Assembly: GCA_003345595.1 (NCBI GenBank) | Contig: PRDI01000049.1 | Span: 26,294 to 90,293 of the forward strand | Reading direction: 5' to 3' | Source: Candidatus Thorarchaeota archaeon | GTDB lineage: Archaea > Asgardarchaeota > Thorarchaeia > Thorarchaeales > Thorarchaeaceae | Length of the DNA: 64,000 nt | Shown: positions 1-64,000 of the stretch, piece after piece | Layout of the letters: every line of letters begins with the position of its first letter | Position numbering within the stretch: the first letter of the stretch is position 1 | Notes under the pieces: generated by a model | Told to the model about the DNA's origin: nothing | The model's database searches: none | The model's input: only the letters and a program-made list of their open reading frames with translations | Translations under genes and position numbers: made by a program

Positions 1-1
1 C

Positions 2-769
2 GGCGGTTCGGTCATCACTCACAAGGATTCCAGTCCACCGACGACAAACACAGAAGCAATCTCACGTGTAGTTCGAGAGTTGAAAGTACGAAGAGGTAAG
101 CTAATCGTTGTACTCGGCGGCGGGGCATATGGCCATCAACCTGCCCATCAGTATGGTTTTGGCGATCCAAACACTTCCAAGGAACGTCTGCTAGCAGGCA
201 TACCGTCAATTCGCCACAACATGGCTCTCCTCTCACTCGAAGTTGACAAAGCAATGCAAGATGAAGGTATTCCTGGTGTCGTGTTTTCGCCCTTTTCATC
301 TAGTCAGCTGCACAACGGCTCAATAGTAGCCTTTCCGACAGGTCTCATTCAGACTGCTCTGGAAGCAGGATTGATAGTCATAACACATGGTGATGTGTGC
401 TTCGATGACACAACAGGTGCCTCGATCCTCAGTGGTGACACCATCCTAGTCTATCTGGCAAAAGAGCTGAGCGCCAAGTCCATCTACGTCGGCACAGACG
501 TTGACGGCGTGTTCGAAGGAGATCCAAAGGAAAATCATGCTGCAAGGCTCGTCCCTGTCATCAACAGGTCCAACAGACGCCGCGTACTACTAGGTGTCGG
601 TTCATCGAGAGCTGAGGATGTCACAGGTGGTATGGCCAAGAAGGTGGGTGAGCTAATGAAGCTTGAAGACAACAGACCTGAGATTGCAGTCTTCAATCTA
701 TGTGTTCCCGGACGCCTAGAGTCACTATTATCTGGCAAACCAGTCGTCTGCACAAGAATCACTTTCTGA
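2..769 (+). CDS. ipk: isopentenyl phosphate kinase (amino-acid-kinase fold), 5'-partial; the gene starts upstream of the window
   Basis: In-frame translation from nt 2 gives GGSVITHKD...KLIVVLGGGAYGH followed by HGDVCFDD, SGDTIL and VGTDVDGV motifs typical of archaeal IPK. The ORF-track M at nt 80 is a TTG inside the conserved N-terminal domain, so the true start lies outside the window. Confidence 0.75.
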   Translation, partial: GGSVITHKDSSPPTTNTEAISRVVRELKVRRGKLIVVLGGGAYGHQPAHQYGFGDPNTSKERLLAGIPSIRHNMALLSLEVDKAMQDEGIPGVVFSPFSSSQLHNGSIVAFPTGLIQTALEAGLIVITHGDVCFDDTTGASILSGDTILVYLAKELSAKSIYVGTDVDGVFEGDPKENHAARLVPVINRSNRRRVLLGVGSSRAEDVTGGMAKKVGELMKLEDNRPEIAVFNLCVPGRLESLLSGKPVVCTRITF

Positions 770-836
770 TAAACGGATGAGAGTAGAGGGTTCAACAGAA
801 GTGACTTCCTCTGGAATCAGTCGTGATTCACGACCA

Positions 837-3800
837 TCATTTTCCCTCACTTCCTATGACTGCCTGCGCTTCCTCAAATTCGTAGGCCACAAGGTTTGGA
901 GGTTTCGCAGCATCTTCGTTCAGATATTCAGCGGCCGTCAACACGCACACGGTCTGCGTGGACTTGCAGATATTACAGCCAGTACCACCGACAGACTGCA
1001 GAAGTGAATTGAGTTCTTGCTGGCTTGGAAAGACAATGTACGATTTCCTGTCGGCACAAAGGTTATAGTGACCGTGGTTTCGCAGGACCCGGTCACTTGA
1101 TTTAACAAGCTCTGCTTCAAGAGCCGCCACGGCCTTCTCCCTCAGGTCAACAATCTTCGAACAGCTGACGACCCAAAGCCCCTCCTCGAAACCTTGAAAC
1201 ATCTGTTTGTCCTTCACTCTCAATACAACCAGCCTCTCATCGACCAGTAGGCCAGTCACTGCCCGTCTTCCTTCTTCCTCACTCATCGGAATCGATCTGC
1301 TTCTGACAGACTGGGCTGCCGTCGTTTGGATGAAATCCAATAGTGTATTCCACCGGATTTTGCCTCCCGACAATTCCACAAAGTCTTGGATTGTTCCGAA
1401 CCACAGACGTGTCTGAACTGCTGAAACCGAAGACGGAATCTGCTTATGCATCACGCTTCTCAGATGTCCATCGATAGGCCTGTCGGTCACGTCAGCAGTA
1501 ATGTTCTCTCTTCGTCCACTATCATGTTTCTTGCCTCTTTTTAGCTGGGTTTCCACCATGCTGTCAAGAGAACTTGGGAATGCTGACACAACGGTGACGC
1601 AATCGAAGTCTTCACTACTATCCATGAGTTCTCTCAAACGCGCGGCGGCAACGCTTCCTCTTACAACAATGTAGAGCTCAGCAGTCCCATTTCCCAAGTA
1701 ACTCATGCGATGTCGAATCCAGTCAAGCGTGCCCTCTATTGACGAAGCTTTCAAATGCTCAGGTACTATGATTACTGCCTTGTCGTCTATTACAATATCT
1801 GGTTCGTCACTAGATGTCCTTTTAGAAGTGGGCGTATTCTCAAGTGCTTTCATTATGTACTGGAAGATGGCCTCCTTTGCAGCCTCAGATCCTCCTCCTG
1901 GCAGTGTGAACAAGAAGCCTCCAGAAACCAACGGCAGCGATTCCCGTTCGATCGTTCCTAGGCAAATGAGATCGTGGATCAACTCCGCCGTGTCTTCGCT
2001 TGTGATTCGCGGGTCTAGTGTCATTAGAAAATGCTGTAATTCATCATTCGTAGCAGCTTTCTGTGATGCAAGAAACGCAACCACTCTATTTGCCAATTCA
2101 CCGAGCCTATCAAACACTAAGCACTGATGTGCATTTTTCTCAGAAACACTTGAGTCCGTTTCAGCGTCTTCTGACGCACATGCGGGCAGTAACGGATGTT
2201 TCTCCACATGACTGTGTTCATCATCCATGCTGTCCAGAACCGAAGCGGTGCCGTCTGAAGCTTGATCTTCTTGTGATAAGCGAGACTGCGATGTCACATC
2301 GAACCGGGCTGTGGCAATCTCAAAGGTTTCCGTCTGAGGCGTGACAATAAGTGCTCTCCCAACCTTCAGGGTTCTAAGATAGCGCTCCTGCTCCTCGGTG
2401 AGGGACATGAACCTGCCCCCAACCGAGCTGTCGTATGGCAGTCGGAAAGTGATCTTCGTTGATGTGTTCGCCAGAATGTTGGAGGAAACGTTAGGTCTGG
2501 TTGAAACCACGATGACACCTTGTCCGGTCGCTCGCTGTAACATGACCATAGATTCACCAGTGGTGACGTCCGCAGCGGACTGCCGCGTGTAGCTCTCGGG
2601 CACAAGGTTGCTTGCCTCTTCTAGAACGACAACGTGCTCCAGTTCGGGGGTGATACCACGGCGCATCGCACCATCAAAGATGCGCTTCGCAACGAGATTG
2701 TAAAGCAACCGTGCTGCATCCATCCCACCAACCCTTGCGACATATCGTAGGTCGAATATGACTCGCCTGTCAAGCAGAGATGATATCTTGACAGCATTAG
2801 CTCCTCCACTGAGTATCGGTCCAAGCGGTTCACGCGACAGTATCTCAAGGCGATTTACTAATGCATCTCTTGTCAGACTTCCAGTCCGATCCTTGCCCGA
2901 GAGTTCATTGACCGCATCAACCAGCGCGTCCACCGAGCTACCGCGCCTGTTCTCACTAGCAACCTTAAGAACAGACTCCCTTAGCAGCTTCTCCATCGCA
3001 GGGGACAGCTCAGTTGATGTTCCCATCTCCTTAAGCAGTTCTCTGAGGATGGCGAATGTTGTGTATGCATGTCTTTCACCTGTGTCCACTTCTGGGTCCA
3101 TCATGTCCATCACAAAAGAGGGATCTAATCCCGGGCGCAGAATCATGACCTGATCGTCAATATCCACAAGGTCGCTATACTCTGACCCCTTCACATCAAA
3201 AATCCACCATGGCACAACAGTTTTGAGAGTTAGTTCCGCCATCAGGTGTTTCACCAGAGTTGTCTTTCCTGTTCCAGTGGCTCCCATGACAGCAAGATGC
3301 TCTCTTAGCCACTCCTTTCTCAAACCCACTCTGTTAAGTTGTCGTCCTCCGTAGACGGTCCACCCAATGAACAGTTCATTATCGACCAGCTCTCTTGCCG
3401 GGACCGGGAAGCTAGGTGCCTGTATTGCAGAAACAACTGGCACAATTTGCACTGGAGTGTTGACGAACGCGGCAAGTCTGCCTACATGCAGCTTCTGGGG
3501 CCTAAGATGCCGTCTTGTAAGCAGCTTCCAAGCCACACCTGTGCCGACTCTCATGTCCCTTACTAGGACATGACTATCCCCACCCCAGATGGATATAGCA
3601 AGTCCCATCACGCCCTCTTGAGTCATCTTCAGCTGAGGTGCGCTTGCGGCGCTTACAACAACATACACAGTTGAATTGAACCAGCCTTCACTACCCTGCA
3701 CTTCTTCGTACTGATCCAAGAGCGTCTTCTTAGCGGCTTGATCGACCAAGGAGTCCTCTCGCTTGCGTTCTCTCTCGCGGATTGATTTCCATTGCCCCTC

Positions 3801-4655
3801 CATTTTTCTTCTTTCTCTGCCAGGCTTGGCACTGGAGAAGACACAGGTCAAGCTCAAGGAAAACCCCTGCTTAAGCGCGGTGGACAGGAAAGTGCCAACC
3901 TGTGATGACGAAGGCGAAGGTGCTACTCTGGGAGCACCAGTGAATACCACTAGCGATTTCCGGAGGTCGGCCTTTCTGTGTAATCTATTCTCAAGTGTGC
4001 ACTTCTCGACAACGAATCCAGCCGCTTCTTCCAGAGCATCGCCTTTCAATTGATGTAGTTCAAGATTAACTAGAGACGCAAGAAGGATTGCCTCTGTTCT
4101 TGTCGCCTCTCTCCTCAAGACTTGCATCATTTCCTCCAAATGATGACCACTTGTGCTAATGAAGAACCTCAGAAACGGCTCGCCCTTAGCTAGTCCCGCC
4201 TCATATGCCATCGTGACTCCGTGGTCCATGCCTGCGCGCAGCGCCAATAGCATCGCTGTGTTGTACTTGGGTTTACCGTCGGGCCCACACTCCACCGATC
4301 CTGATGCAGATGTGATTTCAAGGCAGCACATTGCAATCAAGCGGTTTCCTAGACCGACCACAAGAAACTCATCTTGCACCGAGGATGATATGCCTCCAAC
4401 AAGGATTCCCAGACATGCCAAGACTGCTCCTGCAGAGATTGGCACTCCACAGACCAGAATCTCTACCAGAAGTTTCGACGGAACAGCGGGCTGTTCGATT
4501 AAACCAGCTAGTGGAAGCATATAGACCACGGTCAGGTACAGGGCACATACCACTGCTCCAAACGCATAGGCTGCTCTGATCCAGTGCCCACAATTCAACA
4601 TGATTCTATCAGGAATGGTTCTCCTCTTGTTTCTGGGTGTGCTAGTGCTCATCAT
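837..4655 (-). CDS. giant (1272 aa) membrane-anchored HerA/VirB4/CedB-like (FtsK-HerA superfamily, DUF87-type) ATPase with a ~420-aa C-terminal extension of unknown function
   Basis: About three N-terminal TM helices. Walker A is AVMGATGTGKTT, directly followed by the DUF87 hallmark WWIFDVKGSEY. Walker B is VVVLEEASNL, followed by a GQGVIVVSTRPNVSSNIL...ITFRLP C-terminal ATPase motif. The last ~420 aa have no recognisable family; a possible winged-helix-like stretch is QHFLMTLDPRITSEDTAELIHDLICLGTIE. Confidence 0.6.
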   Translation of the reverse strand: MMSTSTPRNKRRTIPDRIMLNCGHWIRAAYAFGAVVCALYLTVVYMLPLAGLIEQPAVPSKLLVEILVCGVPISAGAVLACLGILVGGISSSVQDEFLVVGLGNRLIAMCCLEITSASGSVECGPDGKPKYNTAMLLALRAGMDHGVTMAYEAGLAKGEPFLRFFISTSGHHLEEMMQVLRREATRTEAILLASLVNLELHQLKGDALEEAAGFVVEKCTLENRLHRKADLRKSLVVFTGAPRVAPSPSSSQVGTFLSTALKQGFSLSLTCVFSSAKPGRERRKMEGQWKSIRERERKREDSLVDQAAKKTLLDQYEEVQGSEGWFNSTVYVVVSAASAPQLKMTQEGVMGLAISIWGGDSHVLVRDMRVGTGVAWKLLTRRHLRPQKLHVGRLAAFVNTPVQIVPVVSAIQAPSFPVPARELVDNELFIGWTVYGGRQLNRVGLRKEWLREHLAVMGATGTGKTTLVKHLMAELTLKTVVPWWIFDVKGSEYSDLVDIDDQVMILRPGLDPSFVMDMMDPEVDTGERHAYTTFAILRELLKEMGTSTELSPAMEKLLRESVLKVASENRRGSSVDALVDAVNELSGKDRTGSLTRDALVNRLEILSREPLGPILSGGANAVKISSLLDRRVIFDLRYVARVGGMDAARLLYNLVAKRIFDGAMRRGITPELEHVVVLEEASNLVPESYTRQSAADVTTGESMVMLQRATGQGVIVVSTRPNVSSNILANTSTKITFRLPYDSSVGGRFMSLTEEQERYLRTLKVGRALIVTPQTETFEIATARFDVTSQSRLSQEDQASDGTASVLDSMDDEHSHVEKHPLLPACASEDAETDSSVSEKNAHQCLVFDRLGELANRVVAFLASQKAATNDELQHFLMTLDPRITSEDTAELIHDLICLGTIERESLPLVSGGFLFTLPGGGSEAAKEAIFQYIMKALENTPTSKRTSSDEPDIVIDDKAVIIVPEHLKASSIEGTLDWIRHRMSYLGNGTAELYIVVRGSVAAARLRELMDSSEDFDCVTVVSAFPSSLDSMVETQLKRGKKHDSGRRENITADVTDRPIDGHLRSVMHKQIPSSVSAVQTRLWFGTIQDFVELSGGKIRWNTLLDFIQTTAAQSVRSRSIPMSEEEGRRAVTGLLVDERLVVLRVKDKQMFQGFEEGLWVVSCSKIVDLREKAVAALEAELVKSSDRVLRNHGHYNLCADRKSYIVFPSQQELNSLLQSVGGTGCNICKSTQTVCVLTAAEYLNEDAAKPPNLVAYEFEEAQAVIGSEGK

Positions 4656-5055
4656 AGACAGACTTCACGACCGCGCCGCACTGGCGAATCATCACTAATC
4701 TAGGAATCCCAATTCCAAGCACCTTGTGTCAGTGTCTGTGATTTGAACTCCCCCGCGACTTTCGTAGTGTCGGACATTGGTGTTCCGTTTCGAGCGTCGT
4801 AACTGATTGGAGTGACTGTTACATTGGTCACGTGAACAGAGCGAAGGTGTTCATTTGCGGTGGTTCTAGGAGGTTAAAAGACACGCTCCAGTAACGAAAA
4901 AGCAGTGGATTGGATGAGAAATAGAGCCGTTTCCGAACAGGACATTGCCAGTTCAAGCGGCGGGCCATTGATGTCAATCCGATATGTCAAAGGCAAGCCC
5001 CTGACTAAATCTGGACCACGGGGGCAAGATGACGGATTCTCCTGAGGCATGTTCA

Positions 5056-7020
5056 ATGAGGAATGTGCCTGTTCTTATTGGAGCCGCAATTGCCCTGATG
5101 CTCTTTATGTTTGCGGCTTGCACAGAAACAGTATCTGCAGAAGAAACGCCTATCTGTCGGGGCAGTGTCGCAACTATCACTATTACCTTGCTCCAGAACG
5201 GCACATATGGAAACCCGGTTTCTAATCAGCCTGTGGAGTTCTTCGATCAGACCCTTGATGTGTTCTTGGGCTTGGTCCTGACTGATGTGGACGGCCGCGC
5301 TCAGTTCGAATGGTCCCTACCAGCAGACCATCCCCTTGGGCCGACCGTGATCAATGCCACCTACCGTGGCAACGAAACTCTGGCACTCGCTCCGTCTTTC
5401 CAATGGACATCACTTACTGTACTCTCCTCCACGAGAATGGATATTCAAGTTGAACGAAGCACTGTGTTTCCCGGGGAAGTAGTACCATTCACAGTCCTGC
5501 TCTTGAACGACATGAATCTTCCACTGCCGTACGCACAACTCACTGTGTTTTGTAACAGCGTGCCAATCACATCGAGGGCTACAAACTCATCTGGCTGGGC
5601 CCGGTTCACTGTTCAGTGCAATGACTCATGGGCTCGTTTGGGAGAGAATGAAATCCGGGTTGCCTATGAACAAAACCTAGTAGTCTTCAATGAGGCGGTA
5701 GCAGAGTCATTCATGGTAACGGTCGAGCAAGTTTCCACAAGTGTCGAAGTGACAAAACCTCCTCTGGGGTCGTACGGACTGAACGACACTCTACGTACAG
5801 ACTTGTTTCTGAGAGCCGACGATGGAGCACTGCCCGGGGCCAGACTTCAAGTTGCTTTGGACGGCGTTTCTCTTGCTGCTGTCTTGACTGATGACTCTGG
5901 TGTGGCACATCTATGTCTAGTAATAGACGGCATATTCACTCTAGGCCCTCATAGGTTAACTTTCGAGTATCCGGGGAATTCTCGATATGCATCATGTTCA
6001 CATGATATTTCCATTAGCGTCCTAAGCAGTGCAAACATTCGAATCATTCTTCAAGGACCCGTCATTGTCAACACAGACAGCAACATCACTATTGAGATCA
6101 GGGATCTGTTCCACCGTCCGATACAGAATGCTACCATCATTCTGCGTGACCTAGTTAGCAATGAAACATTCGCCGGTGCAGTCCCTATTGGCACGACCTC
6201 TGTGAGTTTCAGTTTCCATATTGTAGGAAGAACCGGAGCCAGAAGCTTCCTCATCAGCATTGTTGGGAACGAGTATGTCACGAACAGGACCAGTGCATTC
6301 AGCACTCTTGTCTGGTCTCGTCCTGACTTAATACTGGTCAGAAGCAACATCAGAGGGTATGCTTCCCCCAGTCAGCAGATAATGCTCGAAGTCAGGCTGT
6401 ACGACTCCCAGATGGCCTATACTGACACACTTGTGGAATCCTGGATTGACAATACGACAGCTGTTTCCCATTCATTCACGAATAGCTCTGGCTTCGCGAT
6501 TGTTGAACTCAAAGCGCCACAGGATGAAGGTCTGGTCGATACATGGATTGTCTACAGCGGCAATCTGACTGTTTTTAGAATGTCTAATACCTTACACTAC
6601 ACTTTCACTGTCAGCAGGATAGTCCCGCTGGCGATTGAACTGCACCACTACACAGTAATCATGCCCCTGCTACAGCTCGAGGTTGTCTTGATGGCCTGCG
6701 CTCTCAATGGATCCTTGCTAGAGGGGGTGACAATAAACTATGAATGGCTCTCCATTCGAGGAAGCACAGAGAGTACGCATGATGGCTTGTCCCAACTGTA
6801 CCTGCCAGTACCCGGGTTTCCGGGTTCGTTCATTCTCTCTTATTGGACCGAATCCTCCTCGTACACACTCTCATGTAGTGGGCACTTCGTCATCAATCTA
6901 AATGGAAGTGAAGTTGCAGCAGCTCAAGGTGTCGGCATCACTGGCATGGCAGCAAGCATATGTGTTTCTCTAACATTGGCCGCAATACCAATCATCAGAA
7001 AGAGGTACCTACTGGACTAG
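5056..7020 (+). CDS. secreted or cell-surface protein with repeated beta-rich (Ig/CARDB-like) domains, many N-glycosylation sequons and a C-terminal TM anchor
   Basis: N-terminal signal peptide MRNVPVLIGAAIALMLFMFAACTETVSA. More than 25 N-x-S/T sequons (NATY, NETL, NSSG, NDTL and others). Repeated ~90-aa segments. C-terminus is a hydrophobic helix GMAASICVSLTLAAIPII followed by RKRY. Confidence 0.6.
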   Translation: MRNVPVLIGAAIALMLFMFAACTETVSAEETPICRGSVATITITLLQNGTYGNPVSNQPVEFFDQTLDVFLGLVLTDVDGRAQFEWSLPADHPLGPTVINATYRGNETLALAPSFQWTSLTVLSSTRMDIQVERSTVFPGEVVPFTVLLLNDMNLPLPYAQLTVFCNSVPITSRATNSSGWARFTVQCNDSWARLGENEIRVAYEQNLVVFNEAVAESFMVTVEQVSTSVEVTKPPLGSYGLNDTLRTDLFLRADDGALPGARLQVALDGVSLAAVLTDDSGVAHLCLVIDGIFTLGPHRLTFEYPGNSRYASCSHDISISVLSSANIRIILQGPVIVNTDSNITIEIRDLFHRPIQNATIILRDLVSNETFAGAVPIGTTSVSFSFHIVGRTGARSFLISIVGNEYVTNRTSAFSTLVWSRPDLILVRSNIRGYASPSQQIMLEVRLYDSQMAYTDTLVESWIDNTTAVSHSFTNSSGFAIVELKAPQDEGLVDTWIVYSGNLTVFRMSNTLHYTFTVSRIVPLAIELHHYTVIMPLLQLEVVLMACALNGSLLEGVTINYEWLSIRGSTESTHDGLSQLYLPVPGFPGSFILSYWTESSSYTLSCSGHFVINLNGSEVAAAQGVGITGMAASICVSLTLAAIPIIRKRYLLD

Positions 7021-7028
7021 AATCCCAA

Positions 7029-7138
7029 TGGTGCTCCGGCCGGGATTTGAACCCGGGTCTGGGGATCGAGAGTCCCCAATGCTGGGCCGGACTACACTCG
7101 GCCGCACAACGAATCTCACTCGGTGCGACTACCGGAGC
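7029..7138 (-). tRNA. tRNA-Glu (anticodon CUC) with a ~32-nt non-canonical intron in the D-arm region
   Basis: Reverse complement reads GCUCCGGUAG[UCGCACCGAGUGAGAUUCGUUGUGCGGCCGAG]UGUAGUCCGGCCCAGCAUUGGGGACUCUCGAUCCCCAGACCCGGGUUCAAAUCCCGGCCGGAGCACCA. Acceptor stem GCUCCGG/CCGGAGC, anticodon arm GGGGA-CUCUCGA-UCCCC, T-arm CCGGG-UUCAAAU-CCCGG and an encoded CCA are all present. The exons match the archaeal tRNA-Glu consensus GCUCCGGUGGUGUAGUCCGGCC. Confidence 0.6.
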
Positions 7139-7398
7139 TTGGGCTGTGCCAGCCCGGAGCGGGCATTCACCCTCTACGCAGCAAATAAGGCTTTCTCTGT
7201 AAAGTCACGATATTTCCAATCTGAATCGGATGTTGGCCTGGAACTCTGGTCTGTCACTCTGCGAATCATCGATAGCATTGGTGTCGGAGCACTGCCCACA
7301 TCTCCAATGCGTTTCACCCTAGCTTGTTTACTTTCCAAGAAAACCGATTGTATTCAAACATTCAAGCTGTTTCGACCTGCTTACTGCAACTGGGCGGA

Positions 7399-7605
7399 CT
7401 ATGGACCGAATAGCTGGGTGAGACTACTCCAGCTGTCTTGGAGTAGCTGAAGCAGACTGTTCACAACACCTTGTGCCCATCCTGTTGCTTCAAGGATGAC
7501 TGCTATTATGATGGATACTGTGACCACAGCTAGACCAAGAAGCAGGCTCTCCTCTACCAAGGGTCCTCCAATCTCATTGTCTTTCAGCTTAGTCTGCTTC
7601 GTCAT
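7399..7605 (-). CDS. small Flp/class-III-signal-peptide-like pilin candidate (68 aa from the internal Met)
   Basis: MTKQTKLKDNEIGG|PLVEESLLLGLAVVTVSIIIAVILEATG has a charged N-terminus, a Gly, a Glu four to five residues after the Gly, and a ~20-aa hydrophobic helix. This is the Flp/type IV prepilin architecture. It lies immediately downstream of a secretion ATPase. Confidence 0.4.
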   Translation of the reverse strand: MTKQTKLKDNEIGGPLVEESLLLGLAVVTVSIIIAVILEATGWAQGVVNSLLQLLQDSWSSLTQLFGP

Positions 7606-7766
7606 TTCATGAACCTGTCCAAGGGTTCTCTTCGAGGCTATATTAAGTCCCCATGTTCTTGACGCGGTAATAGCACATCTCTCAGCAGAGCTCAACATAC
7701 TCTATCAGGACGTCCAGCACGCCAAAGACTGGCCAACCGTGTGCAAGAACGACATTCGATGCTCTC

Positions 7767-9527
7767 TTAGCCCCGATACAGAAACGGATGACCATTCTTC
7801 CATAGCCTCTCCCCCATGAACATGGTAATGTCCATTTCAGACCCGCCAATCTCGTTTTCAAGTTCATGAAGTAGCCTCTCGTAGGCGGGCACATGACTTT
7901 GAATCCCTTGTTCCCGGGAATGAAGCATGAATGCTCCATCCTCAGCCCACTTCGGGATTCCAGACTTAGCCGGCTGATTCGATAAGACTACGTTCAGCCC
8001 GGCGAATCTCAGCAGGCCATCGACAACCTGTCTTCTCACTTCAACAACCTCTTTGACTCGTCGTGTGGCATTTCCAGGTGTGGGCCGCTCCATAGTGATT
8101 ATGAGGTCTATGAGTGCGACACTCGATTTATCAATGCCATGATCTGATGTCCAGCGAGAAATGAGACTCGATGCAGAATCACTGTGACAGGTCTGTATTG
8201 TATGAAGACCCGCCGCAATTGCCTGAAACAAAGCACGGCTGTGTTCTGCTGTCTGAATCTCTCCAAGAATCAGATAATCAGGTGACCTGTGAAGGCTTTT
8301 TACGATCTCCTTGCTCTTGTCGAATCCGGGCTCGTTCTCGTCAACTGGATCGACCCTGATTCTTACTTGGTGACACCCTTTGATAGACCTACTTTCGACG
8401 GCATCTTCGATGTAGACTCTTCTCCAGCTTCGCGGCGTAGTCATATCAAGAGCATTCAGCAGAGTAGTCTTCCCGGATCCCGGACCACCTGTTATCGTAA
8501 TGTTGAACCTAGCAGACACGGCAAGCAACAGTATCGCCGCAGCCTCCATACTGAGCGTGCCATTGCGAACCAAGTCCGTTATCGAATATGGGCTCCTACG
8601 GGCCCTACGCATCTCAAGATGTAGTCCGTCTGGGCTCAAGGGTGGCAGGCTCAGAGAGAATCTCAGAACTGCATCACAGACCAACATCTCTGTCTTGAGC
8701 GATGGGTTTCTCCGATCGAGATGGAAATTGCTCTCGGCCCTCACGAGCGTGACGATACGATCAACATCATGCTCATTGACGGTCGTTGTTGAACAACACC
8801 TTCCGAAACGTCGATGGTCAAAGTAAATCTGACTCTCGGGCCGGTCTAGGTAAACCTCCTCGACTTCGTCATCGAGCAGAATTGGAAGGAAGCATCTGAG
8901 GGCTGTTGATCGATGTGCTACGATTTCTGCGATTCTAGTCCTAGTGATAATGCCTACCTCTGGCAGTGAGTGCGAGATCTTCGCTGCAACAGATTCAGAG
9001 ATTCGCCTGAGTCTTATGTTGATGTTTTCTCTGGACAAATGCGGTGCATCATCGAACAGACTCCTGTCGGCACTCAATTCATTCAGCAATGCCATCTCTA
9101 GACGAGTCTTAACTAGCGGGACCGTTTCAAGAAGCAGACCTGAACTGGAGCCATCTTCACGGAAGACTGACAGGTAAGGCCCAACAAGATATGCTTCAGA
9201 TAACAGATGAACCGTGTCAAAGAAACGCTGGTCCTCAACGTAGACCGATTCCCAACCCTCCGCATGCCATGGCGGTCCGTTGAGCGGTTTTCCATCATGT
9301 CTTCCAAGATGAATCAGGCCCTTCCCAGGTTCGACTACTAGAATCTTAGTCTTTTGCCCGTCATCAGAACTCGTCAAGGCTAACCGTTTACATGGCCCCT
9401 GCTCTGCATATTCACACTCTGTGCACCCTGTCTTGGGGCATAGGATAACATTGACCAAGTGTTCTATCACACCAATCGGACTCCACAGCATCAGATGCGG
9501 GCCGGATTCACAAGCCAGAAGCTGCAA
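7767..9527 (-). CDS. type II/IV secretion-system ATPase (VirB11/FlaI/TadA-CpaF/PilB family)
   Basis: Walker A is ITITGGPGSGKTT. Asp box is RRVYIEDAVE. Walker B is DYLILGEIQTAEH. His box is TIQTCHSDSA. A ~300-aa N-terminal domain is typical of the family. Confidence 0.75.
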   Translation of the reverse strand: MQLLACESGPHLMLWSPIGVIEHLVNVILCPKTGCTECEYAEQGPCKRLALTSSDDGQKTKILVVEPGKGLIHLGRHDGKPLNGPPWHAEGWESVYVEDQRFFDTVHLLSEAYLVGPYLSVFREDGSSSGLLLETVPLVKTRLEMALLNELSADRSLFDDAPHLSRENINIRLRRISESVAAKISHSLPEVGIITRTRIAEIVAHRSTALRCFLPILLDDEVEEVYLDRPESQIYFDHRRFGRCCSTTTVNEHDVDRIVTLVRAESNFHLDRRNPSLKTEMLVCDAVLRFSLSLPPLSPDGLHLEMRRARRSPYSITDLVRNGTLSMEAAAILLLAVSARFNITITGGPGSGKTTLLNALDMTTPRSWRRVYIEDAVESRSIKGCHQVRIRVDPVDENEPGFDKSKEIVKSLHRSPDYLILGEIQTAEHSRALFQAIAAGLHTIQTCHSDSASSLISRWTSDHGIDKSSVALIDLIITMERPTPGNATRRVKEVVEVRRQVVDGLLRFAGLNVVLSNQPAKSGIPKWAEDGAFMLHSREQGIQSHVPAYERLLHELENEIGGSEMDITMFMGERLWKNGHPFLYRG

Positions 9528-9660
9528 ACCGGAACCGTTTGTTCCATCAGACGGCAGCTACAAACTAAGATGCCGGTTTCACCGATTTAAGGCCCCTCAG
9601 ATGACAATTCGAAATGGCTCCTCCGTAGGTGACACCGGTCTTCGTATCATGAAGCACGTT

Positions 9661-10719
9661 TCAAGCAGCCAATTCTGGGACCCTCATGGTGCATTCATCC
9701 AAGGTTTTCTTTATCATCCCGTAGTGGTCACGGATGCTATACTCTGCTACTTCTGTCGCCTTGGAAGCCAGTTTCTGAGTCAATACAGAATGTCTTCCAT
9801 ACTCAATAGCTACCATCCGGTCACTAGCATAAGCAACCGAAACAACAAATATGAACGGATTTCGACCACCTCTCCTTGAGGCCGGTATGAAGTCGAGGAC
9901 TACGAGCATTTTGTTTCTCATGGCATTCTCATATTCCTTCGAATCCCACCCCCTCAACTTTGCTTTCCCAACAACCTGCGGGCTATTCATGAGCATCGAC
10001 AACACCCTAGGGATGTAATCTTCAGGCTGTCTCAAATCTGGTGCATGACCTGTCACAGACTTGAGCCGCATCGCTTCTCGAACCATTGCACGCACATTCA
10101 CTCTGTGTCCGCACTTCTCAAAGACATCAGCTATTTCCTCCAGAGTTATCGGAGCTTCGTCCTTGAACTCACGTACTGCCATCAGCAGACATACGGCCAT
10201 TAGGAGAATGTTGTTGGTGACCCTCTCTTTTGCGTCCGAGATGACTTTCTTGTAGAGATACGCAGTTCGATCGCGTACCTGCTCGTTCAACATCAGTAGC
10301 TTCGAAACGTGATTGAGTGTTCTGAGTGCTCTGTACTTTGCTTCACTCCTCCCGATTCTTATACGTGCACTATACACAGTCTTCAGTCGTTTGAATCTCT
10401 TCTGTGCATGGCCGGACAATGCTTGGCCATGAGCATCTCGGAAATACGTGTCCTTGTGAAAACCCATGTAGCTTCCAAGCCCGTCCACAATATGCATTCT
10501 GTTTCCCAATGAAACATACATGGCTGCATCAGGAGTTTCACCATGTTGTTCCTCCCCCATCTGGTAAGTTGGATGTACGTACTCCCTAGAAACCACAAGC
10601 CCACATTCGGCGCATACTATGTGCCCTTGACTGGTCACCAGTTGCCCCGAACAGTCCGGACAGGACCATGAAGAGGTTACGAGCTGTTCACCTGTTTCAT
10701 CAACCAATGGCTGTACCAC
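9661..10719 (-). CDS. tfb: transcription initiation factor IIB (TFB)
   Basis: N-terminal Zn-ribbon CPDCSGQ...CAECG followed by two cyclin-like repeats; length 352 aa. Confidence 0.9.
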   Translation of the reverse strand: MVQPLVDETGEQLVTSSWSCPDCSGQLVTSQGHIVCAECGLVVSREYVHPTYQMGEEQHGETPDAAMYVSLGNRMHIVDGLGSYMGFHKDTYFRDAHGQALSGHAQKRFKRLKTVYSARIRIGRSEAKYRALRTLNHVSKLLMLNEQVRDRTAYLYKKVISDAKERVTNNILLMAVCLLMAVREFKDEAPITLEEIADVFEKCGHRVNVRAMVREAMRLKSVTGHAPDLRQPEDYIPRVLSMLMNSPQVVGKAKLRGWDSKEYENAMRNKMLVVLDFIPASRRGGRNPFIFVVSVAYASDRMVAIEYGRHSVLTQKLASKATEVAEYSIRDHYGMIKKTLDECTMRVPELAA

Positions 10720-10886
10720 AAGACATACCCATCATTCGAATCCATAATTGGATTCCAGGCACCCCTGTTCTCTTTACAAGACACGTATGTCTGCTCCATC
10801 GAACACGCATGGCTACTAGACAGTCATTTTCACCCTACCCAGAAAGAGGGATTTCCGAAACTACTGTGTCCTCCGATGGGTGCTCT

Positions 10887-11252
10887 TCACGTTATCACGA
10901 TATAGAATGTATTGGATGAGAAAGTCTTGCTCTGTGAAGATGTTGGCTTAGCAATCCCGAGCACAACTCTAAGGCCCCCCAACGATCCCAGTATCTCAAG
11001 CCCTTTGGTTTCAGTTCTCCGGAAGACGGTGCCCTCACCATACAGTCTCGCCTGTTCCCCCTTAGGAATAGCCTTGGAGTCAATGACCACATCAACGTGG
11101 TCTTTGGCATTAAACCTACTGGAAAGCGCTTCTGGAAGTTCAATCGTGAGTGTTGCACCATCACTCTTGGACGACACTTTCAAGAGCTTGAGTCTCTTAG
11201 TGTCCGTTTCCTTGATGGATTCGATGATGGCATCCTTGAATCTGACACCCAT
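10887..11252 (-). CDS. hypothetical small protein (121 aa, beta-rich) immediately upstream of tfb
   Basis: ORF with plausible coding character. No family recognised by eye. Confidence 0.35.
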   Translation of the reverse strand: MGVRFKDAIIESIKETDTKRLKLLKVSSKSDGATLTIELPEALSSRFNAKDHVDVVIDSKAIPKGEQARLYGEGTVFRRTETKGLEILGSLGGLRVVLGIAKPTSSQSKTFSSNTFYIVIT

Positions 11253-11375
11253 AACTCTAACACATCCAGCAGACTGAGGCTTCGCGGTGAGCGGCCGAAG
11301 GCATTGAATTAAACCTGTCGCTGCTCTCTTGTGCCGTTTTTTAGGCGTTGCAGCGACAGTTATTCGGTGGGCCTG

Positions 11376-14066
11376 ATGCTTCCGAAACTGCTAGCCATAT
11401 TGTTCCTGTCTGTGGCGATGGCATCTTACTTCGTAGCACCAGTTTCGGCCTTCTATTTCGAACTCTACTACTTCGAAACAGACAAGATGGTGTATGAAGT
11501 TGGCGAAACAATCGAGATGGTCGCCAAGGTCGCTGCTGAGTTCAGCGAAACTGGATCATGTGATCTCTATTTTGCTGTTGTGAGAAGCAACGACTCTGTA
11601 ACTGTCTTCTACGACGGCTACAGCATCCCCTCCGAATCCAGTTCTCGCCTTCTGAGTTCGCCTTATGTCATAGTGCCCCATGACATCACCCCGGGAGTCG
11701 TTGGTGCGAAAGTACAGGTGGTCTTTAACATCGTCGTATACGATGAGTACACCCAAGGCAATCAAACGCAGATTGAGATTGATGTGAAAAGAGGTCACCT
11801 AACGACGTTTCCAGAAAGCCCAATGTCGGTTGAGTTCGGAACCAACGCGACAGTCACACTGAGGATTGCAAGCCCACACAACAACAACGTAGTTCTATCC
11901 AACGAGCCCGTTTCGCTCTATGTCCAGAGTCCAGACAGTTTGCCAGTGTTTCAAACAGAAGCATTGACAGACTCGCAAGGTCTGGTTCAATTGAATTGGA
12001 CCGAATCCATGGGCCCACCAGGGGTATACAATCTGACTGTCAATGGAGCAGGCACTGCTTCATTCCTACCGTTTTCCGAATCACTACAAGTCACTGTGCA
12101 ACCTGGAGCATCGAGCCTGGAAGTACGGACCGTCACCGAACAGGTCTACTGCCAATCCTACGACTGTACTCAGATGGAGTTCGCAGAAGTCACTGTTGAA
12201 CACCTGAACACATCACAGTCCCCAATCCATGATAGCGAACTGAATTGGAATGCATCATTTGGCTGCGGATCCATGAACAATCTAGGGAATGGAACCTATA
12301 GTGCACTAATACCTTTCAGCACCGGGCCCGGACTGTATGCCATTGACCTCACAGCAACAAATGCCGCTTATCAGACTGCCGTAAGCACAGTTGTCATACG
12401 GGCAAATAGCAGACCACTATTAGCGAATGTCACACTGCTCTCGGAGGTGGTATGCGGCACGCTAATCCGAATTCTGGTGGTAATCACTGACGGATTGAGC
12501 AGAACCCCAGTTGGTTCACTCCCATTCACACTCGGTATTACAGCAAGTAATGAAGACCTGACTGTAGTGGAGGGCGCCACCAACTCTTCGGGCGCTATAC
12601 AAATCACAGCATACGTACCAACCACATCTTGGGGTAGTGGGTTTCTATCTTTGATTGTCCAGAACACAAGCTGCTACAGCGATTTGTCTGAAACACTACC
12701 GATTGATGTCCTATTTCATCCTAGCGTGCTAAGCCAAGCAAATACCCCGATCATTATCAACTACAATGCAGAAGTCCGCCTGCTCCTGTCAGACCCCATT
12801 GGATTGCCGGTCTTCGGTGCAGTAGTCGAGCTACATACACCCGACAACGTCACAGTGGTCATGAACTCCACGAGCTACGACGGTACCACGCTCCTCCGCT
12901 GGCGAGTTCCTCCGGGAATTGGCCTTGGAAACCAGACTCATCTGTTGGTGATACACAGAAACGATGGAAGGTTCATCAGTCATACAACGAGATACTTGGT
13001 ATTCATGGTTCTTTGCCCACTGTTTCTTGAGTCCTCCAATAGCACAGTGCAAGTCGTACGGGGGCACAATGTATCCATTTGGCTCACGATGGTATCGGGC
13101 GGGCCTCAGTGCCAACTGATCAATCTTACGCTCAGAAGCAATGACAGTTCATTGACAACTTCGGCTGTGATTCCCACTGACACGCACGTGGAAATCACAC
13201 TGAAGATGAGCTCAAACATTGCTCCAGGCCCATACGAGGTCTATGCAGAAGTCCTGTCCGGGCCATTTGTCATACTGAACCAGTCTCAAGTCGAAGTCAT
13301 TGTTATTGGCACTCTACAAGCGGGTTTCGCCATTGTTTCAGCATTCTATGCTGAAGCCCTCATAGTTGATCCTATTGTGAGAGATGACACTGATAGCACA
13401 CCAGACTCGGTATCGGCAACCCTATATTTCAGTGATTGCGGAATTCAAATCCTCTTGGATCCGGCCCTTCCTCGTATGCCATGGTCGATTCCACTGCCCC
13501 TTCAAGTGGCCCCCGGAGCTCACAACGTTACAATCGAAATCAGCCGTCCTTGGTTTGTCGCAGCACGCAGGTCTATTCTCGTGTTTGTATGGATGCGAAC
13601 AAGAATTGTGATCTCAGTATCGACCTACAGACCAAACAAGACAGGTTCTGACCCCGGGCTGGAACTGGTTCAGGTCGCTGACAACACATCGAGTAGCTCT
13701 CCCGGTTCAATCATAAGCCCTCCGCCAATCTTGTTCAATGGCACAACTTCAACCGTGTCGCCTACTGCACGAGAAACCTCTCTTACGAGCTGCCCAAGGT
13801 TCAGCTCTGGCACCAACAACCTGTCAACTGTGTCAGCAAACTGCCTTACCTCAGAATCAGGAAATGGCCATAGAGTTCTAAGCCTCAAGGAACGAATCGA
13901 CAGGGGACTCGCTCTGTTCATGACCACTTCTTCCACAGTCCTCGAAGTACTTCCGAAGGAAACCACCCCCCACTCTGCTGTTTGCGGCCCTGAGAATACG
14001 ACATCAGTCAGAAGGGCTCTCTCCCTCAGAATCTTGTCTGCGAGTCTTCTCACGAGCCTGTCGTGA
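11376..14066 (+). CDS. large secreted glycoprotein-like surface protein; the 3' end is unresolved because the ORF lacks a stop codon before the convergent korA and reads antisense through it as S/T-rich low complexity
   Basis: Signal peptide MLPKLLAILFLSVAMASYFVAPVSA. Many N-x-S/T sequons and repeated beta-rich domains. After about nt 13650 the frame overlaps korA on the opposite strand and is probably not genuine coding, or reflects a frameshift or assembly error. Confidence 0.5.
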   Translation: MLPKLLAILFLSVAMASYFVAPVSAFYFELYYFETDKMVYEVGETIEMVAKVAAEFSETGSCDLYFAVVRSNDSVTVFYDGYSIPSESSSRLLSSPYVIVPHDITPGVVGAKVQVVFNIVVYDEYTQGNQTQIEIDVKRGHLTTFPESPMSVEFGTNATVTLRIASPHNNNVVLSNEPVSLYVQSPDSLPVFQTEALTDSQGLVQLNWTESMGPPGVYNLTVNGAGTASFLPFSESLQVTVQPGASSLEVRTVTEQVYCQSYDCTQMEFAEVTVEHLNTSQSPIHDSELNWNASFGCGSMNNLGNGTYSALIPFSTGPGLYAIDLTATNAAYQTAVSTVVIRANSRPLLANVTLLSEVVCGTLIRILVVITDGLSRTPVGSLPFTLGITASNEDLTVVEGATNSSGAIQITAYVPTTSWGSGFLSLIVQNTSCYSDLSETLPIDVLFHPSVLSQANTPIIINYNAEVRLLLSDPIGLPVFGAVVELHTPDNVTVVMNSTSYDGTTLLRWRVPPGIGLGNQTHLLVIHRNDGRFISHTTRYLVFMVLCPLFLESSNSTVQVVRGHNVSIWLTMVSGGPQCQLINLTLRSNDSSLTTSAVIPTDTHVEITLKMSSNIAPGPYEVYAEVLSGPFVILNQSQVEVIVIGTLQAGFAIVSAFYAEALIVDPIVRDDTDSTPDSVSATLYFSDCGIQILLDPALPRMPWSIPLPLQVAPGAHNVTIEISRPWFVAARRSILVFVWMRTRIVISVSTYRPNKTGSDPGLELVQVADNTSSSSPGSIISPPPILFNGTTSTVSPTARETSLTSCPRFSSGTNNLSTVSANCLTSESGNGHRVLSLKERIDRGLALFMTTSSTVLEVLPKETTPHSAVCGPENTTSVRRALSLRILSASLLTSLS

Positions 14067-14803
14067 GTTTCGGGGTCCGAAGTCATCCTCAGCCCATTAT
14101 TGTCGTGGGTTGAACCGGTCACGAGCAGATTGTGGCCATCACCAAATCTTGGCATTATTGCATGTCCGCTCGCATCAATGCCGCCAAATGACGCTTCTCC
14201 TGCTCGTGCGAATCTTCTCTGCACTGTCACATCTCTGTTTCCTGTAATAACAACCCTCTCTCGAGAGTGAGCGACAATCTCGTCGGACAGCAGTATCGTT
14301 GGATGCCTCAGGCGTTCAGACAGGAGGAAGGCCCTCAGGGTCAGCTCATAAGTCTCTTCTGCTGAGCTCGGAGCAAGCACTATGCTTTCGTAGTCACCAT
14401 GAGACCCCCATCTGGACTGCATGACGTCTCCTTGGGCAGCCTTAGTTGCTTGCCCTGTGCTCGGGCCTGCTCTCTGAACGTCCACAATGACACAAGGTGT
14501 TTCAGTCATGACGGCATAGCCTATGCCTTCCTGCATAAGACTGAACCCCGGTCCCGAGGTAGCAGTCATTGAAAGAAGGCCACCCCACGAGCTACCAATG
14601 ATGGCGGAGATTGCCCCTATCTCGTCTTCCATCTGGAGGTACGTGCCCCCCACCAGTGGTAACCTTTCAGCCATGATTTCAGCAATTTCAGATGCAGGTG
14701 TGATTGGATAGCCAGCAAAGAAGCGGCAGCCCGCAGCTATGGCCGCTTCAGCACAAGCTTGATTCCCTTGCCAGAAGTGAACCGATCTGTCTTGACCAGA
14801 CAT
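13670..14803 (-). CDS. korA: 2-oxoacid:ferredoxin oxidoreductase alpha subunit (KorA/PorA-type)
   Basis: GNQACAEAAIAAGCRFFAGYPITPASEI, TATSGPGFSLMQEGIGYA, VIVDVQRAGPSTGQAT, QGDVMQSRWGSHGD and the conserved C-terminal L(R)TLWPFP region. No beta-subunit gene lies adjacent. Confidence 0.85.
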   Translation of the reverse strand: MSGQDRSVHFWQGNQACAEAAIAAGCRFFAGYPITPASEIAEIMAERLPLVGGTYLQMEDEIGAISAIIGSSWGGLLSMTATSGPGFSLMQEGIGYAVMTETPCVIVDVQRAGPSTGQATKAAQGDVMQSRWGSHGDYESIVLAPSSAEETYELTLRAFLLSERLRHPTILLSDEIVAHSRERVVITGNRDVTVQRRFARAGEASFGGIDASGHAIMPRFGDGHNLLVTGSTHDNNGLRMTSDPETHDRLVRRLADKILRERALLTDVVFSGPQTAEWGVVSFGSTSRTVEEVVMNRASPLSIRSLRLRTLWPFPDSEVRQFADTVDRLLVPELNLGQLVREVSRAVGDTVEVVPLNKIGGGLMIEPGELLDVLSAT

Positions 14804-15061
14804 TCTTGGGACTCTCGATCCTGCGTCGTTCTAGTGTCAAGATAAGATTTCTGCAACAGCTCCCGAGTGCAAGTCGTCAGGAAGACTGCGACTCAATCAT
14901 ATCATACGAATCGCCGGTCTTGAGAAGGATTGGTCGCAGTCTTTGACTCGCGCATCATCCGACGCCAATCGACATTGACTCTTCGTTGTCATCGAAACGA
15001 AACATGCACGGCAGTTATCCCGATAGTCTTTTATCAAGCACACCATGTGCTGCTAGGCTGA

Positions 15062-15168
15062 GCGGCCATGGTCTAGTATGGTCTAGGACGGAAGCCTCCC
15101 AAGCTTCCAACCCGAGACGGTTTCGCTGACCGCGAACTGCGGGAGTTCAAATCCCGGTGGCCGCACCA
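15062..15168 (+). tRNA. tRNA-Gly (anticodon CCC)-like gene, ~107 nt, probably with a non-canonical intron on the 3' side of the anticodon arm
   Basis: GCGGCCA...UGGCCGCACCA acceptor with encoded CCA. D-arm is GUCU-AGUAUGGUCUA-GGAC. Anticodon arm GAAGC-CUCCCAA-GCUUC is perfect. The T-loop GUUCAAAUCC is present but about 30 extra nt lie between the anticodon arm and the T-stem, and the T-stem pairing is irregular. A TATA-like TTTTATCA sits about 30 bp upstream. Confidence 0.5.
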
Positions 15169-15385
15169 TCTTCGTTCGCCATGCTTAAGGGGGAGTTCAA
15201 CAGATTGGGTCATTGGCGAGTGATGATTGTCATGACCCCGATGAGTCGATTTGGACGATGATATGGATCTTGAGTTAAGAGCTCGCCACTATTACTTTCG
15301 GTCACCTCTACTGTCCGTGTGCATTTAATCGTACACCACGCACAATGCTTTTAAGTTCCCAACACGGTGCCCCAGTTGGACTGCA

Positions 15386-16579
15386 ATGTCTCGGGACTAT
15401 GTTGAGGACGAGCTGAGCCGACACAGTGTGTTCAAGTCAGAGCAATTCCTGTCTGTCGACTATGTCCCTGAAACACTTCCTCATCGTGAATTGGAGCTGA
15501 GAACTCTGGCTCAGAGCTTCAAGACTCTCATAACGTCACCCGGTCGGACGAGTCAGAAATTCATCGTCGAGGGGCCTGTTGGCACTGGAAAGACAGCCGT
15601 GACCAAGAGGTTCTCAGAGCAGATGGTCCAAGCGGCCAACAGAAGAGGCATTCGGTTGCACAAGCTGCATATCAACTGCCGAGTGAACAAGACCACCAAT
15701 CTGATCTACATGAAGATGCTTCGTGAGTTCAAGCCGATGTTTCCTCGTAGAGGACATTCGCCTGCCGAAATCCTCCAAATGGTCTTAGAAGTCCTCGACT
15801 CCGAAGACAAGTATCTCCTATTGATTATGGATGAGCTTGACTATTTCATTAGACAGAGAGGGGCAGACATACTCTATGACCTCACACGACTTATGGACGA
15901 CCGACTCAATGCCCCACAAAGAATCTCAATGATAGGAGTAGGGCGCGACATCTCAGTTGACGAGAGCATGTTTGATCATAGTATCCTCAGCACCCTCCAG
16001 CGCAACATCTTGCATTTCGAAAAATACAATTCTGAGGCGCTGCACGACATTCTGAGAGACCGAGTTGTGTTGGCATTTGAACCCAACACAGTCATGGACG
16101 AGGCTCTCCAAGTCATATCCGACATAGCATCTGAGCGTGGTGATGCAAGGTATGCTATTGAGTTATTGTGGCGTGCAGGTAAGCAAGCCGACCGCGAGGG
16201 CTCTAAGGCAGTGTATCCTGACTACGTACGCCAGGCCAAGGCCGACACACACCCTGAGCTGAGGAAGGAGGTCTTCACGTCTCTCCCGCTACAGACCAAA
16301 CTTCTCTTGCTGGCTGCGAGCAGGCATCTGAAAGAGATTCGTAGTGCTTATGCGACGATAGGAGAGGTGGAGGACATGTATCACACAGTGTGCGAAGAAT
16401 ATGGACAGGAGCCAAGAGCACACACCCAAGTCTGGCAGTGGGTCCAAGACCTAAGCGCTCATGGAATAGTCGACACAAAGCGGTCTGGACAAGGGCAGAG
16501 GGGTCAGACTACGCTCATAGGTCTGTCGGACGTTCCTGCAGACATGCTCGAACGCTTCCTTGTAGATCTGCTCAAGTGA
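15386..16579 (+). CDS. orc1: Orc1/Cdc6 replication initiator (AAA+ plus winged helix), paralog 1
   Basis: Walker A IVEGPVGTGKTAVTKRF. Walker B LLLIMDELD. Sensor regions and a C-terminal winged-helix domain. Confidence 0.9.
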   Translation: MSRDYVEDELSRHSVFKSEQFLSVDYVPETLPHRELELRTLAQSFKTLITSPGRTSQKFIVEGPVGTGKTAVTKRFSEQMVQAANRRGIRLHKLHINCRVNKTTNLIYMKMLREFKPMFPRRGHSPAEILQMVLEVLDSEDKYLLLIMDELDYFIRQRGADILYDLTRLMDDRLNAPQRISMIGVGRDISVDESMFDHSILSTLQRNILHFEKYNSEALHDILRDRVVLAFEPNTVMDEALQVISDIASERGDARYAIELLWRAGKQADREGSKAVYPDYVRQAKADTHPELRKEVFTSLPLQTKLLLLAASRHLKEIRSAYATIGEVEDMYHTVCEEYGQEPRAHTQVWQWVQDLSAHGIVDTKRSGQGQRGQTTLIGLSDVPADMLERFLVDLLK

Positions 16580-16603
16580 CTTTAGGAGGATGCTCGAATC
16601 ATT

Positions 16604-16888
16604 ATGAACCCTGTTTCTGGCATGCGAATACCGATCGAAGATCTGTTCTCTTCAAAAGGGCGCGTAAGAATCCTCAGAGAACTTGCCATGTCTGGTGAGC
16701 TGAACATATCGGAATTGTGCAGAAGAGCTGGACTGAACCACAGTTCAACAAAGGCTCATTTGGAGGTACTACTGCAATCCGGTTTGATTGAAGAGAAGAC
16801 ATTCGGCAGAATCAAGATCTACCGATACCGCGTCGAAGACCTGAGGGCGCGTTCTCTGAGGAACTTGTTTGACCTATGGTCATCATAA
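16604..16888 (+). CDS. small winged-helix (ArsR/TrmB-like) transcriptional regulator
   Basis: GRVRILRELAMSGELNISELCRRAGLNHSSTKAHLEVLLQSGLIEE is a wHTH pattern. Confidence 0.55.
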   Translation: MNPVSGMRIPIEDLFSSKGRVRILRELAMSGELNISELCRRAGLNHSSTKAHLEVLLQSGLIEEKTFGRIKIYRYRVEDLRARSLRNLFDLWSS

Positions 16889-16904
16889 GAGGTCCAAGAG
16901 CAGG

Positions 16905-17723
16905 ATGACCGCCTACTTGTGCCGTCTCTTCTACCTCGGCAACAACTATCATGGTTCTCAGTGGCAATTAGGACTACGCACGGTCCAAGGTGAGCTCATA
17001 AGTGCAGCTGCAAAGTGGAGTGGGGAAGAACACTCACCGGCCACAATCCAGTTATCAGGACGCACAGATGGAGGGGTACACAGCATAGGTCAGATAGCAA
17101 TGATAGTGTCCGGCGTACCACTAGACATCAACCAGATCAACAAACATCTACCGAACGACATCACGCTCTGGGCTTATGCAGTGGCCCCGCCTGGGTTCAA
17201 GCCACGTCACAGCGTGCTTATGCGCCATTATAGATACTACCTCGACACATCAGAGATGAATCTTGATGTGGCATCAATGCAAAAGGCTACGCAACATCTC
17301 ATAGGGTCACATGATTTTGCCTTGCTTTCAAAACCAGACGGCAACAGATCATCCAGGGCGACGCTTCTTAATGCCTGTATTACGGGTTCTGAAGATATGC
17401 TGACATTGGACACGTACGGAACCAGTTTTCTATGGAAGCTCGTGCGGAAGATAGTGTCTCTGCTCATTCACGTTGGAACGGGCGAACTGGCCCCCGAAGT
17501 TGTCCCTGAAATCCTTCATGGGCAGACGGTGATACACAGTGGGATCAGGCCTGCCGCACCCGAATGCCTTGTACTCATCGAAGCAATCACACCAGTTCGT
17601 ATGAAACGGAGCAAGCTGGCAGTGAAAAGAGTCCAAAAACAGATGTACACCCAATTGGGATTCCTTGCGAAATCGACTAGGACCTTGTCTGCTTTGAGCG
17701 AGGACTCTCTTTTGAAGCAATAG
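16905..17723 (+). CDS. truA: tRNA pseudouridine(38-40) synthase TruA
   Basis: YLGNNYHGSQWQ at the N-terminus. Catalytic motif GRTDGGVHSIGQ. Start taken at the internal Met (MTAYL...). Confidence 0.8.
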   Translation: MTAYLCRLFYLGNNYHGSQWQLGLRTVQGELISAAAKWSGEEHSPATIQLSGRTDGGVHSIGQIAMIVSGVPLDINQINKHLPNDITLWAYAVAPPGFKPRHSVLMRHYRYYLDTSEMNLDVASMQKATQHLIGSHDFALLSKPDGNRSSRATLLNACITGSEDMLTLDTYGTSFLWKLVRKIVSLLIHVGTGELAPEVVPEILHGQTVIHSGIRPAAPECLVLIEAITPVRMKRSKLAVKRVQKQMYTQLGFLAKSTRTLSALSEDSLLKQ

Positions 17724-18918
17724 ATGCTCTACTAATACCAAGCCATTTGGCAAGTACATTACCGGCTTTCGGATCTCTTGTTGCGATTTGTTCCACTGTA
17801 TCATAGAAGGCCCGACCTGCTCTTCTCCTAGAGACTCTGGACAAATGCGAGATCTTGGAAACGGCATCTGCATTCTTGTCCCATTTTCTGGCGCCACGCC
17901 ACACGAGAAGGGGCCAAGACGGTTCCGAATAGTCTAATCGTCGATACGGTGTATCCGAGCGACTTGCTACAATCCCTACTGCAAGGAAATCTTGGACATA
18001 TGCCAGCAGTTTCCAGTTTTGTTCTCTCCGTATTCTGCCGAGCGCCAAGTCAGATAATGACAATGCTTCAAACCCCTGGCTTAGCTCATGATAAGCTGTA
18101 AGATGCAGATGCAGATTCTCCTCGAGCCAGAGCACCAACTCCTCAGGATCAACGTCTGCCTCTGATACGGTTCTTCTAGCTACACTAGGACTAGTTGCCA
18201 TAAAGAGCCTGCTTAGGGTTTCCTTGACACCACGACGAACATCCCTTGACGCCAAGGAACTGACCCCCAAGGTGACATCACCAACAGCAAGCACCTCCAA
18301 GTCAGAGATGGCCGCTCGCAGGTCGCCACCTGACTGGTCAGCTATGTCCTCAAGGACCGTGTCCGTGATTTCGAGTCCATTGAGCACTGCAACTCGTTTC
18401 AGAACGCCGAGCATGTCTTTTGCATCTATGGGCTTCATATTGAGTACTCGACAATGTCTTTTCAAGTCTTTCAGGCGAGGGCTTTCGGGATCGTTGGCAG
18501 TCATAACTAAGGGGTGGATAGTTTCTTCTATGACTTTCAGGATAGCCCCAGCCCCACCCCTGTCACCAGTACCAGAGAGGCCATCAACTTCGTCCAGCAA
18601 AATGATGCGCATTCGTCCGTCAAGGGTCTGTTGTGTTGATGCAGTCCACACTTGCGTTTCTATAACTCCCTTGTTGCGCTTGTCACTCGCATTGAACTCG
18701 ACTAGTTCAGCATCCAAGTCCCTAGAAAGTGCAACCACAGCTGATGTCTTGCCAATTCCTGGCGGTCCTAGTAGCAGCATCGCCTTGACCTTTGGCGTTT
18801 TCCGTTTCCAAGAAGCCACCCAGTCACTGAGCTCTTGAAGAGCCTCATGATTACCTGCCACCTGATCCAGACTCTGCGGCCTGTGCTTTTCAGGCCAAGG
18901 CAGACCTTCCTCACTCAT
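17677..18918 (-). CDS. rfcL: replication factor C large subunit
   Basis: LLLGPPGIGKTSAVVAL, EFNASDKR, ILLDEVDGL, and an RFC-L type C-terminal tail. Confidence 0.85.
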   Translation of the reverse strand: MSEEGLPWPEKHRPQSLDQVAGNHEALQELSDWVASWKRKTPKVKAMLLLGPPGIGKTSAVVALSRDLDAELVEFNASDKRNKGVIETQVWTASTQQTLDGRMRIILLDEVDGLSGTGDRGGAGAILKVIEETIHPLVMTANDPESPRLKDLKRHCRVLNMKPIDAKDMLGVLKRVAVLNGLEITDTVLEDIADQSGGDLRAAISDLEVLAVGDVTLGVSSLASRDVRRGVKETLSRLFMATSPSVARRTVSEADVDPEELVLWLEENLHLHLTAYHELSQGFEALSLSDLALGRIRREQNWKLLAYVQDFLAVGIVASRSDTPYRRLDYSEPSWPLLVWRGARKWDKNADAVSKISHLSRVSRRRAGRAFYDTVEQIATRDPKAGNVLAKWLGISRASIASKESPRSKQTRS

Positions 18919-19874
18919 TCCGATTCCTTCTGAAGTCCTACGAAAGACAAAAGCGCTCCAAGCTGAACCTCTCCGCTTGCTCCTTCAGATATACGAAACT
19001 CGGCTTCTGCCGTCCTCTCAAGAAACACCATTCTCAGATGTTCTGAAACATCCTGTTTCATGATCTCTCTATGTACCTGCCGTATCAAGTCAAGGGATGA
19101 TAGTCCTTGATGATAGATGAGATCTCTGAGGATTTGAAGCGCCGCGTCACATTTGCCAGACTGTGCCACCAGTAGCATTTCATGCACTCTCTTGGGGTCT
19201 GGTTGGCCTGATATCGCGTAGACCACTTCATCGGTGACACTTCTACTTGCAGCGGCTGCAGCCTGTAGTAGATTGATTGCAGTCCTCATGTCTCCCTCCG
19301 CAAGATACAGTATGGCCTCCTTTCCACTGGAAACAAGTTTGACATTCTCACTTTTCGCGATGTATTCAATTCTACCTGTGACACTTTCATCTGAGAGCCG
19401 GGCGAACTTGAAGATGGCACATCTTGACTGGATTGGCGGAATGATTCGACTAGAGTAGTTGCATATCAGTACCATTCGACACGATGCCGCATTTGCCTCC
19501 ATCGTGCGTCTCAGAGCATGCTGTGCGTCACTCGTCAGGTGATCGGCTTCATCCAAAACGAGGATTTTGAACGGCGCACCCCCTGCAGGAAGAGTCCGTG
19601 CAAAGTGCTTGATCTGGTTTCTCACGACCTCGATTCCTCTCTCGTCACTGGCATTCAGTTCCATGAAATTCTGTTCAAACGATTCGGCAAACAGATCTTT
19701 TGCCATCGCGATAGCTGCAGTGGTCTTGCTCGTTCCGGGTGGGCCAGTGAAAAGGCAGTGAGGAATATTCCTGTTCTCAACGAACTTTGCCAGACTCCTG
19801 ATCACCGACTCTTGGCCGACTATATCTGCCAGAGTCGATGGTCTATACTTCTCGGTCCAGAGGTCCATACTCAT
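18915..19874 (-). CDS. rfcS: replication factor C small subunit, no intein
   Basis: CLFTGPPGTSKTTAAIAMAKDLF, ELNASDERGIEVVR, ILVLDEADHLT, SRC motif in PPIQSRCAIFKF. Confidence 0.9.
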   Translation of the reverse strand: MSMDLWTEKYRPSTLADIVGQESVIRSLAKFVENRNIPHCLFTGPPGTSKTTAAIAMAKDLFAESFEQNFMELNASDERGIEVVRNQIKHFARTLPAGGAPFKILVLDEADHLTSDAQHALRRTMEANAASCRMVLICNYSSRIIPPIQSRCAIFKFARLSDESVTGRIEYIAKSENVKLVSSGKEAILYLAEGDMRTAINLLQAAAAASRSVTDEVVYAISGQPDPKRVHEMLLVAQSGKCDAALQILRDLIYHQGLSSLDLIRQVHREIMKQDVSEHLRMVFLERTAEAEFRISEGASGEVQLGALLSFVGLQKESE

Positions 19875-20058
19875 CGACTTTCATCATCCTACTCTGGGAA
19901 GCTTGTGACACTTCAGTGTCGCAGGATGAGAGAACTCGCCATCGGCCCTTAAAAGACCCTTCGGGCAAGCTCAGTGCCGCCATTGCGTTCCAAATGATGA
20001 GCCTGACCCCACGGGAAGGGCTTTATGAGGGCCACACCAACTTTGCATCCGTGCTCTC

Positions 20059-20619
20059 ATGATGAAGATCTGTGACGACATCGGTGAGATGGTGGACCGA
20101 TTTAGGATGACTTTTCTTAACGACGTCAGGGAATGTATATTCAGGAAGGATGTTCCGACGATTACTGCCTGTGCCCACCAGATGGGTCCTTTCCACCAAG
20201 GTGATCATGCAGACTTGCCAAACTGGGTCATTGAGAAGTTCCTGAAGCACAATCTCGTTGACCTAGCAGCCGAGGACGCCTATGAGTCCCTGAGAAGAGT
20301 GGAGAACCTCTATAGAGAGGACGAGAAACAGCCACACAAGCTTCAGCCATTTCATCCGAATCTCTATGCAGCACTCAATCGTAAATTACTGCGGCTTGAA
20401 AGCGACAAGACATCGCTAGACCCTAGGAGCTACGAAGAGATTGAGAAGCTCAAACGGATAATTCCATTTCTGGTAGAATCACGTCTGTCCAAGATAGTAC
20501 GTGCAGCGAAGTCCGGCGCCTATCTCGAGATGCGCAAACAGATGGCCAACGAGGAACGCTGGTTGTGTGAAGAGCTCTCACGAATCGTGTCTGAATGGCG
20601 TGACCGTGTGATGAGATAG
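20059..20619 (+). CDS. alpha-helical protein directly upstream of mcm; possible GINS subunit (Gins23-like)
   Basis: 186 aa, helical, with no catalytic motifs. Its position immediately 5' of mcm mirrors the gins23-mcm arrangement of some archaea. The sequence itself is not diagnostic. Confidence 0.3.
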   Translation: MMKICDDIGEMVDRFRMTFLNDVRECIFRKDVPTITACAHQMGPFHQGDHADLPNWVIEKFLKHNLVDLAAEDAYESLRRVENLYREDEKQPHKLQPFHPNLYAALNRKLLRLESDKTSLDPRSYEEIEKLKRIIPFLVESRLSKIVRAAKSGAYLEMRKQMANEERWLCEELSRIVSEWRDRVMR

Positions 20620-20712
20620 GAGAAGCCAACACAGGAGCTTAAATACGAATCAACATGCCTAAGCAGTAGACGCAGAGCAGCTGCCCGACCGCGTACGCCG
20701 TCTAGAGCAAAG

Positions 20713-22803
20713 ATGTCGAGGCTGGAATCGATGTCAGGTCATGATGAGGGTCCACAAGAGAGATTCGAGGAGTTCCTTCGCACTTACAAGGATGAGCATG
20801 GGAATCTCACCTACTGGCCCAAGTGCCAGCAGATGTCTCTCAACGACGAAACGTCGCTCGTGGTAGACTTCCAAGACTTAGTGAGCTTTGACAACATGTT
20901 TGCAGTACTGGCTGCCGAGAATCCAGAATCGTTTCTCAGTACAGCCAGCAATGCATTGCTTTCGATTCTCAGAATAGAGGATCCTGACTATGTGAGTAAA
21001 CTGGACATCACCACAATCAAGATTCGGATAATCAACTACTCCGAACACGTTCCTCTCCGGCACATAAGATCGAAACACATAGGCAAAATGATTCAGATAA
21101 GCGGAATCATGATGCGGGCAAGTGAGGTCAAGCCCCTCCTAGTCGAAGCTGTCTTCAGATGCAGGGTCTGCGGACAGGACATACCACAGGCACAGGAGGA
21201 CGGCCGTTATACTGAGCCTCCGCTATGTCCTACCTGTGGCAAGAAGACAGCCATGCGACTCATTCCTGAGCAATCCAGATTCGTAGACTGGCAGAAAGTG
21301 AGAATACAGGAATCTCCCGACGAGCTTCCTCCTGGGCAGATGCCGAGGTCGGTTGATGTGGTTCTCGAAGGTGACATTGTCGATCTGTCTCGACCTGGCG
21401 ACCTAGTGAAACTCGCAGGAGTACTTCAGACGACGCCTGACTTCTCGCGGCACGGTGGCAGGTTGGCCACGTTCAACGTCTTCATAGAGGCCAATGGCGT
21501 TGAAATCGCCGAAAAGGAGTACGAACAACTTGAGATATCGGAGGAAGATGAGAAGCGCATACGTGAATTGGCGGAAGATCCCTATGTACATGAAAGGGTG
21601 TATGCGTCCATCGCGCCCTCTATTCATGGTCATGAACACGTGAAAGAATCCATTGCCCTGCTGCTGCTCGGGGGCGTGGAGAAAATACTGCCTGATGGTA
21701 CACACCTCAGAGGAAGGTCTAACATCCTGATTATCGGTGATCCAGGTACTGGGAAAAGCCAAATCCTCAAATTCGTGGCCGGCCTTGCTTCACGTGGTCT
21801 CTATACCTCTGGCAAAGGCACTACTGCAGCAGGGCTGACGGCAGCTGTGATCCACGATACGGACACAGGAGCCATGACGCTTGAGGCGGGAGCACTGGTG
21901 CTAGCTGACCAAGGAATTGCATGCATTGACGAATTCGACAAGATGGACCCAAACGATCGGACCGCTATACATGAAGCTATGGAACAGCATACGGTCAGCA
22001 TAGCCAAGGCCGGAATCGTCGCCACGCTCAATGCAAGGACCTCAATTCTGGCCGCGGCAAATCCTGCTCTGGGCCGATACGAGCCCTCAATGTCGATACA
22101 GGACAACATAAAACTCCCATTCACGATTCTCTCAAGGTTTGACCTGACTTGGATACTTGTAGACACGGTTGAGCCCACGAAGGACAGGGAGCTAGCTCAG
22201 TTCATACTAAGCATGCATCAGAGGAAGAAAAGCCCAATCAAGGAAACAGTTCCTCCAATAGCGCCTGAGTTCTTGAAGAAGTACATTGGTTACGCCAATC
22301 GCTATGTGATACCTCAGCTCACAGCTGAGGCTGCTGAAGTCATTGAGAACTTCTATGTAGACCTCCGCAAGAGTGCAGAAGGCGGCGCGGCGCCTGTGCC
22401 AATCACTGCTCGTCAGCTGGAATCATTGGTTCGTCTTGCAGAGGCAAGAGCAAGAATGGCTCTACGTCCCAAAGTGACCAAGGAAGATGCCCAGGCGGCA
22501 GTCCGTCTGATGCAAGAATCGCTACGAATGGTTGCTCTAGACACTACGACTGGGAAGATCGATATAGACCGACTTGTGTCTAAGATGAGCGCTGCTCAGC
22601 GGAGTTCGTCAGACGTGATTCTGAAAGCCGTGAAGGATATGGAAGCCGAAGGCTCTCCAGTTGTGAGCGAGGATGCATTGATACAAAGAGTTACTGCCAT
22701 GGGTCTCTCAAAAGAACGTGCTGAAGAAGTCATCAAGAAGCTTGTTGCAGAGGGCATCCTGTTCAACCCACGTGAAGGTAAGATTAAGCGGGCTCAAGCA
22801 TGA
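20713..22803 (+). CDS. mcm: minichromosome maintenance helicase MCM
   Basis: Zn-finger CRVCGQ...CPTCG, Walker A IIGDPGTGKSQ, Walker B CIDEFDKM, arginine finger region SRFDL, C-terminal wH domain. No intein. Confidence 0.95.
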   Translation: MSRLESMSGHDEGPQERFEEFLRTYKDEHGNLTYWPKCQQMSLNDETSLVVDFQDLVSFDNMFAVLAAENPESFLSTASNALLSILRIEDPDYVSKLDITTIKIRIINYSEHVPLRHIRSKHIGKMIQISGIMMRASEVKPLLVEAVFRCRVCGQDIPQAQEDGRYTEPPLCPTCGKKTAMRLIPEQSRFVDWQKVRIQESPDELPPGQMPRSVDVVLEGDIVDLSRPGDLVKLAGVLQTTPDFSRHGGRLATFNVFIEANGVEIAEKEYEQLEISEEDEKRIRELAEDPYVHERVYASIAPSIHGHEHVKESIALLLLGGVEKILPDGTHLRGRSNILIIGDPGTGKSQILKFVAGLASRGLYTSGKGTTAAGLTAAVIHDTDTGAMTLEAGALVLADQGIACIDEFDKMDPNDRTAIHEAMEQHTVSIAKAGIVATLNARTSILAAANPALGRYEPSMSIQDNIKLPFTILSRFDLTWILVDTVEPTKDRELAQFILSMHQRKKSPIKETVPPIAPEFLKKYIGYANRYVIPQLTAEAAEVIENFYVDLRKSAEGGAAPVPITARQLESLVRLAEARARMALRPKVTKEDAQAAVRLMQESLRMVALDTTTGKIDIDRLVSKMSAAQRSSSDVILKAVKDMEAEGSPVVSEDALIQRVTAMGLSKERAEEVIKKLVAEGILFNPREGKIKRAQA

Positions 22804-22946
22804 GAAAGGAGCCCATAAGATCTTGAACGGGGCGGACGACAACGCGTCTTGACGAGATTCCAATAAACCAGCAAGTCATTTCCTTACTCCAAGAGAGTGG
22901 CATATCCAATCTCTTTCCGCCGCAAGAGGCGGCCTTCAATACCGGT

Positions 22947-25082
22947 GTGCTTGATGGAAAGAACCTCGTGCTTGCAGTCCCCACCAGCTCTGGCAAGACA
23001 CTGGTCTCTGAGATTTGCATGCTCAAAGCCATACTAGAGAGAAAAGTGAAGGCGGTGTATCTCGTTCCGCTCAAGTCTTTGGCGCGAGAGAAGTACGACG
23101 AGTTCAGGAAGTATGAGAAACTTGGAATACTGACAGCGATGTCTGTAGGCGACTACGATTCTCCCGGGGCGAAGTTATCCGATGCAGACATCCTCGTGTT
23201 GACTACCGAACGAGCGGATTCGCTCATTTGTCACAAACCTGAGTGGATTGACGACATCGGGGTCGTCGTGGTTGATGAAGTCCATCTAGTCAATGACCCC
23301 TCCAGAGGCCCGACACTTGAGATGGTAATCGCCAAAATCACTCAGATGCTTCCAAACATCCAGCTGATTGCTCTGAGTGCCACAATACCGAATGCCGAGG
23401 ATATTGCAGCTTGGCTGAAAGCGGAACTGGTCAGGAGTTCATGGCGGCCTGTTCCTCTCAGTGAAGGAGTCCTTTTCGAGAGCAAAATCAGATTCAGCAA
23501 TGGGTCTTCTCGACCGATTCGGCATGCGCGAGGCGAGGAGCTGGCTGATCTCGTCTGTGACACATTAGATGAGAATGGCCAAGTCTTGGTCTTTGTTTCA
23601 AGCCGCCGTTCTGCGGTGTCGGTAGCAAACAGGACTGTACCCATTGTACGACCCTACATCTCCCGGAGTTCCATGGAAACGATATCTCAGGCATCCGGTC
23701 GGATAGCAGGGGGCCCCAGCGCTCCTGAGGCGTCCAAGGTGCTGGCTAAGATGATGCAGGCTGGTGTGGCCTTTCATCATGCAGGTCTGACAGGTCCGGA
23801 GCGCACGACAGTCGAAGACTGCTTCAAGGGTAATCTACTGAAGGTGATTGTTGCTACTCCGACGCTGGCGGCCGGGATCAACTTACCCGCGAGACGTGTT
23901 GTGATACGCGATTATCGTCGTTACGAAGAGGAGCGTGGAAATCAACCTATTCCTGTGCTAGAGTACAAGCAGATGGCGGGTCGCGCAGGCCGCCCCAAGT
24001 ACGATCAGTACGGGGAGGCGGTCCTAGTAGCAAGGACAGAAGAGGAGTACGACTTTCTGATGGACCACTACGTTTCATCTGAACCCGAGGAGATCAGATC
24101 CAAGCTGGCCTCAGAGTCTGCAATCCGTTTCCATTTGTTGTCATCTATAGCTGGAGAGATGACACACAACAGGGAAGAGATAGATCGTCTCATGGATGGC
24201 ACCTTCTTTTCTTATCAGTTCAATCGCTGGGAGATTGACCACTACATCTCCTCTGCACTGGATTTTCTTGAAGAGGGCCGATTAGTTGGGCGGAGCAAAA
24301 ACGATGAGCTCTACGCGACCGGTCTGGGGGAAAGGGCCGCAAAGCTGTACATTGATCCTGAGACTGCTATCTTGTTTCGAGATGCACTATCAGAGGTCGA
24401 GGCCTTCCATCCACTCGGTATGCTCCATCTCATATGCAGTACCCCTGATCAGCCTCTCACACATGCATCACAGGCCGAAACCGAAGACTGTGAAGTCTTC
24501 ATCGGTGATCATGAGGGTGAGTTCATTGTTGACATATCCGAACAGATGGATGACTATGAAGAGTATCCGCGTTTTCTTGCGCAAGTCAAGACCGCGCGAA
24601 TGTTGAATGACTGGATATCTGAGCGAACAGAACGAAGTATCACTGAGGACTACGATGTAGGGATGGGCGATGTTCATCGCTACATTGAGGCTGCGGATTG
24701 GTTGATACACGCTGCATCTGAGGTCGCTCGAGTTACTGGCAGGTCGCAACTGATTCCTTCTCTGCATGCGCTTCAAGTACGGGTCAAGAACGGCGTACTT
24801 CCAGAGCTATTGGAGCTCGTCGGTCTGAGAGGCGTCGGACGCGTAAGAGGTCGAATGCTGTTCAATCACGGTCTGAGAACTCTTTCCGACTTGTACCGGG
24901 CTCCAGTAGAAGAGATAGCCAGAGTACCTGCAATTGGACTCACCATCGCCGAGTCCATAAAGCACCAGCTGGGTTTCGAAACGAGTGATGCTGGCGACAA
25001 AGTTCCAGCCACAAGCGAGCGGGATGACCAGTCTGCTTCAGCACAGACACTGCTTGAGGAGTTTGAAGACGAAGACAGCTAG
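22947..25082 (+). CDS. hel308: Hel308/Hjm (Ski2-like) DNA helicase; conserved N-terminal region extends upstream of the first canonical start
   Basis: Motif I AVPTSSGKTLV, motif II VVVDEVHLV, SAT, a HhH domain, and C-terminal domain 5. In-frame upstream translation (22827-22946) gives RLDEIPINQQVISLLQESGISNLFPPQEAAF, matching the Hel308 N-terminus, but it contains no ATG, GTG or TTG. Confidence 0.85.
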   Translation: MLDGKNLVLAVPTSSGKTLVSEICMLKAILERKVKAVYLVPLKSLAREKYDEFRKYEKLGILTAMSVGDYDSPGAKLSDADILVLTTERADSLICHKPEWIDDIGVVVVDEVHLVNDPSRGPTLEMVIAKITQMLPNIQLIALSATIPNAEDIAAWLKAELVRSSWRPVPLSEGVLFESKIRFSNGSSRPIRHARGEELADLVCDTLDENGQVLVFVSSRRSAVSVANRTVPIVRPYISRSSMETISQASGRIAGGPSAPEASKVLAKMMQAGVAFHHAGLTGPERTTVEDCFKGNLLKVIVATPTLAAGINLPARRVVIRDYRRYEEERGNQPIPVLEYKQMAGRAGRPKYDQYGEAVLVARTEEEYDFLMDHYVSSEPEEIRSKLASESAIRFHLLSSIAGEMTHNREEIDRLMDGTFFSYQFNRWEIDHYISSALDFLEEGRLVGRSKNDELYATGLGERAAKLYIDPETAILFRDALSEVEAFHPLGMLHLICSTPDQPLTHASQAETEDCEVFIGDHEGEFIVDISEQMDDYEEYPRFLAQVKTARMLNDWISERTERSITEDYDVGMGDVHRYIEAADWLIHAASEVARVTGRSQLIPSLHALQVRVKNGVLPELLELVGLRGVGRVRGRMLFNHGLRTLSDLYRAPVEEIARVPAIGLTIAESIKHQLGFETSDAGDKVPATSERDDQSASAQTLLEEFEDEDS

Positions 25083-26149
25083 AGCAGGATACCCTCTAGG
25101 TTTTTCTCAATTACCTTCACCAAATCCCCTGTATAGCGTGTGCAAATGTCGCTCTCTGAGTGGCTCTCTCCATGTTTCGTTATTTCACGGCCGCACAATT
25201 CCTCAAGAAGATTCTGGGATGCGCTGCCCACTACGTCCAGATTGTATCCTCCTTCAAGGAAGAATGCAAGCCTGCCCTGTGCGTTCTGTTGAGCAATTGC
25301 CTTGATTCGCCTATTCATCATGGAGATGCCAGAGTTCGTGAGACCCATGCTCGTCAGAGTGTCCTGAAAATGACAGTCAAACCCGGCCGAAACGAGCACG
25401 AATTGAGGCTTGTAGGCCTTTGCCAAGGGTTCGACTATGCGATTGAAGACTACATCGTAGGATTTGTCCCCGGCACCCGGGTACATCGACAAGTTCACGG
25501 TATAGCCCTTGCCCTCTCCGGTTCCAATCTCATCAGGAAAACCCGAACCCGGGAATATCGTACGCCCGTCTTGATGCATAGTGACATAGAGAACCTTGTT
25601 GGTGGAATAGAAGGCTCTTTGCGTTCCATTGCCATGGTGCGCATCGTAGTCAATGATCATCACTCTGTCAAGCTTTCTCTTTGTAACAAGATGATTTGCG
25701 GCAACTGCGATGTTATTGACAAAACAGAATCCGAGCGCACTATCATATTCTGCATGGTGCCCAGGGGGTCTACAAAGGATGTAGGCGTTGTTGCTCTTGC
25801 CATCCATTATCCTATCGACAGCTCCAATGCCTCCTCCTGCCGCCAACACCATGGCTTCATACGTGAATGCGTTCACTGCAGTATCGAGAGTAAAGAAACC
25901 ACCACCTCGACGAGACTTCTCACGTATGTCCGTAATGTACCTCCTGTCGTGTAGAGCGTATATTTCACTGAGATCTGGTGGTTCTGGTGTGACCAGTCTG
26001 ATGTCACCAGCCTTGAGTAAGCCTGCTCCATCTATGTATTTCATGGCCGTTCTCAAGCGTTCCGGACTCTCCGGATGTCCCGGAGATATCTCATGTTTCG
26101 TGAACACTTCATGATACACCAAGTCAGTTGTCATCTCAGGATTCCTCAA
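25079..26149 (-). CDS. histone deacetylase / acetoin-utilization (AcuC) family deacetylase
   Basis: CRPPGHHAE and IIDYDAHHGNGTQ motifs. Confidence 0.8.
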   Translation of the reverse strand: MRNPEMTTDLVYHEVFTKHEISPGHPESPERLRTAMKYIDGAGLLKAGDIRLVTPEPPDLSEIYALHDRRYITDIREKSRRGGGFFTLDTAVNAFTYEAMVLAAGGGIGAVDRIMDGKSNNAYILCRPPGHHAEYDSALGFCFVNNIAVAANHLVTKRKLDRVMIIDYDAHHGNGTQRAFYSTNKVLYVTMHQDGRTIFPGSGFPDEIGTGEGKGYTVNLSMYPGAGDKSYDVVFNRIVEPLAKAYKPQFVLVSAGFDCHFQDTLTSMGLTNSGISMMNRRIKAIAQQNAQGRLAFFLEGGYNLDVVGSASQNLLEELCGREITKHGESHSESDICTRYTGDLVKVIEKNLEGILL

Positions 26150-26357
26150 TAGTGTAAGACTCTCAGACCTACAGGATCAATGGCACGCTGATGAAGGCCT
26201 GAAACCACTTGCTGTTGGCAGGTAACTTAACTGATATGGTACAGCTCAGTGTAGCCAATCGATGAAGCCGACTAACACACTGTCGGCGGACAACAGCTGA
26301 GTAGAGCATCATGGATAATCTTTATCTTCGCGTTGGTCGACGCCAGCCCCGAGTCAT

Positions 26358-26495
26358 GGGTCGGTAGTCTAGCTTGGTATGATTCTTGCTTGGGGTGGTT
26401 CTGGCGTTGTTGCCAGCACCACAGAATGCAAGCGGACGGGAGTTCAAGCAGCCGGGGACTTCCCCCGACTGGAACTCATCTCCCCCGGCCCACCA
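26358..26495 (+). tRNA. tRNA-Pro (anticodon GGG) with two introns: canonical 37/38 (~31 nt) and non-canonical in the T-loop (~30 nt)
   Basis: Acceptor GGGUCGG/CCGGCCC plus A and CCA. Anticodon stem CUUGC/GCAAG with UUGGGG|intron|U gives anticodon GGG. T-arm GGGAG-UUCAA|GCAGCCGGGGACUUCCCCCGACUGGAACUC|AU-CUCCC is restored only after removing the second intron. A TATA-like TTTATCT sits about 30 bp upstream. Confidence 0.55.
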
Positions 26496-26496
26496 T

Positions 26497-27063
26497 TCAC
26501 CTCTTTTCGGGAATTTCCCACAGGGTTTCATAGATTGGCCCGGGTGATGTGAGGGTGCTCTTGGTCATTTGAAAAGACGAAACTGTCATTGTACCGGCAG
26601 ACTCTCTGACTAATGACTCCAAGCTCTTGACAATCCCCTCTCTATCATTCACTGCCCGTACTCGGGCTATCGTAGCATGCGCCTTGAACCCTTTCTCAAG
26701 AGGATACCCCAGATTCGCCAGTTCCGTGTCGATTCTTTCCTTGAGATCAGTCATTTCCTGTGCATTCTGCGAAACCCCAATCCATATGACATTCGGGCGT
26801 CGTGGGTTTGGAAAGGCACCGATGCCCTCCACCTGAATTGTGAATGGCGAAAACTGCAGTACGCCCAGAGCCTTCCTCATCTCATCTATTCTTGATACTG
26901 GAGTATCACCAAAGAATCGGAGTGTAAAGTGTATGTTGTTCTTCTCCACGAGCTTAAGTTTGGCAGCTTTACTGTCAAGTCGACTCTGAATACGTGATAT
27001 TCGAGCAAGGAGCGCATCGTCTCTGATGTCAATACTTAGAAACACCCTCATCTTTTCTGACAA
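26497..27063 (-). CDS. ligT: RNA 2',3'-cyclic phosphodiesterase / 2'-5' RNA ligase (LigT/ThpR, 2H family)
   Basis: Two H-x-T/S-x motifs: HFTLRFFG and HATIARV. Confidence 0.8.
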   Translation of the reverse strand: MSEKMRVFLSIDIRDDALLARISRIQSRLDSKAAKLKLVEKNNIHFTLRFFGDTPVSRIDEMRKALGVLQFSPFTIQVEGIGAFPNPRRPNVIWIGVSQNAQEMTDLKERIDTELANLGYPLEKGFKAHATIARVRAVNDREGIVKSLESLVRESAGTMTVSSFQMTKSTLTSPGPIYETLWEIPEKR

Positions 27064-27337
27064 GTGGCACGCCTCAAGTCTTCTCTGAGTGAGCTCCGCC
27101 TGATTAATACTAGCGTTACGTCATCCGCGACGAACGCTTTCAAACGGCGCCATGGGAGGACGAACCCGGCAAGGCTAGTTGGATCAAAGGCTGAAGGCAT
27201 CTAAGAGTGATTTCTCACTGGATTCTGGTCCATATGGTTAGATGTGTCGACACCAGTTGCTGGGAGCAAGCAGTGCCGACCACAAAGGAGATTTAGCACA
27301 CATCTAGACTCAGCTGTGTCAGGTTGGACATATTGTC

Positions 27338-27934
27338 ATGAATCTCGTCATTATCACAGGAATGCCAGGTGCAGGAAAGAGCGAACTAGCGCAGATTTTC
27401 CGTGATGCAGGTTTTCCAGTCATTGTGATGGGTGATGTCATCCGTGAAGAGAGCCGAAAGAGAGGTCTTGAGGCCAACTCCGAAAGCACGAAGAAGGTCA
27501 TGCTGGATCTTCGTGAACGAGAGGGCCCGGGAGCAATCGCTATTCATTGTCTTGACGAGCTGAAGACGCAGACGTCCCCGGCGGTTGTCATCGAGGGCTG
27601 TCGGAGCGTTGCAGAAGTTGAGGTCTTTCAGCAGTACGCCCAGTCGGTCGCGATTGTGTGTATTCATTCATCTCCGCTCACCAGGTTTGCTCGCCTATGC
27701 CAACGGGCACGCGAAGATGCTCCTCCAGAGTGGTCAAGCTTCCGGGAGCGCGACCTCAGGGAAATCTCGGTGGGTCTTGGTGGGGTTATTGCATTGAGTG
27801 ACATAATGCTGATCAATGAAGGATCCATTGAAGTCCTGCGCAAGTCAGGGAGAAGAGTTGTAGCGAGGTTTCAGAAAGATGCAAGCCGTCGTGCGAAGCC
27901 GCGTATATCCGACAGAAGACCGAGAACGAGTTGA
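27338..27934 (+). CDS. P-loop nucleotide kinase, archaeal UPF0200 family (adenylate/dephospho-CoA kinase-like)
   Basis: MNLVIITGMPGAGKSELAQIFRDAGFPVIVMGDVIREE... is the UPF0200 signature. Confidence 0.6.
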   Translation: MNLVIITGMPGAGKSELAQIFRDAGFPVIVMGDVIREESRKRGLEANSESTKKVMLDLREREGPGAIAIHCLDELKTQTSPAVVIEGCRSVAEVEVFQQYAQSVAIVCIHSSPLTRFARLCQRAREDAPPEWSSFRERDLREISVGLGGVIALSDIMLINEGSIEVLRKSGRRVVARFQKDASRRAKPRISDRRPRTS

Positions 27935-28304
27935 GAAAGCAATCGCAAATATCTTCGCTGATCTTTCTTACGCTATAGTTGAAGATGAAACGTACTTCGA
28001 GGTGCAGTCCTCTCTCAATCGAGTTGGCTCTCTTGACTGGCTTCGACAAAGAATCCATGAGCTCAAGATAATCGATGCTGTGCGTTCACGATTGCTGTCC
28101 AACTGGAGTGGAAGTTCAACATGGTTGTGCCTTGATAAGCAGGCCGCTTTCTCAGGAAGGGTCAGAATCGCTGACGACTCTGAAGAATCTCCACCGCTTG
28201 GATTCATAGAGATTGTATTGCAGTTTGATACAGAGCCAGAGTTCCAGAGATTCCTGACTTGGTTTGTTCCGCGTACTGCAGACGGACACGTTATTGAGGG
28301 CTAG
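27879..28304 (+). CDS. UPF0201 family protein
   Basis: VYPTEDRERVEKAI, DKQAAFSGRV, PLGFIEIV and FVPRTADG resemble conserved UPF0201 blocks. Neighbours UPF0200. Confidence 0.5.
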   Translation: MQAVVRSRVYPTEDRERVEKAIANIFADLSYAIVEDETYFEVQSSLNRVGSLDWLRQRIHELKIIDAVRSRLLSNWSGSSTWLCLDKQAAFSGRVRIADDSEESPPLGFIEIVLQFDTEPEFQRFLTWFVPRTADGHVIEG

Positions 28305-29326
28305 AATCTCAGCACAAATACTTCGCGTGTCAACCCGCTATGCACAGGTACCGGTAGTCGAAGCTCTGGGGTGAAACCGCAGTCAGTCATCAATTGCAGA
28401 ACGTTCATTTCAGCACTTCCACAAAGACACACACTTCCTCCTTTCGACAGTAATCCACTGGCTTGTTGCAGGAGTGAACTGACCAGTTTTGTTGCCTCTG
28501 CTCCACGGGTCGAGCTGGACCTGCCATATGGAGGATCTGTCACAACACAATGGCATCCTCGTACTGGGATTGAATGGGCATCACCGTGAATGAGAGAATA
28601 GTCGGCATCACCAATACTCATCAGATTGATGCGCGCCCCCGTCAACAATCGCCAGCTGAGATCAAGTCCAATCGCTTTGGCTCCGATATGCGAAACCTCG
28701 CACAGTATTCCACCTGCTCCGCAGAATGGGTCAAGTACAATGTGATCTGGCATAACACCCGCAAGATTGCACATTACTCTTGCCAAGAACGAGTTCATCA
28801 TAGAGGGGTGAAAGAAAGGCATCGATCCCGGGCTTCTTCTCCTCAGCTGACTGCGCAGTCTAGACTGGTTTGATTCACACATCAAGACCCGCTGTGGCTC
28901 TAGAACAAGCAATATGCTCACAACAGGATTCTTCACGGCAACCTTGGCTCCGGTTGATGTCCTAATTGACTCTCCAAGTAATCGAATGGCTGATTCTCTG
29001 CTTCTCGTTTCTTCGACCCCAGTGAGGTTCAACACTCTGATGTAGAAGCTGTCCCCCGGTTTAATCCAAGCTCGAATCTGATCCCAGCAATCGTCTTGCA
29101 TCATGTCTTCGAAGCTGCTAGACTCAAATACGACGGCACCCGCTTCTTTAGTTAGCGCCGCTCTCTCCAGTATGAATGAAGAAGGGTCTGGATGGCAACG
29201 AACGAGGGCCAACGGTCCAGACCAATTCATGCTTGCTTCAATGCCCGATGCGCGGATAAGAGCTTGGACTTCAGCTTGGGCCAGAGTGACATTCTCGCCA
29301 GATACCAACACGAAGTATCTGTTCAA
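28301..29326 (-). CDS. THUMP-domain tRNA (guanine-N2) methyltransferase, Trm11/Trm-G10-like
   Basis: SAM motif VLDPFCGAGGILCE and catalytic VVTDPPYG following an N-terminal THUMP-like domain. Confidence 0.7.
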   Translation of the reverse strand: MNRYFVLVSGENVTLAQAEVQALIRASGIEASMNWSGPLALVRCHPDPSSFILERAALTKEAGAVVFESSSFEDMMQDDCWDQIRAWIKPGDSFYIRVLNLTGVEETRSRESAIRLLGESIRTSTGAKVAVKNPVVSILLVLEPQRVLMCESNQSRLRSQLRRRSPGSMPFFHPSMMNSFLARVMCNLAGVMPDHIVLDPFCGAGGILCEVSHIGAKAIGLDLSWRLLTGARINLMSIGDADYSLIHGDAHSIPVRGCHCVVTDPPYGRSSSTRGAEATKLVSSLLQQASGLLSKGGSVCLCGSAEMNVLQLMTDCGFTPELRLPVPVHSGLTREVFVLRF

Positions 29327-29335
29327 ACCCCTTTC

Positions 29336-30106
29336 CTACTCCTCTGTGGCATAGTCTTCTCCACCAGCGAATATTCGCTGCATTTCACCGTAGAGCGTTT
29401 CCATCCCTGACATCTGTTTCGCAGATGCTGGTATTACAGTTGCAGCCCCTCCAAGGTCGTCCAACATTCTGAGTATGGAGTCAGAATACTCCCGGAGCAA
29501 TCCCCCCTCTGAGGTGTCCAGAGCTTCTTCAAGTAGGTAGGAGTCTTCTGACCAACCAACTATCTCTTGGACTTGATTCTCCAATAGTATGTCCTGTTTG
29601 CTCAGGACATTCAGCTGAGGTAGTCCGAATCTTATGCTGATCGACAAACCGAGCAACATTGAAGAGAGATAGCCAGCTGGAGTACGTGCGATGTTCGAGT
29701 CAAGGAGGTAGATGGACAAGGCTGGGTCTTGTCCCCTGATGCTGGAAATCATCAATGGACCTGAGTTTCGATATGCAAAGAGTTCCATCTGTCCTGGACA
29801 GTCAATCAGGACGTAATTCGCCTCTGTATCGACAATCTCTCCCCTAAGCTCGTTCGCGAAGCTGACCGCCATATCTAGGCTCGCAACAAGTGCACCATTT
29901 GGCCCAAGACCGTACTTGTTCATCACCTCAGCGTAGTCGACATACTCTCGGATATCGACATCACTAGTGTAAGGCAGATCTTCCACACCCGGGTCGAGAT
30001 TGACCACTGCGACACTCAAGTCTGATTCTGTCAGCCACTTCTCCAAAGAAGCGGTCAGCATAGACTTGCCCGAGCCAGCTGTACCAACTATGACAGAGCA
30101 AAACAT
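29336..30106 (-). CDS. GPN-loop GTPase (XAB1/PAB0955 family)
   Basis: P-loop GTAGSGKS, the signature G-P-N in KYGLGPNGAL, and DCPGQME. Confidence 0.85.
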   Translation of the reverse strand: MFCSVIVGTAGSGKSMLTASLEKWLTESDLSVAVVNLDPGVEDLPYTSDVDIREYVDYAEVMNKYGLGPNGALVASLDMAVSFANELRGEIVDTEANYVLIDCPGQMELFAYRNSGPLMISSIRGQDPALSIYLLDSNIARTPAGYLSSMLLGLSISIRFGLPQLNVLSKQDILLENQVQEIVGWSEDSYLLEEALDTSEGGLLREYSDSILRMLDDLGGAATVIPASAKQMSGMETLYGEMQRIFAGGEDYATEE

Positions 30107-30284
30107 CTACTAGACCGCGAAAAGGGGCAAGCTATTCCGGTCTTGAGTTCTTCGGTTGTCCAAATGCGCACACTCCTATTGTTCTACGACTGGCAGTTCT
30201 GCGATTTACCGTGTCTCGTCACTTGTCGACATTTGCTTTGGTTTTCGCGCAAGTCTTATCTGTCCACATAAGTCGTCTTGACTC

Positions 30285-31031
30285 ATGGACCAGAGTGAGG
30301 CGCTGCGAAGACTTGCAGAGGCGATAGCTGGAGAGATCTGTCTTGCTGAAACAGACCCCGGTGCAGTCATGAAGAGGTGGCGCGAGCGTTTTCAGATCTC
30401 CCAGAAGCATCTTGCCAAGCATCTCAGTGTTTCTCCATCAGTGATAAGCGATTATGAAAGCGGAAGAAGGAAGTCGCCGCGTGTCGAAACTATTCGAAGG
30501 TTCGTTGAAGGGCTGATCGAGATGGACGCTGAGAATGGGAGTCGAGTCGCAATGGCACTTGAGAAACTCGTCACTCCTGAGATTGCATCGGACGCCATAC
30601 TTGATAGCCGCGAGTTCGGTGTACCGGTGCCCGCAAGGCTGCTCATCAAGCACTTGGGCTGCAAGGTGCTAACTCATGAAGGTCTGCTTGACCGTGACAT
30701 CTACGGTTACACAGCCCTGGACAGTGTAAAGGCGATAGTCGCTCTTACTCCCCAGCAGCTTCTTCGTCTATATGGTGGAACGACCCAGAGAGCTGCAATC
30801 CTTACGAATGTTTCAACGGGCCGCTCTCCTATGGTCGCAATCAAAGCCAGCCAGATAGGGACATCTTCCGCCGTAAAGCCTGCGGTCGTCGTACTCCAGG
30901 GTGTGAAGGAGCTGGACCCACTTGCCATCAGGATTGCAGAGAGCATCCATCTGCCTCTGTGCACATCAAGCCACGCATCAGCAGAGGATCTAATCCGCAG
31001 TCTAAGGGCTTTCAATCCGCACGTTGAGTAA
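30285..31031 (+). CDS. XRE-type HTH transcriptional regulator with an archaeal C-terminal domain (COG1395-like)
   Basis: ISQKHLAKHLSVSPSVISDYESGRRKSP is a Cro/C1 HTH. Confidence 0.55.
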   Translation: MDQSEALRRLAEAIAGEICLAETDPGAVMKRWRERFQISQKHLAKHLSVSPSVISDYESGRRKSPRVETIRRFVEGLIEMDAENGSRVAMALEKLVTPEIASDAILDSREFGVPVPARLLIKHLGCKVLTHEGLLDRDIYGYTALDSVKAIVALTPQQLLRLYGGTTQRAAILTNVSTGRSPMVAIKASQIGTSSAVKPAVVVLQGVKELDPLAIRIAESIHLPLCTSSHASAEDLIRSLRAFNPHVE

Positions 31032-31046
31032 TAGAAACGGAGGTCA

Positions 31047-32342
31047 GTGACTTTGGAATTGATGATGGAGGTGAACGACCCTGTTCACGGTTTCATTGGA
31101 CTCACGGAGCTTGAAGCCAAGATAGTCGATTCTGAACCCTATCAGAGGTTGAGAAGAATAAAGCAGCTCTCAGGAGGGCATTACGTCTATCCGACGGGTA
31201 CACACACCCGATTCGGTCACTGCATCGGTGCAATGTACCTTGCCGGTCTAATGAGTAATAGGCTCTTGGGTCAGCTGGGGCTCGAAGACTCAATTCAGGA
31301 AGTGCGGGTCGCAGCCTTACTTCACGACATAGGCCATGGCCCATTCAGTCATGTGTTCGAGGAGTCGCTGATTGAGAAACGAGGGTGGAATCATGAGGAT
31401 GTGACTGAATGGATAATTCGTGAAAGCGAGCTAGGGGATTTGCTTGAAGATGGAGGCCAGTCCAGAGACCGCATAGCGAAGCTCGTGCGTGGTCAAGGAC
31501 TTAGGTCGACTGATGCCATACTGGCCGGAATTGTCGCGGGCCAAGTTGATGTTGACAAGATGGACTACTTGGTCCGTGATTCCTTTTACTGCGGAGTCAA
31601 CTACGGCCTGGTCGATATCGTCCGACTGATAAACAGTCTTGAGGTTTCGGACCAAGGCACACTACATTTCGACATTGCTGCGCGGGGTGCTTTGGAGTCG
31701 TTTCTAGTGGCAAGATATGAGATGTTTCTGAACGTGTATTACCACAAGACAGTACGCAGCGTCGAGATTATGCTTGTGAAGATGATGAATGCAGCTGACA
31801 GCGTACTTGGCTTTACTGGCTTCTCCACGCCAGCCGAATTCCTGAAATTGGACGACCCGTTCGTTATCTCAAGTGTGCGTAATCTCAAGCCCGACTCCGT
31901 CGAGTCCCGAGAGGCCATAGCTATGGTCAATCTGCTAGACTCGCGTGTGCTCTACAAGTGTGCGTTTGAAAAGGTCCTTCATACTCAAGACAGATTCGTT
32001 TCCAAGGTCCTTACGAAGCGGAAAGTCAGAGAAACAATCCAAGACGAGATTGCATCGGATGCTGGTGTTCCCTCCGATGAGGTGATGGTCGATGTACCGA
32101 CACTGCCATCAGTGCCCTACGATCCTCATCAGATCAATCCCATGGAGATAGGCATCTTCGAGGTCATTGATGGAAAGAAAGTCCCACACAATCTCTCGGA
32201 CTATTCAAACATAGGACAGATGATGAAGGTGTACTTGGATGTCATTCGAGTATACACACTCGACAAACATCGCACAAAGGTAGGACGCGCCGCACGCGGG
32301 ATATTCCAAGAGGTACCCGAAGCGGCACTGATTCATATGTGA
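31047..32342 (+). CDS. HD-domain phosphohydrolase (COG1078, SAMHD1/dGTPase-like)
   Basis: RFGHCIGAMYLA...HDIGHGPFSH is the H...HD...D metal-binding motif. Confidence 0.8.
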   Translation: MTLELMMEVNDPVHGFIGLTELEAKIVDSEPYQRLRRIKQLSGGHYVYPTGTHTRFGHCIGAMYLAGLMSNRLLGQLGLEDSIQEVRVAALLHDIGHGPFSHVFEESLIEKRGWNHEDVTEWIIRESELGDLLEDGGQSRDRIAKLVRGQGLRSTDAILAGIVAGQVDVDKMDYLVRDSFYCGVNYGLVDIVRLINSLEVSDQGTLHFDIAARGALESFLVARYEMFLNVYYHKTVRSVEIMLVKMMNAADSVLGFTGFSTPAEFLKLDDPFVISSVRNLKPDSVESREAIAMVNLLDSRVLYKCAFEKVLHTQDRFVSKVLTKRKVRETIQDEIASDAGVPSDEVMVDVPTLPSVPYDPHQINPMEIGIFEVIDGKKVPHNLSDYSNIGQMMKVYLDVIRVYTLDKHRTKVGRAARGIFQEVPEAALIHM

Positions 32343-32683
32343 TATCACGTCTTCAGTTTCCTAGGGTGAAGAGGCACCAAGCATTTACCTGTGTACAGTG
32401 CTCAGTTGGGACGCGAATCATCTTACACTCTGTCAGCTGGACATATTCTGGTTCAGGAATGTCCGTCCTCCTAGAAGCAGAACTTAGGCTCTACTGCTTC
32501 ATGTCAGTCAGGGATCGATTCGGGGACTGAATCGGTCACGAGTCGCTTGGGCCTGTATTCCGGAGAGCATGACACTATCCATTCTGTAGGCAGTTGTCAG
32601 GCACTCTCTTTTGGAGGATGAACCTGAAACCCTGTGCTGTGTGGTGATTATATAGTGTACGTCAGGAATCAACCTTGAACTGA

Positions 32684-33646
32684 TTGATGTGGGATCGTAC
32701 GGTGATCGAAGGCCTCAATGAAACCCTCCAGAACATCAAGGCAATCTCTGGAGTTGAGAATGTTGTTCTCATTCAGAAAGACGGCCTTCCGGTCGCCAGT
32801 GCAGGTGTGTGGTTCAGCAAGGAGGAGGTCTTTGCAGTAGCTTCCTCCTCGTGTGCAATATTTGGGGTTGCCAAACTCATTCACAGCGGCTTCAATTATC
32901 TGCTGATGGAATCAGACACTTCCAAGGTCTTCCTAGCATCATTACCCAACGATCCGGACTACTTTCTCGCAGTCACCACAGCACCCAGAGTCAATCTTGC
33001 AGCACTTTTCATTGAAATGAAGGGCTCTCTGTCACGGGTGTCGTTTCTACTGAAGCAAGAGGCAGAGAAACGTCTTCCACCACTTCGTTCCTATGATGCC
33101 GAGGAAACTCGGCAGGTATTATCCGGGTTCTCGGTTGCAGAGGGTGGTAGTACATCCTATGCTGCCAACCGCTCAATCATATCACTAGACCGGTCTCAAG
33201 CCATGGCGCTTAGGAGCATTCTACGGCAAGTCCACGACAGCGTCAGCGAGATCGAGTCCGTCTTCCTAGCGTTGAGTGGAGGTGTGCGTGTGTCTCTTGA
33301 TGGATTCACAAACGACAGAATGGCTGCCATGTCATTTGCCCTGTATGATGCATCAGAAAGGGTCGTGAAGACTCTTCGAAACAGTTCTCTTGAGAATGTG
33401 TTATGTGAAACGGATCGCATTAGACACTTCATCTACGCGGTGCCGAATGGGGTGTTTAGTCTCTGGGTTGATCGGACCAGTCAGAAGCTGGGGCTGATTA
33501 GGCTGCTATTGAAGCACTACATAGACGAAACTCGAAGGGTGCTGGCTTCTGCCTCCATGGTGAAACCCACTGTTCCTGAAGACCTCAGGGAACTGCTCAT
33601 GTCCGGCACTTCCGGAGGTCTTGTTCTTGCGAGGCGAAACCAGTGA
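32684..33646 (+). CDS. tandem Roadblock/LC7 (MglB-like) domain protein
   Basis: Two ~130-aa repeats, each with a roadblock pattern: LxxLxxIxGVExVVLIQKDGLPVAS... and ...VFLALSGGVRVSLDG... Confidence 0.55.
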   Translation: MMWDRTVIEGLNETLQNIKAISGVENVVLIQKDGLPVASAGVWFSKEEVFAVASSSCAIFGVAKLIHSGFNYLLMESDTSKVFLASLPNDPDYFLAVTTAPRVNLAALFIEMKGSLSRVSFLLKQEAEKRLPPLRSYDAEETRQVLSGFSVAEGGSTSYAANRSIISLDRSQAMALRSILRQVHDSVSEIESVFLALSGGVRVSLDGFTNDRMAAMSFALYDASERVVKTLRNSSLENVLCETDRIRHFIYAVPNGVFSLWVDRTSQKLGLIRLLLKHYIDETRRVLASASMVKPTVPEDLRELLMSGTSGGLVLARRNQ

Positions 33647-34563
33647 CTTACTCAATCATGCAGATGATAGAGCTGGCGAGCACTGGCTTTCCATTGCTCT
33701 TGAACTCGGTACTGGGTCGAATACCCATCTTGGTGGCGGGGGAGGACACCGAACTAGTGGATGACCTCACGGAGAGTCTGACAATGCTGTGTCCGCACCG
33801 TCACAAGTTTGTCTTCTGGCGTGATTTCACTTCCGAGGCGGAAATCCGGTCAGTATGGGACGAGGAGCGGCATGACTACGAAGTGAACCGCACCGTCGTG
33901 TGCTGTCTCTCGACTAATCTGACGCTGGCTCTCGATCGGATTACACAGTTCATGGGGTGGATAGTATCAATACCCTTGAGCGCTGACGTTCTCGGACTTC
34001 ACGTGACGGAGGAAACTCTTGTGAAGGCGGCGGCGCACATCCTGCGGACTTCAGGCAACTGTGGCATACTGAGAGTCACATCACCATCTGCAATCAGCTT
34101 TTCGCTTGTCAAGCCAGGTCTGCCTTGTCTGGACGTCGAGAAGAGAATTGTCAGCAAGATTCTCAGCCGAAAGACACAGTCTCTTGAGCGGATTCGGCGT
34201 CTGCTCAAGAAGTCACTGCGTGATCTGAATGTTTCCGAGCAGATAGCTGATGAAGTCCTGAAGCTTGATGACGACTCCGAGAAACTGACACATGATATGT
34301 TCGAGGAAGAGGTCAACAGCTACGTTCACGCTGCTCGCAGGGCTGTGATGATTCTATCCCGCATAAGACTGGCTCGACAGCTTGGAGCATCCATCACGCT
34401 TACCGACCGGAATCTCTACGAGGCCATCGGGTGGGAAACTGGAGAGATGCCTGAGCTGGTCCGCTTCATCAGAGGAGAGTGGCATGAAGACTTCTCCGAC
34501 TGTGTCAAGGGCGGTGCTCTTTCCGGGTTGGGAGCTTGGGTTGACAGCATGTGGGGAACATAG
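33643..34563 (+). CDS. hypothetical protein (306 aa) between the roadblock and GTPase genes; no recognisable motifs
   Basis: Overlapping stop/start with both neighbours, so likely co-operonic. No P-loop. Confidence 0.4.
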   Translation: MTYSIMQMIELASTGFPLLLNSVLGRIPILVAGEDTELVDDLTESLTMLCPHRHKFVFWRDFTSEAEIRSVWDEERHDYEVNRTVVCCLSTNLTLALDRITQFMGWIVSIPLSADVLGLHVTEETLVKAAAHILRTSGNCGILRVTSPSAISFSLVKPGLPCLDVEKRIVSKILSRKTQSLERIRRLLKKSLRDLNVSEQIADEVLKLDDDSEKLTHDMFEEEVNSYVHAARRAVMILSRIRLARQLGASITLTDRNLYEAIGWETGEMPELVRFIRGEWHEDFSDCVKGGALSGLGAWVDSMWGT

Positions 34564-34579
34564 GAGGGTCGAGAGCAAG

Positions 34580-35161
34580 ATGATAATCGACTACGGCAGC
34601 CGAACAGTTGGTGTCAAGATTGTGTTCTTTGGCCCTGCAATGAGTGGAAAAACCACCTCGATAAGGTGGTTATTCTCGAAGTTTGAGTGTGCAGACTGTC
34701 TTACATCAATCGAGAACACGGCTGGCAGAACGATGTTTTGTGACTTCGGTACTATTCCATTCTTACTGGGCAATAACTGGACGCTTAGTGCTCACATTTG
34801 GTCTGCAACTGGGCAGGACTTCTATAGGTCGACAAGAGAGGTCGTCCTAGTGGGTGCTGATGGTGTGATATTCGTTGCAGACTCACAAGAACACCTCCTG
34901 AAGGAGAATCTTGCAAGCTGGAATGAGTTGATGACGATGATGGCTGGCGAAGAACGGCCTCTTCCGGTTGTAGTCTGTCTCAACAAACAAGACCTTCTTG
35001 GGGCGGTTTCGGAGGATGCAATCAGGTCTTACCTTAGACTCCCCTCGTCAGTCCCAGTCTTCAGAAGCATAGCAAAGGAAGGGTTCAATATTGTAGAGGC
35101 ATTCTCCCTTCTGTTCCAAGATGCCATACGCACAAGTATCCTCGCTCCTTCCTTACTGTGA
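34580..35161 (+). CDS. MglA-like small Ras-superfamily GTPase
   Basis: G1 GPAMSGKTT, G3 WSATGQD, MglA-like VGADGVIFVADSQ, G4 CLNKQD. Confidence 0.7.
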   Translation: MIIDYGSRTVGVKIVFFGPAMSGKTTSIRWLFSKFECADCLTSIENTAGRTMFCDFGTIPFLLGNNWTLSAHIWSATGQDFYRSTREVVLVGADGVIFVADSQEHLLKENLASWNELMTMMAGEERPLPVVVCLNKQDLLGAVSEDAIRSYLRLPSSVPVFRSIAKEGFNIVEAFSLLFQDAIRTSILAPSLL

Positions 35162-35281
35162 GAACACAAGCAGTCGGAAACCGTCCGTGTCAAGCGGATA
35201 GCTTTTTACGACCTCGGACAACTGACACAGTATGGGGTTTCCTCCAGACCCAAACCGTCCATCATGTCGAGGGGTTCCGCC

Positions 35282-36958
35282 ATGAAGTCTGACAATAATA
35301 GCACAAGGTTCGTATTTGTAACAGGAGGAGTTCTATCTGGCATCGGAAAGGGTGTGACCACCGCATCGATAGCGAAGATACTACAGTTTCGAGGGTACAA
35401 GATCCAAATCGTGAAGATTGATCCCTACCTCAACATCGACCCCGGAACTCTCAATCCCATTGAACACGGCGAGGTGTTTGTGACTGATCAGACGTGGGTG
35501 TTTAGACCCGCAAATGATACCGAGTTCAGAATCACCGAGGTTGATCAGGACTTTGGCACCTATGAGCGATTCATAGGGATGAGTGTCCATCCATCTCAGA
35601 ACATAACCTCAGGGCAGATTTACCTCTCTGTCATTCTAGAAGAAAGAAAGGGCAGTTTCTTGGGCAAGACAGTACAAATAATCCCTCACGTCACTGACTG
35701 TATCAAGCGGCGAATCTGGGAAGTTGCCAATAGGGAACCAAGACCAGATGTGCTGCTAGTAGAGGTTGGAGGCACAGTCGGTGACATTGAGGCCATGCCT
35801 TTCTTGGAGGCCGTACGACAGCTATCAAGAGAGGTGGGTCGAGAGAGGGCTGCTCTAGTCCACGTGACCCTTGTGCCATATTTCGCTGCCGTAGGCGAAT
35901 TCAAGACAAAACCAACACAGCACAGTGTTCGTGCTCTTCAAGGTCTGGGACTCCAGCCAGACATCATTGTGTGCAGAGCTGAACAGAATCTTCCCGATTC
36001 TGCGCGAAGGAAGATTGCTCTATTCTGCAACGTCCCCGAGGAGAGAGTCATCTCTAATCCCGATATCCCAGTAGTCTATCAGCTGCCACTGTCGTTTGAG
36101 GACCAAGGTCTGGGCGAAACGCTGGTTAGTTTCTTTGGACTCGAGCCCCATGTGCCTGAAACAGACTCATGGCGCGAAACTGTGAAAGCGCTCGAAATAC
36201 ACTCCGAAACTGTGACTATTGCGATGCCTGGGAAGTATACAATTCTTAGCGACTCGTACAAGAGCATCAACGAGGCTTTAGCCCATGCAGGGGCACAATG
36301 TAGTGTGAAGGTCAGAATAGAGTGCATTGATACCGAATCAAAATGTGAAGAAGACTGCCTACGTAAGGAGTTCGCTGATATTGATGGAGTGCTTTTGACT
36401 CCAGGTTTTGGATCGCGCGGAGTCGAGGGAATGATTAATGCAGCGGCGGTGACATTCGAAGACGACATTCCGTTCCTCGGCATCTGCTATGGTGGCCAAC
36501 TTGGGACAGTGGCCTTCGCTAGGAAGCGAATGGGCTGGCAAGGAGCGAACACTACAGAGGTGGACCCGGACAGTCTCTACCCAGTCGTCGACCTGATGGA
36601 CGACCAGAGGACGACAGATGAGAAGGGCGGGACAATGAGGGTCGGCGGGCAAGAGGTCCGGATTGTTGAGGGCAGTCGGCTTCACAGCATCTATGGACTG
36701 ACTGAAACAAGAGAGAGATTCAGACACAGGTTTCACCTCATTGAGAGATACGTTCACCGCATGGGAAGTGAGGGGATGGCAATATCCGCATATGACCCAA
36801 CGGGGAAGATAATCAACGCAGTCGAGTTGAGGAACCATCCATTCTGGATAGGAGTGCAGTATCATCCCGAGTTCAGGTCTAGGCCGGATAGTGCACACCC
36901 GCTCTATGTTGCCTTTCTGAGGGCCGCCTTAGAACACAAGCACAAGAGGGAAACCTAG
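35282..36958 (+). CDS. pyrG: CTP synthase
   Basis: [14 protein letters not shown] at the N-terminus and a C-terminal glutamine amidotransferase domain with the GICYG catalytic Cys. Confidence 0.95.
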
Positions 36959-38118
36959 TGGAACAGAGCCTCGACAAGATGCTTTCCACCCTTGTCGAAG
37001 AAATCGAGAGAGTCCAGTCAACTCGTGAGCGTTTTGGTGGGGTTCTGAAACGGATAAAGAGCAACATAGACCTTCGACGTTTTCCCGCAGTGACAACGAA
37101 TACCGTAGACACTAGCTTTGTAACACGAATACAGCCAACGACCCTATCAGGTCTCAGGATAGTAGGCATCGATGGAGGACTAGTTCGGAGAAGCTTCAGA
37201 TCGATGGACTTGGTCCTCACACGTGGTATTGCAGTTGTGTTTCAGTTCGGCCCGAAGGAGGGGCCCTCTGTAGACTTCTTTCCGAGTCCATTTCCAAGTC
37301 CTACAGTGAAACCAATCATGCTCACGCTTTCCGGACCGGAACTGGATCAGTTTGCGTCGTTAGAGAGAATGGCTACCGAACTGAGAGTGACATTGTCAGT
37401 ACTCGATGAGTTCCACGCGGATCTGATTCTTGTTGATGGCAGCCTGTTCTACCACCCGCGCGATCGTCCACCCAGCGGGTCTGCCACGAATGACAAGTTT
37501 CAGGAAGTCTTAGCACTCTACAGGCAGATGTATCGCAAGGTCAACGAGAAAGGAACAACTCTGGTTGGCATTGTCAAGGACAGTCGTTCAACCCGCGTTG
37601 CCACTATATTGGGCGACATCTTACCACATCTCATGAGAGATCCATCAGTCTTCGAAATGATGCAGGGTGTCGACTATCGGTGGTTGCTCAAAATCTCAAG
37701 AGACTGTGACATCTTGGACACCTTCTTGGAGGAGGGCGAGAGGACTTTCGCATTCAAGTACTCCTCGGAACTGCAGCAGAATCTCAACTCTTTTCCTGAG
37801 GATCTATCACCGTGGGCCTCAAGGATTTGGGTGACATATCTTAAGACCGCACGAGAGGATCTGCCACTGAGGATTGAGGTTCTGGCAAGAGGAGATGACG
37901 ACGATGTCAAGTCCCTTGACAAGGCACTATCTGCCATAATGCCACTATCATCGCAACATGATGAATATGGTATTCCGACACCAATAGTAGAGGCAGATGC
38001 CCGGGCGAGGATCAGCAACAATGAATCACAGCTCATTGTAGATCGATTGATGGCGCTCTCTGGTCTGACCTACACAGCACTCGAAAAGAGGCGGTCTAGG
38101 AATCCCTTTGGAGGCTGA
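36958..38118 (+). CDS. nurA: NurA 5'-3' nuclease
   Basis: RNase-H-like IVGIDGG motif. GTG start overlapping the pyrG stop. Immediately precedes herA. Confidence 0.65.
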   Translation: MEQSLDKMLSTLVEEIERVQSTRERFGGVLKRIKSNIDLRRFPAVTTNTVDTSFVTRIQPTTLSGLRIVGIDGGLVRRSFRSMDLVLTRGIAVVFQFGPKEGPSVDFFPSPFPSPTVKPIMLTLSGPELDQFASLERMATELRVTLSVLDEFHADLILVDGSLFYHPRDRPPSGSATNDKFQEVLALYRQMYRKVNEKGTTLVGIVKDSRSTRVATILGDILPHLMRDPSVFEMMQGVDYRWLLKISRDCDILDTFLEEGERTFAFKYSSELQQNLNSFPEDLSPWASRIWVTYLKTAREDLPLRIEVLARGDDDDVKSLDKALSAIMPLSSQHDEYGIPTPIVEADARARISNNESQLIVDRLMALSGLTYTALEKRRSRNPFGG

Positions 38119-38124
38119 GATCTG

Positions 38125-39636
38125 ATGGTATACCCTGAAGACGCCCGACTTGGCACGGTCGTCTGTACAGAGTCCACACCGAATGTGCTTGAGTTTGCAT
38201 TCGTGGTTGAGGGGGCTGCAGATGAGATCACAGTGCGACGTGGTGAGTTCGTGTCAGTGATGACAGAGAGTGTCACGGTTATAGCAAGGGTTCAGGATCT
38301 TGTTCGGACTAATCGGTACTATGAGCATGCAGAGGCGGTGAGAGAGTATCAGTCAAGGGGGGAGCCACTTCGATCGATTCTTCCCACCGATCGCTGGCAG
38401 TATACTATCGCAAATGCGCGCGTATTAGGCTTCTGGGATAAGGGCAGGGTTGTACGTCCCTACTTCTCAGTCCCACCGGGAGCCCCAGTGAGAAGGACCG
38501 AAGAACAGGTCCTTGCTCGGTTCTTGAAGCTGGAAACTGAGAACGGACTCAGACTGGGCAGATTGTCCCATCATGAGCTTGAGTTCACACCATCAATCGA
38601 TCGTTTACTCTCGAAGCACTTAGCTATCCTTGCGATGAGCGGTGCCGGGAAGTCTTACTTCGTATCAGTTCTACTGGAGGAAATTCTTTCGCGCACCAAA
38701 GAACAGGGAAGACTTGCTGTGGTAGTCTTGGACGTACATGGCGAGTATACGTACCTGAAAGACGCTACCGCTGGCCAATTGGGCGTCTCCGATGGTGAGA
38801 TTGAGATCGAGCACATCCGTGGTTCACACTTTCAGATACCAGTACCATCGCTGTCTGCTGAAGGATTGAGTACCTTTGTTTCTGACATGAGTGGGATTCA
38901 GATACGTGACCTACGGCGAGTAATATCGGAAGCACGGAAGAGGTCAAAGGAGCGCTACACACTCAGTGACCTTGCGGAGCTGGTTCGGGGCGATGACAGT
39001 ATCAACAAGAACACCAAAGAAGCCATTGTCAGTTGGCTCATCAACCTAGATGAAACTGGTCTGTTTGGCATAGAAGCTGTACCCGATTTGAGCAGCATCA
39101 TGAGTCCCGGAAAGCTGACTCTAATCGACCTTAGTGACTTCATCAGTCTCAAGAAGAAGCAGATTGTCACATCCTACCTTGCAAGTGAGCTTCTCTTTCT
39201 TAGAAGGCAACAGAGAATACCCCCATTCCTCCTAGTCATAGAAGAGGCACATCAGTTTTGTCCCGAGGGTCGTCATGAACTGGCGATTCCAAGGGAGCAA
39301 ATCGAGACGATTGCTCGAGAAGGACGTAAGTTCTTTGCCCTACTGTGTCTAGTTTCTCAACGGCCTGTAAAGCTGTCAACGACGGTGCTAAGCCAGTGTA
39401 GCAATCAGGCTGTCTTCAGGTGTACGAACCCGTACGATCTTGAACACATCGGAAAGAGCAGTGAGGGAATTGACCGGTCTTCACTAGACTCCATAACCAC
39501 ACTCGAAGTCGGAGAAGCCCTTTTTGTCGGAGAAGTGGTCACTGTACCAACCTTTGTCAGAATTCGTCGCAGGAAGATTGAGCCTACCGGAGTCATTGGA
39601 AGTCTTTCTGAAGCCATCAGGAGGACAGACAAGTAG
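38125..39636 (+). CDS. herA: HerA bipolar DNA helicase
   Basis: Walker A ILAMSGAGKSYFV, VLDVHGEY, Walker B LLVIEEAHQF, CLVSQRP. Confidence 0.85.
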   Translation: MVYPEDARLGTVVCTESTPNVLEFAFVVEGAADEITVRRGEFVSVMTESVTVIARVQDLVRTNRYYEHAEAVREYQSRGEPLRSILPTDRWQYTIANARVLGFWDKGRVVRPYFSVPPGAPVRRTEEQVLARFLKLETENGLRLGRLSHHELEFTPSIDRLLSKHLAILAMSGAGKSYFVSVLLEEILSRTKEQGRLAVVVLDVHGEYTYLKDATAGQLGVSDGEIEIEHIRGSHFQIPVPSLSAEGLSTFVSDMSGIQIRDLRRVISEARKRSKERYTLSDLAELVRGDDSINKNTKEAIVSWLINLDETGLFGIEAVPDLSSIMSPGKLTLIDLSDFISLKKKQIVTSYLASELLFLRRQQRIPPFLLVIEEAHQFCPEGRHELAIPREQIETIAREGRKFFALLCLVSQRPVKLSTTVLSQCSNQAVFRCTNPYDLEHIGKSSEGIDRSSLDSITTLEVGEALFVGEVVTVPTFVRIRRRKIEPTGVIGSLSEAIRRTDK

Positions 39637-39709
39637 TCGCTCGTCAAGCATCTCATAACAACTCTGATAAACGTAAACCGCGCCTTGCAGTCAGAAGAAC
39701 ACTCGGGGC

Positions 39710-40381
39710 ATGAGCCAGATGTCTGACAAGAACACGGATGAGATAAAACTGCTAATCGACCATATGCAATCCGGCCTTGTCGAGCTATTCGACCAGCTAC
39801 GTGAGCTGCGGCGTAGACTAGGCCTAGCCGCCAATGAAACGACAGCGGATTCACAGACATCAATCGTACGACTCTTTTCAGAAATCGTTTCTCCATCATC
39901 CAGTGCAGGTCGTACTGTAGCGGGGTCTCAAGTGCCATCGAGTGATTCAGTCGAGGCCAGACCCGCACCAGTTGAAACTACTGGTCGACTGACGTTACCG
40001 AGCATCAAAACCGAAGCAGCAACAGGCGAACCCGAAACAGCGGCAAAGCCTGCCGGGACAGGTCAAGGGACTGCACCGGGAGGTTCCGAACCGAAACCCG
40101 GCGGTCGTTCTTCCGAGATCAGTACGACAGTGGCCAGAGTCCTAGATCCCATCGCACATGAGGTGCGCAAAGGAGAGGCCTCAGCTCAGGTTATTGCTGA
40201 GTATCTGCAAGCAGCGAAGGACTATCTGATAACGAAAGAGAAACCAAATGAAAAAGTTGCAACTGACATGGGGGTCGTTGACAAGTTTCTAAGAGCCAGG
40301 GGTGAGAAAGGAATTCGTCCTGAGGAGAGAGATAACATCCTGAGGAGAATTCGTCGCTGGAGCATAATGCTCAGCCGCTGA
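39710..40381 (+). CDS. hypothetical protein with a Pro/Ala/Gly/Thr-rich low-complexity centre
   Basis: ORF only. No motifs. Confidence 0.3.
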   Translation: MSQMSDKNTDEIKLLIDHMQSGLVELFDQLRELRRRLGLAANETTADSQTSIVRLFSEIVSPSSSAGRTVAGSQVPSSDSVEARPAPVETTGRLTLPSIKTEAATGEPETAAKPAGTGQGTAPGGSEPKPGGRSSEISTTVARVLDPIAHEVRKGEASAQVIAEYLQAAKDYLITKEKPNEKVATDMGVVDKFLRARGEKGIRPEERDNILRRIRRWSIMLSR

Positions 40382-40495
40382 GAGAGTCGCATGTGTTCAT
40401 CATTGGGACGGTCGCGTCCCACACGCTGTTTCTATCCTATGCTGACGCGTGAGCAGTCTCTGCCCAGCCTCATCTCTGCAGGCCGTCATCTGCAT

Positions 40496-40960
40496 CTATT
40501 CTAGGTCGATGACGATGCGTTTCACCTTGGTCCTCGAGATCTTCTTGAGTCCATGCTGCCCCGGTTCGTAGCGGCATTCCAACAAACCAGCTTCGGACAG
40601 TATCTTGATTTGGGCACTTGCATTGGCCTCAGTTCCTCCGAGGTGTCTAGCTACCCTAGTTACGTCCTTTTCTCCATCAGAAAGGAGTCTTAGTATCTTC
40701 AGGCGAGTCGCTGATGAGAGGGCACGTCCTACATGCAGGACTGCATCTTCGTCGTTTACTTGTAGTGTTTCTGACAGTTGACACACCTCGCACGGGTTTG
40801 GATGTTGCCCAAAGACAGCTTTATTATACTTGCCGTTTGTGGCCGTTCTTAACACAGCCGACAACATGCCGATATCAATCCTTATAGCCGAACTTGCTGT
40901 TTCATTCGCGAGTACTGAGCCTATGGGCGATGACGGCGTGTTCATCATGGGTTTTGACAT
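40496..40960 (-). CDS. ArsR/SmtB-family winged-helix transcriptional regulator; true start may be an internal Met
   Basis: RLKILRLLSDGEKDVTRVARHLGGTEANASAQIKILSEAGLL. Confidence 0.6.
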   Translation of the reverse strand: MSKPMMNTPSSPIGSVLANETASSAIRIDIGMLSAVLRTATNGKYNKAVFGQHPNPCEVCQLSETLQVNDEDAVLHVGRALSSATRLKILRLLSDGEKDVTRVARHLGGTEANASAQIKILSEAGLLECRYEPGQHGLKKISRTKVKRIVIDLE

Positions 40961-42941
40961 TCTACCGTTTCAAAGCCCACGCTCAAAGACGAATCCGCAC
41001 TTTTCATGTATAATGATGCACGATGGAGCAGTCCTGAACGAGTATCCGGACCTGTCAAAACGAAACCTGCTGAATCTAGTGAGAGAGATCCGCCCCAGCT
41101 ACTTGGCTACGGATAACATCTTTGAGATGGCACCAGACAGCAGATCACTGTTCGAACTGTCGAGCAAGATACCACCTGAAACAAAGCTTGTCCAGGTCAC
41201 GGGGACGCCACCCAACCAGATACCACTTAGGATCCTTGCACGGCGATACGGGGTTCAGTCCAAGGGAAAGCTCACCCCTCTGGAATCGGCAAGGGTTGCG
41301 GCATACTTGGCCTCCATCGGGGTCGGGCACAGTCTCGAATGCTTCGGCGAACAGACTGAGATCAAAGTCACAAGAGGACGAAAGATGGGACGAGGGGGGC
41401 AAAGCGTCAACCGATATCGTAGAAAGCTGCACTCAGAGATTCAGCAAGCGACCCGTTTCATAGAATCCCAGCTTAAGGCAGCTGGAATCGAATATGACAT
41501 TGATGTGCGGGCGTCGGACTTCGGATATGCAAGTTCGCGTCTTGTCGCCTACGCTCCTTTACCTGCAATCCGGGGTCTTGTGGAGTCCAAGAGGGGCGGC
41601 GATTTCAACGTACTTGTTACCCCTGTTCGGAAGCGGGCCGAGTTCCTGCCACTGGAACCTAAGCCGGTACGCTCCGAATTCACACCGCAGTACTTCATCT
41701 TGGGAATAGACCCTGGCACGACAGCAGCGCTGTGTCTTGTGTCGTTGGACGGAACAGTCGTCTTCCTGACGAGCAAGAAAGGTCTGGCTCGGGCAGACAT
41801 GATCAGGATCGTGTACGAGCATGGTGTTCCTGTTCTGGTGGCTACGGACGTCACTCCAGTTCCGCACCTTGTCAAGAAGATAGCAAGTACAGTCAATGTG
41901 GAAGTCTTTACTCCAAGCAGGCCCATTGCCGTGGCGGACAAACAGGAGCTAGCTCGACAGTTTTCTCAAGAAGCACAGATTGGGAATGCTCATGAGCGAG
42001 ATGCGTTGACTGCCGCAGTCTATGCGTACAGGAGCATTCTTCCGAAGCTTGAGGAGATTGACTCCAAGCTCCGCGAGGAACAGATTGCAGTCGATAGAAA
42101 CCACCTGAAGGCGCTAGTCGTCAAGGGTATGAGTGTCAATCAGGCACTAGTGAGTCTTGCTCGAGAGAAGCCCGAAGTCGTTGAAATAACTTCTGAGCTG
42201 CAAGTCCCTCAAGAGGAACTGACACAGGCTCGTTTCAGTACGCTCAAAGAGAGGAATGAGGCTCTAGAGAGCGAGAGTCGTACGCTTCTTGAACGCAATG
42301 AGGACCTCGAGCGTCTTGTGGAGTTTATGAGGTTCAGAGAAAGCGAGCTTGAGCATAGCTTGGACATAGTGAGTCGCGAAAATTACTGGCATGTGAAGCG
42401 CGACCGGGAGGTCGTGAAGAGGGAGTCTGAGCTAGGATGCACGCGGCGCGAAGTGGATTTGCTCCGAAAGCAGGTACAGGATCTGACCAAGCGTCTTGAG
42501 TTACTGAGAGGGGTAAGGCGTCTGGAGCTGAGGGGCGACACGCTGGCTGTGAAAATCATTCCTCATTTTACGAGAGAATCAATAGCTGAGTGTTTCCAGA
42601 GGGTGAGTATTAAGCCCGGCGACATTGTGCTGTTCGAGGACGCCAGTGGAGGCGGCCCCCAGACTGCGCGCATGCTGATTGATCGGGAGGTGAGAGCTGT
42701 AATTGTTGACACACCGTTGTCACATCTCTCAGAGGAGGCGCTGACGAAGGCAGCAGTACCTGTCATCGATGCAGAGCTGGTCGAGCTCCAGAGAGTCGAT
42801 GAGTTCGCATTCATAAGCCGGAAAAAGCTCGATAATCAGATGCAGGCCTTCATGAAGGAGGTTCGAGAGAAGGCCCGAAAAGAGGGCGAGGATCAACTTG
42901 TAGGAATAGTTGAGCGCTACAAGAGAGAGGTTGAACGATAA
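40923..42941 (+). CDS. COG2433/DUF460-like archaeal protein: predicted RuvC/YqgF-like RNase-H-fold nuclease domain plus a long coiled coil
   Basis: ILGIDPGTTAALCLVSLDG...VLVATDV is a RuvC/YqgF-like motif. The C-terminal half is heptad-rich (LKERNEALESESRTLLERNEDLERL...). Start is uncertain because the ORF 5' end overlaps the divergent ArsR gene. Confidence 0.5.
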   Translation: MGDDGVFIMGFDILPFQSPRSKTNPHFSCIMMHDGAVLNEYPDLSKRNLLNLVREIRPSYLATDNIFEMAPDSRSLFELSSKIPPETKLVQVTGTPPNQIPLRILARRYGVQSKGKLTPLESARVAAYLASIGVGHSLECFGEQTEIKVTRGRKMGRGGQSVNRYRRKLHSEIQQATRFIESQLKAAGIEYDIDVRASDFGYASSRLVAYAPLPAIRGLVESKRGGDFNVLVTPVRKRAEFLPLEPKPVRSEFTPQYFILGIDPGTTAALCLVSLDGTVVFLTSKKGLARADMIRIVYEHGVPVLVATDVTPVPHLVKKIASTVNVEVFTPSRPIAVADKQELARQFSQEAQIGNAHERDALTAAVYAYRSILPKLEEIDSKLREEQIAVDRNHLKALVVKGMSVNQALVSLAREKPEVVEITSELQVPQEELTQARFSTLKERNEALESESRTLLERNEDLERLVEFMRFRESELEHSLDIVSRENYWHVKRDREVVKRESELGCTRREVDLLRKQVQDLTKRLELLRGVRRLELRGDTLAVKIIPHFTRESIAECFQRVSIKPGDIVLFEDASGGGPQTARMLIDREVRAVIVDTPLSHLSEEALTKAAVPVIDAELVELQRVDEFAFISRKKLDNQMQAFMKEVREKARKEGEDQLVGIVERYKREVER

Positions 42942-42980
42942 CAGATAAACGGTCCTAGCCTTCAGGTCAATATCTCATTC

Positions 42981-43196
42981 TCACTCAGGTATCTGAATCC
43001 ACAGGATATTGTTTCCTCTGATCAGGACTGAACCATACTTTGCCATAGTCTGATTGTCTTGCATCTCCTCTGCATCTGCAAGCGTGAGGTTCATGTAAAT
43101 ATCACATCTTGTGAGTCGTCCGCGGAAGATTCTGTTGTCTTTGAGTTTTATTGAAACAATGTCGTCCAACACATTCTCAAGGGCCTTGATTGGCAT
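42981..43196 (-). CDS. archaeal Sm-like protein (SmAP)
   Basis: Sm1 is NRIFRGRLTRCDIYMNLTL and Sm2 is YGSVLIRGNNILWI. Confidence 0.65.
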   Translation of the reverse strand: MPIKALENVLDDIVSIKLKDNRIFRGRLTRCDIYMNLTLADAEEMQDNQTMAKYGSVLIRGNNILWIQIPE

Positions 43197-43348
43197 CTTC
43201 TCCGCAGACACAGACGAATCCTCAAGCGGGCGGGCCCTGTGCAGATTATAAACCCTTTGTTGTACAGTGCTTTCTGACATAGTCGAATCTCATTTGATTG
43301 GGTGCTCTCGGCAACATTAAGTGGAACACCAAGTCTTCACAAGCGGAG

Positions 43349-44353
43349 ATGCGAATCTTGCCTCTGACATGTCTCGGGATAGAAGGGACCGCACATTCGT
43401 TCGGAGCAGGAGTGGTTTCGGATCAGGGCAAGGTTCTCTCGAATGTCTGGGACATGCTTTCTCCACAGGAGGGAGGCATCCATCCTCGCGAGGCAAGTAG
43501 GCATCACTCAGACAAGGGTCCAGATATTATTGCGAAGGCACTGACAGAGGCCGGGATTGGTCCTCATGACATAACTCTGATCGCGTTCTCGAGGGGCCCT
43601 GGACTCGGACCTTGTCTAAGGGCAACAGCGACAATGGCCCGATCACTGGCATTGAAGCTAGAAGTCCCTCTCGTGGGGGTGAATCACTGTGTGGCGCACA
43701 TCGAGATTGGATGCCTAGAGTCGGGGTTCAAGGACCCCGTCACAGTCTATGTTTCAGGCGGCAACACCCAAGTCATTGCTTTTGCGGGTAATCGGTTTCG
43801 GACTTTCGGAGAAACCCTTGACATCGCCATTGGCAACATGTTGGATGTGTTCGGACGTACAATGGGAATGCGTTTCCCTGCTGGACCTGCAATAGAGCAG
43901 GAGGCCATGAAGGGGCACAGATACTATAGTCTACCTTACTCAGTGAAGGGTATGGACGTGAGCTACTCGGGAATGCTGACAGCAGCTAGGCGTCTCCAAA
44001 CAGAGCACATACCCTTGCCCGATCTGTGTTTCAGCATACAGGAAACGGCCTTCGGTATGCTTGCAGAAGTTGCAGAGCGTGCTATTGCACACACAAAGAA
44101 AGGCGAAGTCCTGCTTACTGGTGGTGTGGCACGGAATAGGCGTCTTGGAGAGATTCTGGCAGGCGTGGCTGCTAGGCACAACGCGCGCTTTCACACAGTT
44201 ACACCACCTCTTGCCGGTGATCAGGGTGCAATGATTGCTTGGACAGGTATTCTGCAGTACACTGCAGGAGACAGGCTTTCGGTCGCCGAGTCTTATGTGC
44301 TACCCAAGTGGCGTACTGACGAACAGGATATTACTTGGAGGAACCTGTCTTGA
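43349..44353 (+). CDS. kae1: Kae1 (tRNA t6A37 threonylcarbamoyltransferase; KEOPS catalytic subunit)
   Basis: CLGIEGTAHSFG, VNHCVAHIEIG, GGVARNRRL. Confidence 0.9.
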   Translation: MRILPLTCLGIEGTAHSFGAGVVSDQGKVLSNVWDMLSPQEGGIHPREASRHHSDKGPDIIAKALTEAGIGPHDITLIAFSRGPGLGPCLRATATMARSLALKLEVPLVGVNHCVAHIEIGCLESGFKDPVTVYVSGGNTQVIAFAGNRFRTFGETLDIAIGNMLDVFGRTMGMRFPAGPAIEQEAMKGHRYYSLPYSVKGMDVSYSGMLTAARRLQTEHIPLPDLCFSIQETAFGMLAEVAERAIAHTKKGEVLLTGGVARNRRLGEILAGVAARHNARFHTVTPPLAGDQGAMIAWTGILQYTAGDRLSVAESYVLPKWRTDEQDITWRNLS

Positions 44354-44979
44354 GGCTAGAGAAATGGGCCATGGGTGCGGAATCAACCATTTTCAAGACA
44401 GAGCAATGGGGATATCCAATAGTATTGAAATGGCGTCCTCAGAAACCCTATCTTCTCAAGGACATCGACGAACTGTTGAAGAAGACAAGGACCAACAGAG
44501 AGTGTAAGATGCTGACCCACGCTCGCGCACTTGGGGTATCGACCCCGACTGTGCACTGGACGGACCTCGAGAACTATACAATAGCCATGGACTTCATCGA
44601 GGGAAGACAACTGAAGCAGTTGGCAAGTACTCTGCCAGAATCAAGGCTTCGTGAAATCTGCTTCGAATTCGGGCAATCAGTTGCACGCATGCATCGAGGC
44701 AATGTTGTACATGGCGACCCCACGACGAGCAATGTCCTCATCGACACCAAATCGCGTCTCTGGATGGTGGACTTTGGGCTGGCGGAATGGAATGCGACGA
44801 CTGAAATGAAGGGGGTAGACCTACACCTCATTCGACGAGCACTTGAAACAACCCACTGGGACCAACAGGAGGTCATGCTGACTGCCACGCTTGAAGGCTA
44901 TGTGAATCTCCTTGGCAGTGAGGCCGAACCTGCTCTCTCAAGAATGGATGTGATTCGTGAACGAGGGAGATACCACTAG
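44335..44979 (+). CDS. bud32: Bud32/PRPK atypical kinase (KEOPS)
   Basis: VHGDPTTSNVLID and DFGLAE. A separate gene overlapping the kae1 stop. Confidence 0.85.
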   Translation: MEEPVLRLEKWAMGAESTIFKTEQWGYPIVLKWRPQKPYLLKDIDELLKKTRTNRECKMLTHARALGVSTPTVHWTDLENYTIAMDFIEGRQLKQLASTLPESRLREICFEFGQSVARMHRGNVVHGDPTTSNVLIDTKSRLWMVDFGLAEWNATTEMKGVDLHLIRRALETTHWDQQEVMLTATLEGYVNLLGSEAEPALSRMDVIRERGRYH

Positions 44980-45127
44980 TGTGCCCGGCACCAACGAGCC
45001 GATCAATCAAGCCCCAATCGGCCAATTGAAGGCGATTGCTCTAGACGCACGACAACGTTTATATCCGATGCCAAGCCGCGGTCGTGAGAACCCGGTCTTT
45101 CGACGATATGACTGAGAGGTTACTCCA

Positions 45128-45583
45128 ATGGCGAGGATGCATACCAGACGCAAGGGCCAGGCCGGCAGCACACGGCCATCGACAATGCAGCCACCCCAGT
45201 GGCTAGACAAAGATGCACAGTGGATCGAGAAGAAGATAATAGAGCTGGCCAAGGCTGGTAACACTCCCTCAATGATTGGTATGATTCTTCGCGATCAATA
45301 CGGTGTGCCATTGGCTCGGGTCGTGACAGGCAAGAGGATACTATCAACCCTGAGAGAGAACGACCTTGAAAGAAGGGTTCCCGAAGACTTGCGCAACATG
45401 ATTGCAAAGGCCACTGCTATTCGCAAGCACCTTGAGGAACACAAGAAAGACTTGGTGTCAAAGCGGGGACTTCAGCTCGTAGAGAGCAAGATTCACAGAC
45501 TGTCAGGATACTACAGGCAGCAGAGGGTCTTACCTGCTGACTGGAAATACACTCCTGAGAGCGCAGCAGTTCTCTTGAGATAG
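45128..45583 (+). CDS. rps15: ribosomal protein uS15 (S15P/S13e)
   Basis: MARMHTRRKG...PSMIGMILRDQYGVP... Confidence 0.9.
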   Translation: MARMHTRRKGQAGSTRPSTMQPPQWLDKDAQWIEKKIIELAKAGNTPSMIGMILRDQYGVPLARVVTGKRILSTLRENDLERRVPEDLRNMIAKATAIRKHLEEHKKDLVSKRGLQLVESKIHRLSGYYRQQRVLPADWKYTPESAAVLLR

Positions 45584-45617
45584 TTTTATCAAAACGGGGC
45601 CTGCCACTCATATCGGG

Positions 45618-46961
45618 ATGAGTGACAGGGACTTGAGTACCCCTGAGCTGGATAAGCTGCGTGATAAGTGCCGAGATGCTGCTCTAGACAAAGGCTCACA
45701 TGTGCTCATACTGAGCTCGCCAGCTCCGGAATCTACGCTGCCGAGTGCACTCCTCGGTCGTTCAATCATGAAGTCTGGCGGGATATTCCACATCACGTTC
45801 ACAGAACCAGTCTTGAACATTGAAGCACTCGGAGCTGTCATCAAGGCACACTCAAGACGCGTGCCCATCGTGATTGGAATCGACATTGTAGGGAACCAAG
45901 TCACTGAACTAGGCGAGAACACCCCAATTCTGTTGGGCGGTAGTCTTGACCAGCGCTGCTCATCGTATCCACACCTAGGACTTGGAAAGGGGGTTTCCAT
46001 CGCTGCATACGCCCTTGCACAGGAGAAACTGGATGTCGGCCCCGAGGAGCTGTTTCTTGCAGCAGCAGGATCTCTACTTGAGAACAGCTCCATTAATGAA
46101 GCAGATAGGCAGTCGAGGAGCTTAGTCAAGCTGGCGTTAGAAAGCGGGGTTCTAGAGGAGGAGAGAGGGTTCAGAATCTTTGGGGTGAGTTTCCTTCCAC
46201 TCACGGAAACCTTGTCCAACAGCATAAGCCCATACCTGCCCGGTGTGAGCGGAGTGCCAGAGTCTTGCGAGGCCCTCCTTGATGATGCAGACATTGCTCC
46301 TCAGAAACGCGACGCTCCAATAGCGCTCTTGGCGAGTGAAGAGAAGAAGCGGCTGACTGAGAGGCTTGTCCCAAAGTTAGGCAAGTCTGTGATACGTAGA
46401 CTACTTGGCCTTGACTTCGAAACAGGCCTGGAACCTGTAGATGGTCCGTTGCGCAGAGTTTCTGGTGTTCAGGCATTGGCTGAGGCTGCATGGTGCAGAC
46501 AAGACCTAGGTACTGCACAGGCATTATGGATTGGTGATCGCGCAAGGATGTTACGGTCGGCACTTGATTCATACAGAGTCCACTGCAGAGGAGTGATTTC
46601 AGGCGTTCAGCACCTCGTGCTGGCTCAGAAGAATCGCGAAGTCGAAAACGTTTCCAGCCATTTACTGGCCGTTCCTCTCATTGAGGCAAGGAGTGAAACC
46701 CTTTCGGATGTGGGGCGCATTGCGTTCGAGAGCGGCTATGTTGACCAAGACGTCCTTCTTGTGCTGTACAAGGATGACTGTGCGGGAGTCATCTGGTACT
46801 TCGACAGCATGAGCCTTTCCAAAGTCATCTTGGCACTGACCAGCGCAGGTCTGGCTGTAACATCTACCTCAGCAAGGTCGGTGCTGGTCAGCCTATCCTC
46901 GAAGGAGGACCGAATAGCCCTGTTCGGCATGCTAGACAAACTGGTCAAAGCAGGTGATTGA
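45618..46961 (+). CDS. RecJ/Cdc45-like DHH-family protein with degenerate catalytic motifs (inactivated RecJ-like)
   Basis: Size and spacing match DHH/DHHA1, but motif residues are replaced: HVLILSSPAPES, IGIDIVGNQ, LLGGSLDQ. Located next to rps15, a conserved archaeal recJ/cdc45 neighbourhood. Confidence 0.4.
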   Translation: MSDRDLSTPELDKLRDKCRDAALDKGSHVLILSSPAPESTLPSALLGRSIMKSGGIFHITFTEPVLNIEALGAVIKAHSRRVPIVIGIDIVGNQVTELGENTPILLGGSLDQRCSSYPHLGLGKGVSIAAYALAQEKLDVGPEELFLAAAGSLLENSSINEADRQSRSLVKLALESGVLEEERGFRIFGVSFLPLTETLSNSISPYLPGVSGVPESCEALLDDADIAPQKRDAPIALLASEEKKRLTERLVPKLGKSVIRRLLGLDFETGLEPVDGPLRRVSGVQALAEAAWCRQDLGTAQALWIGDRARMLRSALDSYRVHCRGVISGVQHLVLAQKNREVENVSSHLLAVPLIEARSETLSDVGRIAFESGYVDQDVLLVLYKDDCAGVIWYFDSMSLSKVILALTSAGLAVTSTSARSVLVSLSSKEDRIALFGMLDKLVKAGD

Positions 46962-47206
46962 TGTTGATGGCTGCGACAATCGAGATTGAGGTTTCGCCTG
47001 CCGGCGAAGCAGAACGGGTGATGGATGCAATATCACCTGACAACATGCCCTTGCCGAAGGGTCTCAGAATCACTTCTCAGGTCAAGGATGGACGGCTTTA
47101 TGTCAGTATTGAGTGTGACCGTGGTTTGGACTCTCTGAGGGCCACCATTGAAGATGTCATGAGTGCCATAGATCTCTCAATCAGGACAATGAACTCGACA
47201 GAGTAG
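46958..47206 (+). CDS. pcc1: Pcc1-like KEOPS subunit
   Basis: 82 aa; the RGLDSLRATIEDVMSAIDLSIR helix resembles the Pcc1 signature. Confidence 0.45.
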   Translation: MMLMAATIEIEVSPAGEAERVMDAISPDNMPLPKGLRITSQVKDGRLYVSIECDRGLDSLRATIEDVMSAIDLSIRTMNSTE

Positions 47207-47213
47207 CTCCGTG

Positions 47214-48716
47214 TCAATCGACAGGCGATGGCTCGGATAGGTCGTCCTCAGGCAGCTTCCAAGGCGAGGTATCACCAGTCAGAGCAGAGTACGCTGCTCT
47301 CGCCTTCGCCCGTGCTCTATCTGCCATCTCCTTGGTTATGAATCCACGTTGGACTCCTCTCTTCAGCAGATGTTGGTCGATTACACGCGTTTCTCCGTTC
47401 GCCGGGCTAACCACGTCAATTTCAAGATCCACGTATCGAATCCTGCTGGGACCGTTCTGAGTGTTTGGATAGACCTCGACGCCTGTATTCACATTCACGT
47501 ATGTCCCTTTGAGCTGCTTGTTCCGAGAGAAATACTCCGTGACAAGGGTTTCCGAACCCGGAACGACATGTGTTATTGCATAGTCTCCTTCATCGGGCGG
47601 TGTTTCGATATCATCGGGATATTCAGGAGCAAGCTTGAGCTTTCTGTTGGTGTACCTGAACTGCCTGCGGATGACAAGTTCTCCTTGGTTGACGCTTATG
47701 ACTCGGCCCCTAGAGAGAATTATGTTCCTGCCGTCCAGCTTCACATGCTCAATGTTGATTTGGTCTTCGACCTTGGGCATGTCCCGATTGAACACTTTTT
47801 CCAGCTTCGATGTGACATAGGCTCTCTCGTCTGGCCGCTCTTCTATAATCATCTCTGCAAGATCGACCAACGCCGCGTAGCCGGCGCTCTTGTAGAAGTG
47901 GTGGAGTTTCACTGTTGGCCTTATCTTCGCCCGAGTATTATCAAGCGTTTCTTTGACCTCTGCAGGAAATTCGATGTCAGCATTGCTGGTGCCCTCAAAC
48001 AAGAGCTCGGGTTTGTCAGTTTCAGCGAACTTCGAATAGACTTGATGTGCTGTGTCCAAAAGGTCATCAACTTCATCTCTCAGTTCGTCATCGGTGAGCT
48101 TCTCAGCCGAGGTTCTCCACAGAATACCCCAGTTCTCCGAATTCTCGCGGATTTTTCTCCCCAATTCCACCAGACGATTGCGCTCATCACTCATTTTGAT
48201 CTTAGTACTGAGCCTGACAACGGCTTCAGGGAGAAGTACTGCGGCTTTTCCGGGGATTGTTATACTTGATGAGAGGACTGGGGCCTTTCTACCATAGTCA
48301 TGTGCTCTGACCTGAATTATGATCGCACTCCCTTGCTTGAGCCCCCTGTCAGGCAGAAGCCCCGATACTCCTCCCAAGTCGACTCTTGTTTGTCCTGTCT
48401 TCTCGTCTGCGCCCAAAATCAATCCTCTGTACACAGAACTCTTTGCCACTCTCGGTGTACGTGTTATGACTCCGCCCAAGCGTTTCCGCAGGACATCAGT
48501 CAATCGCATGAGGACCGACTCATAGGCGATTGCCACGATGCCCTGCAAATCGCTTCGGTCCCAGATGTCCATGTCTGGAATCTCACTCTTGAAGGGCAGG
48601 CCAAACCTCCTTGCCACCTCCGGAGTAGGCTGTACCACCTCAAAGTGGTTCTGCAACAGTATCTGAGTCAAGGACTGGGAATAGATGCCCCTTATTCTTG
48701 CTTTGTACATAGACAA
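47214..48716 (-). CDS. FAU-1 / RNase E-like RNA-binding protein
   Basis: N-terminus M..RIRGIYSQSLTQILLQNHFEVVQP is characteristic of archaeal FAU-1. About 500 aa. Confidence 0.6.
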   Translation of the reverse strand: MSMYKARIRGIYSQSLTQILLQNHFEVVQPTPEVARRFGLPFKSEIPDMDIWDRSDLQGIVAIAYESVLMRLTDVLRKRLGGVITRTPRVAKSSVYRGLILGADEKTGQTRVDLGGVSGLLPDRGLKQGSAIIIQVRAHDYGRKAPVLSSSITIPGKAAVLLPEAVVRLSTKIKMSDERNRLVELGRKIRENSENWGILWRTSAEKLTDDELRDEVDDLLDTAHQVYSKFAETDKPELLFEGTSNADIEFPAEVKETLDNTRAKIRPTVKLHHFYKSAGYAALVDLAEMIIEERPDERAYVTSKLEKVFNRDMPKVEDQINIEHVKLDGRNIILSRGRVISVNQGELVIRRQFRYTNRKLKLAPEYPDDIETPPDEGDYAITHVVPGSETLVTEYFSRNKQLKGTYVNVNTGVEVYPNTQNGPSRIRYVDLEIDVVSPANGETRVIDQHLLKRGVQRGFITKEMADRARAKARAAYSALTGDTSPWKLPEDDLSEPSPVD

Positions 48717-48800
48717 ACACTGTCCCGGACCTTAGGCGTCAGAACCCCATTCGTAGGGCCAAGGGACGGGAGCGTTTCTTGTCCATACTCCTTGTGATAG

Positions 48801-49094
48801 TTAGTCATGTATCGGCTCAAGGAGGCTAGAAACATGCCATATCTTTGTCCTTGCATGATTCGGGCAATTCGGGTCTTGACTCGGCTCATCAAGAATCGAT
48901 ATTGCATTCTGTGCTCTAACAGCTGGAGAGTCTGCGCTCCGATCAAGGACAGCTATGGCTTCGTTAGCTGCACGGCGTATGTTCCGAGGGACCGAAGAAT
49001 CCTCAGATATCTGTTTAAGTAAACGTTTCGACTGTTCTATGTTCTTCTGTGCTTCGGGATCCAACTGGCTCACCTCTGAATAGTCTTGGCGCAC
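48801..49094 (-). CDS. UPF0147 family protein
   Basis: DSSVPRNIRRAANEAIAVL...DPNCPNHARTKIWHVSSLLE matches the UPF0147 conserved block. Confidence 0.55.
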   Translation of the reverse strand: MRQDYSEVSQLDPEAQKNIEQSKRLLKQISEDSSVPRNIRRAANEAIAVLDRSADSPAVRAQNAISILDEPSQDPNCPNHARTKIWHVSSLLEPIHD

Positions 49095-49304
49095 GAATGG
49101 AGTGCGAACAACCGAAGCTTCTGACTTGGCTCAGACATATCAACATTGCGGCATGGATTTCTTGTTCGGATATGCTGAATATCGCACAAGACGGCAACAG
49201 ATATTCGACTTTTGAGTCTCGCAGCGGTATACCTAATAACTACACATTGCGAAGTACTGAATGTGTCCAAGTTGGCAGACAAGACTGATGCTCCAATCAA
49301 GAAG

Positions 49305-49640
49305 ATGGCCGAGCTGTTGCGCCATGGTGCCACAATGTTGGCACAAGCTTGCCCACAATGCGGCGCTCCTCTATTCAAGGTGGGTAATGACATATACTGC
49401 GCGTCTTGCGACCGGCGGATTGTCGTTGCACACACTGAAAAGGAAGTGGAATCTCACACAGTGCGGGCCGTAATCCCACAGCTGAGGGAAACCCTTGTCA
49501 AGAAGCTGACGGGTCTCAATGAGTTGGTGGAATCTGAGAATGACGTTGAGGCCCTGACGAAACTGGCGAATCTAATGGTGCTGTTATTGCAAGCATTGCA
49601 CGGACTGAACGGCATGACTACTGACGAAAACGCACAATGA
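49305..49640 (+). CDS. Zn-ribbon protein, UPF0148/COG1645-like
   Basis: MAELLRHGATMLAQACPQCGAPLFKVGNDIYCASCDRR. Confidence 0.5.
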   Translation: MAELLRHGATMLAQACPQCGAPLFKVGNDIYCASCDRRIVVAHTEKEVESHTVRAVIPQLRETLVKKLTGLNELVESENDVEALTKLANLMVLLLQALHGLNGMTTDENAQ

Positions 49641-49673
49641 GCATGCAGATTGTGTCAGGGAGCAAGTGCGTGC

Positions 49674-50351
49674 CTACTCTTCTTCCTCTTTGAGTGTCTC
49701 TGTCTTTGTTCCGCGGCGGAGTCGTGCTCTCCGAGATTTGACCTCTTCCGGTCCCTTCATCACCTTACTCTTTCGTATCTCACATTGTCGGACCGGTACG
49801 ATCTTCTTGACTTCCTGATTGACTTCGGACGCCAGTTCTCCGAAAACGACCTTCTGAACTAGCTCATCAAAGGTATGCTTCTTTGCGTGATCAAGAATGA
49901 CCTTCTCAATAGCCTTACGCACAGAGTGTTCTTGGCTGGTCTTGGACCGTGTCGTTGTGAAAACAATCACAGAGATTCGCATCATGAAGTCGTCCTTTGT
50001 CAATATCGGACCAATCCAGTCAATTCTGGACGTGCCCCTTCTCACAAGTCCCCGCAGATAGTCTGAGCTCCACTCATGACCATGGAATATAGTGTTGGCC
50101 TGCTGTCCCACAACCCCCGTTATCTTGAACCGCAGTTTCACGTGGATGAGATCGAAGTTGCCAGTCAAGTCATAGAGCGTTGGCTCAATAGTGCGACCGA
50201 TCAGAGCGTCGGGAGATTCCGCAGGCGTGATGCCAATCTCTTTGCTTCCGAAGTAGTCTGGAGTAACTACCTGATACCAGACTTTCTCCCGCCACTTGTC
50301 TCTTGTCTTGACGGCAGCAGCAGCGGCGGCTTGTTTTGTCTTTGAGGACAT
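49674..50351 (-). CDS. rps3ae: ribosomal protein eS1 (S3Ae)
   Basis: TRDKWREKVWYQVVTPDYFG... Confidence 0.9.
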   Translation of the reverse strand: MSSKTKQAAAAAAVKTRDKWREKVWYQVVTPDYFGSKEIGITPAESPDALIGRTIEPTLYDLTGNFDLIHVKLRFKITGVVGQQANTIFHGHEWSSDYLRGLVRRGTSRIDWIGPILTKDDFMMRISVIVFTTTRSKTSQEHSVRKAIEKVILDHAKKHTFDELVQKVVFGELASEVNQEVKKIVPVRQCEIRKSKVMKGPEEVKSRRARLRRGTKTETLKEEEE

Positions 50352-50541
50352 CTCAGCGTCACACTCGTGTTACAGATACTGTAAGACACCCTAGAGAATC
50401 TCGACTACTCCCGTGGTCAGACCGTGGGGTCTGGGCGACATCAGACAAGTCTAATAAAAAGGTTGTGACATGGCTGGTCGTGCCAGTCCCTTCGCAGTGG
50501 TTACGGTCATACACTTCTCAGCAAACTAGATATGTCCTTGA

Positions 50542-50739
50542 ATGATGGCTCACCTAGGGACATCATTCATGACAGAAATAACATGCCCGCGTTGTGGATT
50601 CAAGGATGTCGCATTGGTAAAGAAGGAGGTCCTGAGGGGAGGGAAGATAAACAGAAGGAAGTGGCACTGCCCCCGATGCAGTCATGACTGGGACACGGTC
50701 ACAGACTCAAGTGGTAATCCCGTAACTGAAAAGGGCTAG
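50542..50739 (+). CDS. small Zn-ribbon protein (two CxxC pairs)
   Basis: CPRCG...CPRCSH. Confidence 0.4.
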   Translation: MMAHLGTSFMTEITCPRCGFKDVALVKKEVLRGGKINRRKWHCPRCSHDWDTVTDSSGNPVTEKG

Positions 50740-50883
50740 CGAAGACTCTGATAGAACCCCGCTCCGTGGGCCTTGCGGCTTTCCTGTGACCGACCGCTGG
50801 ATGATATACACTTCGCGGAGCCTCGCTGTTCCTGCAATCCTGCAAAACCATTATATCGCCGACAGCTGCTACAATTCGACTGC

Positions 50884-51005
50884 GCGGAGGTTGCCAAGCC
50901 AGGCCAACGGCGCAGGGCTTAGGATCCTGTCACGTAGGTGTACCCGGGCTGCTTCTTTGTCAACCTGAGACCGAATCGCGAGTTCAAATCTCGCCCTCCG
51001 CACCA
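50884..51005 (+). tRNA. tRNA-Leu (anticodon UAG), type II, with a ~33-nt non-canonical intron at the variable-arm/T-stem junction
   Basis: Acceptor GCGGAGG/CCUCCGC plus A and CCA. D-arm GCCAAGCCAGGCCAACGGCG. Anticodon arm CAGGG-CUUAGGA-UCCUG. T-arm GCGAG-UUCAAAU-CUCGC. 48 nt lie between the anticodon stem and T-stem, against about 15 expected. Confidence 0.55.
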
Positions 51006-51058
51006 ACATCACCAAGGCACTACCGACTAGGAACGGGGACCTGCCGAAGTCAATCACT

Positions 51059-51069
51059 AACGTTATATT
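51059..51069 (+). promoter_or_regulatory. archaeal TATA box (CGTTATATTCC) about 30 bp upstream of tRNA-Ser
   Basis: Spacing and sequence fit the archaeal box A. Confidence 0.4.
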
Positions 51070-51094
51070 CCTCCAGCAAGGACTCGCTCACGAA

Positions 51095-51193
51095 GCCGGG
51101 GTGTCCCAGCGGTAAGGAGACGGTCTCGAAATCAACACACGAGTGAACCGTTGCCCTAGTGGCTCGTGGGTTCGAATCCCATCCCCGGCGCCA
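51095..51193 (+). tRNA. tRNA-Ser (anticodon CGA), type II, with a 15-nt canonical (37/38) intron
   Basis: Acceptor GCCGGGG/CCCCGGC plus G and CCA. Anticodon stem ACGGU/ACCGU with loop CUCGAA|AUCAACACACGAGUG|A. Variable arm UGCCCUAGUGGCUC. T-arm GUGGG-UUCGAAU-CCCAU. TATA TTATATTC sits about 30 bp upstream. Confidence 0.6.
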
Positions 51194-51376
51194 CTCGAAC
51201 AGGTCCCGGTCCTGTCTGGCCGGTTTCTCTTAGACTGGAACACAGACGTAATCGCTCGGTACCAATCATCACTCGGTTGTTCGCATGATTCTGCAGTGAA
51301 GAGCGAGTGTCAGAGAGAGCCCCAACTTGTGGCCTGTCTCGAAACTATTAAGACGGAGAAATGATGGAGTCGACAT

Positions 51377-51922
51377 ATGGTCGAGAGAGTACTCCTTTGC
51401 TATGGCACGCGCTATGGCACAACTGCAGAAGCAGCCCAAGAGATGAGCAAGGCAATCCAGGAACTTGGAATCAGAGTGGATTTAGTCAATCTCAAGAAGG
51501 GACCACCGTCGGACCCCCTTCACGAATATGATTTAGTCATCGTAGGGAGCGGTATTCAAGCCGGCCGCTGGACAAAGGAGCCACTCAATTTCATCTCTCA
51601 CAACGCAGACGCTTTAGCTAAGATCAAGGTGGCTCTGTTCGTCGTATGCGGGTCTGCTGGCTCACCTGATGCGTGTCAGGAGGCTCAGACTGAGTACCTT
51701 GATAAAATCGCCGCGTCTTATCCGTCGCTGAACGTCATTTCAACAGGACTCTTTGGCGGGGTCTTTGATTTCAAGAAGTATAACTTTGCTCTGCGGACTC
51801 TGGTACGGAGTATTGTGAAGAAACAGATGCAGGGCAACGAGGTCCCAGAAGTAGTCGACTTCCGCGATCTGGGCAAGGTGCGCGCATGGGCCGCAGGTTT
51901 GGTCAGAGATGCTAATTCTTGA
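51377..51922 (+). CDS. flavodoxin-like protein
   Basis: VLLCYGTRYGTTAEAA...DLVIVGSGIQ is a flavodoxin FMN-binding pattern. Confidence 0.6.
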   Translation: MVERVLLCYGTRYGTTAEAAQEMSKAIQELGIRVDLVNLKKGPPSDPLHEYDLVIVGSGIQAGRWTKEPLNFISHNADALAKIKVALFVVCGSAGSPDACQEAQTEYLDKIAASYPSLNVISTGLFGGVFDFKKYNFALRTLVRSIVKKQMQGNEVPEVVDFRDLGKVRAWAAGLVRDANS

Positions 51923-51994
51923 ACTGAATCTCCGGAATGCAGGCCGTGTCAAAGTGACTCCGGAATCATCGAGATCGTAGGAAAGCAATAGGAG

Positions 51995-53416
51995 TCAGTG
52001 CAGTCCGCTCTCATCAAGAGCCCTCTTCATCACATCCCTAGAAATCTGAGCCAGCTTGTCCAAGGAATCTTGGGTCCGTGCACCTATGTAGACACGGGCT
52101 TTTGGTTCAGTCCCAGAGGTCCTCACTAATACATATGAGCCGTCACTGCACTCGATCCTTATTCCATCGATGTCAAGTACCCTCTGAACGTTGTTGATTC
52201 TCGACAATAACATCTCTCTCACATTTGCCATGAATTGGGGTTTGATTGCGTCTGGACAAGCTACTTGGTCACGCAGCACGGGATACTCAGGTATTGAGGA
52301 CATTAGCCGTATGCAGCTGCCATTGCCGGCATCGAATGTCATCTGTGCGAGTCGCCCGGCGCCTGCGATGCCATCCATCCAACCACCCAAGTCAGTGAAT
52401 ATGGGCTTCCAAGGCTCAGAAGCAAAGACGATCTCTCTTCGACTGTCCGATGACAGCCTCTCCTGCAGTGAGCCGAGCGGAACCCTCACGACGTGTCCAC
52501 CTGCAGCCTCAACAACTTCATCTATGACGCTCGATGTGTCGATGGAGGTGACAACCAGTCCCTCGCCCCTCCTCTGCACCTCGTCTCTTGCGAAGAGAGC
52601 TATGATTCTGTTCTGGTCAACGAAGCGTCCTTTCTCGTCAATGACCGCAAGTCGGTCTCCATCACCATCGTGACATAGAGTCACAGCAGCCTCCGACTTG
52701 GCGCTGACCCTCATAGTGTCAGCTAGATTGCTTGGTGACGGTTCCGGCAGTCTCCCGGGGAAGTGACCATCGTGATGCGAGTTCATCGTTGTCACCAGGA
52801 AACCAAGTCTCCCAAGAAGAGTAGGAGTGTATTCCGTGGCCGCACCATTTGCAGAGTCAATCAGAACTCTCATCCCGTCTGCGGTCTGGCTCCTGCTCAG
52901 GAGGAAACGCCTGACTCGTTCAAGATAGGTGGACCTGATGTCTGCTCGTGCTACTTTCCCGACATCCCTCCAGCTGGCAACACGGAATGTTCTGGCGAAA
53001 ACGTGCTTCTCCAGAGCCGCCTCTTCTGACTTGACCATCTCACGCCCGCCTACGAAGAATTTGAACCCGTTGTCTGTTGGCGGATTGTGGCTTGCAGTGA
53101 CTATTACAGAGGCAGACAGCCCACTGACTATACTCTGAGATGCGACGGCTGGCATTGGTGCAATCGAGATATCCAATGCGTTCACGCCTGTTGACACGAG
53201 TCCCGCAAGGAAGGCGTTCTTCAAGGCCACTCTCGATGTCCTAGCGTCCGTGCCAACCGCCACGGTACTGCCGCCGCTGAGGTAAGTTCCGAGAGCACGC
53301 CCAAGATCAAGCGCTAGATCCACAGTGACCTTGTCACTAATACCGCCACGGATTCCACTAGTCCCAAACAGCTTCTGCGCCAATGTCGGCTCCTCCTCAG
53401 CCCTGCGGTAGTGCAA
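51995..53416 (-). CDS. phosphoglucosamine mutase / phosphomannomutase (alpha-D-phosphohexomutase)
   Basis: Active-site Ser loop TASHNPPTDNGFKF, metal-binding DGDGDR, and a sugar-binding loop. Confidence 0.85.
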   Translation of the reverse strand: MHYRRAEEEPTLAQKLFGTSGIRGGISDKVTVDLALDLGRALGTYLSGGSTVAVGTDARTSRVALKNAFLAGLVSTGVNALDISIAPMPAVASQSIVSGLSASVIVTASHNPPTDNGFKFFVGGREMVKSEEAALEKHVFARTFRVASWRDVGKVARADIRSTYLERVRRFLLSRSQTADGMRVLIDSANGAATEYTPTLLGRLGFLVTTMNSHHDGHFPGRLPEPSPSNLADTMRVSAKSEAAVTLCHDGDGDRLAVIDEKGRFVDQNRIIALFARDEVQRRGEGLVVTSIDTSSVIDEVVEAAGGHVVRVPLGSLQERLSSDSRREIVFASEPWKPIFTDLGGWMDGIAGAGRLAQMTFDAGNGSCIRLMSSIPEYPVLRDQVACPDAIKPQFMANVREMLLSRINNVQRVLDIDGIRIECSDGSYVLVRTSGTEPKARVYIGARTQDSLDKLAQISRDVMKRALDESGLH

Positions 53417-54377
53417 GATCTGCTATGTCCTTTGCAGTTTCGCCAATTCTCAACAGACTATCCACCACATACAGATGAGTCTGGGGCTCCTTATTTCGGC
53501 TCCCAATTATGTCCTGTCTTAGAGATGACGTGTCTGTGATCAGCTTTGCCTCTGCCGCGATAACCCATGCAACCTTGTCAGGATCGAATCTGAACAGGTT
53601 CGCTACAGCCGTCGAGAGCATCTCCTTGACTACTGATGCAATGGGTGCGATCTTTTCAGTGAGCGTTGCATCGAGAGATTCATCTGCCCGAGATGCAATG
53701 TCAACTGCTAGGTCTGCGATTCTTTCAATATACTGAGCAGCCAGTCGGAAGTCGAGTGCCTCCACAGGCGGGATGCTCATCTTTTCGGACATACTTGGAT
53801 ACTGTATGGCCGATCTCAGTTCGCGAACAATCAGAAAGAAGAGCCGATCCACTTCCTCATCACGCTGGACCACGTCATCTGCTAGGTCTCTCAGTCCAGC
53901 AAAGTATGCATCAAGTGCATCACTGAGCATTCTGGACGCCACCAAGTTCATCCTTCGCATCGCCTTACGGACCGGGAGCGTGAAAGGGTCCACAAGGCAT
54001 TGAATGACAACCTGGCTGTCGTCTTCGTCGGTGACTTCCAGTCCGACAAAACGCTTGATGACTCGTCGCAGGTCATCTCTCTGAGCGTTTGTGATGGGCT
54101 TGTCGCTTGTCACCCGAATCTCGTCGAATCCCAGCAAGTAGGTACTGGTTATGGACCAACGCAGGTTCTGAGCTATGTCAATCGATGTGGATTTGGTTTC
54201 TCCAGCTCTTGGGAATCTGGGATCTATGATGAGGCAGCCATCTTCACGTTCAGCAACAACAACCGGGTCCCCTTTTCCGAGCTTGTGTCGAAGTATCCAT
54301 TCCTTCGGCAATATGATTAGAAAAGAGCTGCCCTCTTTGCCTCCAGTCTGCTGCAGCTTTCTGACATCATATGGCAT
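53397..54377 (-). CDS. AbrB/SpoVT-PhoU domain regulator (phosphate uptake regulator-like)
   Basis: N-terminus MPYDVRKLQQTGGKEGSSFLIILPKEW is an AbrB-like swapped hairpin, followed by two PhoU-like helical repeats. Start taken at the internal Met. Confidence 0.6.
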   Translation of the reverse strand: MPYDVRKLQQTGGKEGSSFLIILPKEWILRHKLGKGDPVVVAEREDGCLIIDPRFPRAGETKSTSIDIAQNLRWSITSTYLLGFDEIRVTSDKPITNAQRDDLRRVIKRFVGLEVTDEDDSQVVIQCLVDPFTLPVRKAMRRMNLVASRMLSDALDAYFAGLRDLADDVVQRDEEVDRLFFLIVRELRSAIQYPSMSEKMSIPPVEALDFRLAAQYIERIADLAVDIASRADESLDATLTEKIAPIASVVKEMLSTAVANLFRFDPDKVAWVIAAEAKLITDTSSLRQDIIGSRNKEPQTHLYVVDSLLRIGETAKDIADLALPQG

Positions 54378-54535
54378 TGTTCTTGTCCCAACCAGACTCG
54401 ATAATCCTAGGCAAAGTGAGGGTCTTGGCCTTATTACACTTCCCGCAGCGCCACACTGCAACGTGACAGTCGATGTGGTATTTGTCATCTTGGAATGTTT
54501 AAAACGAGTCCGAACTCTGTTCATTTGGTGGTGAA

Positions 54536-56191
54536 GTGACCTCAACAGTCCGGCGTTCGATTCTGGAAAGGCTCATCAGGGCAGGACTTCAGGTCACACC
54601 AGATGCACTAGGCTATCTTCTGAGTGCGGATTCACCGCTTGAGCTTGCAGACTCCATAATACAAAGCATGGATTCGGCCAGCAGTCCAGTTGTGCTGACT
54701 CGTGAATATGTACAATCCTGCATCGATAGGACCGCACCAGAGGTCATCGACGATCAAGCCCCCTTGGTTCTCATGTCGGGGCCAGACTCGGGTCCATCGG
54801 CCGCAGCAGACGCCGCTGCGCCGCCTGCACCAGACACGGACAGCGTACATTCAATTCAGGTGTTGAAGAATCCAGCCGCTTCAATGGTGGGGTCTGCTGG
54901 CACAGTAGATGACTTTCTTGCTCTTTTCACAGACAGGTTTCGACGCATAAAGAGGATGTACATGGGCCGGGTAGACACTCACGACGCCGTGTCAATCGAA
55001 GTGCTGAAGCAGAAGAAAATCAGCCCACGTCGCAGGAGAAAGCCAGACGATGTAGGCGAGTTCTCCGAGCCAGTTCCTAGCTACACTGTAATTGGCATGG
55101 TCAGAGACAAGAGGGTTTCGCGCCAGGGTAACGTGACCATTGATTTTGAGGACTTCGAAGGGTCTATTACATGTGTTATTCCGGGGTCGAGAGAAGGACC
55201 GGATGGTCGAAAGCTCTTGGAGAGCGGCAACTCCATACTCCTAGACGAGGTCATATGCGTTTCAGGTCGTATGGACCAGCCCGGCCGGATGATTGCCGAC
55301 AGGGTGACCTTTCCGGACGTCCCAATACCGCGTGACATTGGTCGTGCCAAACGGGACGTCTATGCCGTATTCATCTCAGACTTGCACTGTGGTAGCTATC
55401 ATTTTCTAGAAGACGAGTTCGATAGGTTCATCAGCTGGATTAGTGGGCACGACCTGGACAGTACTGAGCGCAGTATGGTCGACCAGATCGAGTATCTGTT
55501 TATTGCGGGAGATCTGTGTGATGGTGTCGGCGTCTATCCCGGTCAGCAGGATGACCTCCGCATACCGGACATCGCCGAGCAGTATGCATATGTTGCACGC
55601 AAGCTGCGTAATGTACCAGAACACGTGAAGATAGTCTGCATACCCGGCAATCACGATGCGTGTAGGCAGGCATTGCCTAGGCCCCCTATTCCCAACGAGT
55701 TTGCCAAACCGCTGTACGACCTTGGCGAAAGGTTACTGATGATGGGCGACCCGTGTCATCTTCGTGTGGAAGGTGTCAACATTCTGATTACACATGGGGA
55801 TTCTTTGGATGACCTGACAACGCAATTGCCCGGTGTGACCTACGAGAAACCGGATCTGGCAATGAAGGCTCTCTTGCAGAAAAGACATCTTGCTCCAGTC
55901 TATGGTGGCAAGACAGAGCTGGCACCATTGACTCGTGACTGGATGGTTGTCGACACGCCTCCAGACATAGTACATTTTGGTCACGCACATCATAACGTGT
56001 GTGACAACTACCGGCAAGTGCAAATCATTAATTCGGGCTGCTTCCAGAGGCAGACGGAGTTCATGAAGAAGCAAGGCATCAAGCCAACACCAGGTATAGT
56101 GACACTACTTAACCTCAGAACCTTTTCCCCTGAGATCAAGCTCTTCTACAGCTTTGAGGATCAGTCGGCTGGTGACACACGTATCTCATGA
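54536..56191 (+). CDS. polB: DNA polymerase II (PolD) small subunit DP1
   Basis: Calcineurin-like phosphoesterase motifs VFISDLHCGS, IAGDLCDG, PGNHDA, ITHGD and GHAHH, plus an N-terminal DP1 region and OB fold. Confidence 0.85.
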   Translation: MTSTVRRSILERLIRAGLQVTPDALGYLLSADSPLELADSIIQSMDSASSPVVLTREYVQSCIDRTAPEVIDDQAPLVLMSGPDSGPSAAADAAAPPAPDTDSVHSIQVLKNPAASMVGSAGTVDDFLALFTDRFRRIKRMYMGRVDTHDAVSIEVLKQKKISPRRRRKPDDVGEFSEPVPSYTVIGMVRDKRVSRQGNVTIDFEDFEGSITCVIPGSREGPDGRKLLESGNSILLDEVICVSGRMDQPGRMIADRVTFPDVPIPRDIGRAKRDVYAVFISDLHCGSYHFLEDEFDRFISWISGHDLDSTERSMVDQIEYLFIAGDLCDGVGVYPGQQDDLRIPDIAEQYAYVARKLRNVPEHVKIVCIPGNHDACRQALPRPPIPNEFAKPLYDLGERLLMMGDPCHLRVEGVNILITHGDSLDDLTTQLPGVTYEKPDLAMKALLQKRHLAPVYGGKTELAPLTRDWMVVDTPPDIVHFGHAHHNVCDNYRQVQIINSGCFQRQTEFMKKQGIKPTPGIVTLLNLRTFSPEIKLFYSFEDQSAGDTRIS

Positions 56192-56402
56192 GCGTATTTG
56201 GCAGCTGTTCAGTAGTTGGGGGACTTGGATTTGAACCGAAATGGCTGCTGGCTCTCTCGATTTCCAAAGTTGGCCGGACACAGGCAGTTCTCAAGAAGCA
56301 CAGACCCGGTGCTCATTCCATGAAGACAGAGATTATTGTGTCAGTTTCTGCCCAACTAATGGCAAGCGGTGCACAGAGGAGTATCATTAGAAACTCTTGG
56401 CT

Positions 56403-57674
56403 CTACTCCGACAATGCTCCCTGTGATTGCCCAAGCAATTCTCCTGCTATCTTGCTCAGTCGCGGGTCGGAGTCTACGATACTTCCGATGTGTTTCTTGC
56501 CGACCGCCAGTCTTATCTTCTTGGTGCGACCATAGCGCCCCTTCGAAACCACGGTTGTGTTGATGAGCCCGAGCATATCCAGCTCACTTATGAGATCGCT
56601 AACCCTCCGTTGGGTGAGAGTGTCTAGAGAAAGCGCCTTTGCGATCTCGGAGTAGACGTTGAAACACTCTCCTGTGAATATGTCTCGCTGGCCTCTGTCC
56701 GCCAGTACGTATACTGCGAACAGAAGGGCCTTCGACTGCATCGGCAGGGTCTTTATTGCTTCGGTGATCGTATCCCGCTCGATAATCTTCTGAGCTTCAC
56801 GGACATGCTCTTGAGTGACCTTGTCATCTCCTCTACGTTCTGCAAGTTCTCCAGCAGTTCTCAGGAGATCTAGTGCTCTTCGTGCATCCCCGTGCTCCTG
56901 TGCAGCCAAAGCCCCCACTAGATTTATGACTCCTTCATCCTCGATGGCTCCGTCGTTGAAAGCTATTTGCACTCTCTGTTGCAGAATCCCTTTCAATTCG
57001 ACCGCATTGTATGGCGGGAATATGACTTCCTCTTCTCCCAGCGTGCTGAGGACACGTGGATCCAGCATCTCCTTGAACTTGAGGTCGTTGCTTATGCCAA
57101 TTATAGATATCTTGCTGTTCTCCAATTCACTATTCATCCGCGTGAGACCGTAGAGAATGTCATTACCTTGGGTGACATCGCGTTTCAGTAGACTGTCGAC
57201 CTCATCGAGGACAACGGTCAGTATGTTGGACTCTGAATCGAGCTTCCTCTTCAACAGGTCCCTGATTTCATCGGTAGGCAGGCCTGTGAATGGAACTTCC
57301 GAACCGTCAGGCATCGTTGCATCAATCTGGTCACAGAGGCGTTTCAGCACACGATAGTTGGTTCCGACAATCCGACAGTTCACATACGGTGTGAGCGGTG
57401 ATCTAATGCCACTCTGCTCTGCCTTCTCCACAAGCAGCGATAGGACGTATCGGGCAACGACAGTCTTTCCAGTACCCGTTTTTCCATAGCACAGTATATT
57501 TGATGGTGGTGCTCCCCGTAATGCCGGTCCGAGAATGGAACCTATCCTTCTCATTTGCTCGTCACGATAGGGAATCTTGTCAGGGACATAAGTTGGTCTC
57601 AGAGCACTCCTCTTCCTAAAGATGCCCTGACCCTGCAGGAACTTGTCAAACAGCTTGTCCAAAGGTTTCTCCAA
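56403..57674 (-). CDS. cdc6: Orc1/Cdc6 replication initiator, paralog 2
   Basis: Walker A ILCYGKTGTGKTVVARYV. Walker B LTVVLDEVD. C-terminal wH domain. Confidence 0.9.
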   Translation of the reverse strand: MEKPLDKLFDKFLQGQGIFRKRSALRPTYVPDKIPYRDEQMRRIGSILGPALRGAPPSNILCYGKTGTGKTVVARYVLSLLVEKAEQSGIRSPLTPYVNCRIVGTNYRVLKRLCDQIDATMPDGSEVPFTGLPTDEIRDLLKRKLDSESNILTVVLDEVDSLLKRDVTQGNDILYGLTRMNSELENSKISIIGISNDLKFKEMLDPRVLSTLGEEEVIFPPYNAVELKGILQQRVQIAFNDGAIEDEGVINLVGALAAQEHGDARRALDLLRTAGELAERRGDDKVTQEHVREAQKIIERDTITEAIKTLPMQSKALLFAVYVLADRGQRDIFTGECFNVYSEIAKALSLDTLTQRRVSDLISELDMLGLINTTVVSKGRYGRTKKIRLAVGKKHIGSIVDSDPRLSKIAGELLGQSQGALSE

Positions 57675-58075
57675 GGTTCTTCAGCTCCATACGAAGACGA
57701 GGTACATTCCAATGTTGCGGATGGAACATATGGAGCGCGTGGAAGAGATAAGGCTACGTATTACGTGCAGGTATACTATGTCGTCAATCGAACGCAAGAT
57801 TGCTCATGCATACCTCTGGAATAGATGACCGAACACTTCGAACAGACAATAATTGGACTCTGGTGCTCACAGAAACGCGGGCTTAAATGGGGACCGGGGC
57901 CATCATCCTTCCGGTCCGCCATGAAACCAAGCATTACATTTCACGGCCGTCGGTGTCGAAATGAGGACGGCCCAGTTGCTGTAGCATGGTGGTTCTTCGA
58001 TCAATCGAAGCAGAAGAGAATGGGACTTCATTCAGTTTCATACGACCTTTCCCTTGGGCTGGGTGGTGAATGTGA

Positions 58076-58714
58076 TTGCGGCTGAGGGATCTGGAGATTG
58101 CTCTGCAGTCCATTGAGCGGCTCAGCGAACACGACGTCAATCTCGAGAGCTATCCCACACCACCAGTAGTAGCTGCCGCTGTACTCTTTGCCGCTCAGAT
58201 GGAACACGGCGACATAGCCAACAAGACAGTGTTCGATCTCGGGTGCGGGGATGGTGTGTTTGCCATCGGAGCTGCTCTGCTTGGAGCACAGCGAGTTGTA
58301 GGAGTCGATGTTCAAACCAAAGCCTTAAAGGTCTCTCAAAGAAACTCAGCCTCGCTCGGGACAGAAGGCACGACAGACTGGGTCCTGGGAGATGTCAACT
58401 CCTTAGAAGTAAGAGGATCCATTGACACTGTGGTGAGCAACCCGCCCTTCGGGGTAAAGAAGAGAGGGGCGGACCTGAAGTTCCTGAGGAAGGCAGTATC
58501 GATTGCGGGTGTGACCTATAGCATGCATCTCGCGATCGAGAAGAACCGTGTCTTCCTGAAGGAAGCGATAGAGGAACTCGGAGCAGTGGTGACACAGATT
58601 GAAACATTCGAGTTTCCGATTCCGAGAATCTACGACTTCCACAAGAAGGAGAAACACCTGATTGGTGTTGACCTCTACCGCATATGTAGGAGAGAGTGTG
58701 ACCAGAATGGCTGA
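58076..58714 (+). CDS. class I SAM-dependent RNA methyltransferase (COG2263/METTL5-like)
   Basis: VFDLGCGDGVFAIGA and catalytic VSNPPFG. Confidence 0.65.
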   Translation: MRLRDLEIALQSIERLSEHDVNLESYPTPPVVAAAVLFAAQMEHGDIANKTVFDLGCGDGVFAIGAALLGAQRVVGVDVQTKALKVSQRNSASLGTEGTTDWVLGDVNSLEVRGSIDTVVSNPPFGVKKRGADLKFLRKAVSIAGVTYSMHLAIEKNRVFLKEAIEELGAVVTQIETFEFPIPRIYDFHKKEKHLIGVDLYRICRRECDQNG

Positions 58715-59528
58715 TGTGAAGAGCGGCGATATCGTTGTCCCAGGAGACCGCCTATGTGTCATTGAGGAGCTGTCGCCCAGCGATGGCACTTATGAGAAAG
58801 AGGGAATTGTCTATGCCGCTGCGTCTGGGGGCGTCCATATCGATCTGAAAGACCGCAGCGTAAAGGTTCTCGACCATGGTGGAGCCACAAGGATTGCGCT
58901 CCCAGTCAGAGGCGATATTCTGGTAGGTGAGGTCGTAAATGTGTATGAGCAGCGGGCAGAGGTCAGTCTAGTGAAACGCAACGACGTGGATGTTCATAGC
59001 CCCTTCATTGGTGAGATACACATAAGCAACGTCACCCGCCGATACGTCAAGTCAATGCACGACGAAATCAGACTTGGCGACATCATACGTGGGATGGCAA
59101 TGAACACACATTCAATACCAGTGCAGCTCACGCTTGTCGGGCCCAACTTGGGCGTCCTGCTCGGCAAATGCTCGAAGTGCGGCAACCCGCTCACGCTCAC
59201 CACTCACAACAATCTGGTGTGCCTGAGTTGCGAGAATCGAGAAACCCGTGAGGTCGCAACCGACTATGGTCAGAGATTCGGTCTAGAGCCGCGTCCTGAC
59301 CTCGCGCCCAAGAGAAGGCCATATGATGAGCGACGGTACGACGAGGGTCGAACAGGCCGTGACCGTGAAGGCTATGGTGAAAGTCGTGGCCGGCGTGACC
59401 GTGAAGGCTACAATGAAGGCCGTGGTCGGCCTGGTCAGTTTCGCGAACGAACCAGAGGGTCGTCATACCGACCCAGTGACCGCAGGGGACAAGATGACGA
59501 CGGGCATGCCAGAGGAAGGAGGCGTTAG
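58707..59528 (+). CDS. csl4: exosome RNA-binding subunit Csl4 (S1 plus Zn-ribbon) with an Arg/Asp/Gly/Glu-rich C-terminal tail
   Basis: The S1 domain is VGEVVNVYEQRAEVSL...GEIHISNV. The Zn-ribbon is CSKCGNPL...CLSCENRE. It is followed by a ~90-aa tail DERRYDEGRTGRDREGYGESRGRRDREGYNEGRGR... Confidence 0.8.
   Translation: MADVKSGDIVVPGDRLCVIEELSPSDGTYEKEGIVYAAASGGVHIDLKDRSVKVLDHGGATRIALPVRGDILVGEVVNVYEQRAEVSLVKRNDVDVHSPFIGEIHISNVTRRYVKSMHDEIRLGDIIRGMAMNTHSIPVQLTLVGPNLGVLLGKCSKCGNPLTLTTHNNLVCLSCENRETREVATDYGQRFGLEPRPDLAPKRRPYDERRYDEGRTGRDREGYGESRGRRDREGYNEGRGRPGQFRERTRGSSYRPSDRRGQDDDGHARGRRR
59355..59426 (+). repeat. near-perfect tandem duplication (2 x ~36 nt) encoding the RDREGY(G/N)E(S/G)RGR repeat in the Csl4 tail
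   Basis: ggccgtgaccgtgaaggctatggtgaaagtcgt / ggccggcgtgaccgtgaaggctacaatgaaggccgt. Confidence 0.6.
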
Positions 59529-59566
59529 ATACGGAGATAAAAGTCATTGAGAACACAAAGTATCAG

Positions 59567-59830
59567 TTGGTAGCCGAGATACGCGGTGAAGGGCACTCAT
59601 TCTGCAATCTATTGCGTAAGACCCTCCTTGAAGAGGAGTCTGTGGAGTTCGCTGGCTACAACATCGATCACCCATTGCTTGCCAGTCCTGTGTTCACTCT
59701 GAGGACGAAGAGGCGCCAGGCAAATGTGGTTCTTAGAGAAGGCCTTGACAGGATGCTTGCAAGGACCGACGAATTTCGAAAGCGGTTTGAGCAGGCGGTT
59801 TCAGACCATGGCATCGACCAGAGCGCCTGA
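59567..59830 (+). CDS. rpoL: RNA polymerase subunit Rpo11 (RpoL)
   Basis: GEGHSFCNLLRKTLLEEESVEFAGYNIDHPL. Confidence 0.8.
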   Translation: MVAEIRGEGHSFCNLLRKTLLEEESVEFAGYNIDHPLLASPVFTLRTKRRQANVVLREGLDRMLARTDEFRKRFEQAVSDHGIDQSA

Positions 59831-59845
59831 GTCCGTCAGCTGTGG

Positions 59846-60328
59846 GTGAGTCAATTGGCTTGGGATCGCCTGACAGAGCACAAGAATATCCGTGACATTG
59901 TGAATGACAAGGGACTTGCCAAGCTCGGCGACAGCCTTGTGAATCTCTGCTATTCTCTGGCCAAGTCGATGGTCTTGGGGGACGTCACGGGAGAAAAAGT
60001 CCAGGACCGTGTGCTTGCACGAAGCATTCGTGCAGTCCCATTATACACGCAAATCGGACACAAGACGGACATTGGCCGCGCAGCCGATGCCTATGAGGCG
60101 ATTTTCGCTTGGCTCTGGCTGAAACGAAGGGTTTCAATCGAGGCCGCCGTTGACATTATTGTGAAGGCATTGCCAATTGGTCCAGAAACAGGGCGCAAGG
60201 AAGAGGGACAAGTCGCCTCTCATGCTTTCCAAGTCTTGCTTGAGCAGACTGCATCTCAGCTACCTTCTGATCCTCTTCACATTGATATGAGCCCACAAAA
60301 CGGATCACATCCAGTCAGCAATCCTTAA
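59846..60328 (+). CDS. Mini-RNase-III-like (RNase III domain) protein
   Basis: RNase III signature-like KGLAKLGDSLVNLCYSL (compare ERLEFLGDAxL) and second catalytic block AADAYEAIFAWLWL (compare SDAFEALIGAIYLD). 160 aa with no dsRBD, like bacterial Mini-III. Confidence 0.45.
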   Translation: MSQLAWDRLTEHKNIRDIVNDKGLAKLGDSLVNLCYSLAKSMVLGDVTGEKVQDRVLARSIRAVPLYTQIGHKTDIGRAADAYEAIFAWLWLKRRVSIEAAVDIIVKALPIGPETGRKEEGQVASHAFQVLLEQTASQLPSDPLHIDMSPQNGSHPVSNP

Positions 60329-60370
60329 CTGATGAAGTTCGCTTCGATGCCGGGCACGGGGTGCCACTAT

Positions 60371-60703
60371 ATGCAGTTCTGTGAGAAGTGTGGCGCATTG
60401 ATGGTTCCTACTGTTGGAGAGGGTGGAAAGAAGGTCTTGATGTGCCGTAGCTGTGGTCACACTATGGCAGTCAAGGGCGAACTGAAAGTTTCACAGAACG
60501 TGACTAGGACGCCTCGTGACAAGATTGTTGTTGTTGAAGACGAGTCTGTTCCGATGCCAAAGACGGCTGCTGTCTGTCCGTCATGTGGGAACACAGAGGC
60601 CTACTACTGGACTGTCCAGACTAGGCGCGGCGACGAAGGCGCCACAGAATTCTACAGATGCACAAAGTGCAAGCAGACTTGGCGGTACTATGGTGGTCGT
60701 TAA
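60371..60703 (+). CDS. tfs: transcription factor S (TFS/RpoM-like)
   Basis: N-terminal Zn-ribbon CEKCG...CRSCG. C-terminal TFIIS-type ribbon CPSCGNTEAYYWTVQTRRGDEGATEFYRCTKC with acidic RGDEG. Confidence 0.8.
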   Translation: MQFCEKCGALMVPTVGEGGKKVLMCRSCGHTMAVKGELKVSQNVTRTPRDKIVVVEDESVPMPKTAAVCPSCGNTEAYYWTVQTRRGDEGATEFYRCTKCKQTWRYYGGR

Positions 60704-60798
60704 ACGGTCCCTTTTCGCTCTCGCACACGGCCAGGGGTCGGACTGAATCGGTTTGCAGACGGACTCATACATTCTTATATCACGAGAATCAAGACTAG

Positions 60799-61215
60799 AT
60801 GACAGAGCACACAGCTCTGACGGATAATGACGGTGCGGACAGTTTGACTGAGGAGCAACGATTTCCCCGGACAGAACCTGCTAGACTCGTCACGATACGT
60901 AGTCTCTCCGCTAGAACGAAGGGCCCCGTGAGAATAATGTGTATAGTAGTAGATTCACGTCTTGGCACGGCACTTGTACAGGATATATATGACGAGGTGG
61001 GCAAGGCAAGACAGATCAAAGTTTCCGTCGAAGGATTGCTAGAGGTGGCTCAGAGATACATGCTGATAGGTGACATCACGGAGAAGAGTGCTCCCAACGG
61101 AAACGAGTTGATGCTCGCAGTCAGTCTGGTTTTTAACATCAACTCACTGAATCTTGAGGAATACAAGCAGGCGCTTGAACTGGAACAGAAGGTCTCTCAC
61201 ACACTAAGCAGATGA
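60799..61215 (+). CDS. hypothetical protein, possibly OB-fold nucleic-acid binding, upstream of pcna
   Basis: Alternating beta-strand pattern VRIMCIVVDSRLGTALVQD...IKVSVEG...YMLIGDI. No firm family assignment. Confidence 0.3.
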   Translation: MTEHTALTDNDGADSLTEEQRFPRTEPARLVTIRSLSARTKGPVRIMCIVVDSRLGTALVQDIYDEVGKARQIKVSVEGLLEVAQRYMLIGDITEKSAPNGNELMLAVSLVFNINSLNLEEYKQALELEQKVSHTLSR

Positions 61216-61228
61216 ATGGAGGCACTGA

Positions 61229-61984
61229 ATGATGTTTCATGCGACACTTGATAGCACCAAGACTTGGAAACAGATTGTGGACGCGCTCGCCACATTGCTG
61301 ACGGAAGTTCACTTTGTGGCGTCTGCAACGGGGTTCTCGTTGCGTCAGCTAGACTCGACTAAGGCTGCGATGATTGACCTTGTACTTCCCGCGGCAGTCT
61401 TCCAAGAGTACAGCTGCGAGGGAGAACATGATATCTGCCTCGGAATCGACGAGCTTACAAAAGTGAGCAAGAGAATGGCCAGTGACGACAAGCTAGAGTT
61501 CAACCTCAACGAAACAGAGCAGCGTTTTGAAATCAAGATGCTAGGTCAAGCCGAACGAGTGTTCAAACTTCAGATTCTTACGCCTCCCGAGGACAGGACT
61601 AAGAAGCCAGCTCTGTCGTTTGATGTGAGAGCCGAGATGTACGCAGAGGCTTTCAAACAGGCTGTGAAGGACATAGGTGTTGTTTCTAGCCATGTCAAGA
61701 TAGTTGCCCAGCCTGGTACAATCTCCTTCGTTGGAGAAGGAGATACAGGCGAAGCACAAGTTTCGCTGAAACTGGGCGAAGAGTCACTTCTCTACGATCT
61801 CAAGGTCGACAAGGAGAGTGCTTCCATGTATGCTCTCAACTATCTGTCTGAGATTGCCAAGGCGATGTCAAGTGACAGTCTTGCCCTGCAGTTCAGTTCT
61901 AACAAGCCCTTGATGATGGAGTTTGCCATTGCTGAAGGCGGCAGAATCAACTTCATCCTAGCTCCGCGTGTGGAACGGAGATAG
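61229..61984 (+). CDS. pcn: PCNA sliding clamp
   Basis: 251 aa; two-domain clamp pattern with an interdomain connecting loop. Confidence 0.9.
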   Translation: MMFHATLDSTKTWKQIVDALATLLTEVHFVASATGFSLRQLDSTKAAMIDLVLPAAVFQEYSCEGEHDICLGIDELTKVSKRMASDDKLEFNLNETEQRFEIKMLGQAERVFKLQILTPPEDRTKKPALSFDVRAEMYAEAFKQAVKDIGVVSSHVKIVAQPGTISFVGEGDTGEAQVSLKLGEESLLYDLKVDKESASMYALNYLSEIAKAMSSDSLALQFSSNKPLMMEFAIAEGGRINFILAPRVERR

Positions 61985-62133
61985 CCCCTGCGAGTGTGAA
62001 CTGTCGTTGTCGGTCACAAGAGGATTGCGATAATGGGCTCTGCAGCTCTCGAAGTGATTCTGCGTGGTCCATTGTTCGAGCATTCCGCTTGCTACCGAGC
62101 AGGAGTGACCGTTTCTTCGAGTTGATCCAGAGC

Positions 62134-63612
62134 ATGCCGACCCGCACAAAGGAAACAGACCTCAAGTTCTTGCAGCTGATGTTTCAAGACTACTACCGCA
62201 CACATCCGGATAAAGTGGATTCACCCAATCAGATTCAGATGCGTGAGTTCGCTACGGAGAGTTGGGACTACATCTGGCGCTGCCCTGAACGCGAGGTGGC
62301 CAACTCGTCTGGTCATAAGACTAAGATTGGCTGCGGACGGACCGGCAGGTCCTTCAAGAAGATACAGTCCTGTCCGAACTGTGGCTCCCCCGAGGTCCAA
62401 GCTACGAACTGGAGCCGTCATCTTGGTTTCCGAACTGCCGAAGCCCTTCGGAATGAGCTGATTGCATCTGCTCCTCACAGTGTCTATCACTCTGCCGCGT
62501 TCTACAACACCCCTGTCGCCAGGAGCATGGATGAGAAGGGGTGGCAGGGTGCAGAGCTTGTATTCGACATTGATGCCGACCACCTAGACTCTCCATGCTC
62601 CAGTATTCACGACGCTTGGAGATGTAACAACCCTGAGTGTCACGAGATCGGGACTGGCAATCCTCCCGAAACCTGCCCCAAGTGTGGTGGCCTCCGAAAG
62701 TGGAGTTGCGACAAATGCCACGAAGAAGGAAGGGAAGCACCACCAGAGATGCGCTGTCCCAAGTGTGGCAGTGAAAGAGTCAGCACACAACTGTGGGGTT
62801 TCAGCACGCGGAAGTGGGTGTGCGATAGGTGTCTTGGTGATGCCAAAAGATACACACTGAAGCTCTATGATGAATTCCTTGTGAACGATTTTGGCATCGA
62901 TCGTAGTTCCATCCAGCTGAACTACAGCGGCCATCGTGGGTATCACGTCCGTGTCAGAGACCCCAGAGTCTACAAACTGACGTCTGACGGACGAGTTGAG
63001 ATAGTCCATTACATAAACGGCGTTGGGTTCAACAGCGAGAAGTTCATTACTAAGATCTCGATGCCGCTTCCTTCGGGCGAAGTCCCTGGTTGGCCTCGAA
63101 AGATCACTGCTGCTATTGTGGAATTCATCAGGAACATTGATTCCTACGCTGGCAAGGAACGATGGATAGAGCCGCTGCGCAAACAGAGGGCTGCGGCAAT
63201 CGAGGGCCTTTTGAGGAAGCCACCCATCTTGAGCGGAAAGGTGGTGGGTGTCGGGTCCAAGTCTTGGCAGGAGATTGCTGCTCAGGCAGTCGCTTCTTAT
63301 GGCGGAAAGATAGACGTGCCAGTCACACACGACGTGCACAGGGTAATACGATTGATAGGTACTCTGAATGGGAAGACTGGCTTCACTGTAACCCCACTTA
63401 CTCGCGACCAGATTGATGACTTTGACCCATTCAGAGATGCCATAGGCCTCACGGAGGGATCGCTGAAGGTCAAGGTCAGTGGTGGCACAGCGAAGGTCCC
63501 TTCGTTCAGAATTGGAGAAACAGAGTACGGTCCGTATCAGGACGAGACTGTGGAACTGCCAATGGCGGCCGCAGTTTTCATGTTGTGTAAGGGTGTGGCG
63601 ACGATTGAGTGA
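62134..63612 (+). CDS. priS: DNA primase small (catalytic) subunit PriS with three Zn-ribbon-like CxxC pairs
   Basis: Catalytic ELVFDIDADHLD and YSGHRGYHVRV. Three CxxC...CxxC clusters: CPNCGSPE, CPKCGG...CDKCH, CPKCGSE...CDRC. Start set at the internal Met; the ORF is open from 61996. Confidence 0.7.
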   Translation: MPTRTKETDLKFLQLMFQDYYRTHPDKVDSPNQIQMREFATESWDYIWRCPEREVANSSGHKTKIGCGRTGRSFKKIQSCPNCGSPEVQATNWSRHLGFRTAEALRNELIASAPHSVYHSAAFYNTPVARSMDEKGWQGAELVFDIDADHLDSPCSSIHDAWRCNNPECHEIGTGNPPETCPKCGGLRKWSCDKCHEEGREAPPEMRCPKCGSERVSTQLWGFSTRKWVCDRCLGDAKRYTLKLYDEFLVNDFGIDRSSIQLNYSGHRGYHVRVRDPRVYKLTSDGRVEIVHYINGVGFNSEKFITKISMPLPSGEVPGWPRKITAAIVEFIRNIDSYAGKERWIEPLRKQRAAAIEGLLRKPPILSGKVVGVGSKSWQEIAAQAVASYGGKIDVPVTHDVHRVIRLIGTLNGKTGFTVTPLTRDQIDDFDPFRDAIGLTEGSLKVKVSGGTAKVPSFRIGETEYGPYQDETVELPMAAAVFMLCKGVATIE

Positions 63613-64000
63613 TACGGGTTATGACGAGATCAGCAAGTCTTGGCAGGCTGAGATAGAGAACAGTGAGCTTCAGGACTTGGAGGACCTGCGCTTGAGCAGA
63701 ATGGCGACCTACTTATCCAAGACGCGGCTATCTCTAGCAGAGATTCCTGCGAACGAAATTCTGCAGACCGACCTTCTGATGCAAGAGGTGCAGAATCTGG
63801 AGTTCATGCTGAATGACCTTCTCATGCTACGCAAGAAGAAGATTCTGAATGCAGCTCTCTCACAACGTCGGCCTCTTGGGACCATGACATTCGCCGAAGA
63901 AGAGTACTTCAACAGGGTACTTCGTGCCGTAGAGGGTCATCTGGAATCTACAAAGAGTGTCCTCGCAGGGGCACCCCTGCCTGAAGGCAAGATGCATGAC
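63604..64000 (+). CDS. gins51: GINS subunit Gins51 (Gins15), 3'-partial (continues beyond the window)
   Basis: N-terminal DEISKSWQAEIENSELQDLEDL...ATYL fits the Gins51 A-domain. The conserved priS-gins51 adjacency supports it. Probable TTG start overlapping the priS stop. Confidence 0.45.

Follow-up and report, generated by a model that had tools for sequence, protein, structure and literature searches.

A stretch of 64,000 nucleotides from a Candidatus Thorarchaeota contig (hereafter, the window) encodes two secretion-type ATPases of different classes together with a small hydrophobic peptide, a surface protein and a tRNA-Glu. Does this gene set represent a mobile element lodged at the tRNA gene, two unrelated systems that happen to be neighbors, or a single machine of the cell envelope and, in the latter case, what would such a machine move? 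The first-pass annotation, made from the sequence alone, listed these five elements, and all are present essentially where it placed them. It considered the set possibly undescribed, and no published account of an Asgard two-ATPase gene set was found in the literature searched.

Gene content of the locus

The features considered here are the following:

837-4655, minus strand: VirB4-like membrane ATPase (VirB4L), 1272 aa
4311-4580 (VirB4L residues 26-115): transmembrane anchor
3375-4310 (residues 116-427): VirB4-NTD-like region
2313-3374 (residues 428-781): HerA/VirB4-type P-loop motor
VirB4L residues 792-850: disordered linker
1905-2108: VirB4L winged helix 1
1530-1796: VirB4L REase-like alpha/beta module 1
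1164-1433: VirB4L winged helix 2
849-1163: VirB4L REase-like module 2, with four conserved Cys
4656-5028, no strand: 373-nt intergenic region between the divergent VirB4L and Ig-like surface genes, from the gene coordinates
5029-7020, plus strand: Ig-like surface protein rich in sequons, 663 aa, with a signal-like segment at the N-terminus and a membrane anchor at the C-terminus
7029-7138, minus strand: tRNA-Glu(CUC) with encoded CCA and a non-canonical D-arm intron of about 32 nt
7399-7605, minus strand: 68-aa peptide, candidate Flp-like pilin or machine membrane subunit, delimited by alignment with homologs of 68-69 aa
7767-9527, minus strand: secretion ATPase of the FlaI/TadA/VirB11 class, 586 aa (start TTG 9527) or 567 aa (start GTG 9470)
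9661-10719, minus strand: divergent TFB/TFIIB-like paralog, 352 aa
10887-11252, minus strand: 121-aa protein with a sub-threshold RpoG/Rpb8-like match
11331-14066, plus strand: another large surface protein rich in sequons, ORF of 911 aa (database model, 896 aa), from the ORF and sequon count
16598-16885, plus strand: ArsR-type winged-helix regulator, 96 aa, beside Orc1/Cdc6
32684-35161, plus strand: Roadblock/LC7 protein (320 aa), 306-aa protein and Arf/Ras-like small GTPase

Each of the locus proteins, the secretion ATPase included, has at least 120 homologs among the matches listed, nearly all of them full-length, so these are not chance ORFs.

The two ATPases

Residues 442-603 of VirB4L match the Pfam DUF87/HerA central domain (E 1e-12), with the Walker A motif GATGTGKT at residue 458 and the Walker B motif VVVLEEA at residue 675, and four hydrophobic segments lie within residues 26-115. 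The best fold match is the full-length TrwK/VirB4 (E 5e-16, about 760 aligned columns), which, together with the Pfam match, bears out the original call of a membrane-anchored VirB4/HerA-class ATPase; the top NCBIfam match, CedD, is below the family cut-off. CedD shares with VirB4L the architecture of transmembrane segments, N-terminal domain and ATPase (PMC11868833). Compared with VirB4, VirB4L adds the N-terminal membrane anchor and, at the C-terminus, a tail that is predicted to consist of a winged helix and an REase-like fold, repeated twice; confidence in the AF2 models is moderate (pLDDT 69 and 78, pTM 0.39 and 0.52). The REase-like modules do not conserve the usual PD-(D/E)xK catalytic residues. 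VirB4L is not an ordinary chromosomal HerA because the same window carries a canonical NurA-HerA pair at 36958-39636.

The second ATPase matches Pfam T2SSE (E 2e-22) and contains the Walker A motif GPGSGKT at residue 348 as well as a conserved N-terminal four-Cys motif (9414-9440). The PDB matches include afGspE (7e-25), FlaI (4e-19), CpaF (7e-18) and VirB11 (3e-4), and the NCBIfam matches include the TadA family (3e-29), FlaI (6e-24), TrbB (3e-23) and VirB11 (2e-18), all far below the cut-offs, as are all scores for the family-specific models VirB4, CedB, CedD, HerA, FlaI, VirB11 and TadA. Judging from these matches, this is a divergent enzyme of the FlaI/TadA/VirB11 class, as initially assigned. 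Translation more likely starts at GTG 9470, the start used in database gene models, than at TTG 9527.

The window contains no platform protein, prepilin peptidase, VirB6/CedA-like channel, relaxase, integrase or coupling protein. The observation in the first-pass annotation that a FlaJ/TadC-type partner is missing thus holds for the window, but not for Helarchaeota, where the ortholog of the secretion ATPase is 33% identical (E 2e-70) and, in one contig (L015), a polytopic T2SSF-like gene follows the T2SSE ATPase by 4 nt. Two of the three members of this T2SSF-like family match Pfam T2SSF (best E 0.006). In two Odin/Baldr-type contigs (L020 and L027), the T2SSF-like gene lies directly after an Ig-like surface protein homolog, with a stop/start overlap in L020, where about 6.6 kb separate it from the VirB4-like gene. 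This protein might be considered a weak platform candidate.

Small membrane proteins and surface proteins

The ORF of the small peptide, when called mechanically, is 99 aa long (7399-7698); the homologs are called at 68-69 aa. The peptide consists of a short polar N-terminus, an invariant GGPLVEE motif, one transmembrane helix and an uncharged amphipathic C-terminal helix. A profile search yielded 420 homologs at E <= 0.01, with the top 120 of the 420 being 65-100% identical. Within the locus, the peptide gene shows the highest conservation, with mostly 77-88% identity across Thorarchaeota versus about 50% for both ATPases, a level that would fit a tightly packed structural subunit. Neither this peptide (searched against Pfam, NCBIfam and PDB) nor the 80-aa protein described below has a significant family match. 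The peptide has a Flp-like N-terminal motif, in line with its first description as a small, hydrophobic, Flp-like protein. In an hhalign comparison with Caulobacter PilA, G13 aligns with the -1 Gly and E18 with Glu5 (E 0.0015, probability 16%), which is a lead only. In Helarchaeota and Lokiarchaeota contigs, the distance between peptide homologs and VirB4-like genes is 0.5-2.3 kb; a subtype in which the putative cleavage site lacks its Gly adjoins the VirB4-like gene in one contig of each (L018 and L028, respectively).

Another small protein, of 80 aa with two transmembrane helices, is encoded by the gene that immediately precedes the VirB4-like one in contigs of Baldr, Odin and Ran. In Thorarchaeota, it lies about 3.4 kb from the VirB4-like gene and about 2.6 kb past the window edge. 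One of the five members matches TrbC/VirB2 (E 0.065), making this protein a VirB2-like candidate.

The Ig-like surface protein, previously delimited as 5056-7020, is encoded by an ORF that starts at 5029, with 5056 being an in-frame ATG; its C-terminal hydrophobic anchor and its glycosylation, suggested by 15 N-x-S/T sequons (2.3 per 100 aa versus 0.4-0.5 in the two ATPases), are upheld. Weak Pfam matches are to Big_3_5, Big_1 and MG domains. The region between this gene and VirB4L (4656-5028) presumably serves as a shared, putative promoter region, and the divergent arrangement recurs in a contig (L011) where the VirB4-like protein is 27% identical to that of the window and adjoins an Ig-like homolog (E 3e-19). 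In Odin and Hermod contigs, other Ig-like homologs are found no more than 10 kb from VirB4-like genes. The 3' end of the second surface protein gene overlaps the POR gene on the opposite strand, so the true end of this protein is uncertain, as is its membership in the module.

A conserved tRNA-Glu and linkage across Asgard lineages

ARAGORN and Rfam detect only the 3' part of the tRNA-Glu (7033-7107 and 7040-7098, respectively); a closed acceptor stem forms only across 7029-7138, with a block of about 32 nt splitting the D-arm after approximately position 10. A relative (L001, around 7673-7784), with proteins 51% identical to those of the window, keeps identical exons with a different intron in the same place, so the intron in this tRNA, already named in the first-pass annotation, is real. 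The tRNA, although embedded in the module, is probably not a functional component of it.

The locus is surrounded by replication genes (Orc1/Cdc6, RFC, GINS, MCM, Hel308), and VirB4-like genes also occur among replication genes in Baldr (PCNA, primase, GINS), Hermod (RFC), and Loki and Ran (Cdc6-HTH) contigs. This neighborhood is largely ancient and conserved (Cdc6, RFC, PCNA, primase), and part of the gene adjacency may reflect inherited order rather than function. In Helarchaeota, the module families come together within about 15 kb in two gene orders. Two contigs (L007 and L012) share the order TFB paralog, VirB4-like gene, peptide, HTH regulator, Roadblock/GTPase triad, surface protein, 77-aa protein and T2SSE ATPase; the third (L015) has these families, minus the peptide, HTH regulator and triad, in the other order. 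None of IPK, S10, POR and Cdc6 is found near these three clusters; as judged from the gene neighborhoods, the module linkage is independent of housekeeping synteny. Pairwise adjacencies connect the module families in Loki-, Odin-, Baldr-, Hermod- and Ran-labeled contigs. The original proposal that these genes belong together is thus supported.

The gene listed initially as the core gene tfb is instead a very divergent TFB paralog, with weak matches to Pfam TFIIB (1e-5) and Zn_Ribbon_TF (4e-4) and no PDB match at E <= 0.01, that travels with the module. In L007, it has a counterpart of 42% identity (E 1e-90) immediately upstream of the VirB4-like gene, and homologs are present in L012 and L015 as well. 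Adjoining the T2SSE gene in Thorarchaeota and the VirB4-like gene in Helarchaeota, this paralog links the two halves of the set and is a candidate for a transcription factor dedicated to the module. Membership is uncertain for the 121-aa protein, which is kept here in Thorarchaeota-like loci only. The ArsR-type regulator, with a homolog in the compact Helarchaeota cluster, is a possible distant member, and the triad of the Roadblock protein, 306-aa protein and GTPase, which resembles MglA/MglB and whose members all have homologs within the Helarchaeota cluster and also, in Odin and Hermod contigs, about 8 kb away from VirB4-like genes, is a possible regulatory satellite.

A putative two-module envelope machine and its alternatives

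We propose, with a probability of about 0.45, that the locus is the Thorarchaeota form of a cell-envelope machine that is chromosomal, inherited vertically and Asgard-wide, and that consists of two cooperating modules and a dedicated regulator. From the gene families, predicted folds, conservation and cross-lineage linkage established above, we infer filament formation, pairing of the two ATPases, a DNA cargo and regulation by the TFB paralog. In the first, type-IV-filament-like module, the hexameric secretion ATPase would extract the 68-aa peptide from the membrane for polymerization into a thin filament, probably working with a divergent PilC/FlaJ-type platform, such as the one adjacent in Helarchaeota, and the Ig-like anchored proteins would act as adhesins or surface partners. 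In the second, T4SS/Ced-Ted-like module, VirB4L, anchored via its own N-terminal helices, would pair with the 80-aa two-helix protein, bind a nucleic-acid substrate through its winged-helix/REase-like modules and pump it over the membrane. The TFB paralog would turn the set on.

It is also conceivable, if unlikely, that two unrelated systems are neighbors through inherited gene order, namely, a minimal type-IV filament (T2SSE ATPase and peptide, with the platform elsewhere) and VirB4L as an FtsK-analog DNA pump for segregation or clearance at division. The transmembrane anchor, linker, FtsK/HerA-superfamily motor and C-terminal winged helices parallel FtsK, the strong conservation of VirB4L is apparently vertical, and the replication-gene setting is consistent with such a role; furthermore, Baldr, Odin, Hermod and Loki contigs carry the VirB4-like gene with no T2SSE gene closer than 10 kb, and the two ATPases need not cooperate. 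However, the fold of VirB4L, including its N-terminal domain, is nearer to full-length VirB4, with no FtsK structure among the top 50 fold matches and a Pfam FtsK_SpoIIIE score of 16.7 bits versus the cut-off of 24. Moreover, Helarchaeota genomes carry at least two VirB4L-family paralogs (L012 and L014 from a single MAG, L013 and L015 from a second one), which is unusual for a segregation pump, and both the repeated adjacency of the VirB4-like gene to small membrane proteins, the pilin-like peptide and surface proteins and the swapped neighbor of the TFB paralog argue against separate systems.

Somewhat more improbable is a filament, or surface-protein export and adhesion, machine that does not transfer DNA, with VirB4L extracting or assembling small subunits or exporting the Ig-like glycoproteins. 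In bacterial T4SS, VirB4 is primarily a pilus-biogenesis motor, and the VirB4-like gene is recurrently found beside large, sequon-rich anchored proteins; the window lacks a relaxase and a nuclease, the REase-like modules lack conserved catalytic residues, and the winged helices, which can bind proteins too, might serve protein contacts or autoregulation. Tandem winged-helix and REase-like modules on a translocase motor are, however, more typical of nucleic-acid handling, and the closest characterized archaeal relatives of VirB4L, CedB, CedD and TedB, move DNA (PMC11868833).

Anti-virus defense of the HerA-plus-nuclease type, fused in one membrane protein, appears highly improbable. PADLOC matches mad8 (E 1.5e-14) and several HerA models to the ATPase domain, but only across the generic P-loop region; the C-terminal REase-like modules would supply the nuclease, but for their catalytic residues. 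A distant VirB4L homolog (L010) adjoins an OLD-family nuclease and a restriction-modification pair, whereas VirB4L itself is highly conserved throughout Thorarchaeota-like contigs and belongs to a core replication region of flat GC, not a variable island.

Finally, integration of a conjugative or integrative element at the tRNA-Glu, suggested in the first-pass annotation by the tRNA in mid-locus and the pair of VirB4- and VirB11-class ATPases, can be dismissed because the GC content (0.49-0.51) matches that of the remaining window, the tRNA 3' end is not repeated, att and long direct repeats are missing, integrase and relaxase are absent from the window, the locus lies in a replication-gene setting, and the tRNA, intron position and whole gene order are conserved in contigs with proteins only about 45-51% identical. 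A single-protein scan of viral contigs, with over-specific search patterns and hence little information, gave no match.

The TFB paralog of the proposed two-module machine can be likened to TFB3, which in Sulfolobales controls the Ups pili and the Ced DNA importer and whose role in the UV/DNA-damage response is reportedly the subject of published papers. Ups and Ced themselves are a documented two-part precedent (PMC11868833). The Asgard set may be comparable, with a pilus module plus a T4SS-like translocase.

Composition and chromosomal setting of the locus

The five elements that the first-pass annotation had placed in one locus are all present in the window:

837-4655 (-): VirB4-like ATPase, 1272 aa; DUF87/HerA domain in the centre, four hydrophobic segments near the N-terminus
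5029-7020 (+): Ig-like, sequon-rich surface protein, 663 aa; begins with a signal-like segment and is anchored at the C-terminus
7029-7138 (-): tRNA-Glu(CUC), 110 nt, intron-containing
7399-7605 (-): ORF for a 68-aa peptide, 161 nt downstream of the T2SSE gene and co-directional with it
7767-9527 (-): T2SSE-family secretion ATPase; database gene models begin at 9470

The window is part of a 163.6-kb metagenome contig (ENA ERZ27227667, k141_4580697). Homologs of its proteins bear the names Thorarchaeota, Promethearchaeota or Sifarchaeia, which marks the host as a Thorarchaeota-like Asgard archaeon. The intron of the tRNA-Glu gene is genuine, because the acceptor stem closes only across the full 110 nt, and a relative with proteins about 51% identical carries the same tRNA-Glu exons at that site with a different intron. 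ARAGORN and Rfam each detected this gene only partially. Each of the four detected tRNA genes (7029-7138 on the minus strand; 15062-15165, 50884-51002 and 51095-51190 on the plus strand) exceeds the standard tRNA length because of an intron or insertion. In at least two genes its position is non-canonical; the insertion lies in the D-arm of tRNA-Glu and on the variable-region side in the genes at 50884 and 51095. ARAGORN overlooked three of the four.

The earlier suggestion of a mobile element integrated at tRNA-Glu did not hold: GC content is flat (0.49-0.51 in the locus, 0.49-0.54 in the window), the window contains neither a second copy of the tRNA-Glu 3' end nor long direct repeats, and the tRNA site is conserved. 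The gene order is kept in four further Thorarchaeota-like or Sifarchaeia-like contigs, where the proteins are just 45-60% identical; it runs POR, surface protein, 121-aa protein, TFB-like, T2SSE, 68-aa peptide, tRNA, Ig-like protein, large ATPase, IPK, S10 and GlmS. Downstream in the window are Orc1/Cdc6, both RFC subunits, GINS, MCM and Hel308 and, farther along, the PolD small subunit and a second Cdc6. The locus is part of the core chromosome and is probably origin-proximal.

The replication and repair genes form a supercluster (15386-25082 and 54536-63612), which also contains ORFs whose Baldr homologs map to genes annotated as PCNA and primase, flanking the VirB4-like gene. Parts of this replication neighbourhood, the VirB4-like gene included, are kept across several Asgard lineages. 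A further surface-protein ORF of 911 aa (11331-14066, plus strand) shares about 400 nt with the 3' end of POR (13670-14803, minus strand). The last 130 or so residues of the surface protein are of low complexity, homologs in relatives have 551-893 aa, and the 3' end of its gene is doubtful.

The large ATPase resembles VirB4 in fold

Judged by sequence, the large ATPase belongs to the HerA/FtsK superfamily and to nothing narrower. Its best NCBIfam match, CedD (NF053655), scored 40.9 bits against a cut-off of 600, followed by the HerA equivalog (NF040937; 24.6 against 800), the VirB4 model TIGR00929 (just 14.6 against 643) and CedB (NF041017; 14.5 against 700); the Pfam FtsK_SpoIIIE model also stayed under its cut-off. 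The single sequence used as query against PDB sequences gave no match, and a profile search of the PDB retrieved solely P-loop regions of HerA-like chains, with no VirB4 among them.

The AlphaFold model of residues 116-1272, which is of moderate confidence (pLDDT 69), has as its best Foldseek match the full-length TrwK/VirB4 of the R388 T4SS (E 5e-16), in an alignment of about 760 columns that includes the VirB4 N-terminal domain; this match ranks above DndH-C, HerA (7e-11) and TrwB (8e-9). CedD of Saccharolobus is reported to have the same layout of membrane anchor, VirB4-like N-terminal domain and motor (PMC11868833).

The identity of the 1272-aa protein as an ordinary HerA was considered and rejected, since a canonical NurA-HerA pair is encoded elsewhere in the window (NurA, 36958-38118, 386 aa; HerA, 38125-39636, 503 aa, DUF87 E 3e-27; both on the plus strand) and the fold resembles that of VirB4. 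Directly downstream of this pair neither Mre11 nor Rad50 was recognised, and the next large ORF (40830-42941) encodes a DUF460 protein.

The C-terminal tail of the large ATPase contains two winged-helix plus REase-like modules. The usual PD-(D/E)xK residues are absent from the invariant columns of the REase-like modules, which therefore read as putative binding modules rather than active nucleases; the last module has three invariant cysteines and one nearly invariant cysteine. A search of 1.84 billion representative proteins defined a wider family by the N-terminal domain and the motor, with members named Hel-, Loki-, Baldr-, Odin-, Hermod-, Hod-, Njord- and Ran-archaeal. A scan of genome contigs with a narrower VirB4-like alignment yielded 15 loci. 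Gene neighbourhoods were viewed up to 10 kb on either side of each homolog, in a small number of genomes.

The secretion ATPase and the 68-aa peptide

The second ATPase had been proposed to be of the VirB11/FlaI class. Its place in the T2SSE superfamily is clear (PF00437, 79.6 bits against a cut-off of 24.9); it is not a VirB11 proper, for which the TIGR02788 model gave 66.8 bits against a cut-off of 250. Among PDB chains, the archaeal GspE (afGspE) matched at 7e-25, FlaI at 4e-19 and CpaF at 7e-18, compared with just 3e-4 for VirB11; the best NCBIfam match is the TadA family, with every cut-off missed. The N-terminus carries a conserved four-cysteine motif. Nearly all orthologs bear a precomputed database annotation as PF27713 (UCP018868), and a literature search found no mention of this family.

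The 68-aa peptide begins with a short polar segment, followed by the invariant motif GGPLVEE, a single hydrophobic helix and, at the C-terminus, an amphipathic helix without charged residues. By the positive-inside rule, its N-terminus is predicted to be inside and its C-terminus outside, which is the topology of a prepilin. No other product of the locus is as conserved: across Thorarchaeota, peptide identities are mostly 77-88%, versus about 50% for the ATPases. The matches listed in a profile search with the peptide were Thorarchaeota-like only. Even its presumed extracellular C-terminal helix is this well conserved, an unusual trait in an exposed pilin. Against Pfam, the peptide had no match even at E 10; it matched no pilin model, and nothing significant was found among PDB sequences. 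An hhalign comparison with Caulobacter PilA aligned G13 with the -1 Gly and E18 with Glu5, weakly, at a probability of 16%. A subtype in Lokiarchaeota and Helarchaeota contigs (L028 and L018) reads F/H-F-S-P-I-T-E-E, with the Gly missing. "Flp-like" is a lead for this peptide and not a statement of membership.

Linkage of the genes in other Asgard lineages

Conserved synteny inside Thorarchaeota is little proof that these genes belong together, because the housekeeping neighbours are equally conserved; the decisive part of the evidence comes from other Asgard lineages. The module families are clustered in three Helarchaeota contigs (L007, L012 and L015). Two of these (L007 and L012) contain a cluster of about 15 kb without IPK, S10, POR or Cdc6, in the order TFB-like, VirB4-like, peptide, ArsR-type regulator, Roadblock, 302-aa protein, Arf/Ras-like GTPase, anchored surface protein, 77-aa protein and T2SSE. 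The peptide homolog in this cluster has 62 aa and starts KDKRGSPVVEEGLLIG, the 77-aa protein is hydrophobic, and the T2SSE ATPase is 33% identical to that of the window. The third contig, L015, carries five of these families (surface protein, 77-aa protein, T2SSE, TFB-like and VirB4-like), arranged differently.

Smaller sets of these genes recur elsewhere. In a Lokiarchaeota contig, about 500 nt separate a peptide homolog from the VirB4-like gene, and in another Helarchaeota paralog locus the distance is about 2 kb; neither locus has a T2SSE gene close by. In L011, a relative with a VirB4-like protein 27% identical to that of the window, an Ig-like homolog adjoins the VirB4-like gene in divergent orientation. 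Odin/Baldr-type contigs have an Ig-like gene followed directly by a gene for a polytopic protein of about 490 aa; in one of them (L020), the Ig-like stop overlaps the start of the polytopic gene, which is about 6.6 kb from the VirB4-like gene. Altogether, the module is kept across Thorarchaeota, with parts in Hel-, Loki-, Odin-, Baldr-, Hermod-, Hod-, Njord- and Ran-labelled contigs.

In Helarchaeota and Lokiarchaeota contigs, a B12-binding radical SAM gene adjoins the VirB4-like gene: in L007 (14179-15729, minus strand), L012 (6326-7873), L014, L015 and L028 (6985-8526), and is at most about 1 kb from the peptide gene where the latter was found (L007, L012 and L028); the Thorarchaeota window contains no homolog. 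Lineage names call for caution owing to probable taxonomic mislabels of MAGs: one peptide that shares 85% identity with the form found in Thorarchaeota bears an Odinarchaeota label (P0446), and the complete Thorarchaeota-type synteny occurs on a contig labelled Lokiarchaeota (P0527/L009, GCA_014730275).

Parts found in relatives and absent from the window

The first-pass annotation had noted the lack of a FlaJ/TadC-type partner. This stands for the window, and no T2SSF-like platform homolog was found within 10 kb on either side in Thorarchaeota-like loci; it does not extend to the Helarchaeota contig L015, where a 503-aa protein in which soluble and membrane segments alternate is encoded 4 nt after the T2SSE gene. 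Two of three relatives of this protein match Pfam T2SSF (PilC/FlaJ/TadC) weakly (E 0.006), and nothing significant was found among PDB sequences. A metagenome scan with the platform-like protein gave one locus. The polytopic protein of the relatives was likened to T2SSF and not to VirB6/CedA.

The window also lacks a prepilin peptidase, a relaxase and an integrase, as had been reported: it has no candidate polytopic protein for the peptidase, no CedA polytopic protein and, beyond the listed genes, no ORF with three or more TM segments. Among the neighbours scanned, there was no Pfam match for VirB6, VirD4 or relaxase.

A second small membrane protein (80-82 aa) has two hydrophobic helices joined by a short basic GK(R/Q) loop. 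In Baldr, Odin and Ran contigs its gene immediately precedes the VirB4-like gene, and in Odin and Hermod contigs the two are 5-7 kb apart; the Thorarchaeota version, of 82 aa, is encoded after GlmS on the window's own contig, about 2.6 kb beyond window coordinate 1. Representative genes, in contig coordinates, are:

L005 (the window's own contig), 17209-17457: two-TM protein
L020 (Odin/Baldr-type contig), 9451-9696: two-TM protein
L029, 8058-8297: two-TM protein

One of five members matched TrbC/VirB2 (E 0.065), and the 80-aa protein had no match among PDB sequences. Its architecture makes it a candidate VirB2/CedA1-like protein.

The TFB paralog and other regulators

The adjacent tfb gene (9661-10719, minus strand) had been taken for a core gene, but its product is a very divergent paralog with weak Pfam matches and with no PDB match at E <= 0.01, despite the many TFB/TFIIB structures there. 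In the Helarchaeota contigs L007 and L012, the TFB-like ortholog is 42% identical to that of the window and has the VirB4-like gene directly downstream. The TFB paralog is part of the module.

Two other components of the Helarchaeota cluster have homologs in the window, namely the ArsR-type regulator (16598-16885) and the Roadblock/GTPase triad (32684-35161, plus strand). The triad encodes a Roadblock/LC7 protein, one of about 305 aa that has no annotation, and an Arf/Ras-like GTPase; it was also seen at 17565-20083 in L007 and 1-2116 in L023/L024. It is kept in Thor-, Hel-, Odin- and Hermod-labelled contigs, always 3-28 kb from the VirB4-like gene, and in Helarchaeota lies between the peptide and T2SSE genes. 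The triad recalls MglA/MglB, which control type IV pili in Myxococcus; MglA/MglB-like pairs are already known in Thorarchaeota.

Comparison with known systems and alternative interpretations

The gene set falls with the T4SS and type IV filament families of secretion-ATPase machines and is a member of no curated family tested. We favour, with a probability of roughly 0.45, the interpretation that two modules travel together, one type-IV-filament-like and the other T4SS/Ced-like. The former would comprise the T2SSE ATPase, the T2SSF-like platform, the Flp-like peptide and Ig-like adhesins, and the latter the VirB4-like motor with its DNA-binding-type tail and the VirB2-like hairpin protein; the divergent TFB paralog would go with both. 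The assignments of the small proteins draw on architecture and weak matches, and all the findings are computational.

The nearest documented analogy to such a two-module set is the Ups pili and Ced importer of Sulfolobales. Ced and Ted of Thermoproteota are simplified T4SS-like DNA importers (CedA, CedA1, CedA2, CedB and CedD in Sulfolobales; TedA, TedB and TedC in Thermoproteales), and TFB3 activates ups and ced. In Sulfolobales DNA exchange, the Ced importer cooperates with Ups, a separate type IV pilus (PMC11868833); the reference list of the same article includes papers on a role of TFB3 in the response to UV and DNA damage. Like Ced and Ted, the locus is chromosomal and non-mobile; like CedD, the large ATPase joins a TM region, a VirB4-like N-terminal domain and a HerA/VirB4-type motor, and the associated small two-helix membrane protein may be comparable to CedA1/VirB2. 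In contrast to Ced, the large ATPase is about twice as long, with winged-helix and REase-like modules that have not been reported for CedB or CedD; its CedD and CedB scores are far under the family cut-offs; no channel of the CedA/VirB6 type was identified; the same cluster includes an ATPase of the T2SSE class and the one-helix, Flp-like peptide; and the host is an Asgard archaeon, not a member of Thermoproteota.

The main rival, which we consider somewhat unlikely, casts the VirB4-like protein as a DNA pump of the FtsK kind with a housekeeping role, whose proximity to a small filament system would reflect inherited gene order. The large ATPase shares a P-loop superfamily with HerA-NurA and FtsK/SpoIIIE and has the overall FtsK plan of membrane anchor, motor and winged-helix tail; moreover, its gene sits among replication genes in several lineages and occurs without a T2SSE gene nearby. 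However, the N-terminal domain is of the VirB4 type, Helarchaeota have multiple VirB4-like paralogs, and the TFB paralog switches partner between lineages.

It is distinctly unlikely, in our assessment, that the whole set is a filament or adhesin machine for which DNA is not a cargo.

Resemblances to type IV filament systems (FlaI/FlaJ, Tad/Flp) include the T2SSE ATPase, the T2SSF-like polytopic partner in relatives, and the neighbouring hydrophobic peptide with a putative mature size of about 55 aa and a G-x4-E motif that aligns, weakly, in Flp register; as at many archaeal T4P loci, surface-protein genes are close by (PMC4858521). Unlike such systems, the window has no platform protein or prepilin peptidase, the peptide matches no pilin model and has one subtype without the Gly, and the ATPase has an N-terminal four-cysteine domain.

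A HerA-type anti-phage defence system is very improbable: the PADLOC and PHROGs matches are generic P-loop matches alone, the REase catalytic residues are not conserved, and the locus is in a core setting, whereas the known systems pair HerA with an active effector (Sir2, DUF4297 nuclease) in a variable defence island. An integrative or conjugative element at the tRNA, with no integrase, att repeat, or compositional or synteny break, and at a site kept across the class, is a virtually negligible prospect.

The locus resembles bacterial T4SS in joining a VirB4-like and a VirB11-superfamily ATPase, to which relatives add a possible VirB2-like hairpin. It differs from them in its non-mobile setting and in lacking VirB6, VirB8-10, VirD4 and relaxase; moreover, its second ATPase has archaeal FlaI/GspE and CpaF/TadA as closer matches than VirB11, and Helarchaeota have a T2SSF-like partner.

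Implications for Asgard archaea

In the literature searched on Asgard archaea or Thorarchaeota together with VirB4, HerA, pilin, T4P, TadC, FlaJ or prepilin, we found no description of this gene set, nor any of a T4SS-like or Ced-like system in Asgard archaea. A 2026 census describes archaeal type IV filament systems as widespread "except the Asgardarchaeota", which puts the gene set outside current models. Partner attachment, surface structures and gene exchange in Asgard archaea bear directly on models of syntrophy and eukaryogenesis, and the module yields testable candidates: the 68-aa peptide as filament subunit, the two ATPases, the TFB paralog and the winged-helix tail as a possible site of DNA binding. 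By analogy, the two-module interpretation would mean that the combination of Ups and Ced seen in Sulfolobales has a counterpart in a second archaeal lineage, and the structural model suggests a VirB4-class motor fused to domains of nucleic-acid-binding type.

More tentatively, and as an unlikely reading, the set could represent an ancestral Asgard chromosomal apparatus for cell contact and DNA exchange, in which a divergent filament module and a T4SS/Ced-like translocase are controlled by a dedicated TFB switch. The giant VirB4-like motor would carry its own DNA-binding tail, and an MglA/MglB-like GTPase switch would flank the apparatus in some lineages. If true, the prokaryotes most closely related to eukaryotes would encode a conjugation-like or mating-like machine next to their replication genes.

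What the first reader, a model, noticed from the sequence alone, without database searches (positions are those of the whole stretch)
837..4655. 1272-aa membrane-anchored HerA/VirB4-like ATPase with an uncharacterised ~420-aa C-terminal extension
DUF87/HerA-type ATPases are usually 500-650 aa. Here the motor (Walker A GATGTGKTT, WWIFDVKGSEY, Walker B VVVLEEASNL, C-terminal VSTRPN...ITFRLP) is preceded by about three TM helices and followed by about 420 aa with no recognisable family. That region includes a putative winged-helix-like segment and a Cys-containing stretch GTGCNICKSTQTVCV. TM anchoring with a nucleic-acid-translocase core is the CedB/VirB4/TraG architecture. The extra C-terminal region could be a substrate-recruitment or DNA-binding module.
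Basis: seen in the sequence. Interest (0 to 1): 0.7.

Follow-up and report, generated by a model that had tools for sequence, protein, structure and literature searches.

The report
Membrane-anchored CedD-like ATPase of Asgard archaea
This is a real, conserved 1272-residue gene of a Thorarchaeota (Asgard) chromosome that encodes a membrane-tethered ring ATPase related to archaeal DNA-import motors, carries a previously unclassified C-terminal module, and sits beside pilus-like genes, so it may mark an undescribed Asgard cell-surface DNA-handling machine.

Summary
The ORF (837-4655, minus strand, 1272 aa) and every quoted motif are present. It is not a fusion artefact. More than 120 protein clusters and about 70 Thorarchaeota species genomes encode the same full-length protein. 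A canonical NurA-HerA pair lies elsewhere in the window.

Anatomy:
- an N-in hairpin of two (not three) TM helices;
- a disordered acidic linker;
- two units of winged helix plus nuclease-like fold, without catalytic residues, the second with an invariant His/Cys3 cluster.

The TM-NTD-ATPase core occurs across Asgard lineages with different C-termini. Unit 1 is shared with one sister lineage. Unit 2 is Thorarchaeota-only.

In three divergent lineages the gene stays near a TFB paralogue, a PilB/TadA-like ATPase and a pilin-like small protein, although the surrounding genes differ.

Best reading (about 0.4): the cytoplasmic DNA-translocating motor of an Asgard envelope machine, with the C-terminus as a substrate or partner adaptor. 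It is a new variant of a known kind. All evidence is computational.

The parts
837..4655 (-). Whole gene: 1272-aa membrane-anchored HerA-clade ATPase (the stop codon is 837-839)
   Evidence: ORF list. An identical protein lies on a 163-kb contig. Full-length orthologues at 49-84% identity occur in >120 clusters and in about 70 Thorarchaeota species genomes.
4392..4610 (-). TM hairpin, residues 16-88 (two helices). The preceding tail, residues 1-15 (4611-4655), is Arg/Lys-rich, so the N-terminus and everything after the hairpin are inferred to be cytoplasmic.
   Evidence: Kyte-Doolittle peaks at 28-54 and 60-94. AlphaFold helices at 16-49 and 61-86. The topology follows from the positive-inside rule and is an inference.
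3336..4391 (-). N-terminal domain (NTD), residues 89-440, alpha/beta, no known family
2292..3335 (-). FtsK/HerA-superfamily ATPase domain, residues 441-788, with a helical insertion at about 526-607
3258..3284 (-). Walker A GATGTGKTT (residues 458-466)
   Evidence: G458, T460, G461, G463, K464 and T465 are invariant in 61 sequences.
2604..2633 (-). Walker B VVVLEEASNL (residues 675-684). The STRPN motif (718-722) follows and aligns with SQRPS of a solved HerA.
   Evidence: alignment to 9c1m_M.
2142..2291 (-). Disordered acidic, Ser-rich linker, residues 789-838
   Evidence: pLDDT about 30. 8% mean identity among orthologues.
1899..2141 (-). Winged-helix domain 1, residues 839-919
1530..1898 (-). 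alpha/beta domain 1, residues 920-1042, with invariant R999-G1000-S1001, R1008 and S1024-A-F-P motifs. Together with wH1 it forms 'unit 1'.
   Evidence: Unit 1 is also found at the C-terminus of the sister-lineage proteins P0140/P0295 (E 1.7e-9) and in a 226-aa metagenome protein, P0251.
1431..1529 (-). Second disordered linker, residues 1043-1075
   Evidence: pLDDT 30-50. 13% identity.
1215..1430 (-). Winged-helix domain 2, residues 1076-1147
   Evidence: 59% identity among orthologues.
840..1214 (-). alpha/beta domain 2, residues 1148-1272, with an alpha-beta-beta-beta-alpha-beta order like restriction-endonuclease/ERCC1-type folds. Together with wH2 it forms 'unit 2', found only in Thorarchaeota.
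942..986 (-). Cys-containing stretch GTGCNICKSTQTVCV (residues 1224-1238), part of a putative metal site made of H1194, C1200, C1227 and C1230 (plus C1237)
   Evidence: H1194, C1200, C1227 and C1230 are invariant in 61/61 sequences and C1237 in 59/61. That they bind a metal is an inference.
5029..7020 (+). Divergently transcribed 663-aa Ig-like surface protein with a signal peptide and a C-terminal TM anchor. The 373-bp intergenic region is 4656-5028.
   Evidence: Weak Big_3_5/Big_1 hits. Hydrophobic ends. The same divergent pairing holds in all Thor loci examined and in the sister lineage, where the N-terminal 165 aa are 24% identical, E 2e-15.
7399..7605 (-). 68-aa pilin-like protein: a variable leader of about 12 aa, then the invariant GGPLVEESLLLGLAVVTVSI.IAVIL
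   Evidence: 70 loci aligned. Homologues in three other lineages share [KR]G-SP[LV][IV]EE followed by a hydrophobic helix. The class-III signal peptide reading is an inference.
7767..9527 (-). PilB/TadA/VirB11-family (T2SSE) ATPase, 586 aa
   Evidence: Pfam T2SSE 2.4e-22. NCBIfam best hits are TadA-family 3.4e-29, FlaI 6e-24 and TrbB 3e-23, all below cut-off. Orthologues lie near the ATPase in the sister lineage (38% identity) and in a Helarchaeota-like contig (39%).
9661..10719 (-). Divergent TFB (TFIIB) paralogue, 352 aa, upstream of the T2SSE gene on the same strand
   Evidence: Pfam TFIIB and Zn_Ribbon_TF hits are weak. NCBIfam TFIIB 3.3e-16, 59 bits against a cut-off of 384. It overlaps the T2SSE gene in L005 and L009. 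It lies directly upstream of the ATPase gene in L090.

Best explanation
The gene encodes a ring-forming FtsK/HerA-superfamily ATPase of the HerA clade. A two-helix N-in hairpin holds it on the cytoplasmic face of the membrane. A family-specific N-terminal domain lies between the membrane and the motor, as described for CedB/CedD. The most likely job is ATP-driven translocation of DNA (or a nucleoprotein) at the membrane, as the cytoplasmic motor of an envelope machine conserved in Asgard archaea.

The other recurrent parts of that machine are a PilB/TadA/VirB11-type ATPase, a type-IV-pilin-like small protein, a dedicated TFB paralogue and, in Thorarchaeota and their sister lineage, an Ig-like surface glycoprotein.

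The Thorarchaeota-specific C-terminus hangs on a ~50-residue disordered acidic tether. It consists of two units of winged helix plus a catalytically dead, nuclease-like alpha/beta domain. The second unit is probably stabilised by a His/Cys3 metal site. I read this region as an adaptor that binds the DNA substrate or a partner protein and hands it to the ring.

Shown: the ORF, the domain anatomy, the conservation, the phyletic spread and the gene linkage. Inferred: hexamer formation, DNA as substrate, topology, metal binding, adaptor function and any link to DNA exchange.
For: Real and conserved. Full-length orthologues at 49-84% identity occur in >120 clusters and in about 70 Thor species genomes, including one hit in a complete 2.58-Mb chromosome. 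Each structured domain is 44-70% identical among orthologues, while the linkers are 8-13%.

Architecture. TM + unknown NTD + HerA-like ATPase is what PMC11868833 describes for CedD, which is needed for DNA import.

C-terminus. It has two winged helices and nuclease-like folds.

Distinct from repair HerA. A canonical NurA + 503-aa HerA pair lies at 36958-39636, and that HerA is 25% identical over the ATPase domain only.

Linkage. The TFB paralogue, the T2SSE ATPase and the pilin-like gene lie within 16 kb of the ATPase in three settings: Thorarchaeota, the sister lineage L009 (27% identical ATPase) and the Helarchaeota-like contig L090. Gene order and the flanking housekeeping genes differ between the three. 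The pilin-like gene is also adjacent in L107/L108/L110. This composition parallels Sulfolobales TFB3 + Ups pili + Ced (titles and abstracts).
Against: No CedA/VirB6-like polytopic channel protein, relaxase or prepilin peptidase lies in the 64-kb window.

All curated family cut-offs are missed by a wide margin.

The NTD shows no detectable similarity to the VirB4 NTD.

In Baldrarchaeia-type, Atabeyarchaeum and most other non-Thor loci, none of the partner genes is within 10 kb.

The gene lies in a vertically inherited housekeeping and replication neighbourhood, so part of the Thor synteny is uninformative.

A preprint reports type-IV-filament systems as largely absent from Asgard archaea.

There are no experimental data of any kind.
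Confidence: 0.4

Rival explanations
1. It is a housekeeping, FtsK-like chromosome pump. A membrane-anchored hexamer clears or segregates chromosomal DNA at division or membrane-remodelling sites. The C-terminal winged helices play the role of the FtsK gamma domain (DNA recognition). The pilus-like neighbours are unrelated.
For: It is single-copy, vertically inherited and core-genome. One hit occurs in a complete Thor chromosome. It is present in Thor, Baldr, Hel, Hod, Njord, Frey and Atabeya lineages. In this window it lies in a chromosomal stretch rich in replication and repair genes: Cdc6, RFC, MCM, Hel308-like, NurA-HerA. In Baldrarchaeia it lies next to PCNA, primase and GINS. The layout TM + motor + winged helix is analogous to FtsK (established knowledge of FtsK alpha-beta-gamma).
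Confidence: 0.2
2. It is a motor for protein or filament export rather than DNA. It would energise secretion, surface display or assembly of the neighbouring Ig-like glycoprotein or of the pilin-like protein. It would stand in for the missing PilC/TadB-type platform, in the way the FtsK-like EssC/EccC ATPases drive type VII secretion.
Against: The closest sequence and structure relatives are DNA-acting enzymes: HerA, CedD, DptH. The C-terminal domains are of nucleic-acid-binding fold types. The Helarchaeota surface protein shows no sequence similarity to the Thor one.
Confidence: 0.2
3. It is an anti-virus defence protein of the HerA-plus-effector type (like Sir2-HerA or DUF4297-HerA), with the nuclease-like C-terminal domains as a fused effector.
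For: There are weak PADLOC hits to HerA models and mad8 over the ATPase domain. Solved anti-phage HerA complexes are among the sequence and fold matches. The C-terminus has restriction-endonuclease-like folds.
Against: The position is fixed and syntenic across about 70 species, not a variable island. There is no PADLOC hit for the C-terminus. No conserved PD-(D/E)xK catalytic set exists: the only near-invariant Asp (1198) is Asn in this protein, and there is no ExK. TM anchoring and the large NTD are not features of the known HerA defence systems. PHROGs hits are limited to the P-loop region.
Confidence: 0.05

Closest known systems
[quoted passage not shown]
   Same: Same layout: N-terminal TM segment(s) + N-terminal domain of unknown function + C-terminal HerA/VirB4-like ATPase (PMC11868833). 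CedD is the best-scoring named NCBIfam model for this protein and its relatives. In Sulfolobales the Ced genes work with type IV (Ups) pili and the TFB paralogue TFB3. Here a PilB-like ATPase, a pilin-like protein and a TFB paralogue are linked to the gene.
   Different: Scores are 41-97 bits against a cut-off of 600, and they cover only the ATPase part of the model. The NTD is unrelated at sequence level. There is an extra 480-aa C-terminal region. No CedA/CedA1/CedA2 homologues were seen nearby. The host clade is Asgard, not Thermoproteota. The TFB paralogue here is full-length and co-transcribed with the PilB-like gene, whereas I recall TFB3 as truncated (from memory, not checked).
Canonical archaeal HerA (HerA-NurA-Mre11-Rad50 end-resection helicase)
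   Different: Our protein has no HAS-barrel hit, is TM-anchored, has a 350-aa NTD and a 480-aa C-terminal extension, and is not next to NurA. The genuine NurA + 503-aa HerA (HAS-barrel + DUF87) pair is a separate locus in the same window, 25% identical over the motor.
VirB4 / VirB3-VirB4 fusions and VirD4-type coupling proteins of type IV secretion
   Different: TIGR00929 scores 14.6 bits against 643, and TrwB_AAD_bind is below its cut-off and covers only the P-loop. There is no VirB6, VirB8 or relaxase. The family profile finds no VirB4 or TrwB chain in PDB at E<0.01. The small protein looks like a type IV/Flp pilin, not VirB2.
FtsK/SpoIIIE
   Same: A membrane-anchored motor followed by a linker and a winged-helix domain, which is a functional analogy to the FtsK gamma domain.
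Winged-helix + restriction-endonuclease-fold modules such as the C-terminal part of Can2/Card1/VC1899 (DUF1887), and the inactive ERCC1/FAAP24 nuclease-like domains
   Different: There is no sequence similarity and no CARF domain. The statistical support is weak (Foldseek E >= 0.003). Here the units are fused to a membrane ATPase.

Membership tests
FtsK/HerA superfamily, HerA clade (broad) | RecA-like P-loop core with Walker A, Walker B and the conserved [ST]QRP-type Arg after sensor 1; fold match to solved members | tested here: met
Canonical DSB-repair HerA | N-terminal HAS-barrel domain | tested here: not met
   No HAS-barrel hit in the 1272-aa protein at E<=1. The 503-aa HerA at 38125-39636 does give one, though weak (E 7.5e-4).
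Canonical DSB-repair HerA | Operon partner NurA (often with Mre11/Rad50); score above the NCBIfam equivalog cut-off | tested here: not met
   NurA at 36958-38118 is adjacent to the other HerA. HerA_Thermprot scores 24.6 bits against 800.
CedD / CedB | Architecture: TM segment(s) + NTD + C-terminal HerA-like ATPase | tested here: met
   compared with the description in PMC11868833.
CedD / CedB | Score at or above the curated equivalog cut-off (CedD 600, CedB 700 bits) | tested here: not met
   CedD 40.9 bits and CedB 14.5 bits for the window protein. The best relative, P0140, scores 97 bits and matches only the ATPase part of the model, positions 200-525 of 527.
CedD / CedB | NTD structurally homologous to part of the VirB4 NTD | tested here: inconclusive
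CedD / CedB | Genomic association with CedA (VirB6-like) and the small CedA1/CedA2 membrane proteins; role in DNA import | tested here: not met
   No ORF in the 64-kb window has three or more strong hydrophobic segments except the surface proteins. Small 2-4-TM proteins do flank the gene in the Baldrarchaeia-type and L107 lineages, but they were not shown to be CedA-like. Function is not testable here.
VirB4 (T4SS) | TIGR00929/VirB4 model above cut-off; co-located VirB3/6/8, relaxase or T4CP | tested here: not met
VirD4/TrwB coupling proteins | Two N-terminal TM helices directly followed by the NBD with an all-alpha domain; Pfam TrwB_AAD_bind/T4SS-DNA_transf above cut-off | tested here: not met
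   TrwB_AAD_bind scores 18.8 against 20.5 and covers only residues 443-500. A 350-aa NTD separates the TM hairpin from the NBD.
FtsK/SpoIIIE | Pfam FtsK_SpoIIIE above cut-off; gamma winged helix directly after the motor | tested here: not met
Anti-phage HerA systems (Sir2-HerA, DUF4297-HerA, others in PADLOC) | Strong match to a defence HerA model plus an adjacent or fused known effector; variable, island-like distribution | tested here: not met
   PADLOC HerA models match only 50-60 aa at the P-loop and mad8 reaches 1.5e-14. The C-terminus has no hit. The locus is syntenic across about 70 species.
PD-(D/E)xK nucleases (for the two C-terminal alpha/beta domains) | alpha-beta-beta-beta-alpha-beta core fold | tested here: inconclusive
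PD-(D/E)xK nucleases (for the two C-terminal alpha/beta domains) | Conserved catalytic D...(D/E)xK residues | tested here: not met
   Position 1198 is D in 59/61 sequences but N in this protein. No conserved ExK exists. The invariant residues are instead H1194, C1200, C1227, C1230, S1205, F1209-P1210 and Q1212. In domain 1 they are R999-G-S, R1008 and SAFP.
Type IV pilin / Flp-type prepilin (for the neighbouring 68-aa protein) | Short charged leader ending in Gly, Glu at +5, N-terminal hydrophobic helix; cleavage by a prepilin peptidase | tested here: inconclusive
   The sequence pattern fits in four lineages: [KR]G-SP[LV][IV]EE or GGPLVEE, followed by about 24 hydrophobic residues. No family model matches. 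No peptidase gene was found in the window, and cleavage is not testable here.

The most novel reading that the evidence does not exclude
Asgard archaea carry a vertically inherited envelope machine that no one has described. It couples type-IV-pilus-like parts (a PilB/TadA-like ATPase and a pilin-like subunit, without a classical platform protein) to a membrane-anchored CedD-like DNA translocase. A dedicated TFB paralogue encoded in the same cluster controls it. It would be an Asgard counterpart of Ups+Ced or of bacterial competence machines, used for cell-to-cell DNA exchange or uptake. In Thorarchaeota the motor has acquired a unique double winged-helix/dead-nuclease adaptor.
Probability: 0.22. 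Interest if true: 0.85.

Novelty: new variant of a known kind. Interest (0 to 1): 0.6.

Why it matters
Nothing is known about how Asgard archaea, the closest prokaryotic relatives of eukaryotes, exchange or take up DNA. Type-IV-filament systems have been reported as largely missing from them.

This gene defines a family found so far only in Asgard lineages: membrane-anchored HerA-clade motors whose closest named relative is the DNA-import ATPase CedD. In three divergent lineages it stays linked to a PilB-like ATPase, a pilin-like protein and a private TFB paralogue.

If the linkage reflects one machine, it gives a concrete and testable candidate for intercellular DNA transfer, or another membrane-coupled DNA transaction, in this group. 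Orthologues can be sought in the few cultured Asgard strains.

The C-terminal module (two winged-helix/nuclease-fold units, one with an invariant His/Cys3 site) is absent from every family library searched (Pfam, NCBIfam, PADLOC, PHROGs). It would be a new accessory-domain family for ring translocases.

If the linkage is coincidental, the finding reduces to an unusually decorated HerA paralogue of unknown role. That would be of interest mainly to annotators.

Tried and rejected
- Fusion artefact or frameshift: rejected. The same 1200-1290-aa protein is found everywhere in Thorarchaeota, and every domain is under purifying selection.
- Canonical HerA with an accessory domain: rejected. The NurA-HerA pair lies elsewhere in the window.
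- Tandem duplication of the two C-terminal units: hhalign gives probability 2% and E 0.024, so it is not supported. The one aligned stretch (helix, then D..K/S-x-[IV]-[IV]-[IF]-P-[EQ]) is in the equivalent structural position.
- Sequence-profile searches of each unit against PDB found nothing meaningful. Foldseek against PDB with the C-terminal model found nothing at E<1e-3.
- The afdb50 fold library was unavailable. I therefore could not look for the NTD or the C-terminal module in AlphaFold DB.
- A word-indexed homologue search with a divergent alignment (A4) and another with P0140 each returned almost nothing. Two capped searches were largely wasted.
- Defence system: PADLOC gave only P-loop-level hits.
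- Virus or mobile element: PHROGs hits covered only the P-loop region.
- I tried to name the sister lineage (L009/L010/L082) through exact look-ups of ten of its proteins, but no names are on record. I therefore call it unnamed; an Arf-family GTPase next to its ribosomal cluster suggests Asgard.
- The Helarchaeota surface protein shows no sequence similarity to the Thor or sister-lineage Ig-like protein. Only its topology is comparable.
- Literature searches for this family, for Thorarchaeota + DUF87 and for UCP018868 found nothing.
- No dedicated TM predictor was available, so topology rests on hydropathy, AlphaFold helices and the positive-inside rule.

Full report
**1. The observation**

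The window is archaeal and chromosomal. It carries intron-containing tRNAs and genes for TFB, Cdc6, isopentenyl-phosphate-kinase-like protein, RFC, MCM and others. The identical protein lies on a 163-kb metagenome contig next to ribosomal protein S10 and GlmS.

The ORF at 837..4655 (-) of 1272 aa exists. Pfam recognises only DUF87/HerA central domain, at residues 442-603. Scanned alone, the C-terminal 433 residues and the N-terminal residues 93-440 match nothing.

Two corrections are needed. There are two, not three, TM helices: hydropathy peaks at 28-54 and 60-94 and AlphaFold helices at 16-49 and 61-86. A ~350-aa structured N-terminal domain separates the hairpin from the motor.

**2. Not an artefact, and not the repair HerA**

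More than 120 protein clusters, all from Thorarchaeota/Promethearchaeota/Sifarchaeia MAGs, are 1157-1292 aa long, cover 91-100% of the query (95% or more in all but two) and are 49-84% identical. A scan of one genome per species found the gene in about 70 Thorarchaeota-type species, with one hit in a complete 2.58-Mb chromosome.

Among 60 orthologues the mean identity by region is as follows:
- TM hairpin 34%
- NTD 49%
- ATPase 70%
- winged helix 1, 52%
- alpha/beta 1, 50%
- winged helix 2, 59%
- alpha/beta 2, 44%
- the two linkers 8% and 13%

Every folded part is therefore under selection.

The same window holds a canonical NurA (36958-38118) followed by a 503-aa HerA with HAS-barrel and DUF87 (38125-39636). 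That HerA is only 25% identical to the motor of the 1272-aa protein. The large protein is a separate paralogous line.

**3. Anatomy**

Two AlphaFold2 models were built on 61-sequence alignments. Residues 1-830 gave mean pLDDT 77, and residues 790-1272 gave mean pLDDT 79. The parts are:
- (a) an Arg/Lys-rich tail and a TM hairpin, inferred N-in, so the rest is cytoplasmic;
- (c) the ATPase, 441-788;
- (d) a disordered acidic linker, 789-838;
- (e) winged helix 1 (839-919) and alpha/beta domain 1 (920-1042);
- (f) a second disordered linker, 1043-1075;
- (g) winged helix 2 (1076-1147) and alpha/beta domain 2 (1148-1272).

No PD-(D/E)xK catalytic set is conserved. Position 1198 is Asp in 59/61 sequences but Asn here, and there is no ExK. 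By contrast H1194, C1200, C1227 and C1230 are invariant in 61/61 sequences and C1237 in 59/61. Domain 1 has invariant RGS, R1008 and SAFP motifs of unknown meaning. A test for tandem duplication of the two units was negative (hhalign probability 2%).

**4. Family and distribution**

An exhaustive phmmer search with residues 73-1272 found 1985 representatives at E<1e-3. Full-length matches reduce to nine or so Thor-type representatives.

The next tier is 24-35% identical and matches only the NTD plus ATPase (query residues ~135-790). These proteins are 740-1440 aa long. Every one that carries a source name is from an Asgard lineage: Baldrarchaeia, Helarchaeota, Hodarchaeota, Njordarchaeota, Freyarchaeota or Promethearchaeota. 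The genome scan added Atabeyarchaeum and an Odinarchaeota-labelled contig. So the TM-NTD-ATPase core is spread through the Asgard lineages and carries lineage-specific C-termini.

Profile searches of the fetched proteins show unit 1 (wH1 + alpha/beta 1) also at the C-terminus of the 937-940-aa proteins of an unnamed sister lineage (P0140/P0295, E 1.7e-9), and in a 226-aa metagenome protein, P0251. Unit 2 appears only in Thor-type sequences.

Among curated named families the best match is CedD. The window protein scores E 1e-10. P0140 scores E 1e-27 over model positions 200-525 of 527. Sixteen of 30 family members match. All of these are far below the equivalog cut-off of 600 bits and are limited to the ATPase part. 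A family profile against PDB sequences finds only HerA-type chains and DptH, and no VirB4 or TrwB.

CedD is described as TM + unknown NTD + HerA/VirB4/CedB-like ATPase and is required for DNA import in Saccharolobus (PMC11868833).

**5. Gene neighbourhood**

In all Thor loci examined, read in the orientation that puts the ATPase gene on the + strand, the order is:
- surface protein (-)
- 121-aa protein
- TFB paralogue
- T2SSE ATPase
- ~68-aa small protein
- Ig-like type-I membrane protein (-)
- the ATPase (+)
- isopentenyl-phosphate-kinase-like gene (-)
- S10

Because the housekeeping flanks are syntenic too, this alone proves little. Three further observations make the linkage meaningful.

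(i) In the unnamed sister lineage (27% identical ATPase; L009/L010) the flanks are entirely different: QRPTase, DHOase, OTCase and the ribosomal S2 cluster. Even so, the ATPase is still divergently paired with a ~650-aa signal-peptide/C-terminal-TM protein whose N-terminal 165 aa are homologous (E 2e-15). The TFB paralogue (43% identity), the T2SSE ATPase (38%) and the small protein (42%) lie 7 kb away as an overlapping operon.

(ii) In the Helarchaeota-like contig L090 the TFB paralogue (39%) lies directly upstream of a 1375-aa family member that has about 4-6 TM segments. The small protein is 2.3 kb downstream. A ~600-aa type-I membrane protein, a 77-aa TM protein and the T2SSE ATPase (39%) follow within 10 kb. 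The Hel surface protein has no sequence similarity to the Thor one.

(iii) In another lineage (L107/L108/L110) the small protein and a 109-aa 4-TM protein are divergent from a 948-aa family member.

Against this, the Baldrarchaeia-type loci have only an 81-83-aa 2-TM protein upstream and none of the other partners within 10 kb. Atabeyarchaeum and most of the remaining metagenome loci show none.

The small protein is striking. After a variable ~12-residue charged leader, the sequence [GA]GPLVEESLLLG[LI]AV.T.SI.IAVILQATGWAQ is virtually invariant in 70 loci whose ATPases are only ~50% identical. The homologues in the other three lineages share [KR]G-SP[LV][IV]EE followed by a ~24-residue hydrophobic helix. 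A Gly at -1 and a Glu at +5 are the type IV/Flp prepilin signature (established knowledge). Cleavage is not shown, and no family model matches.

The T2SSE ATPase is nearest to TadA-type, FlaI and TrbB/VirB11 models, all below cut-off. No polytopic platform or channel protein, and no prepilin peptidase, was seen in the 64-kb window.

**6. Mechanism**

The best-supported picture is a hexameric HerA-clade motor held under the membrane by its hairpin. The NTD lies between membrane and ring, as proposed for CedB/CedD and VirB4. The motor moves DNA or a nucleoprotein. The Thor-specific C-terminus, on a flexible acidic tether, offers two winged-helix/dead-nuclease units as binding sites for substrate or partners.

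The recurring company of a PilB-like ATPase, a pilin-like protein and a private TFB paralogue resembles two known combinations of a pilus plus a DNA translocase. One is the Sulfolobales TFB3 + Ups pili + Ced combination (papers listed). The other is the bacterial competence machinery (from memory).

I put this at about 0.4. The alternatives are an FtsK-like housekeeping pump (0.2), a protein or filament export motor (0.2) and defence (0.05). The rest is unknown. Hexamer formation, substrate, topology, metal binding and adaptor function are inferences. The ORF, domain layout, conservation, distribution and linkage are shown.

**7. Novelty**

No paper in the searchable library describes this family. 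A 2026 preprint states that archaeal type-IV-filament systems are largely absent from Asgard archaea.

The protein is a new variant of a known kind: TM-anchored HerA-clade ATPases of the CedB/CedD type. It forms a new clade, seen so far only in Asgard lineages, and carries a C-terminal module that matches no model in any family library searched here. It fails the membership tests for CedD, CedB, VirB4, VirD4, FtsK, canonical HerA and defence HerA. It works most like the first of these.

**8. Caveats**
- The models have pTM 0.48-0.58, and domain borders are approximate.
- No dedicated TM predictor was available.
- The NTD and the single C-terminal domains could not be fold-searched separately.
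- AFDB was unavailable.
- The 'Odinarchaeota' contig L085 shares near-identical neighbours with Baldrarchaeota contig L084 and may be mis-binned.
- The taxonomic identity of the sister lineage is unknown.

Noticed in passing
window 36958-38118 (+) and 38125-39636 (+): A canonical NurA gene is followed directly by a 503-aa HerA (HAS-barrel + DUF87). The organism therefore has the standard end-resection pair in addition to the 1272-aa paralogue. The two motors are 25% identical.
   Followed up: yes
window 7399-10719 (-): An operon-like trio: a divergent TFB paralogue (9661-10719), a PilB/TadA/VirB11-family ATPase (7767-9527) and a 68-aa pilin-like protein (7399-7605). In other loci the TFB and ATPase genes overlap by 8-17 nt. 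A general-transcription-factor paralogue co-transcribed with a secretion-type ATPase is unusual.
   Followed up: partly
window 7399-7605 (-), and 70 related loci: The small protein's mature part (GGPLVEESLLLGLAVVTVSIVIAVILQATGWAQ) is almost invariant across Thorarchaeota species whose neighbouring proteins are only 30-55% identical. The ~12-residue leader is free to vary. This is far stronger constraint than on anything around it.
   Followed up: partly
window 32684-33646, 33643-34563, 34382-35161 (+): A trio of a Roadblock/LC7-domain protein, a 306-aa protein with no family and an Arf/Rag-like small GTPase. Orthologues of all three sit within 4-6 kb of the family ATPase in the Helarchaeota-like contig L090 (9542-12090) and in L168 (7323-9838). 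Here they are 28 kb away.
   Followed up: partly
window 11331-14066 (+) versus 13670-14803 (-): The 911-aa Ig/MG2-like surface-protein ORF overlaps the 3' end of the convergent POR (pyruvate:ferredoxin oxidoreductase) gene by about 400 bp. The gene called on the source contig is 896 aa. The tail of the mechanical ORF is probably not all coding, or one of the two calls is off.
   Followed up: no
window 10887-11252 (-): A conserved 121-aa protein lies between the surface-protein gene and the TFB paralogue in all Thor loci (38-60% identity). Its only hit is weak, to RNA polymerase subunit G/Rpo8 (E 8e-4, below cut-off).
   Followed up: no
window 15062-15165, 50884-51002, 51095-51190 (+); 7033-7107 (-): Rfam finds four tRNA genes, three of them 96-119 nt long, presumably with introns. 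ARAGORN found only the tRNA-Glu at 7033-7107, which lies between the Ig-like gene and the pilin-like gene.
   Followed up: no
window 15386-25082: A dense replication and repair cluster: Orc1/Cdc6, a small winged-helix protein (16631-16885) that is also next to Cdc6-like genes in L107, RFC large and small subunits, MCM and a Hel308-type helicase. A DUF460 protein (40830-42941) and Kae1-Bud32 (43298-44979) lie further along.
   Followed up: no
L084 9090-12355; L085, L087, L089: In Baldrarchaeia-type loci the family ATPase (1067-1093 aa) is preceded by an 81-83-aa two-TM protein on the same strand. In L084 the ATPase gene is split into 303-aa and 749-aa ORFs (a frameshift or assembly error). The contig labelled Odinarchaeota (L085) has neighbours almost identical to Baldrarchaeota L084, which suggests mis-binning.
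   Followed up: partly
L016/L063, L026/L053, L040/L062: Three Thorarchaeota MAGs each carry two contigs with a copy of the gene (56-63% identity to the window protein). This could be a true paralogue or mixed strains in the bin.
   Followed up: no

What the first reader, a model, noticed from the sequence alone, without database searches (positions are those of the whole stretch)
59846..60328. Mini-RNase-III-like gene inside the csl4-rpoL-tfs-pcna-priS-gins51 superoperon
The 160-aa protein carries both RNase III catalytic blocks (AKLGDSLVNL and AADAYEAIFAWLWL) but no dsRBD, like bacterial Mini-III (23S rRNA maturation). RNase III-family enzymes are uncommon in archaea. Embedding in the conserved exosome/transcription/replication superoperon between rpoL and tfs suggests a role in rRNA or tRNA processing coordinated with the exosome.
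Basis: partly seen in the sequence, partly recalled or inferred. Interest (0 to 1): 0.55.

Follow-up and report, generated by a model that had tools for sequence, protein, structure and literature searches.

The report
Archaeal RNase III-like gene after rpoL
This 160-aa gene of an Asgard (Thorarchaeota-like) archaeon belongs to a small, already catalogued but never characterised archaeal branch of the RNase III nuclease superfamily, which keeps the two essential catalytic residues and sits directly after the RNA polymerase gene rpoL in every lineage examined.

Summary
ORF 59846-60328 (+) encodes 160 aa with both motif blocks at the stated positions. It matches Pfam PF11469 (Ribonucleas_3_2; 76.9 bits against a cut-off of 25) and PDB 1ZTD, an uncharacterised P. 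furiosus protein. It does not match PF00636/PF14622.

A 151-sequence family profile aligns to canonical RNase III domains at 94% hhalign probability (controls at most 0.6%). Against Mini-III alone the probability is 15%. So this is a true RNase III superfamily member with a Mini-III-like architecture (no dsRBD), but it is not a Mini-III relative.

D29 (= E. coli D45) and E84 (= E117) are essentially invariant, and N33 is invariant. D81 (= D114) is Asp or Asn. The E41 equivalent is always Ala or Ser, as it is in the active Mini-III.

The gene lies 15 nt after rpoL and 3 nt before tfs. It follows rpoL in 64 of 66 Thorarchaeota loci and in 9 of 9 divergent contexts (Asgard, TACK, Thermococci).

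The most likely function is a homodimeric Mg2+-dependent duplex-RNA endonuclease in housekeeping RNA processing. Its substrate is unknown. I rate it a new member of a known, uncharacterised family, of moderate interest.

The parts
59846..60328 (+). Complete ORF (GTG start, 160 aa plus stop) encoding the PF11469 RNase III-like protein
   Evidence: dN/dS 0.14 against L001
59903..60259 (+). RNase III-like all-helical core (aa 20-138): helices 22-44, 54-62, 67-70, 76-92, 98-108 and 117-138
   Evidence: Pfam match to aa 22-138; AF2 model pLDDT 86.7; hhalign to canonical RIIID over aa 20-106
59918..59947 (+). Block 1 / signature helix, AKLGDSLVNL. G28-D29 (D29 = E. coli D45) and N33 are invariant across the family. 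A25 occupies the E41 position.
60080..60121 (+). Block 2, AADAYEAIFAWLWL. D81 (= E. coli D114; D in 123 and N in 23 of 149 sequences). E84 (= E117; 146 of 148).
60260..60325 (+). Predicted disordered C-terminal tail (aa 139-160) ending in the motif SHPVSNP, shared only with the closest subclade
   Evidence: pLDDT about 50; alignment A1; tail end conserved in L001 while the preceding residues diverge
59567..59830 (+). rpoL (RNA polymerase subunit L). It ends 15 nt before the gene's start and is the invariant upstream neighbour.
60332..60703 (+). tfs (transcription factor S). It starts 3 nt after the gene's stop codon.
58662..59528 (+). csl4 (exosome cap subunit), upstream member of the same gene array

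Best explanation
The gene encodes a member of the archaeal RNase III-like family PF11469, whose solved representative is 1ZTD from P. furiosus. It is a compact all-helical RNase III catalytic domain with no dsRNA-binding domain. By analogy with every characterised single-domain RNase III, it most likely acts as a homodimer. In that model, each subunit contributes a metal site built from D29 and N33 on the signature helix and from D81 and E84 on the second helix, and the pair of sites cuts both strands of an RNA duplex in a Mg2+-dependent reaction. It is co-transcribed with rpoL and tfs as part of the housekeeping information-processing superoperon, and serves constitutive RNA processing or turnover. 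Substrate choice probably relies on the catalytic domain itself or on a partner protein, as Mini-III relies on L3.

Shown here: family membership, superfamily homology, conservation of the catalytic residues, and operon position.

Inferred: dimerisation, catalytic activity, an RNA-duplex substrate, and the physiological role.
For: - PF11469 hit at 76.9 bits against a cut-off of 25. 1ZTD matches at E = 7e-12 by sequence and at Foldseek E = 1e-5 with TM 0.81 by structure.
- hhalign of the family against canonical RIIIDs (E. coli, Drosha a and b) gives 94% probability, E = 1.4e-7, over 85 columns with both blocks in register. Reversed and shuffled controls give at most 0.6%.
- 11 of 39 diverse members give sub-threshold PF00636 hits, while every other Pfam family is hit by one member only.
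- Across 151 sequences, D29 is kept in 142 of 143, E84 in 146 of 148 and N33 in 146 of 146. D81 is Asp in 123 and Asn in 23.
- E117 of E. coli is the essential residue bridging both metals (PMC3867540).
- The active Mini-III, whose catalytic D23 and E106 are the residues mutated in PDB 6tnn and 4oun, also has Ala at the E41 position and Thr at the D114 position. The missing Glu is therefore compatible with activity.
- The gap from rpoL is 15 nt in the window and has a median of 18.5 nt in 64 loci. The gap to tfs is 3 nt in the window and has a median of 38 nt in 65 loci.
- A PF11469-NUDIX fusion exists in one lineage.
- There is no defence or phage association.
Against: - No member of the family has been assayed. 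The literature calls the Pyrococcus protein 'of unknown function' (PMC7758197).
- Both Glu residues of the canonical ExLExLGD motif are absent throughout the family.
- About 15% of members have Asn at the D114 position.
- Dimerisation could not be tested.
- The superoperon mixes genes of many functions, so position predicts function only weakly.
Confidence: 0.6

Rival explanations
1. A non-catalytic RNase III-like domain. The protein would bind RNA, or act as a scaffold or assembly factor for the RNA polymerase D/L platform, without cutting. This resembles the degenerate RNase III domains of mitoribosomal and editosome proteins.
For: - The E38 and E41 equivalents are never acidic, and D81 is Asn in 23 of 149 sequences.
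- No canonical Pfam hit passes threshold.
- The gene is strictly adjacent to rpoL in all lineages.
Against: - D29, N33 and E84 are near-invariant across members only 22-37% identical to the window protein. That is not expected if the metal site were dispensable.
- Degenerate RNase III domains typically lose these residues (established knowledge, not tested here).
- Mini-III is active with even fewer canonical carboxylates.
Confidence: 0.2
2. One reading: an archaeal counterpart of bacterial Mini-III that matures 23S rRNA ends, working with the exosome.
For: - The architecture is the same: an RIIID with no dsRBD, about 140 aa.
- Ala occupies the E41 position in both.
- csl4 lies in the same array.
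- The excision of LSU helix H98 in Thermococcales has no assigned enzyme, and this protein has been named as a candidate (PMC7758197).
Against: - hhalign against Mini-III alone gives 15% and aligns only block 2, compared with 94% against canonical RIIIDs.
- Family-profile and single-sequence searches of PDB do not retrieve Mini-III.
- The Mini-III-specific insert (RGRNAKSGTxPKNTD) has no counterpart.
- Archaeal rRNA stems are processed at bulge-helix-bulge motifs by EndA (PMC8339473).
- csl4 is separated from the gene by rpoL, and in some lineages also by DUF2067.
Confidence: 0.12
3. An unrelated alpha-helical protein whose resemblance to RNase III is coincidental.
For: - Foldseek gives no significant hit to canonical RNase III.
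- hmmsearch with the family profile against PDB finds only 1ZTD.
Against: - hhalign gives 94% with clean controls.
- PF00636 sub-threshold hits recur in 11 of 39 members.
- The catalytic residues align in register.
- RNase III chains are enriched in the Foldseek tail: 2ez6, 9asn, 1jfz, 5f3p, 6tnn, 1rc7.
Confidence: 0.03

Closest known systems
Pfam PF11469 (Ribonucleas_3_2) / PDB 1ZTD, hypothetical protein Pfu-631545-001 of Pyrococcus furiosus
   Same: It is a member. It makes a full-length profile match. It is 35% identical to 1ZTD with TM 0.81. It has the same invariant G-D...N and D/N..E residues. Its position after rpoL matches that of the Thermococci-like homologue.
   Different: The window protein has an extra 22-aa disordered tail with a terminal PVSNP motif, found only in its closest subclade. 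The family itself has no assigned function.
Class 1 bacterial RNase III (Rnc) catalytic domain, PF00636/PF14622 (E. coli 7R97, Aquifex 1JFZ/2EZ6) and eukaryotic Drosha RIIIDs
   Same: It is homologous at profile level (94%). D45, D114 and E117 are retained as D29, D81 and E84. The order of helices is the same.
   Different: It has no dsRBD. It lacks E38 and E41 and the loop containing E65. It is shorter. It falls below Pfam thresholds for these models. Its distribution is restricted to archaea.
Bacterial Mini-III (MrnC/YazC; PDB 4OUN, 6TNN, 1U61, 2GSL)
   Same: It is a dsRBD-less single RIIID of similar size, with Ala at the E41 position. The precedent is that such a protein is an active, site-specific dsRNA nuclease that uses a protein cofactor (PMC3867540).
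   Different: There is no specific sequence relationship (hhalign 15%, block 2 only). Mini-III has Thr at the D114 position, while this family keeps Asp or Asn. The Mini-III insert is absent. The phyletic range and genomic context differ.
Canonical rnc (RIIID + dsRBD) genes next to Argonaute in Lokiarchaeia (bioRxiv 10.1101/2023.12.14.571608)
   Same: It is an RNase III-superfamily gene in Asgard archaea.
   Different: Those genes are bacterial-type Rnc with a dsRBD, found in Argonaute/helicase clusters. This gene is a different family in the housekeeping superoperon, with no defence association.

Membership tests
PF11469 Ribonucleas_3_2 (archaeal RNase III-like) | Score above Pfam's gathering threshold with near full-length profile coverage | tested here: met
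   76.9 bits against 25; profile positions 1-116 of 119
PF11469 Ribonucleas_3_2 (archaeal RNase III-like) | Family-invariant residues G-D-x3-N and (D/N)-x2-E | tested here: met
   G28, D29, N33, D81 and E84 are present; conservation measured over 151 sequences
PF11469 Ribonucleas_3_2 (archaeal RNase III-like) | Fold of the solved member 1ZTD | tested here: met
   AF2 model pLDDT 86.7; Foldseek E = 1e-5, TM 0.81, rmsd 2.4
RNase III superfamily (RIIID) | Detectable homology to canonical RNase III catalytic domains | tested here: met
   hhalign 94% (E = 1.4e-7), controls at most 0.6%; 11 of 39 members give weak PF00636 hits
RNase III superfamily (RIIID) | Hit to PF00636 or PF14622 above the gathering score | tested here: not met
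   No such hit for the window protein at E up to 10
RNase III superfamily (RIIID) | Four catalytic carboxylates (E. coli E41, D45, D114, E117) | tested here: inconclusive
   Three of the four are present (D29, D81, E84). The E41 position is Ala or Ser in the whole family. Mini-III keeps only two and is active.
RNase III superfamily (RIIID) | Homodimer forming a catalytic valley; Mg2+-dependent dsRNA cleavage | not testable with these tools
No biochemical data were found.
Mini-III (MrnC, COG1939) | RIIID only, no dsRBD | tested here: met
   A single domain is detected and aa 139-160 are disordered
Mini-III (MrnC, COG1939) | Specific sequence similarity to Mini-III proteins, including their characteristic insert between the two catalytic helices | tested here: not met
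   hhalign 15%, with only block 2 aligned; 6% against the single sequence; PDB searches do not retrieve 4OUN, 6TNN, 1U61 or 2GSL
Mini-III (MrnC, COG1939) | 23S rRNA end maturation stimulated by ribosomal protein L3 | not testable with these tools
   Requires biochemistry or genetics

The most novel reading that the evidence does not exclude
PF11469 could be the long-missing native archaeal duplex-RNA endonuclease. On this reading it has been inherited together with rpoL since before the split of Thermococci, TACK and Asgard, and it has a specific essential substrate. Two candidates stand out. The first is the unexplained double hydrolytic excision or processing of LSU rRNA helix H98/ES39. The lineages carrying the family (Thermococcales, Asgard) are those with the largest archaeal H98/ES39 (PMC7758197, PMC7594248). 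The second is co-transcriptional cleavage of nascent RNA on RNA polymerase, docked through the D/L platform.
Probability: 0.15. Interest if true: 0.75.

Novelty: new member of a known kind. Interest (0 to 1): 0.45.

Why it matters
Reviews state that RNase III is absent from, or only accidental to, Archaea, and that how archaea process double-stranded RNA is unknown (PMC8708148, PMC3867540). This family is archaeal-specific, keeps the indispensable catalytic residues, and holds a fixed position next to rpoL in Thermococci, TACK and Asgard lineages. That pattern argues for an old, vertically inherited housekeeping nuclease rather than a stray bacterial import. The Thermococcales orthologue lies in a genetically tractable group and a crystal structure already exists, so the question can be tested directly. 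The gene itself, however, is already catalogued and annotated as 'ribonuclease III family protein'.

Tried and rejected
1. Sequence and profile searches of PDB for canonical RNase III or Mini-III found only 1ZTD.
3. hhalign with single-sequence templates was too weak: 6% for Mini-III and 28% for E. coli. This was resolved with small multi-sequence profiles plus controls.
4. I tested the idea of an autoregulatory hairpin at the rpoL/gene junction. It was prompted by E. coli rnc autoregulation and by a TEX-resistant hairpin at the T. kodakarensis rpoL 3' end (PMC4247193). The window's stem, 59792-59808 with 59856-59872, has z = -1.46 and is not conserved in 30 Thor junctions (57.5% of cells paired against 55.7% in shuffles; RNAalifold predicts 0 pairs). 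The idea is rejected for this lineage.
5. A defence or mobile-element origin is not supported: there are no PADLOC hits and no significant PHROGs hit.
7. The genome-contig scan used Thor-specific peptide patterns and therefore returned only close relatives. It does not measure the family's full distribution.
8. The Koonin 2001 superoperon paper was not available.

Full report
**Observation**

It has a GTG start at 59846, its stop codon ends at 60328, and it encodes 160 aa. AKLGDSLVNL is residues 25-34 and AADAYEAIFAWLWL is residues 79-92. The two 50-aa ORFs on the opposite strand have no support. The protein is real and under purifying selection: 356 database homologues all carry the same Pfam domain, and dN/dS against the closest ortholog (L001, 89% identical) is 0.14.

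**Family assignment**

Pfam gives a single clear hit, PF11469 'Ribonucleas_3_2, Ribonuclease III' (E = 2.3e-21, 76.9 bits against a gathering score of 25, profile positions 1-116 of 119). NCBIfam has no model for it. The only solved relative is 1ZTD, a structural-genomics 'hypothetical protein' from Pyrococcus furiosus. It matches at E = 7e-12 by sequence and 9e-17 with a family profile. An AlphaFold model of the window protein (pLDDT 86.7, eight helices, disordered after residue 139) matches it by Foldseek at E = 1e-5, TM 0.81 and rmsd 2.4 A.

**Is PF11469 truly related to RNase III?**

The name alone is not a test, so I checked independently.

- Eleven of 39 diverse family members give sub-threshold hits to PF00636 (best E = 0.0039). 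Every other Pfam family is touched by only one member, as expected of noise.
- I built profiles from PDB-verified sequences: E. coli RNase III and both Drosha RIIIDs, and three Mini-III chains. hhalign of a 151-sequence family alignment against the canonical profile gives 94.0% probability, E = 1.4e-7, over 85 columns with both catalytic helices in register.
- A column-reversed target gives 0.6%, and 20 column-shuffled targets give at most 0.4%.
- Canonical RNase III chains (Aquifex 2EZ6/1JFZ/1RC7, Drosha 9ASN, Entamoeba Dicer 5F3P, Mini-III 6TNN) appear in the Foldseek list, but only at non-significant E-values of 2-7 and TM 0.33-0.50.

I conclude that superfamily membership is well supported by profiles and only weakly by structure search.

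**Relation to Mini-III**

Against the Mini-III profile alone, hhalign gives 15% and aligns only block 2. Against the single B. subtilis sequence it gives 6%. The Mini-III-specific insert between the two catalytic helices has no counterpart. The resemblance is therefore one of architecture (an RIIID with no dsRBD, about 140 aa) and not of descent.

**Catalytic residues**

The hhalign register maps the window protein onto E. coli RNase III as follows.

| Window residue | E. coli RNase III residue |
|---|---|
| K22 | E38 |
| A25 | E41 |
| D29 | D45 |
| N33 | S49 |
| D81 | D114 |
| E84 | E117 |

Conservation over the window protein plus 150 cluster representatives is as follows (the 150 are the best-scoring of 229 representatives with E below 0.001 among 1.84 billion proteins).

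| Position | Conservation |
|---|---|
| G28 | 143 of 143 |
| D29 | 142 of 143 |
| N33 | 146 of 146 |
| E84 | 146 of 148 |
| D81 | Asp in 123, Asn in 23 |
| Position 25 | Ala in 119, Ser in 19; never acidic |

E117 is the functionally essential residue bridging both metals (PMC3867540). The catalytically dead Mini-III variants used for structures are D23N (6TNN) and E106Q (4OUN), which are the equivalents of D29 and E84. In the alignment, Mini-III has Ala at the E41 position and Thr at the D114 position. The archaeal family thus keeps more of the canonical site than an enzyme known to be active. D29 and N33 (i, i+4) and D81 and E84 (i, i+3) lie on single faces of the two long helices of the model. 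This pattern argues for a functional metal site, but no activity has been shown.

**Genomic context**

The gene starts 15 nt after the rpoL stop, and tfs starts 3 nt after its stop codon. In 66 loci from Thorarchaeota and related Asgard genomes, the order PolD-small / Orc1(-) / methyltransferase / Csl4 / RpoL / this gene / TFS / OB-fold protein / PCNA / PriS is nearly invariant. RpoL is immediately upstream in 64 of 66 loci and TFS is downstream in 65 of 66. The median spacers are 18.5 nt and 38 nt.

More telling, members only 22-37% identical to the window protein occupy the same slot in nine divergent contexts:

- a Promethearchaeota contig, where tfs is inverted (L067);
- Jordarchaeaceae (L069/L070);
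- an unnamed lineage (L071/L072);
- a TACK-like contig (L074);
- Culexarchaeia (L076);
- Lokiarchaeia, where the rest of the array is dispersed but RpoL and this gene stay together (L077);
- a NUDIX-fusion variant (L078);
- a Thermococci-like contig whose protein is 62% identical to 1ZTD, arranged Csl4-DUF2067-RpoL-gene and then unrelated genes (L073).

The invariant neighbour is therefore rpoL, not csl4 or tfs.

**Distribution**

Named members come from Thorarchaeota, Sifarchaeia/Borrarchaeum, Hodarchaeota, Ranarchaeia, Jord-/Freyarchaeota, Hermodarchaeota, Lokiarchaeia, Promethearchaeota and Culexarchaeia. A survey of complete genomes found PF11469 only in Thermococcaceae and Thermofilaceae (bioRxiv 10.1101/705046). 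The same position in three major archaeal divisions suggests old, mainly vertical inheritance with many losses. I did not test this by tree reconciliation.

**What is known**

I found no functional study. [quoted passage not shown] Canonical rnc genes with a dsRBD occur next to Argonaute in some Lokiarchaeia (bioRxiv 10.1101/2023.12.14.571608), but those belong to a different family and context. NCBI already annotates homologues as 'ribonuclease III family protein'.

**Mechanism**

The best-supported reading is a homodimeric, Mg2+-dependent endonuclease acting on RNA duplexes, expressed constitutively with rpoL and tfs (confidence about 0.6). The main rival is a non-catalytic RNase III-like scaffold or polymerase-assembly factor (about 0.2).

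One speculative link is worth testing. Thermococcales excise LSU helix H98 by two hydrolytic cuts made by an unknown enzyme (PMC7758197). H98 is the base of ES39, which is larger in all Asgard than in any other archaeon, while P. furiosus has the largest ES39 outside Asgard (PMC7594248). Thermococcales and Asgard are also where most members of this family are found. Against this link, ES39 is described as part of the Lokiarchaeota LSU rRNA rather than as an excised segment (PMC7594248; that it is retained in mature transcripts is my recollection of that paper, not a passage retrieved here).

**Rejected lead**

A long-range stem enclosing the rpoL stop and the gene's start (59792-59808 with 59856-59872) is not significant (z = -1.46). 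It is also not conserved in 30 orthologous junctions.

**Verdict**

This is a new member of a known but uncharacterised family, of moderate interest.

Noticed in passing
window 60799-61215 (+): A 138-aa protein lies between tfs and pcna. It has a weak Ten1_2 (CST complex OB-fold) hit at E = 0.0016. It is conserved at this position in 62 of 66 Thor loci. Its counterparts hit Ten1_2 (faint or weak) in L067 and L078, and the tRNA_anti-codon OB fold in Jordarchaeaceae (L069). It may be a small ssDNA-binding OB-fold subunit linked to the replisome genes.
   Followed up: partly
window 58662-59528 (+), aa ~205-288: Csl4 carries a C-terminal tail of about 85 aa rich in Arg/Gly/Asp/Glu (RGRDREGYGESRGRRDREGY...), reminiscent of eukaryotic RGG/RG RNA-binding tails. 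tblastn match lengths suggest that only the closest relatives share it.
   Followed up: no
window 61996-63612 (+): PriS is unusually long (538 aa) with several Zn-ribbon-like CxxC pairs before the primase domain. In Thor loci it follows PCNA directly, whereas the other lineages have PCNA-PriL-PriS (L067, L069, L071, L074, L076).
   Followed up: partly
window 60293-60325 (+), aa 150-160: The extreme C-terminus PQNGSHPVSNP is conserved in L001, and appears as S-Y-P-V-S-K-P in P0004, P0012 and P0013, while the rest of the disordered tail diverges. It may be a short docking motif. Most family members lack it.
   Followed up: partly
L049 and L053 (CP070658.1, Thorarchaeota bin8 chromosome, ~0.78 Mb and ~1.28 Mb): This closed MAG chromosome carries two copies of the rpoL / RNase III-like / tfs segment. 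One copy is attached to the upstream half of the superoperon (PolD...TFS) and the other to the downstream half (RpoL...PriS). This is either a duplication that split the array or an assembly artefact.
   Followed up: no
L071 6500-6841, L074 6380-6832, L077 5458-6018: A second putative nuclease gene, Endo_dU (PF01949), lies immediately after the RNase III-like gene in several non-Thor lineages. An unannotated 143-aa gene occupies the same slot in Culexarchaeia (L076 5380-5811).
   Followed up: no
L078 4771-5556 (P0391/P0237): This is a natural fusion of the PF11469 domain to a C-terminal NUDIX hydrolase domain (E = 5.5e-22). It still lies directly after rpoL and before tfs.
   Followed up: partly
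L067 4161-4637; L069/L070 7027-7512: An Arf/Ras-family small GTPase gene is inserted between tfs and the OB-fold gene of the superoperon in Promethearchaeota and Jordarchaeaceae contigs.
   Followed up: no
L077 4442-4942; L078 4253-4771: RpoL is extended to 166-172 aa in these lineages, against 87 aa in the window. In L078 the extension has an HHH_5 (helix-hairpin-helix) domain.
   Followed up: no
window 50884-51002, 51095-51190, 15062-15165 (+), 7040-7098 (-): Rfam detects four tRNA genes. Three of them span 96-119 nt, which is consistent with intron-containing archaeal tRNAs.
   Followed up: no
window 58662-58714: The listed TTG start of csl4 overlaps the methyltransferase gene by 53 nt. An in-frame ATG at about 58710 (MADVKSG...) would give the 4-nt overlap typical of coupled genes, and it matches where the Csl4 profile alignment begins (aa 23).
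   Followed up: no
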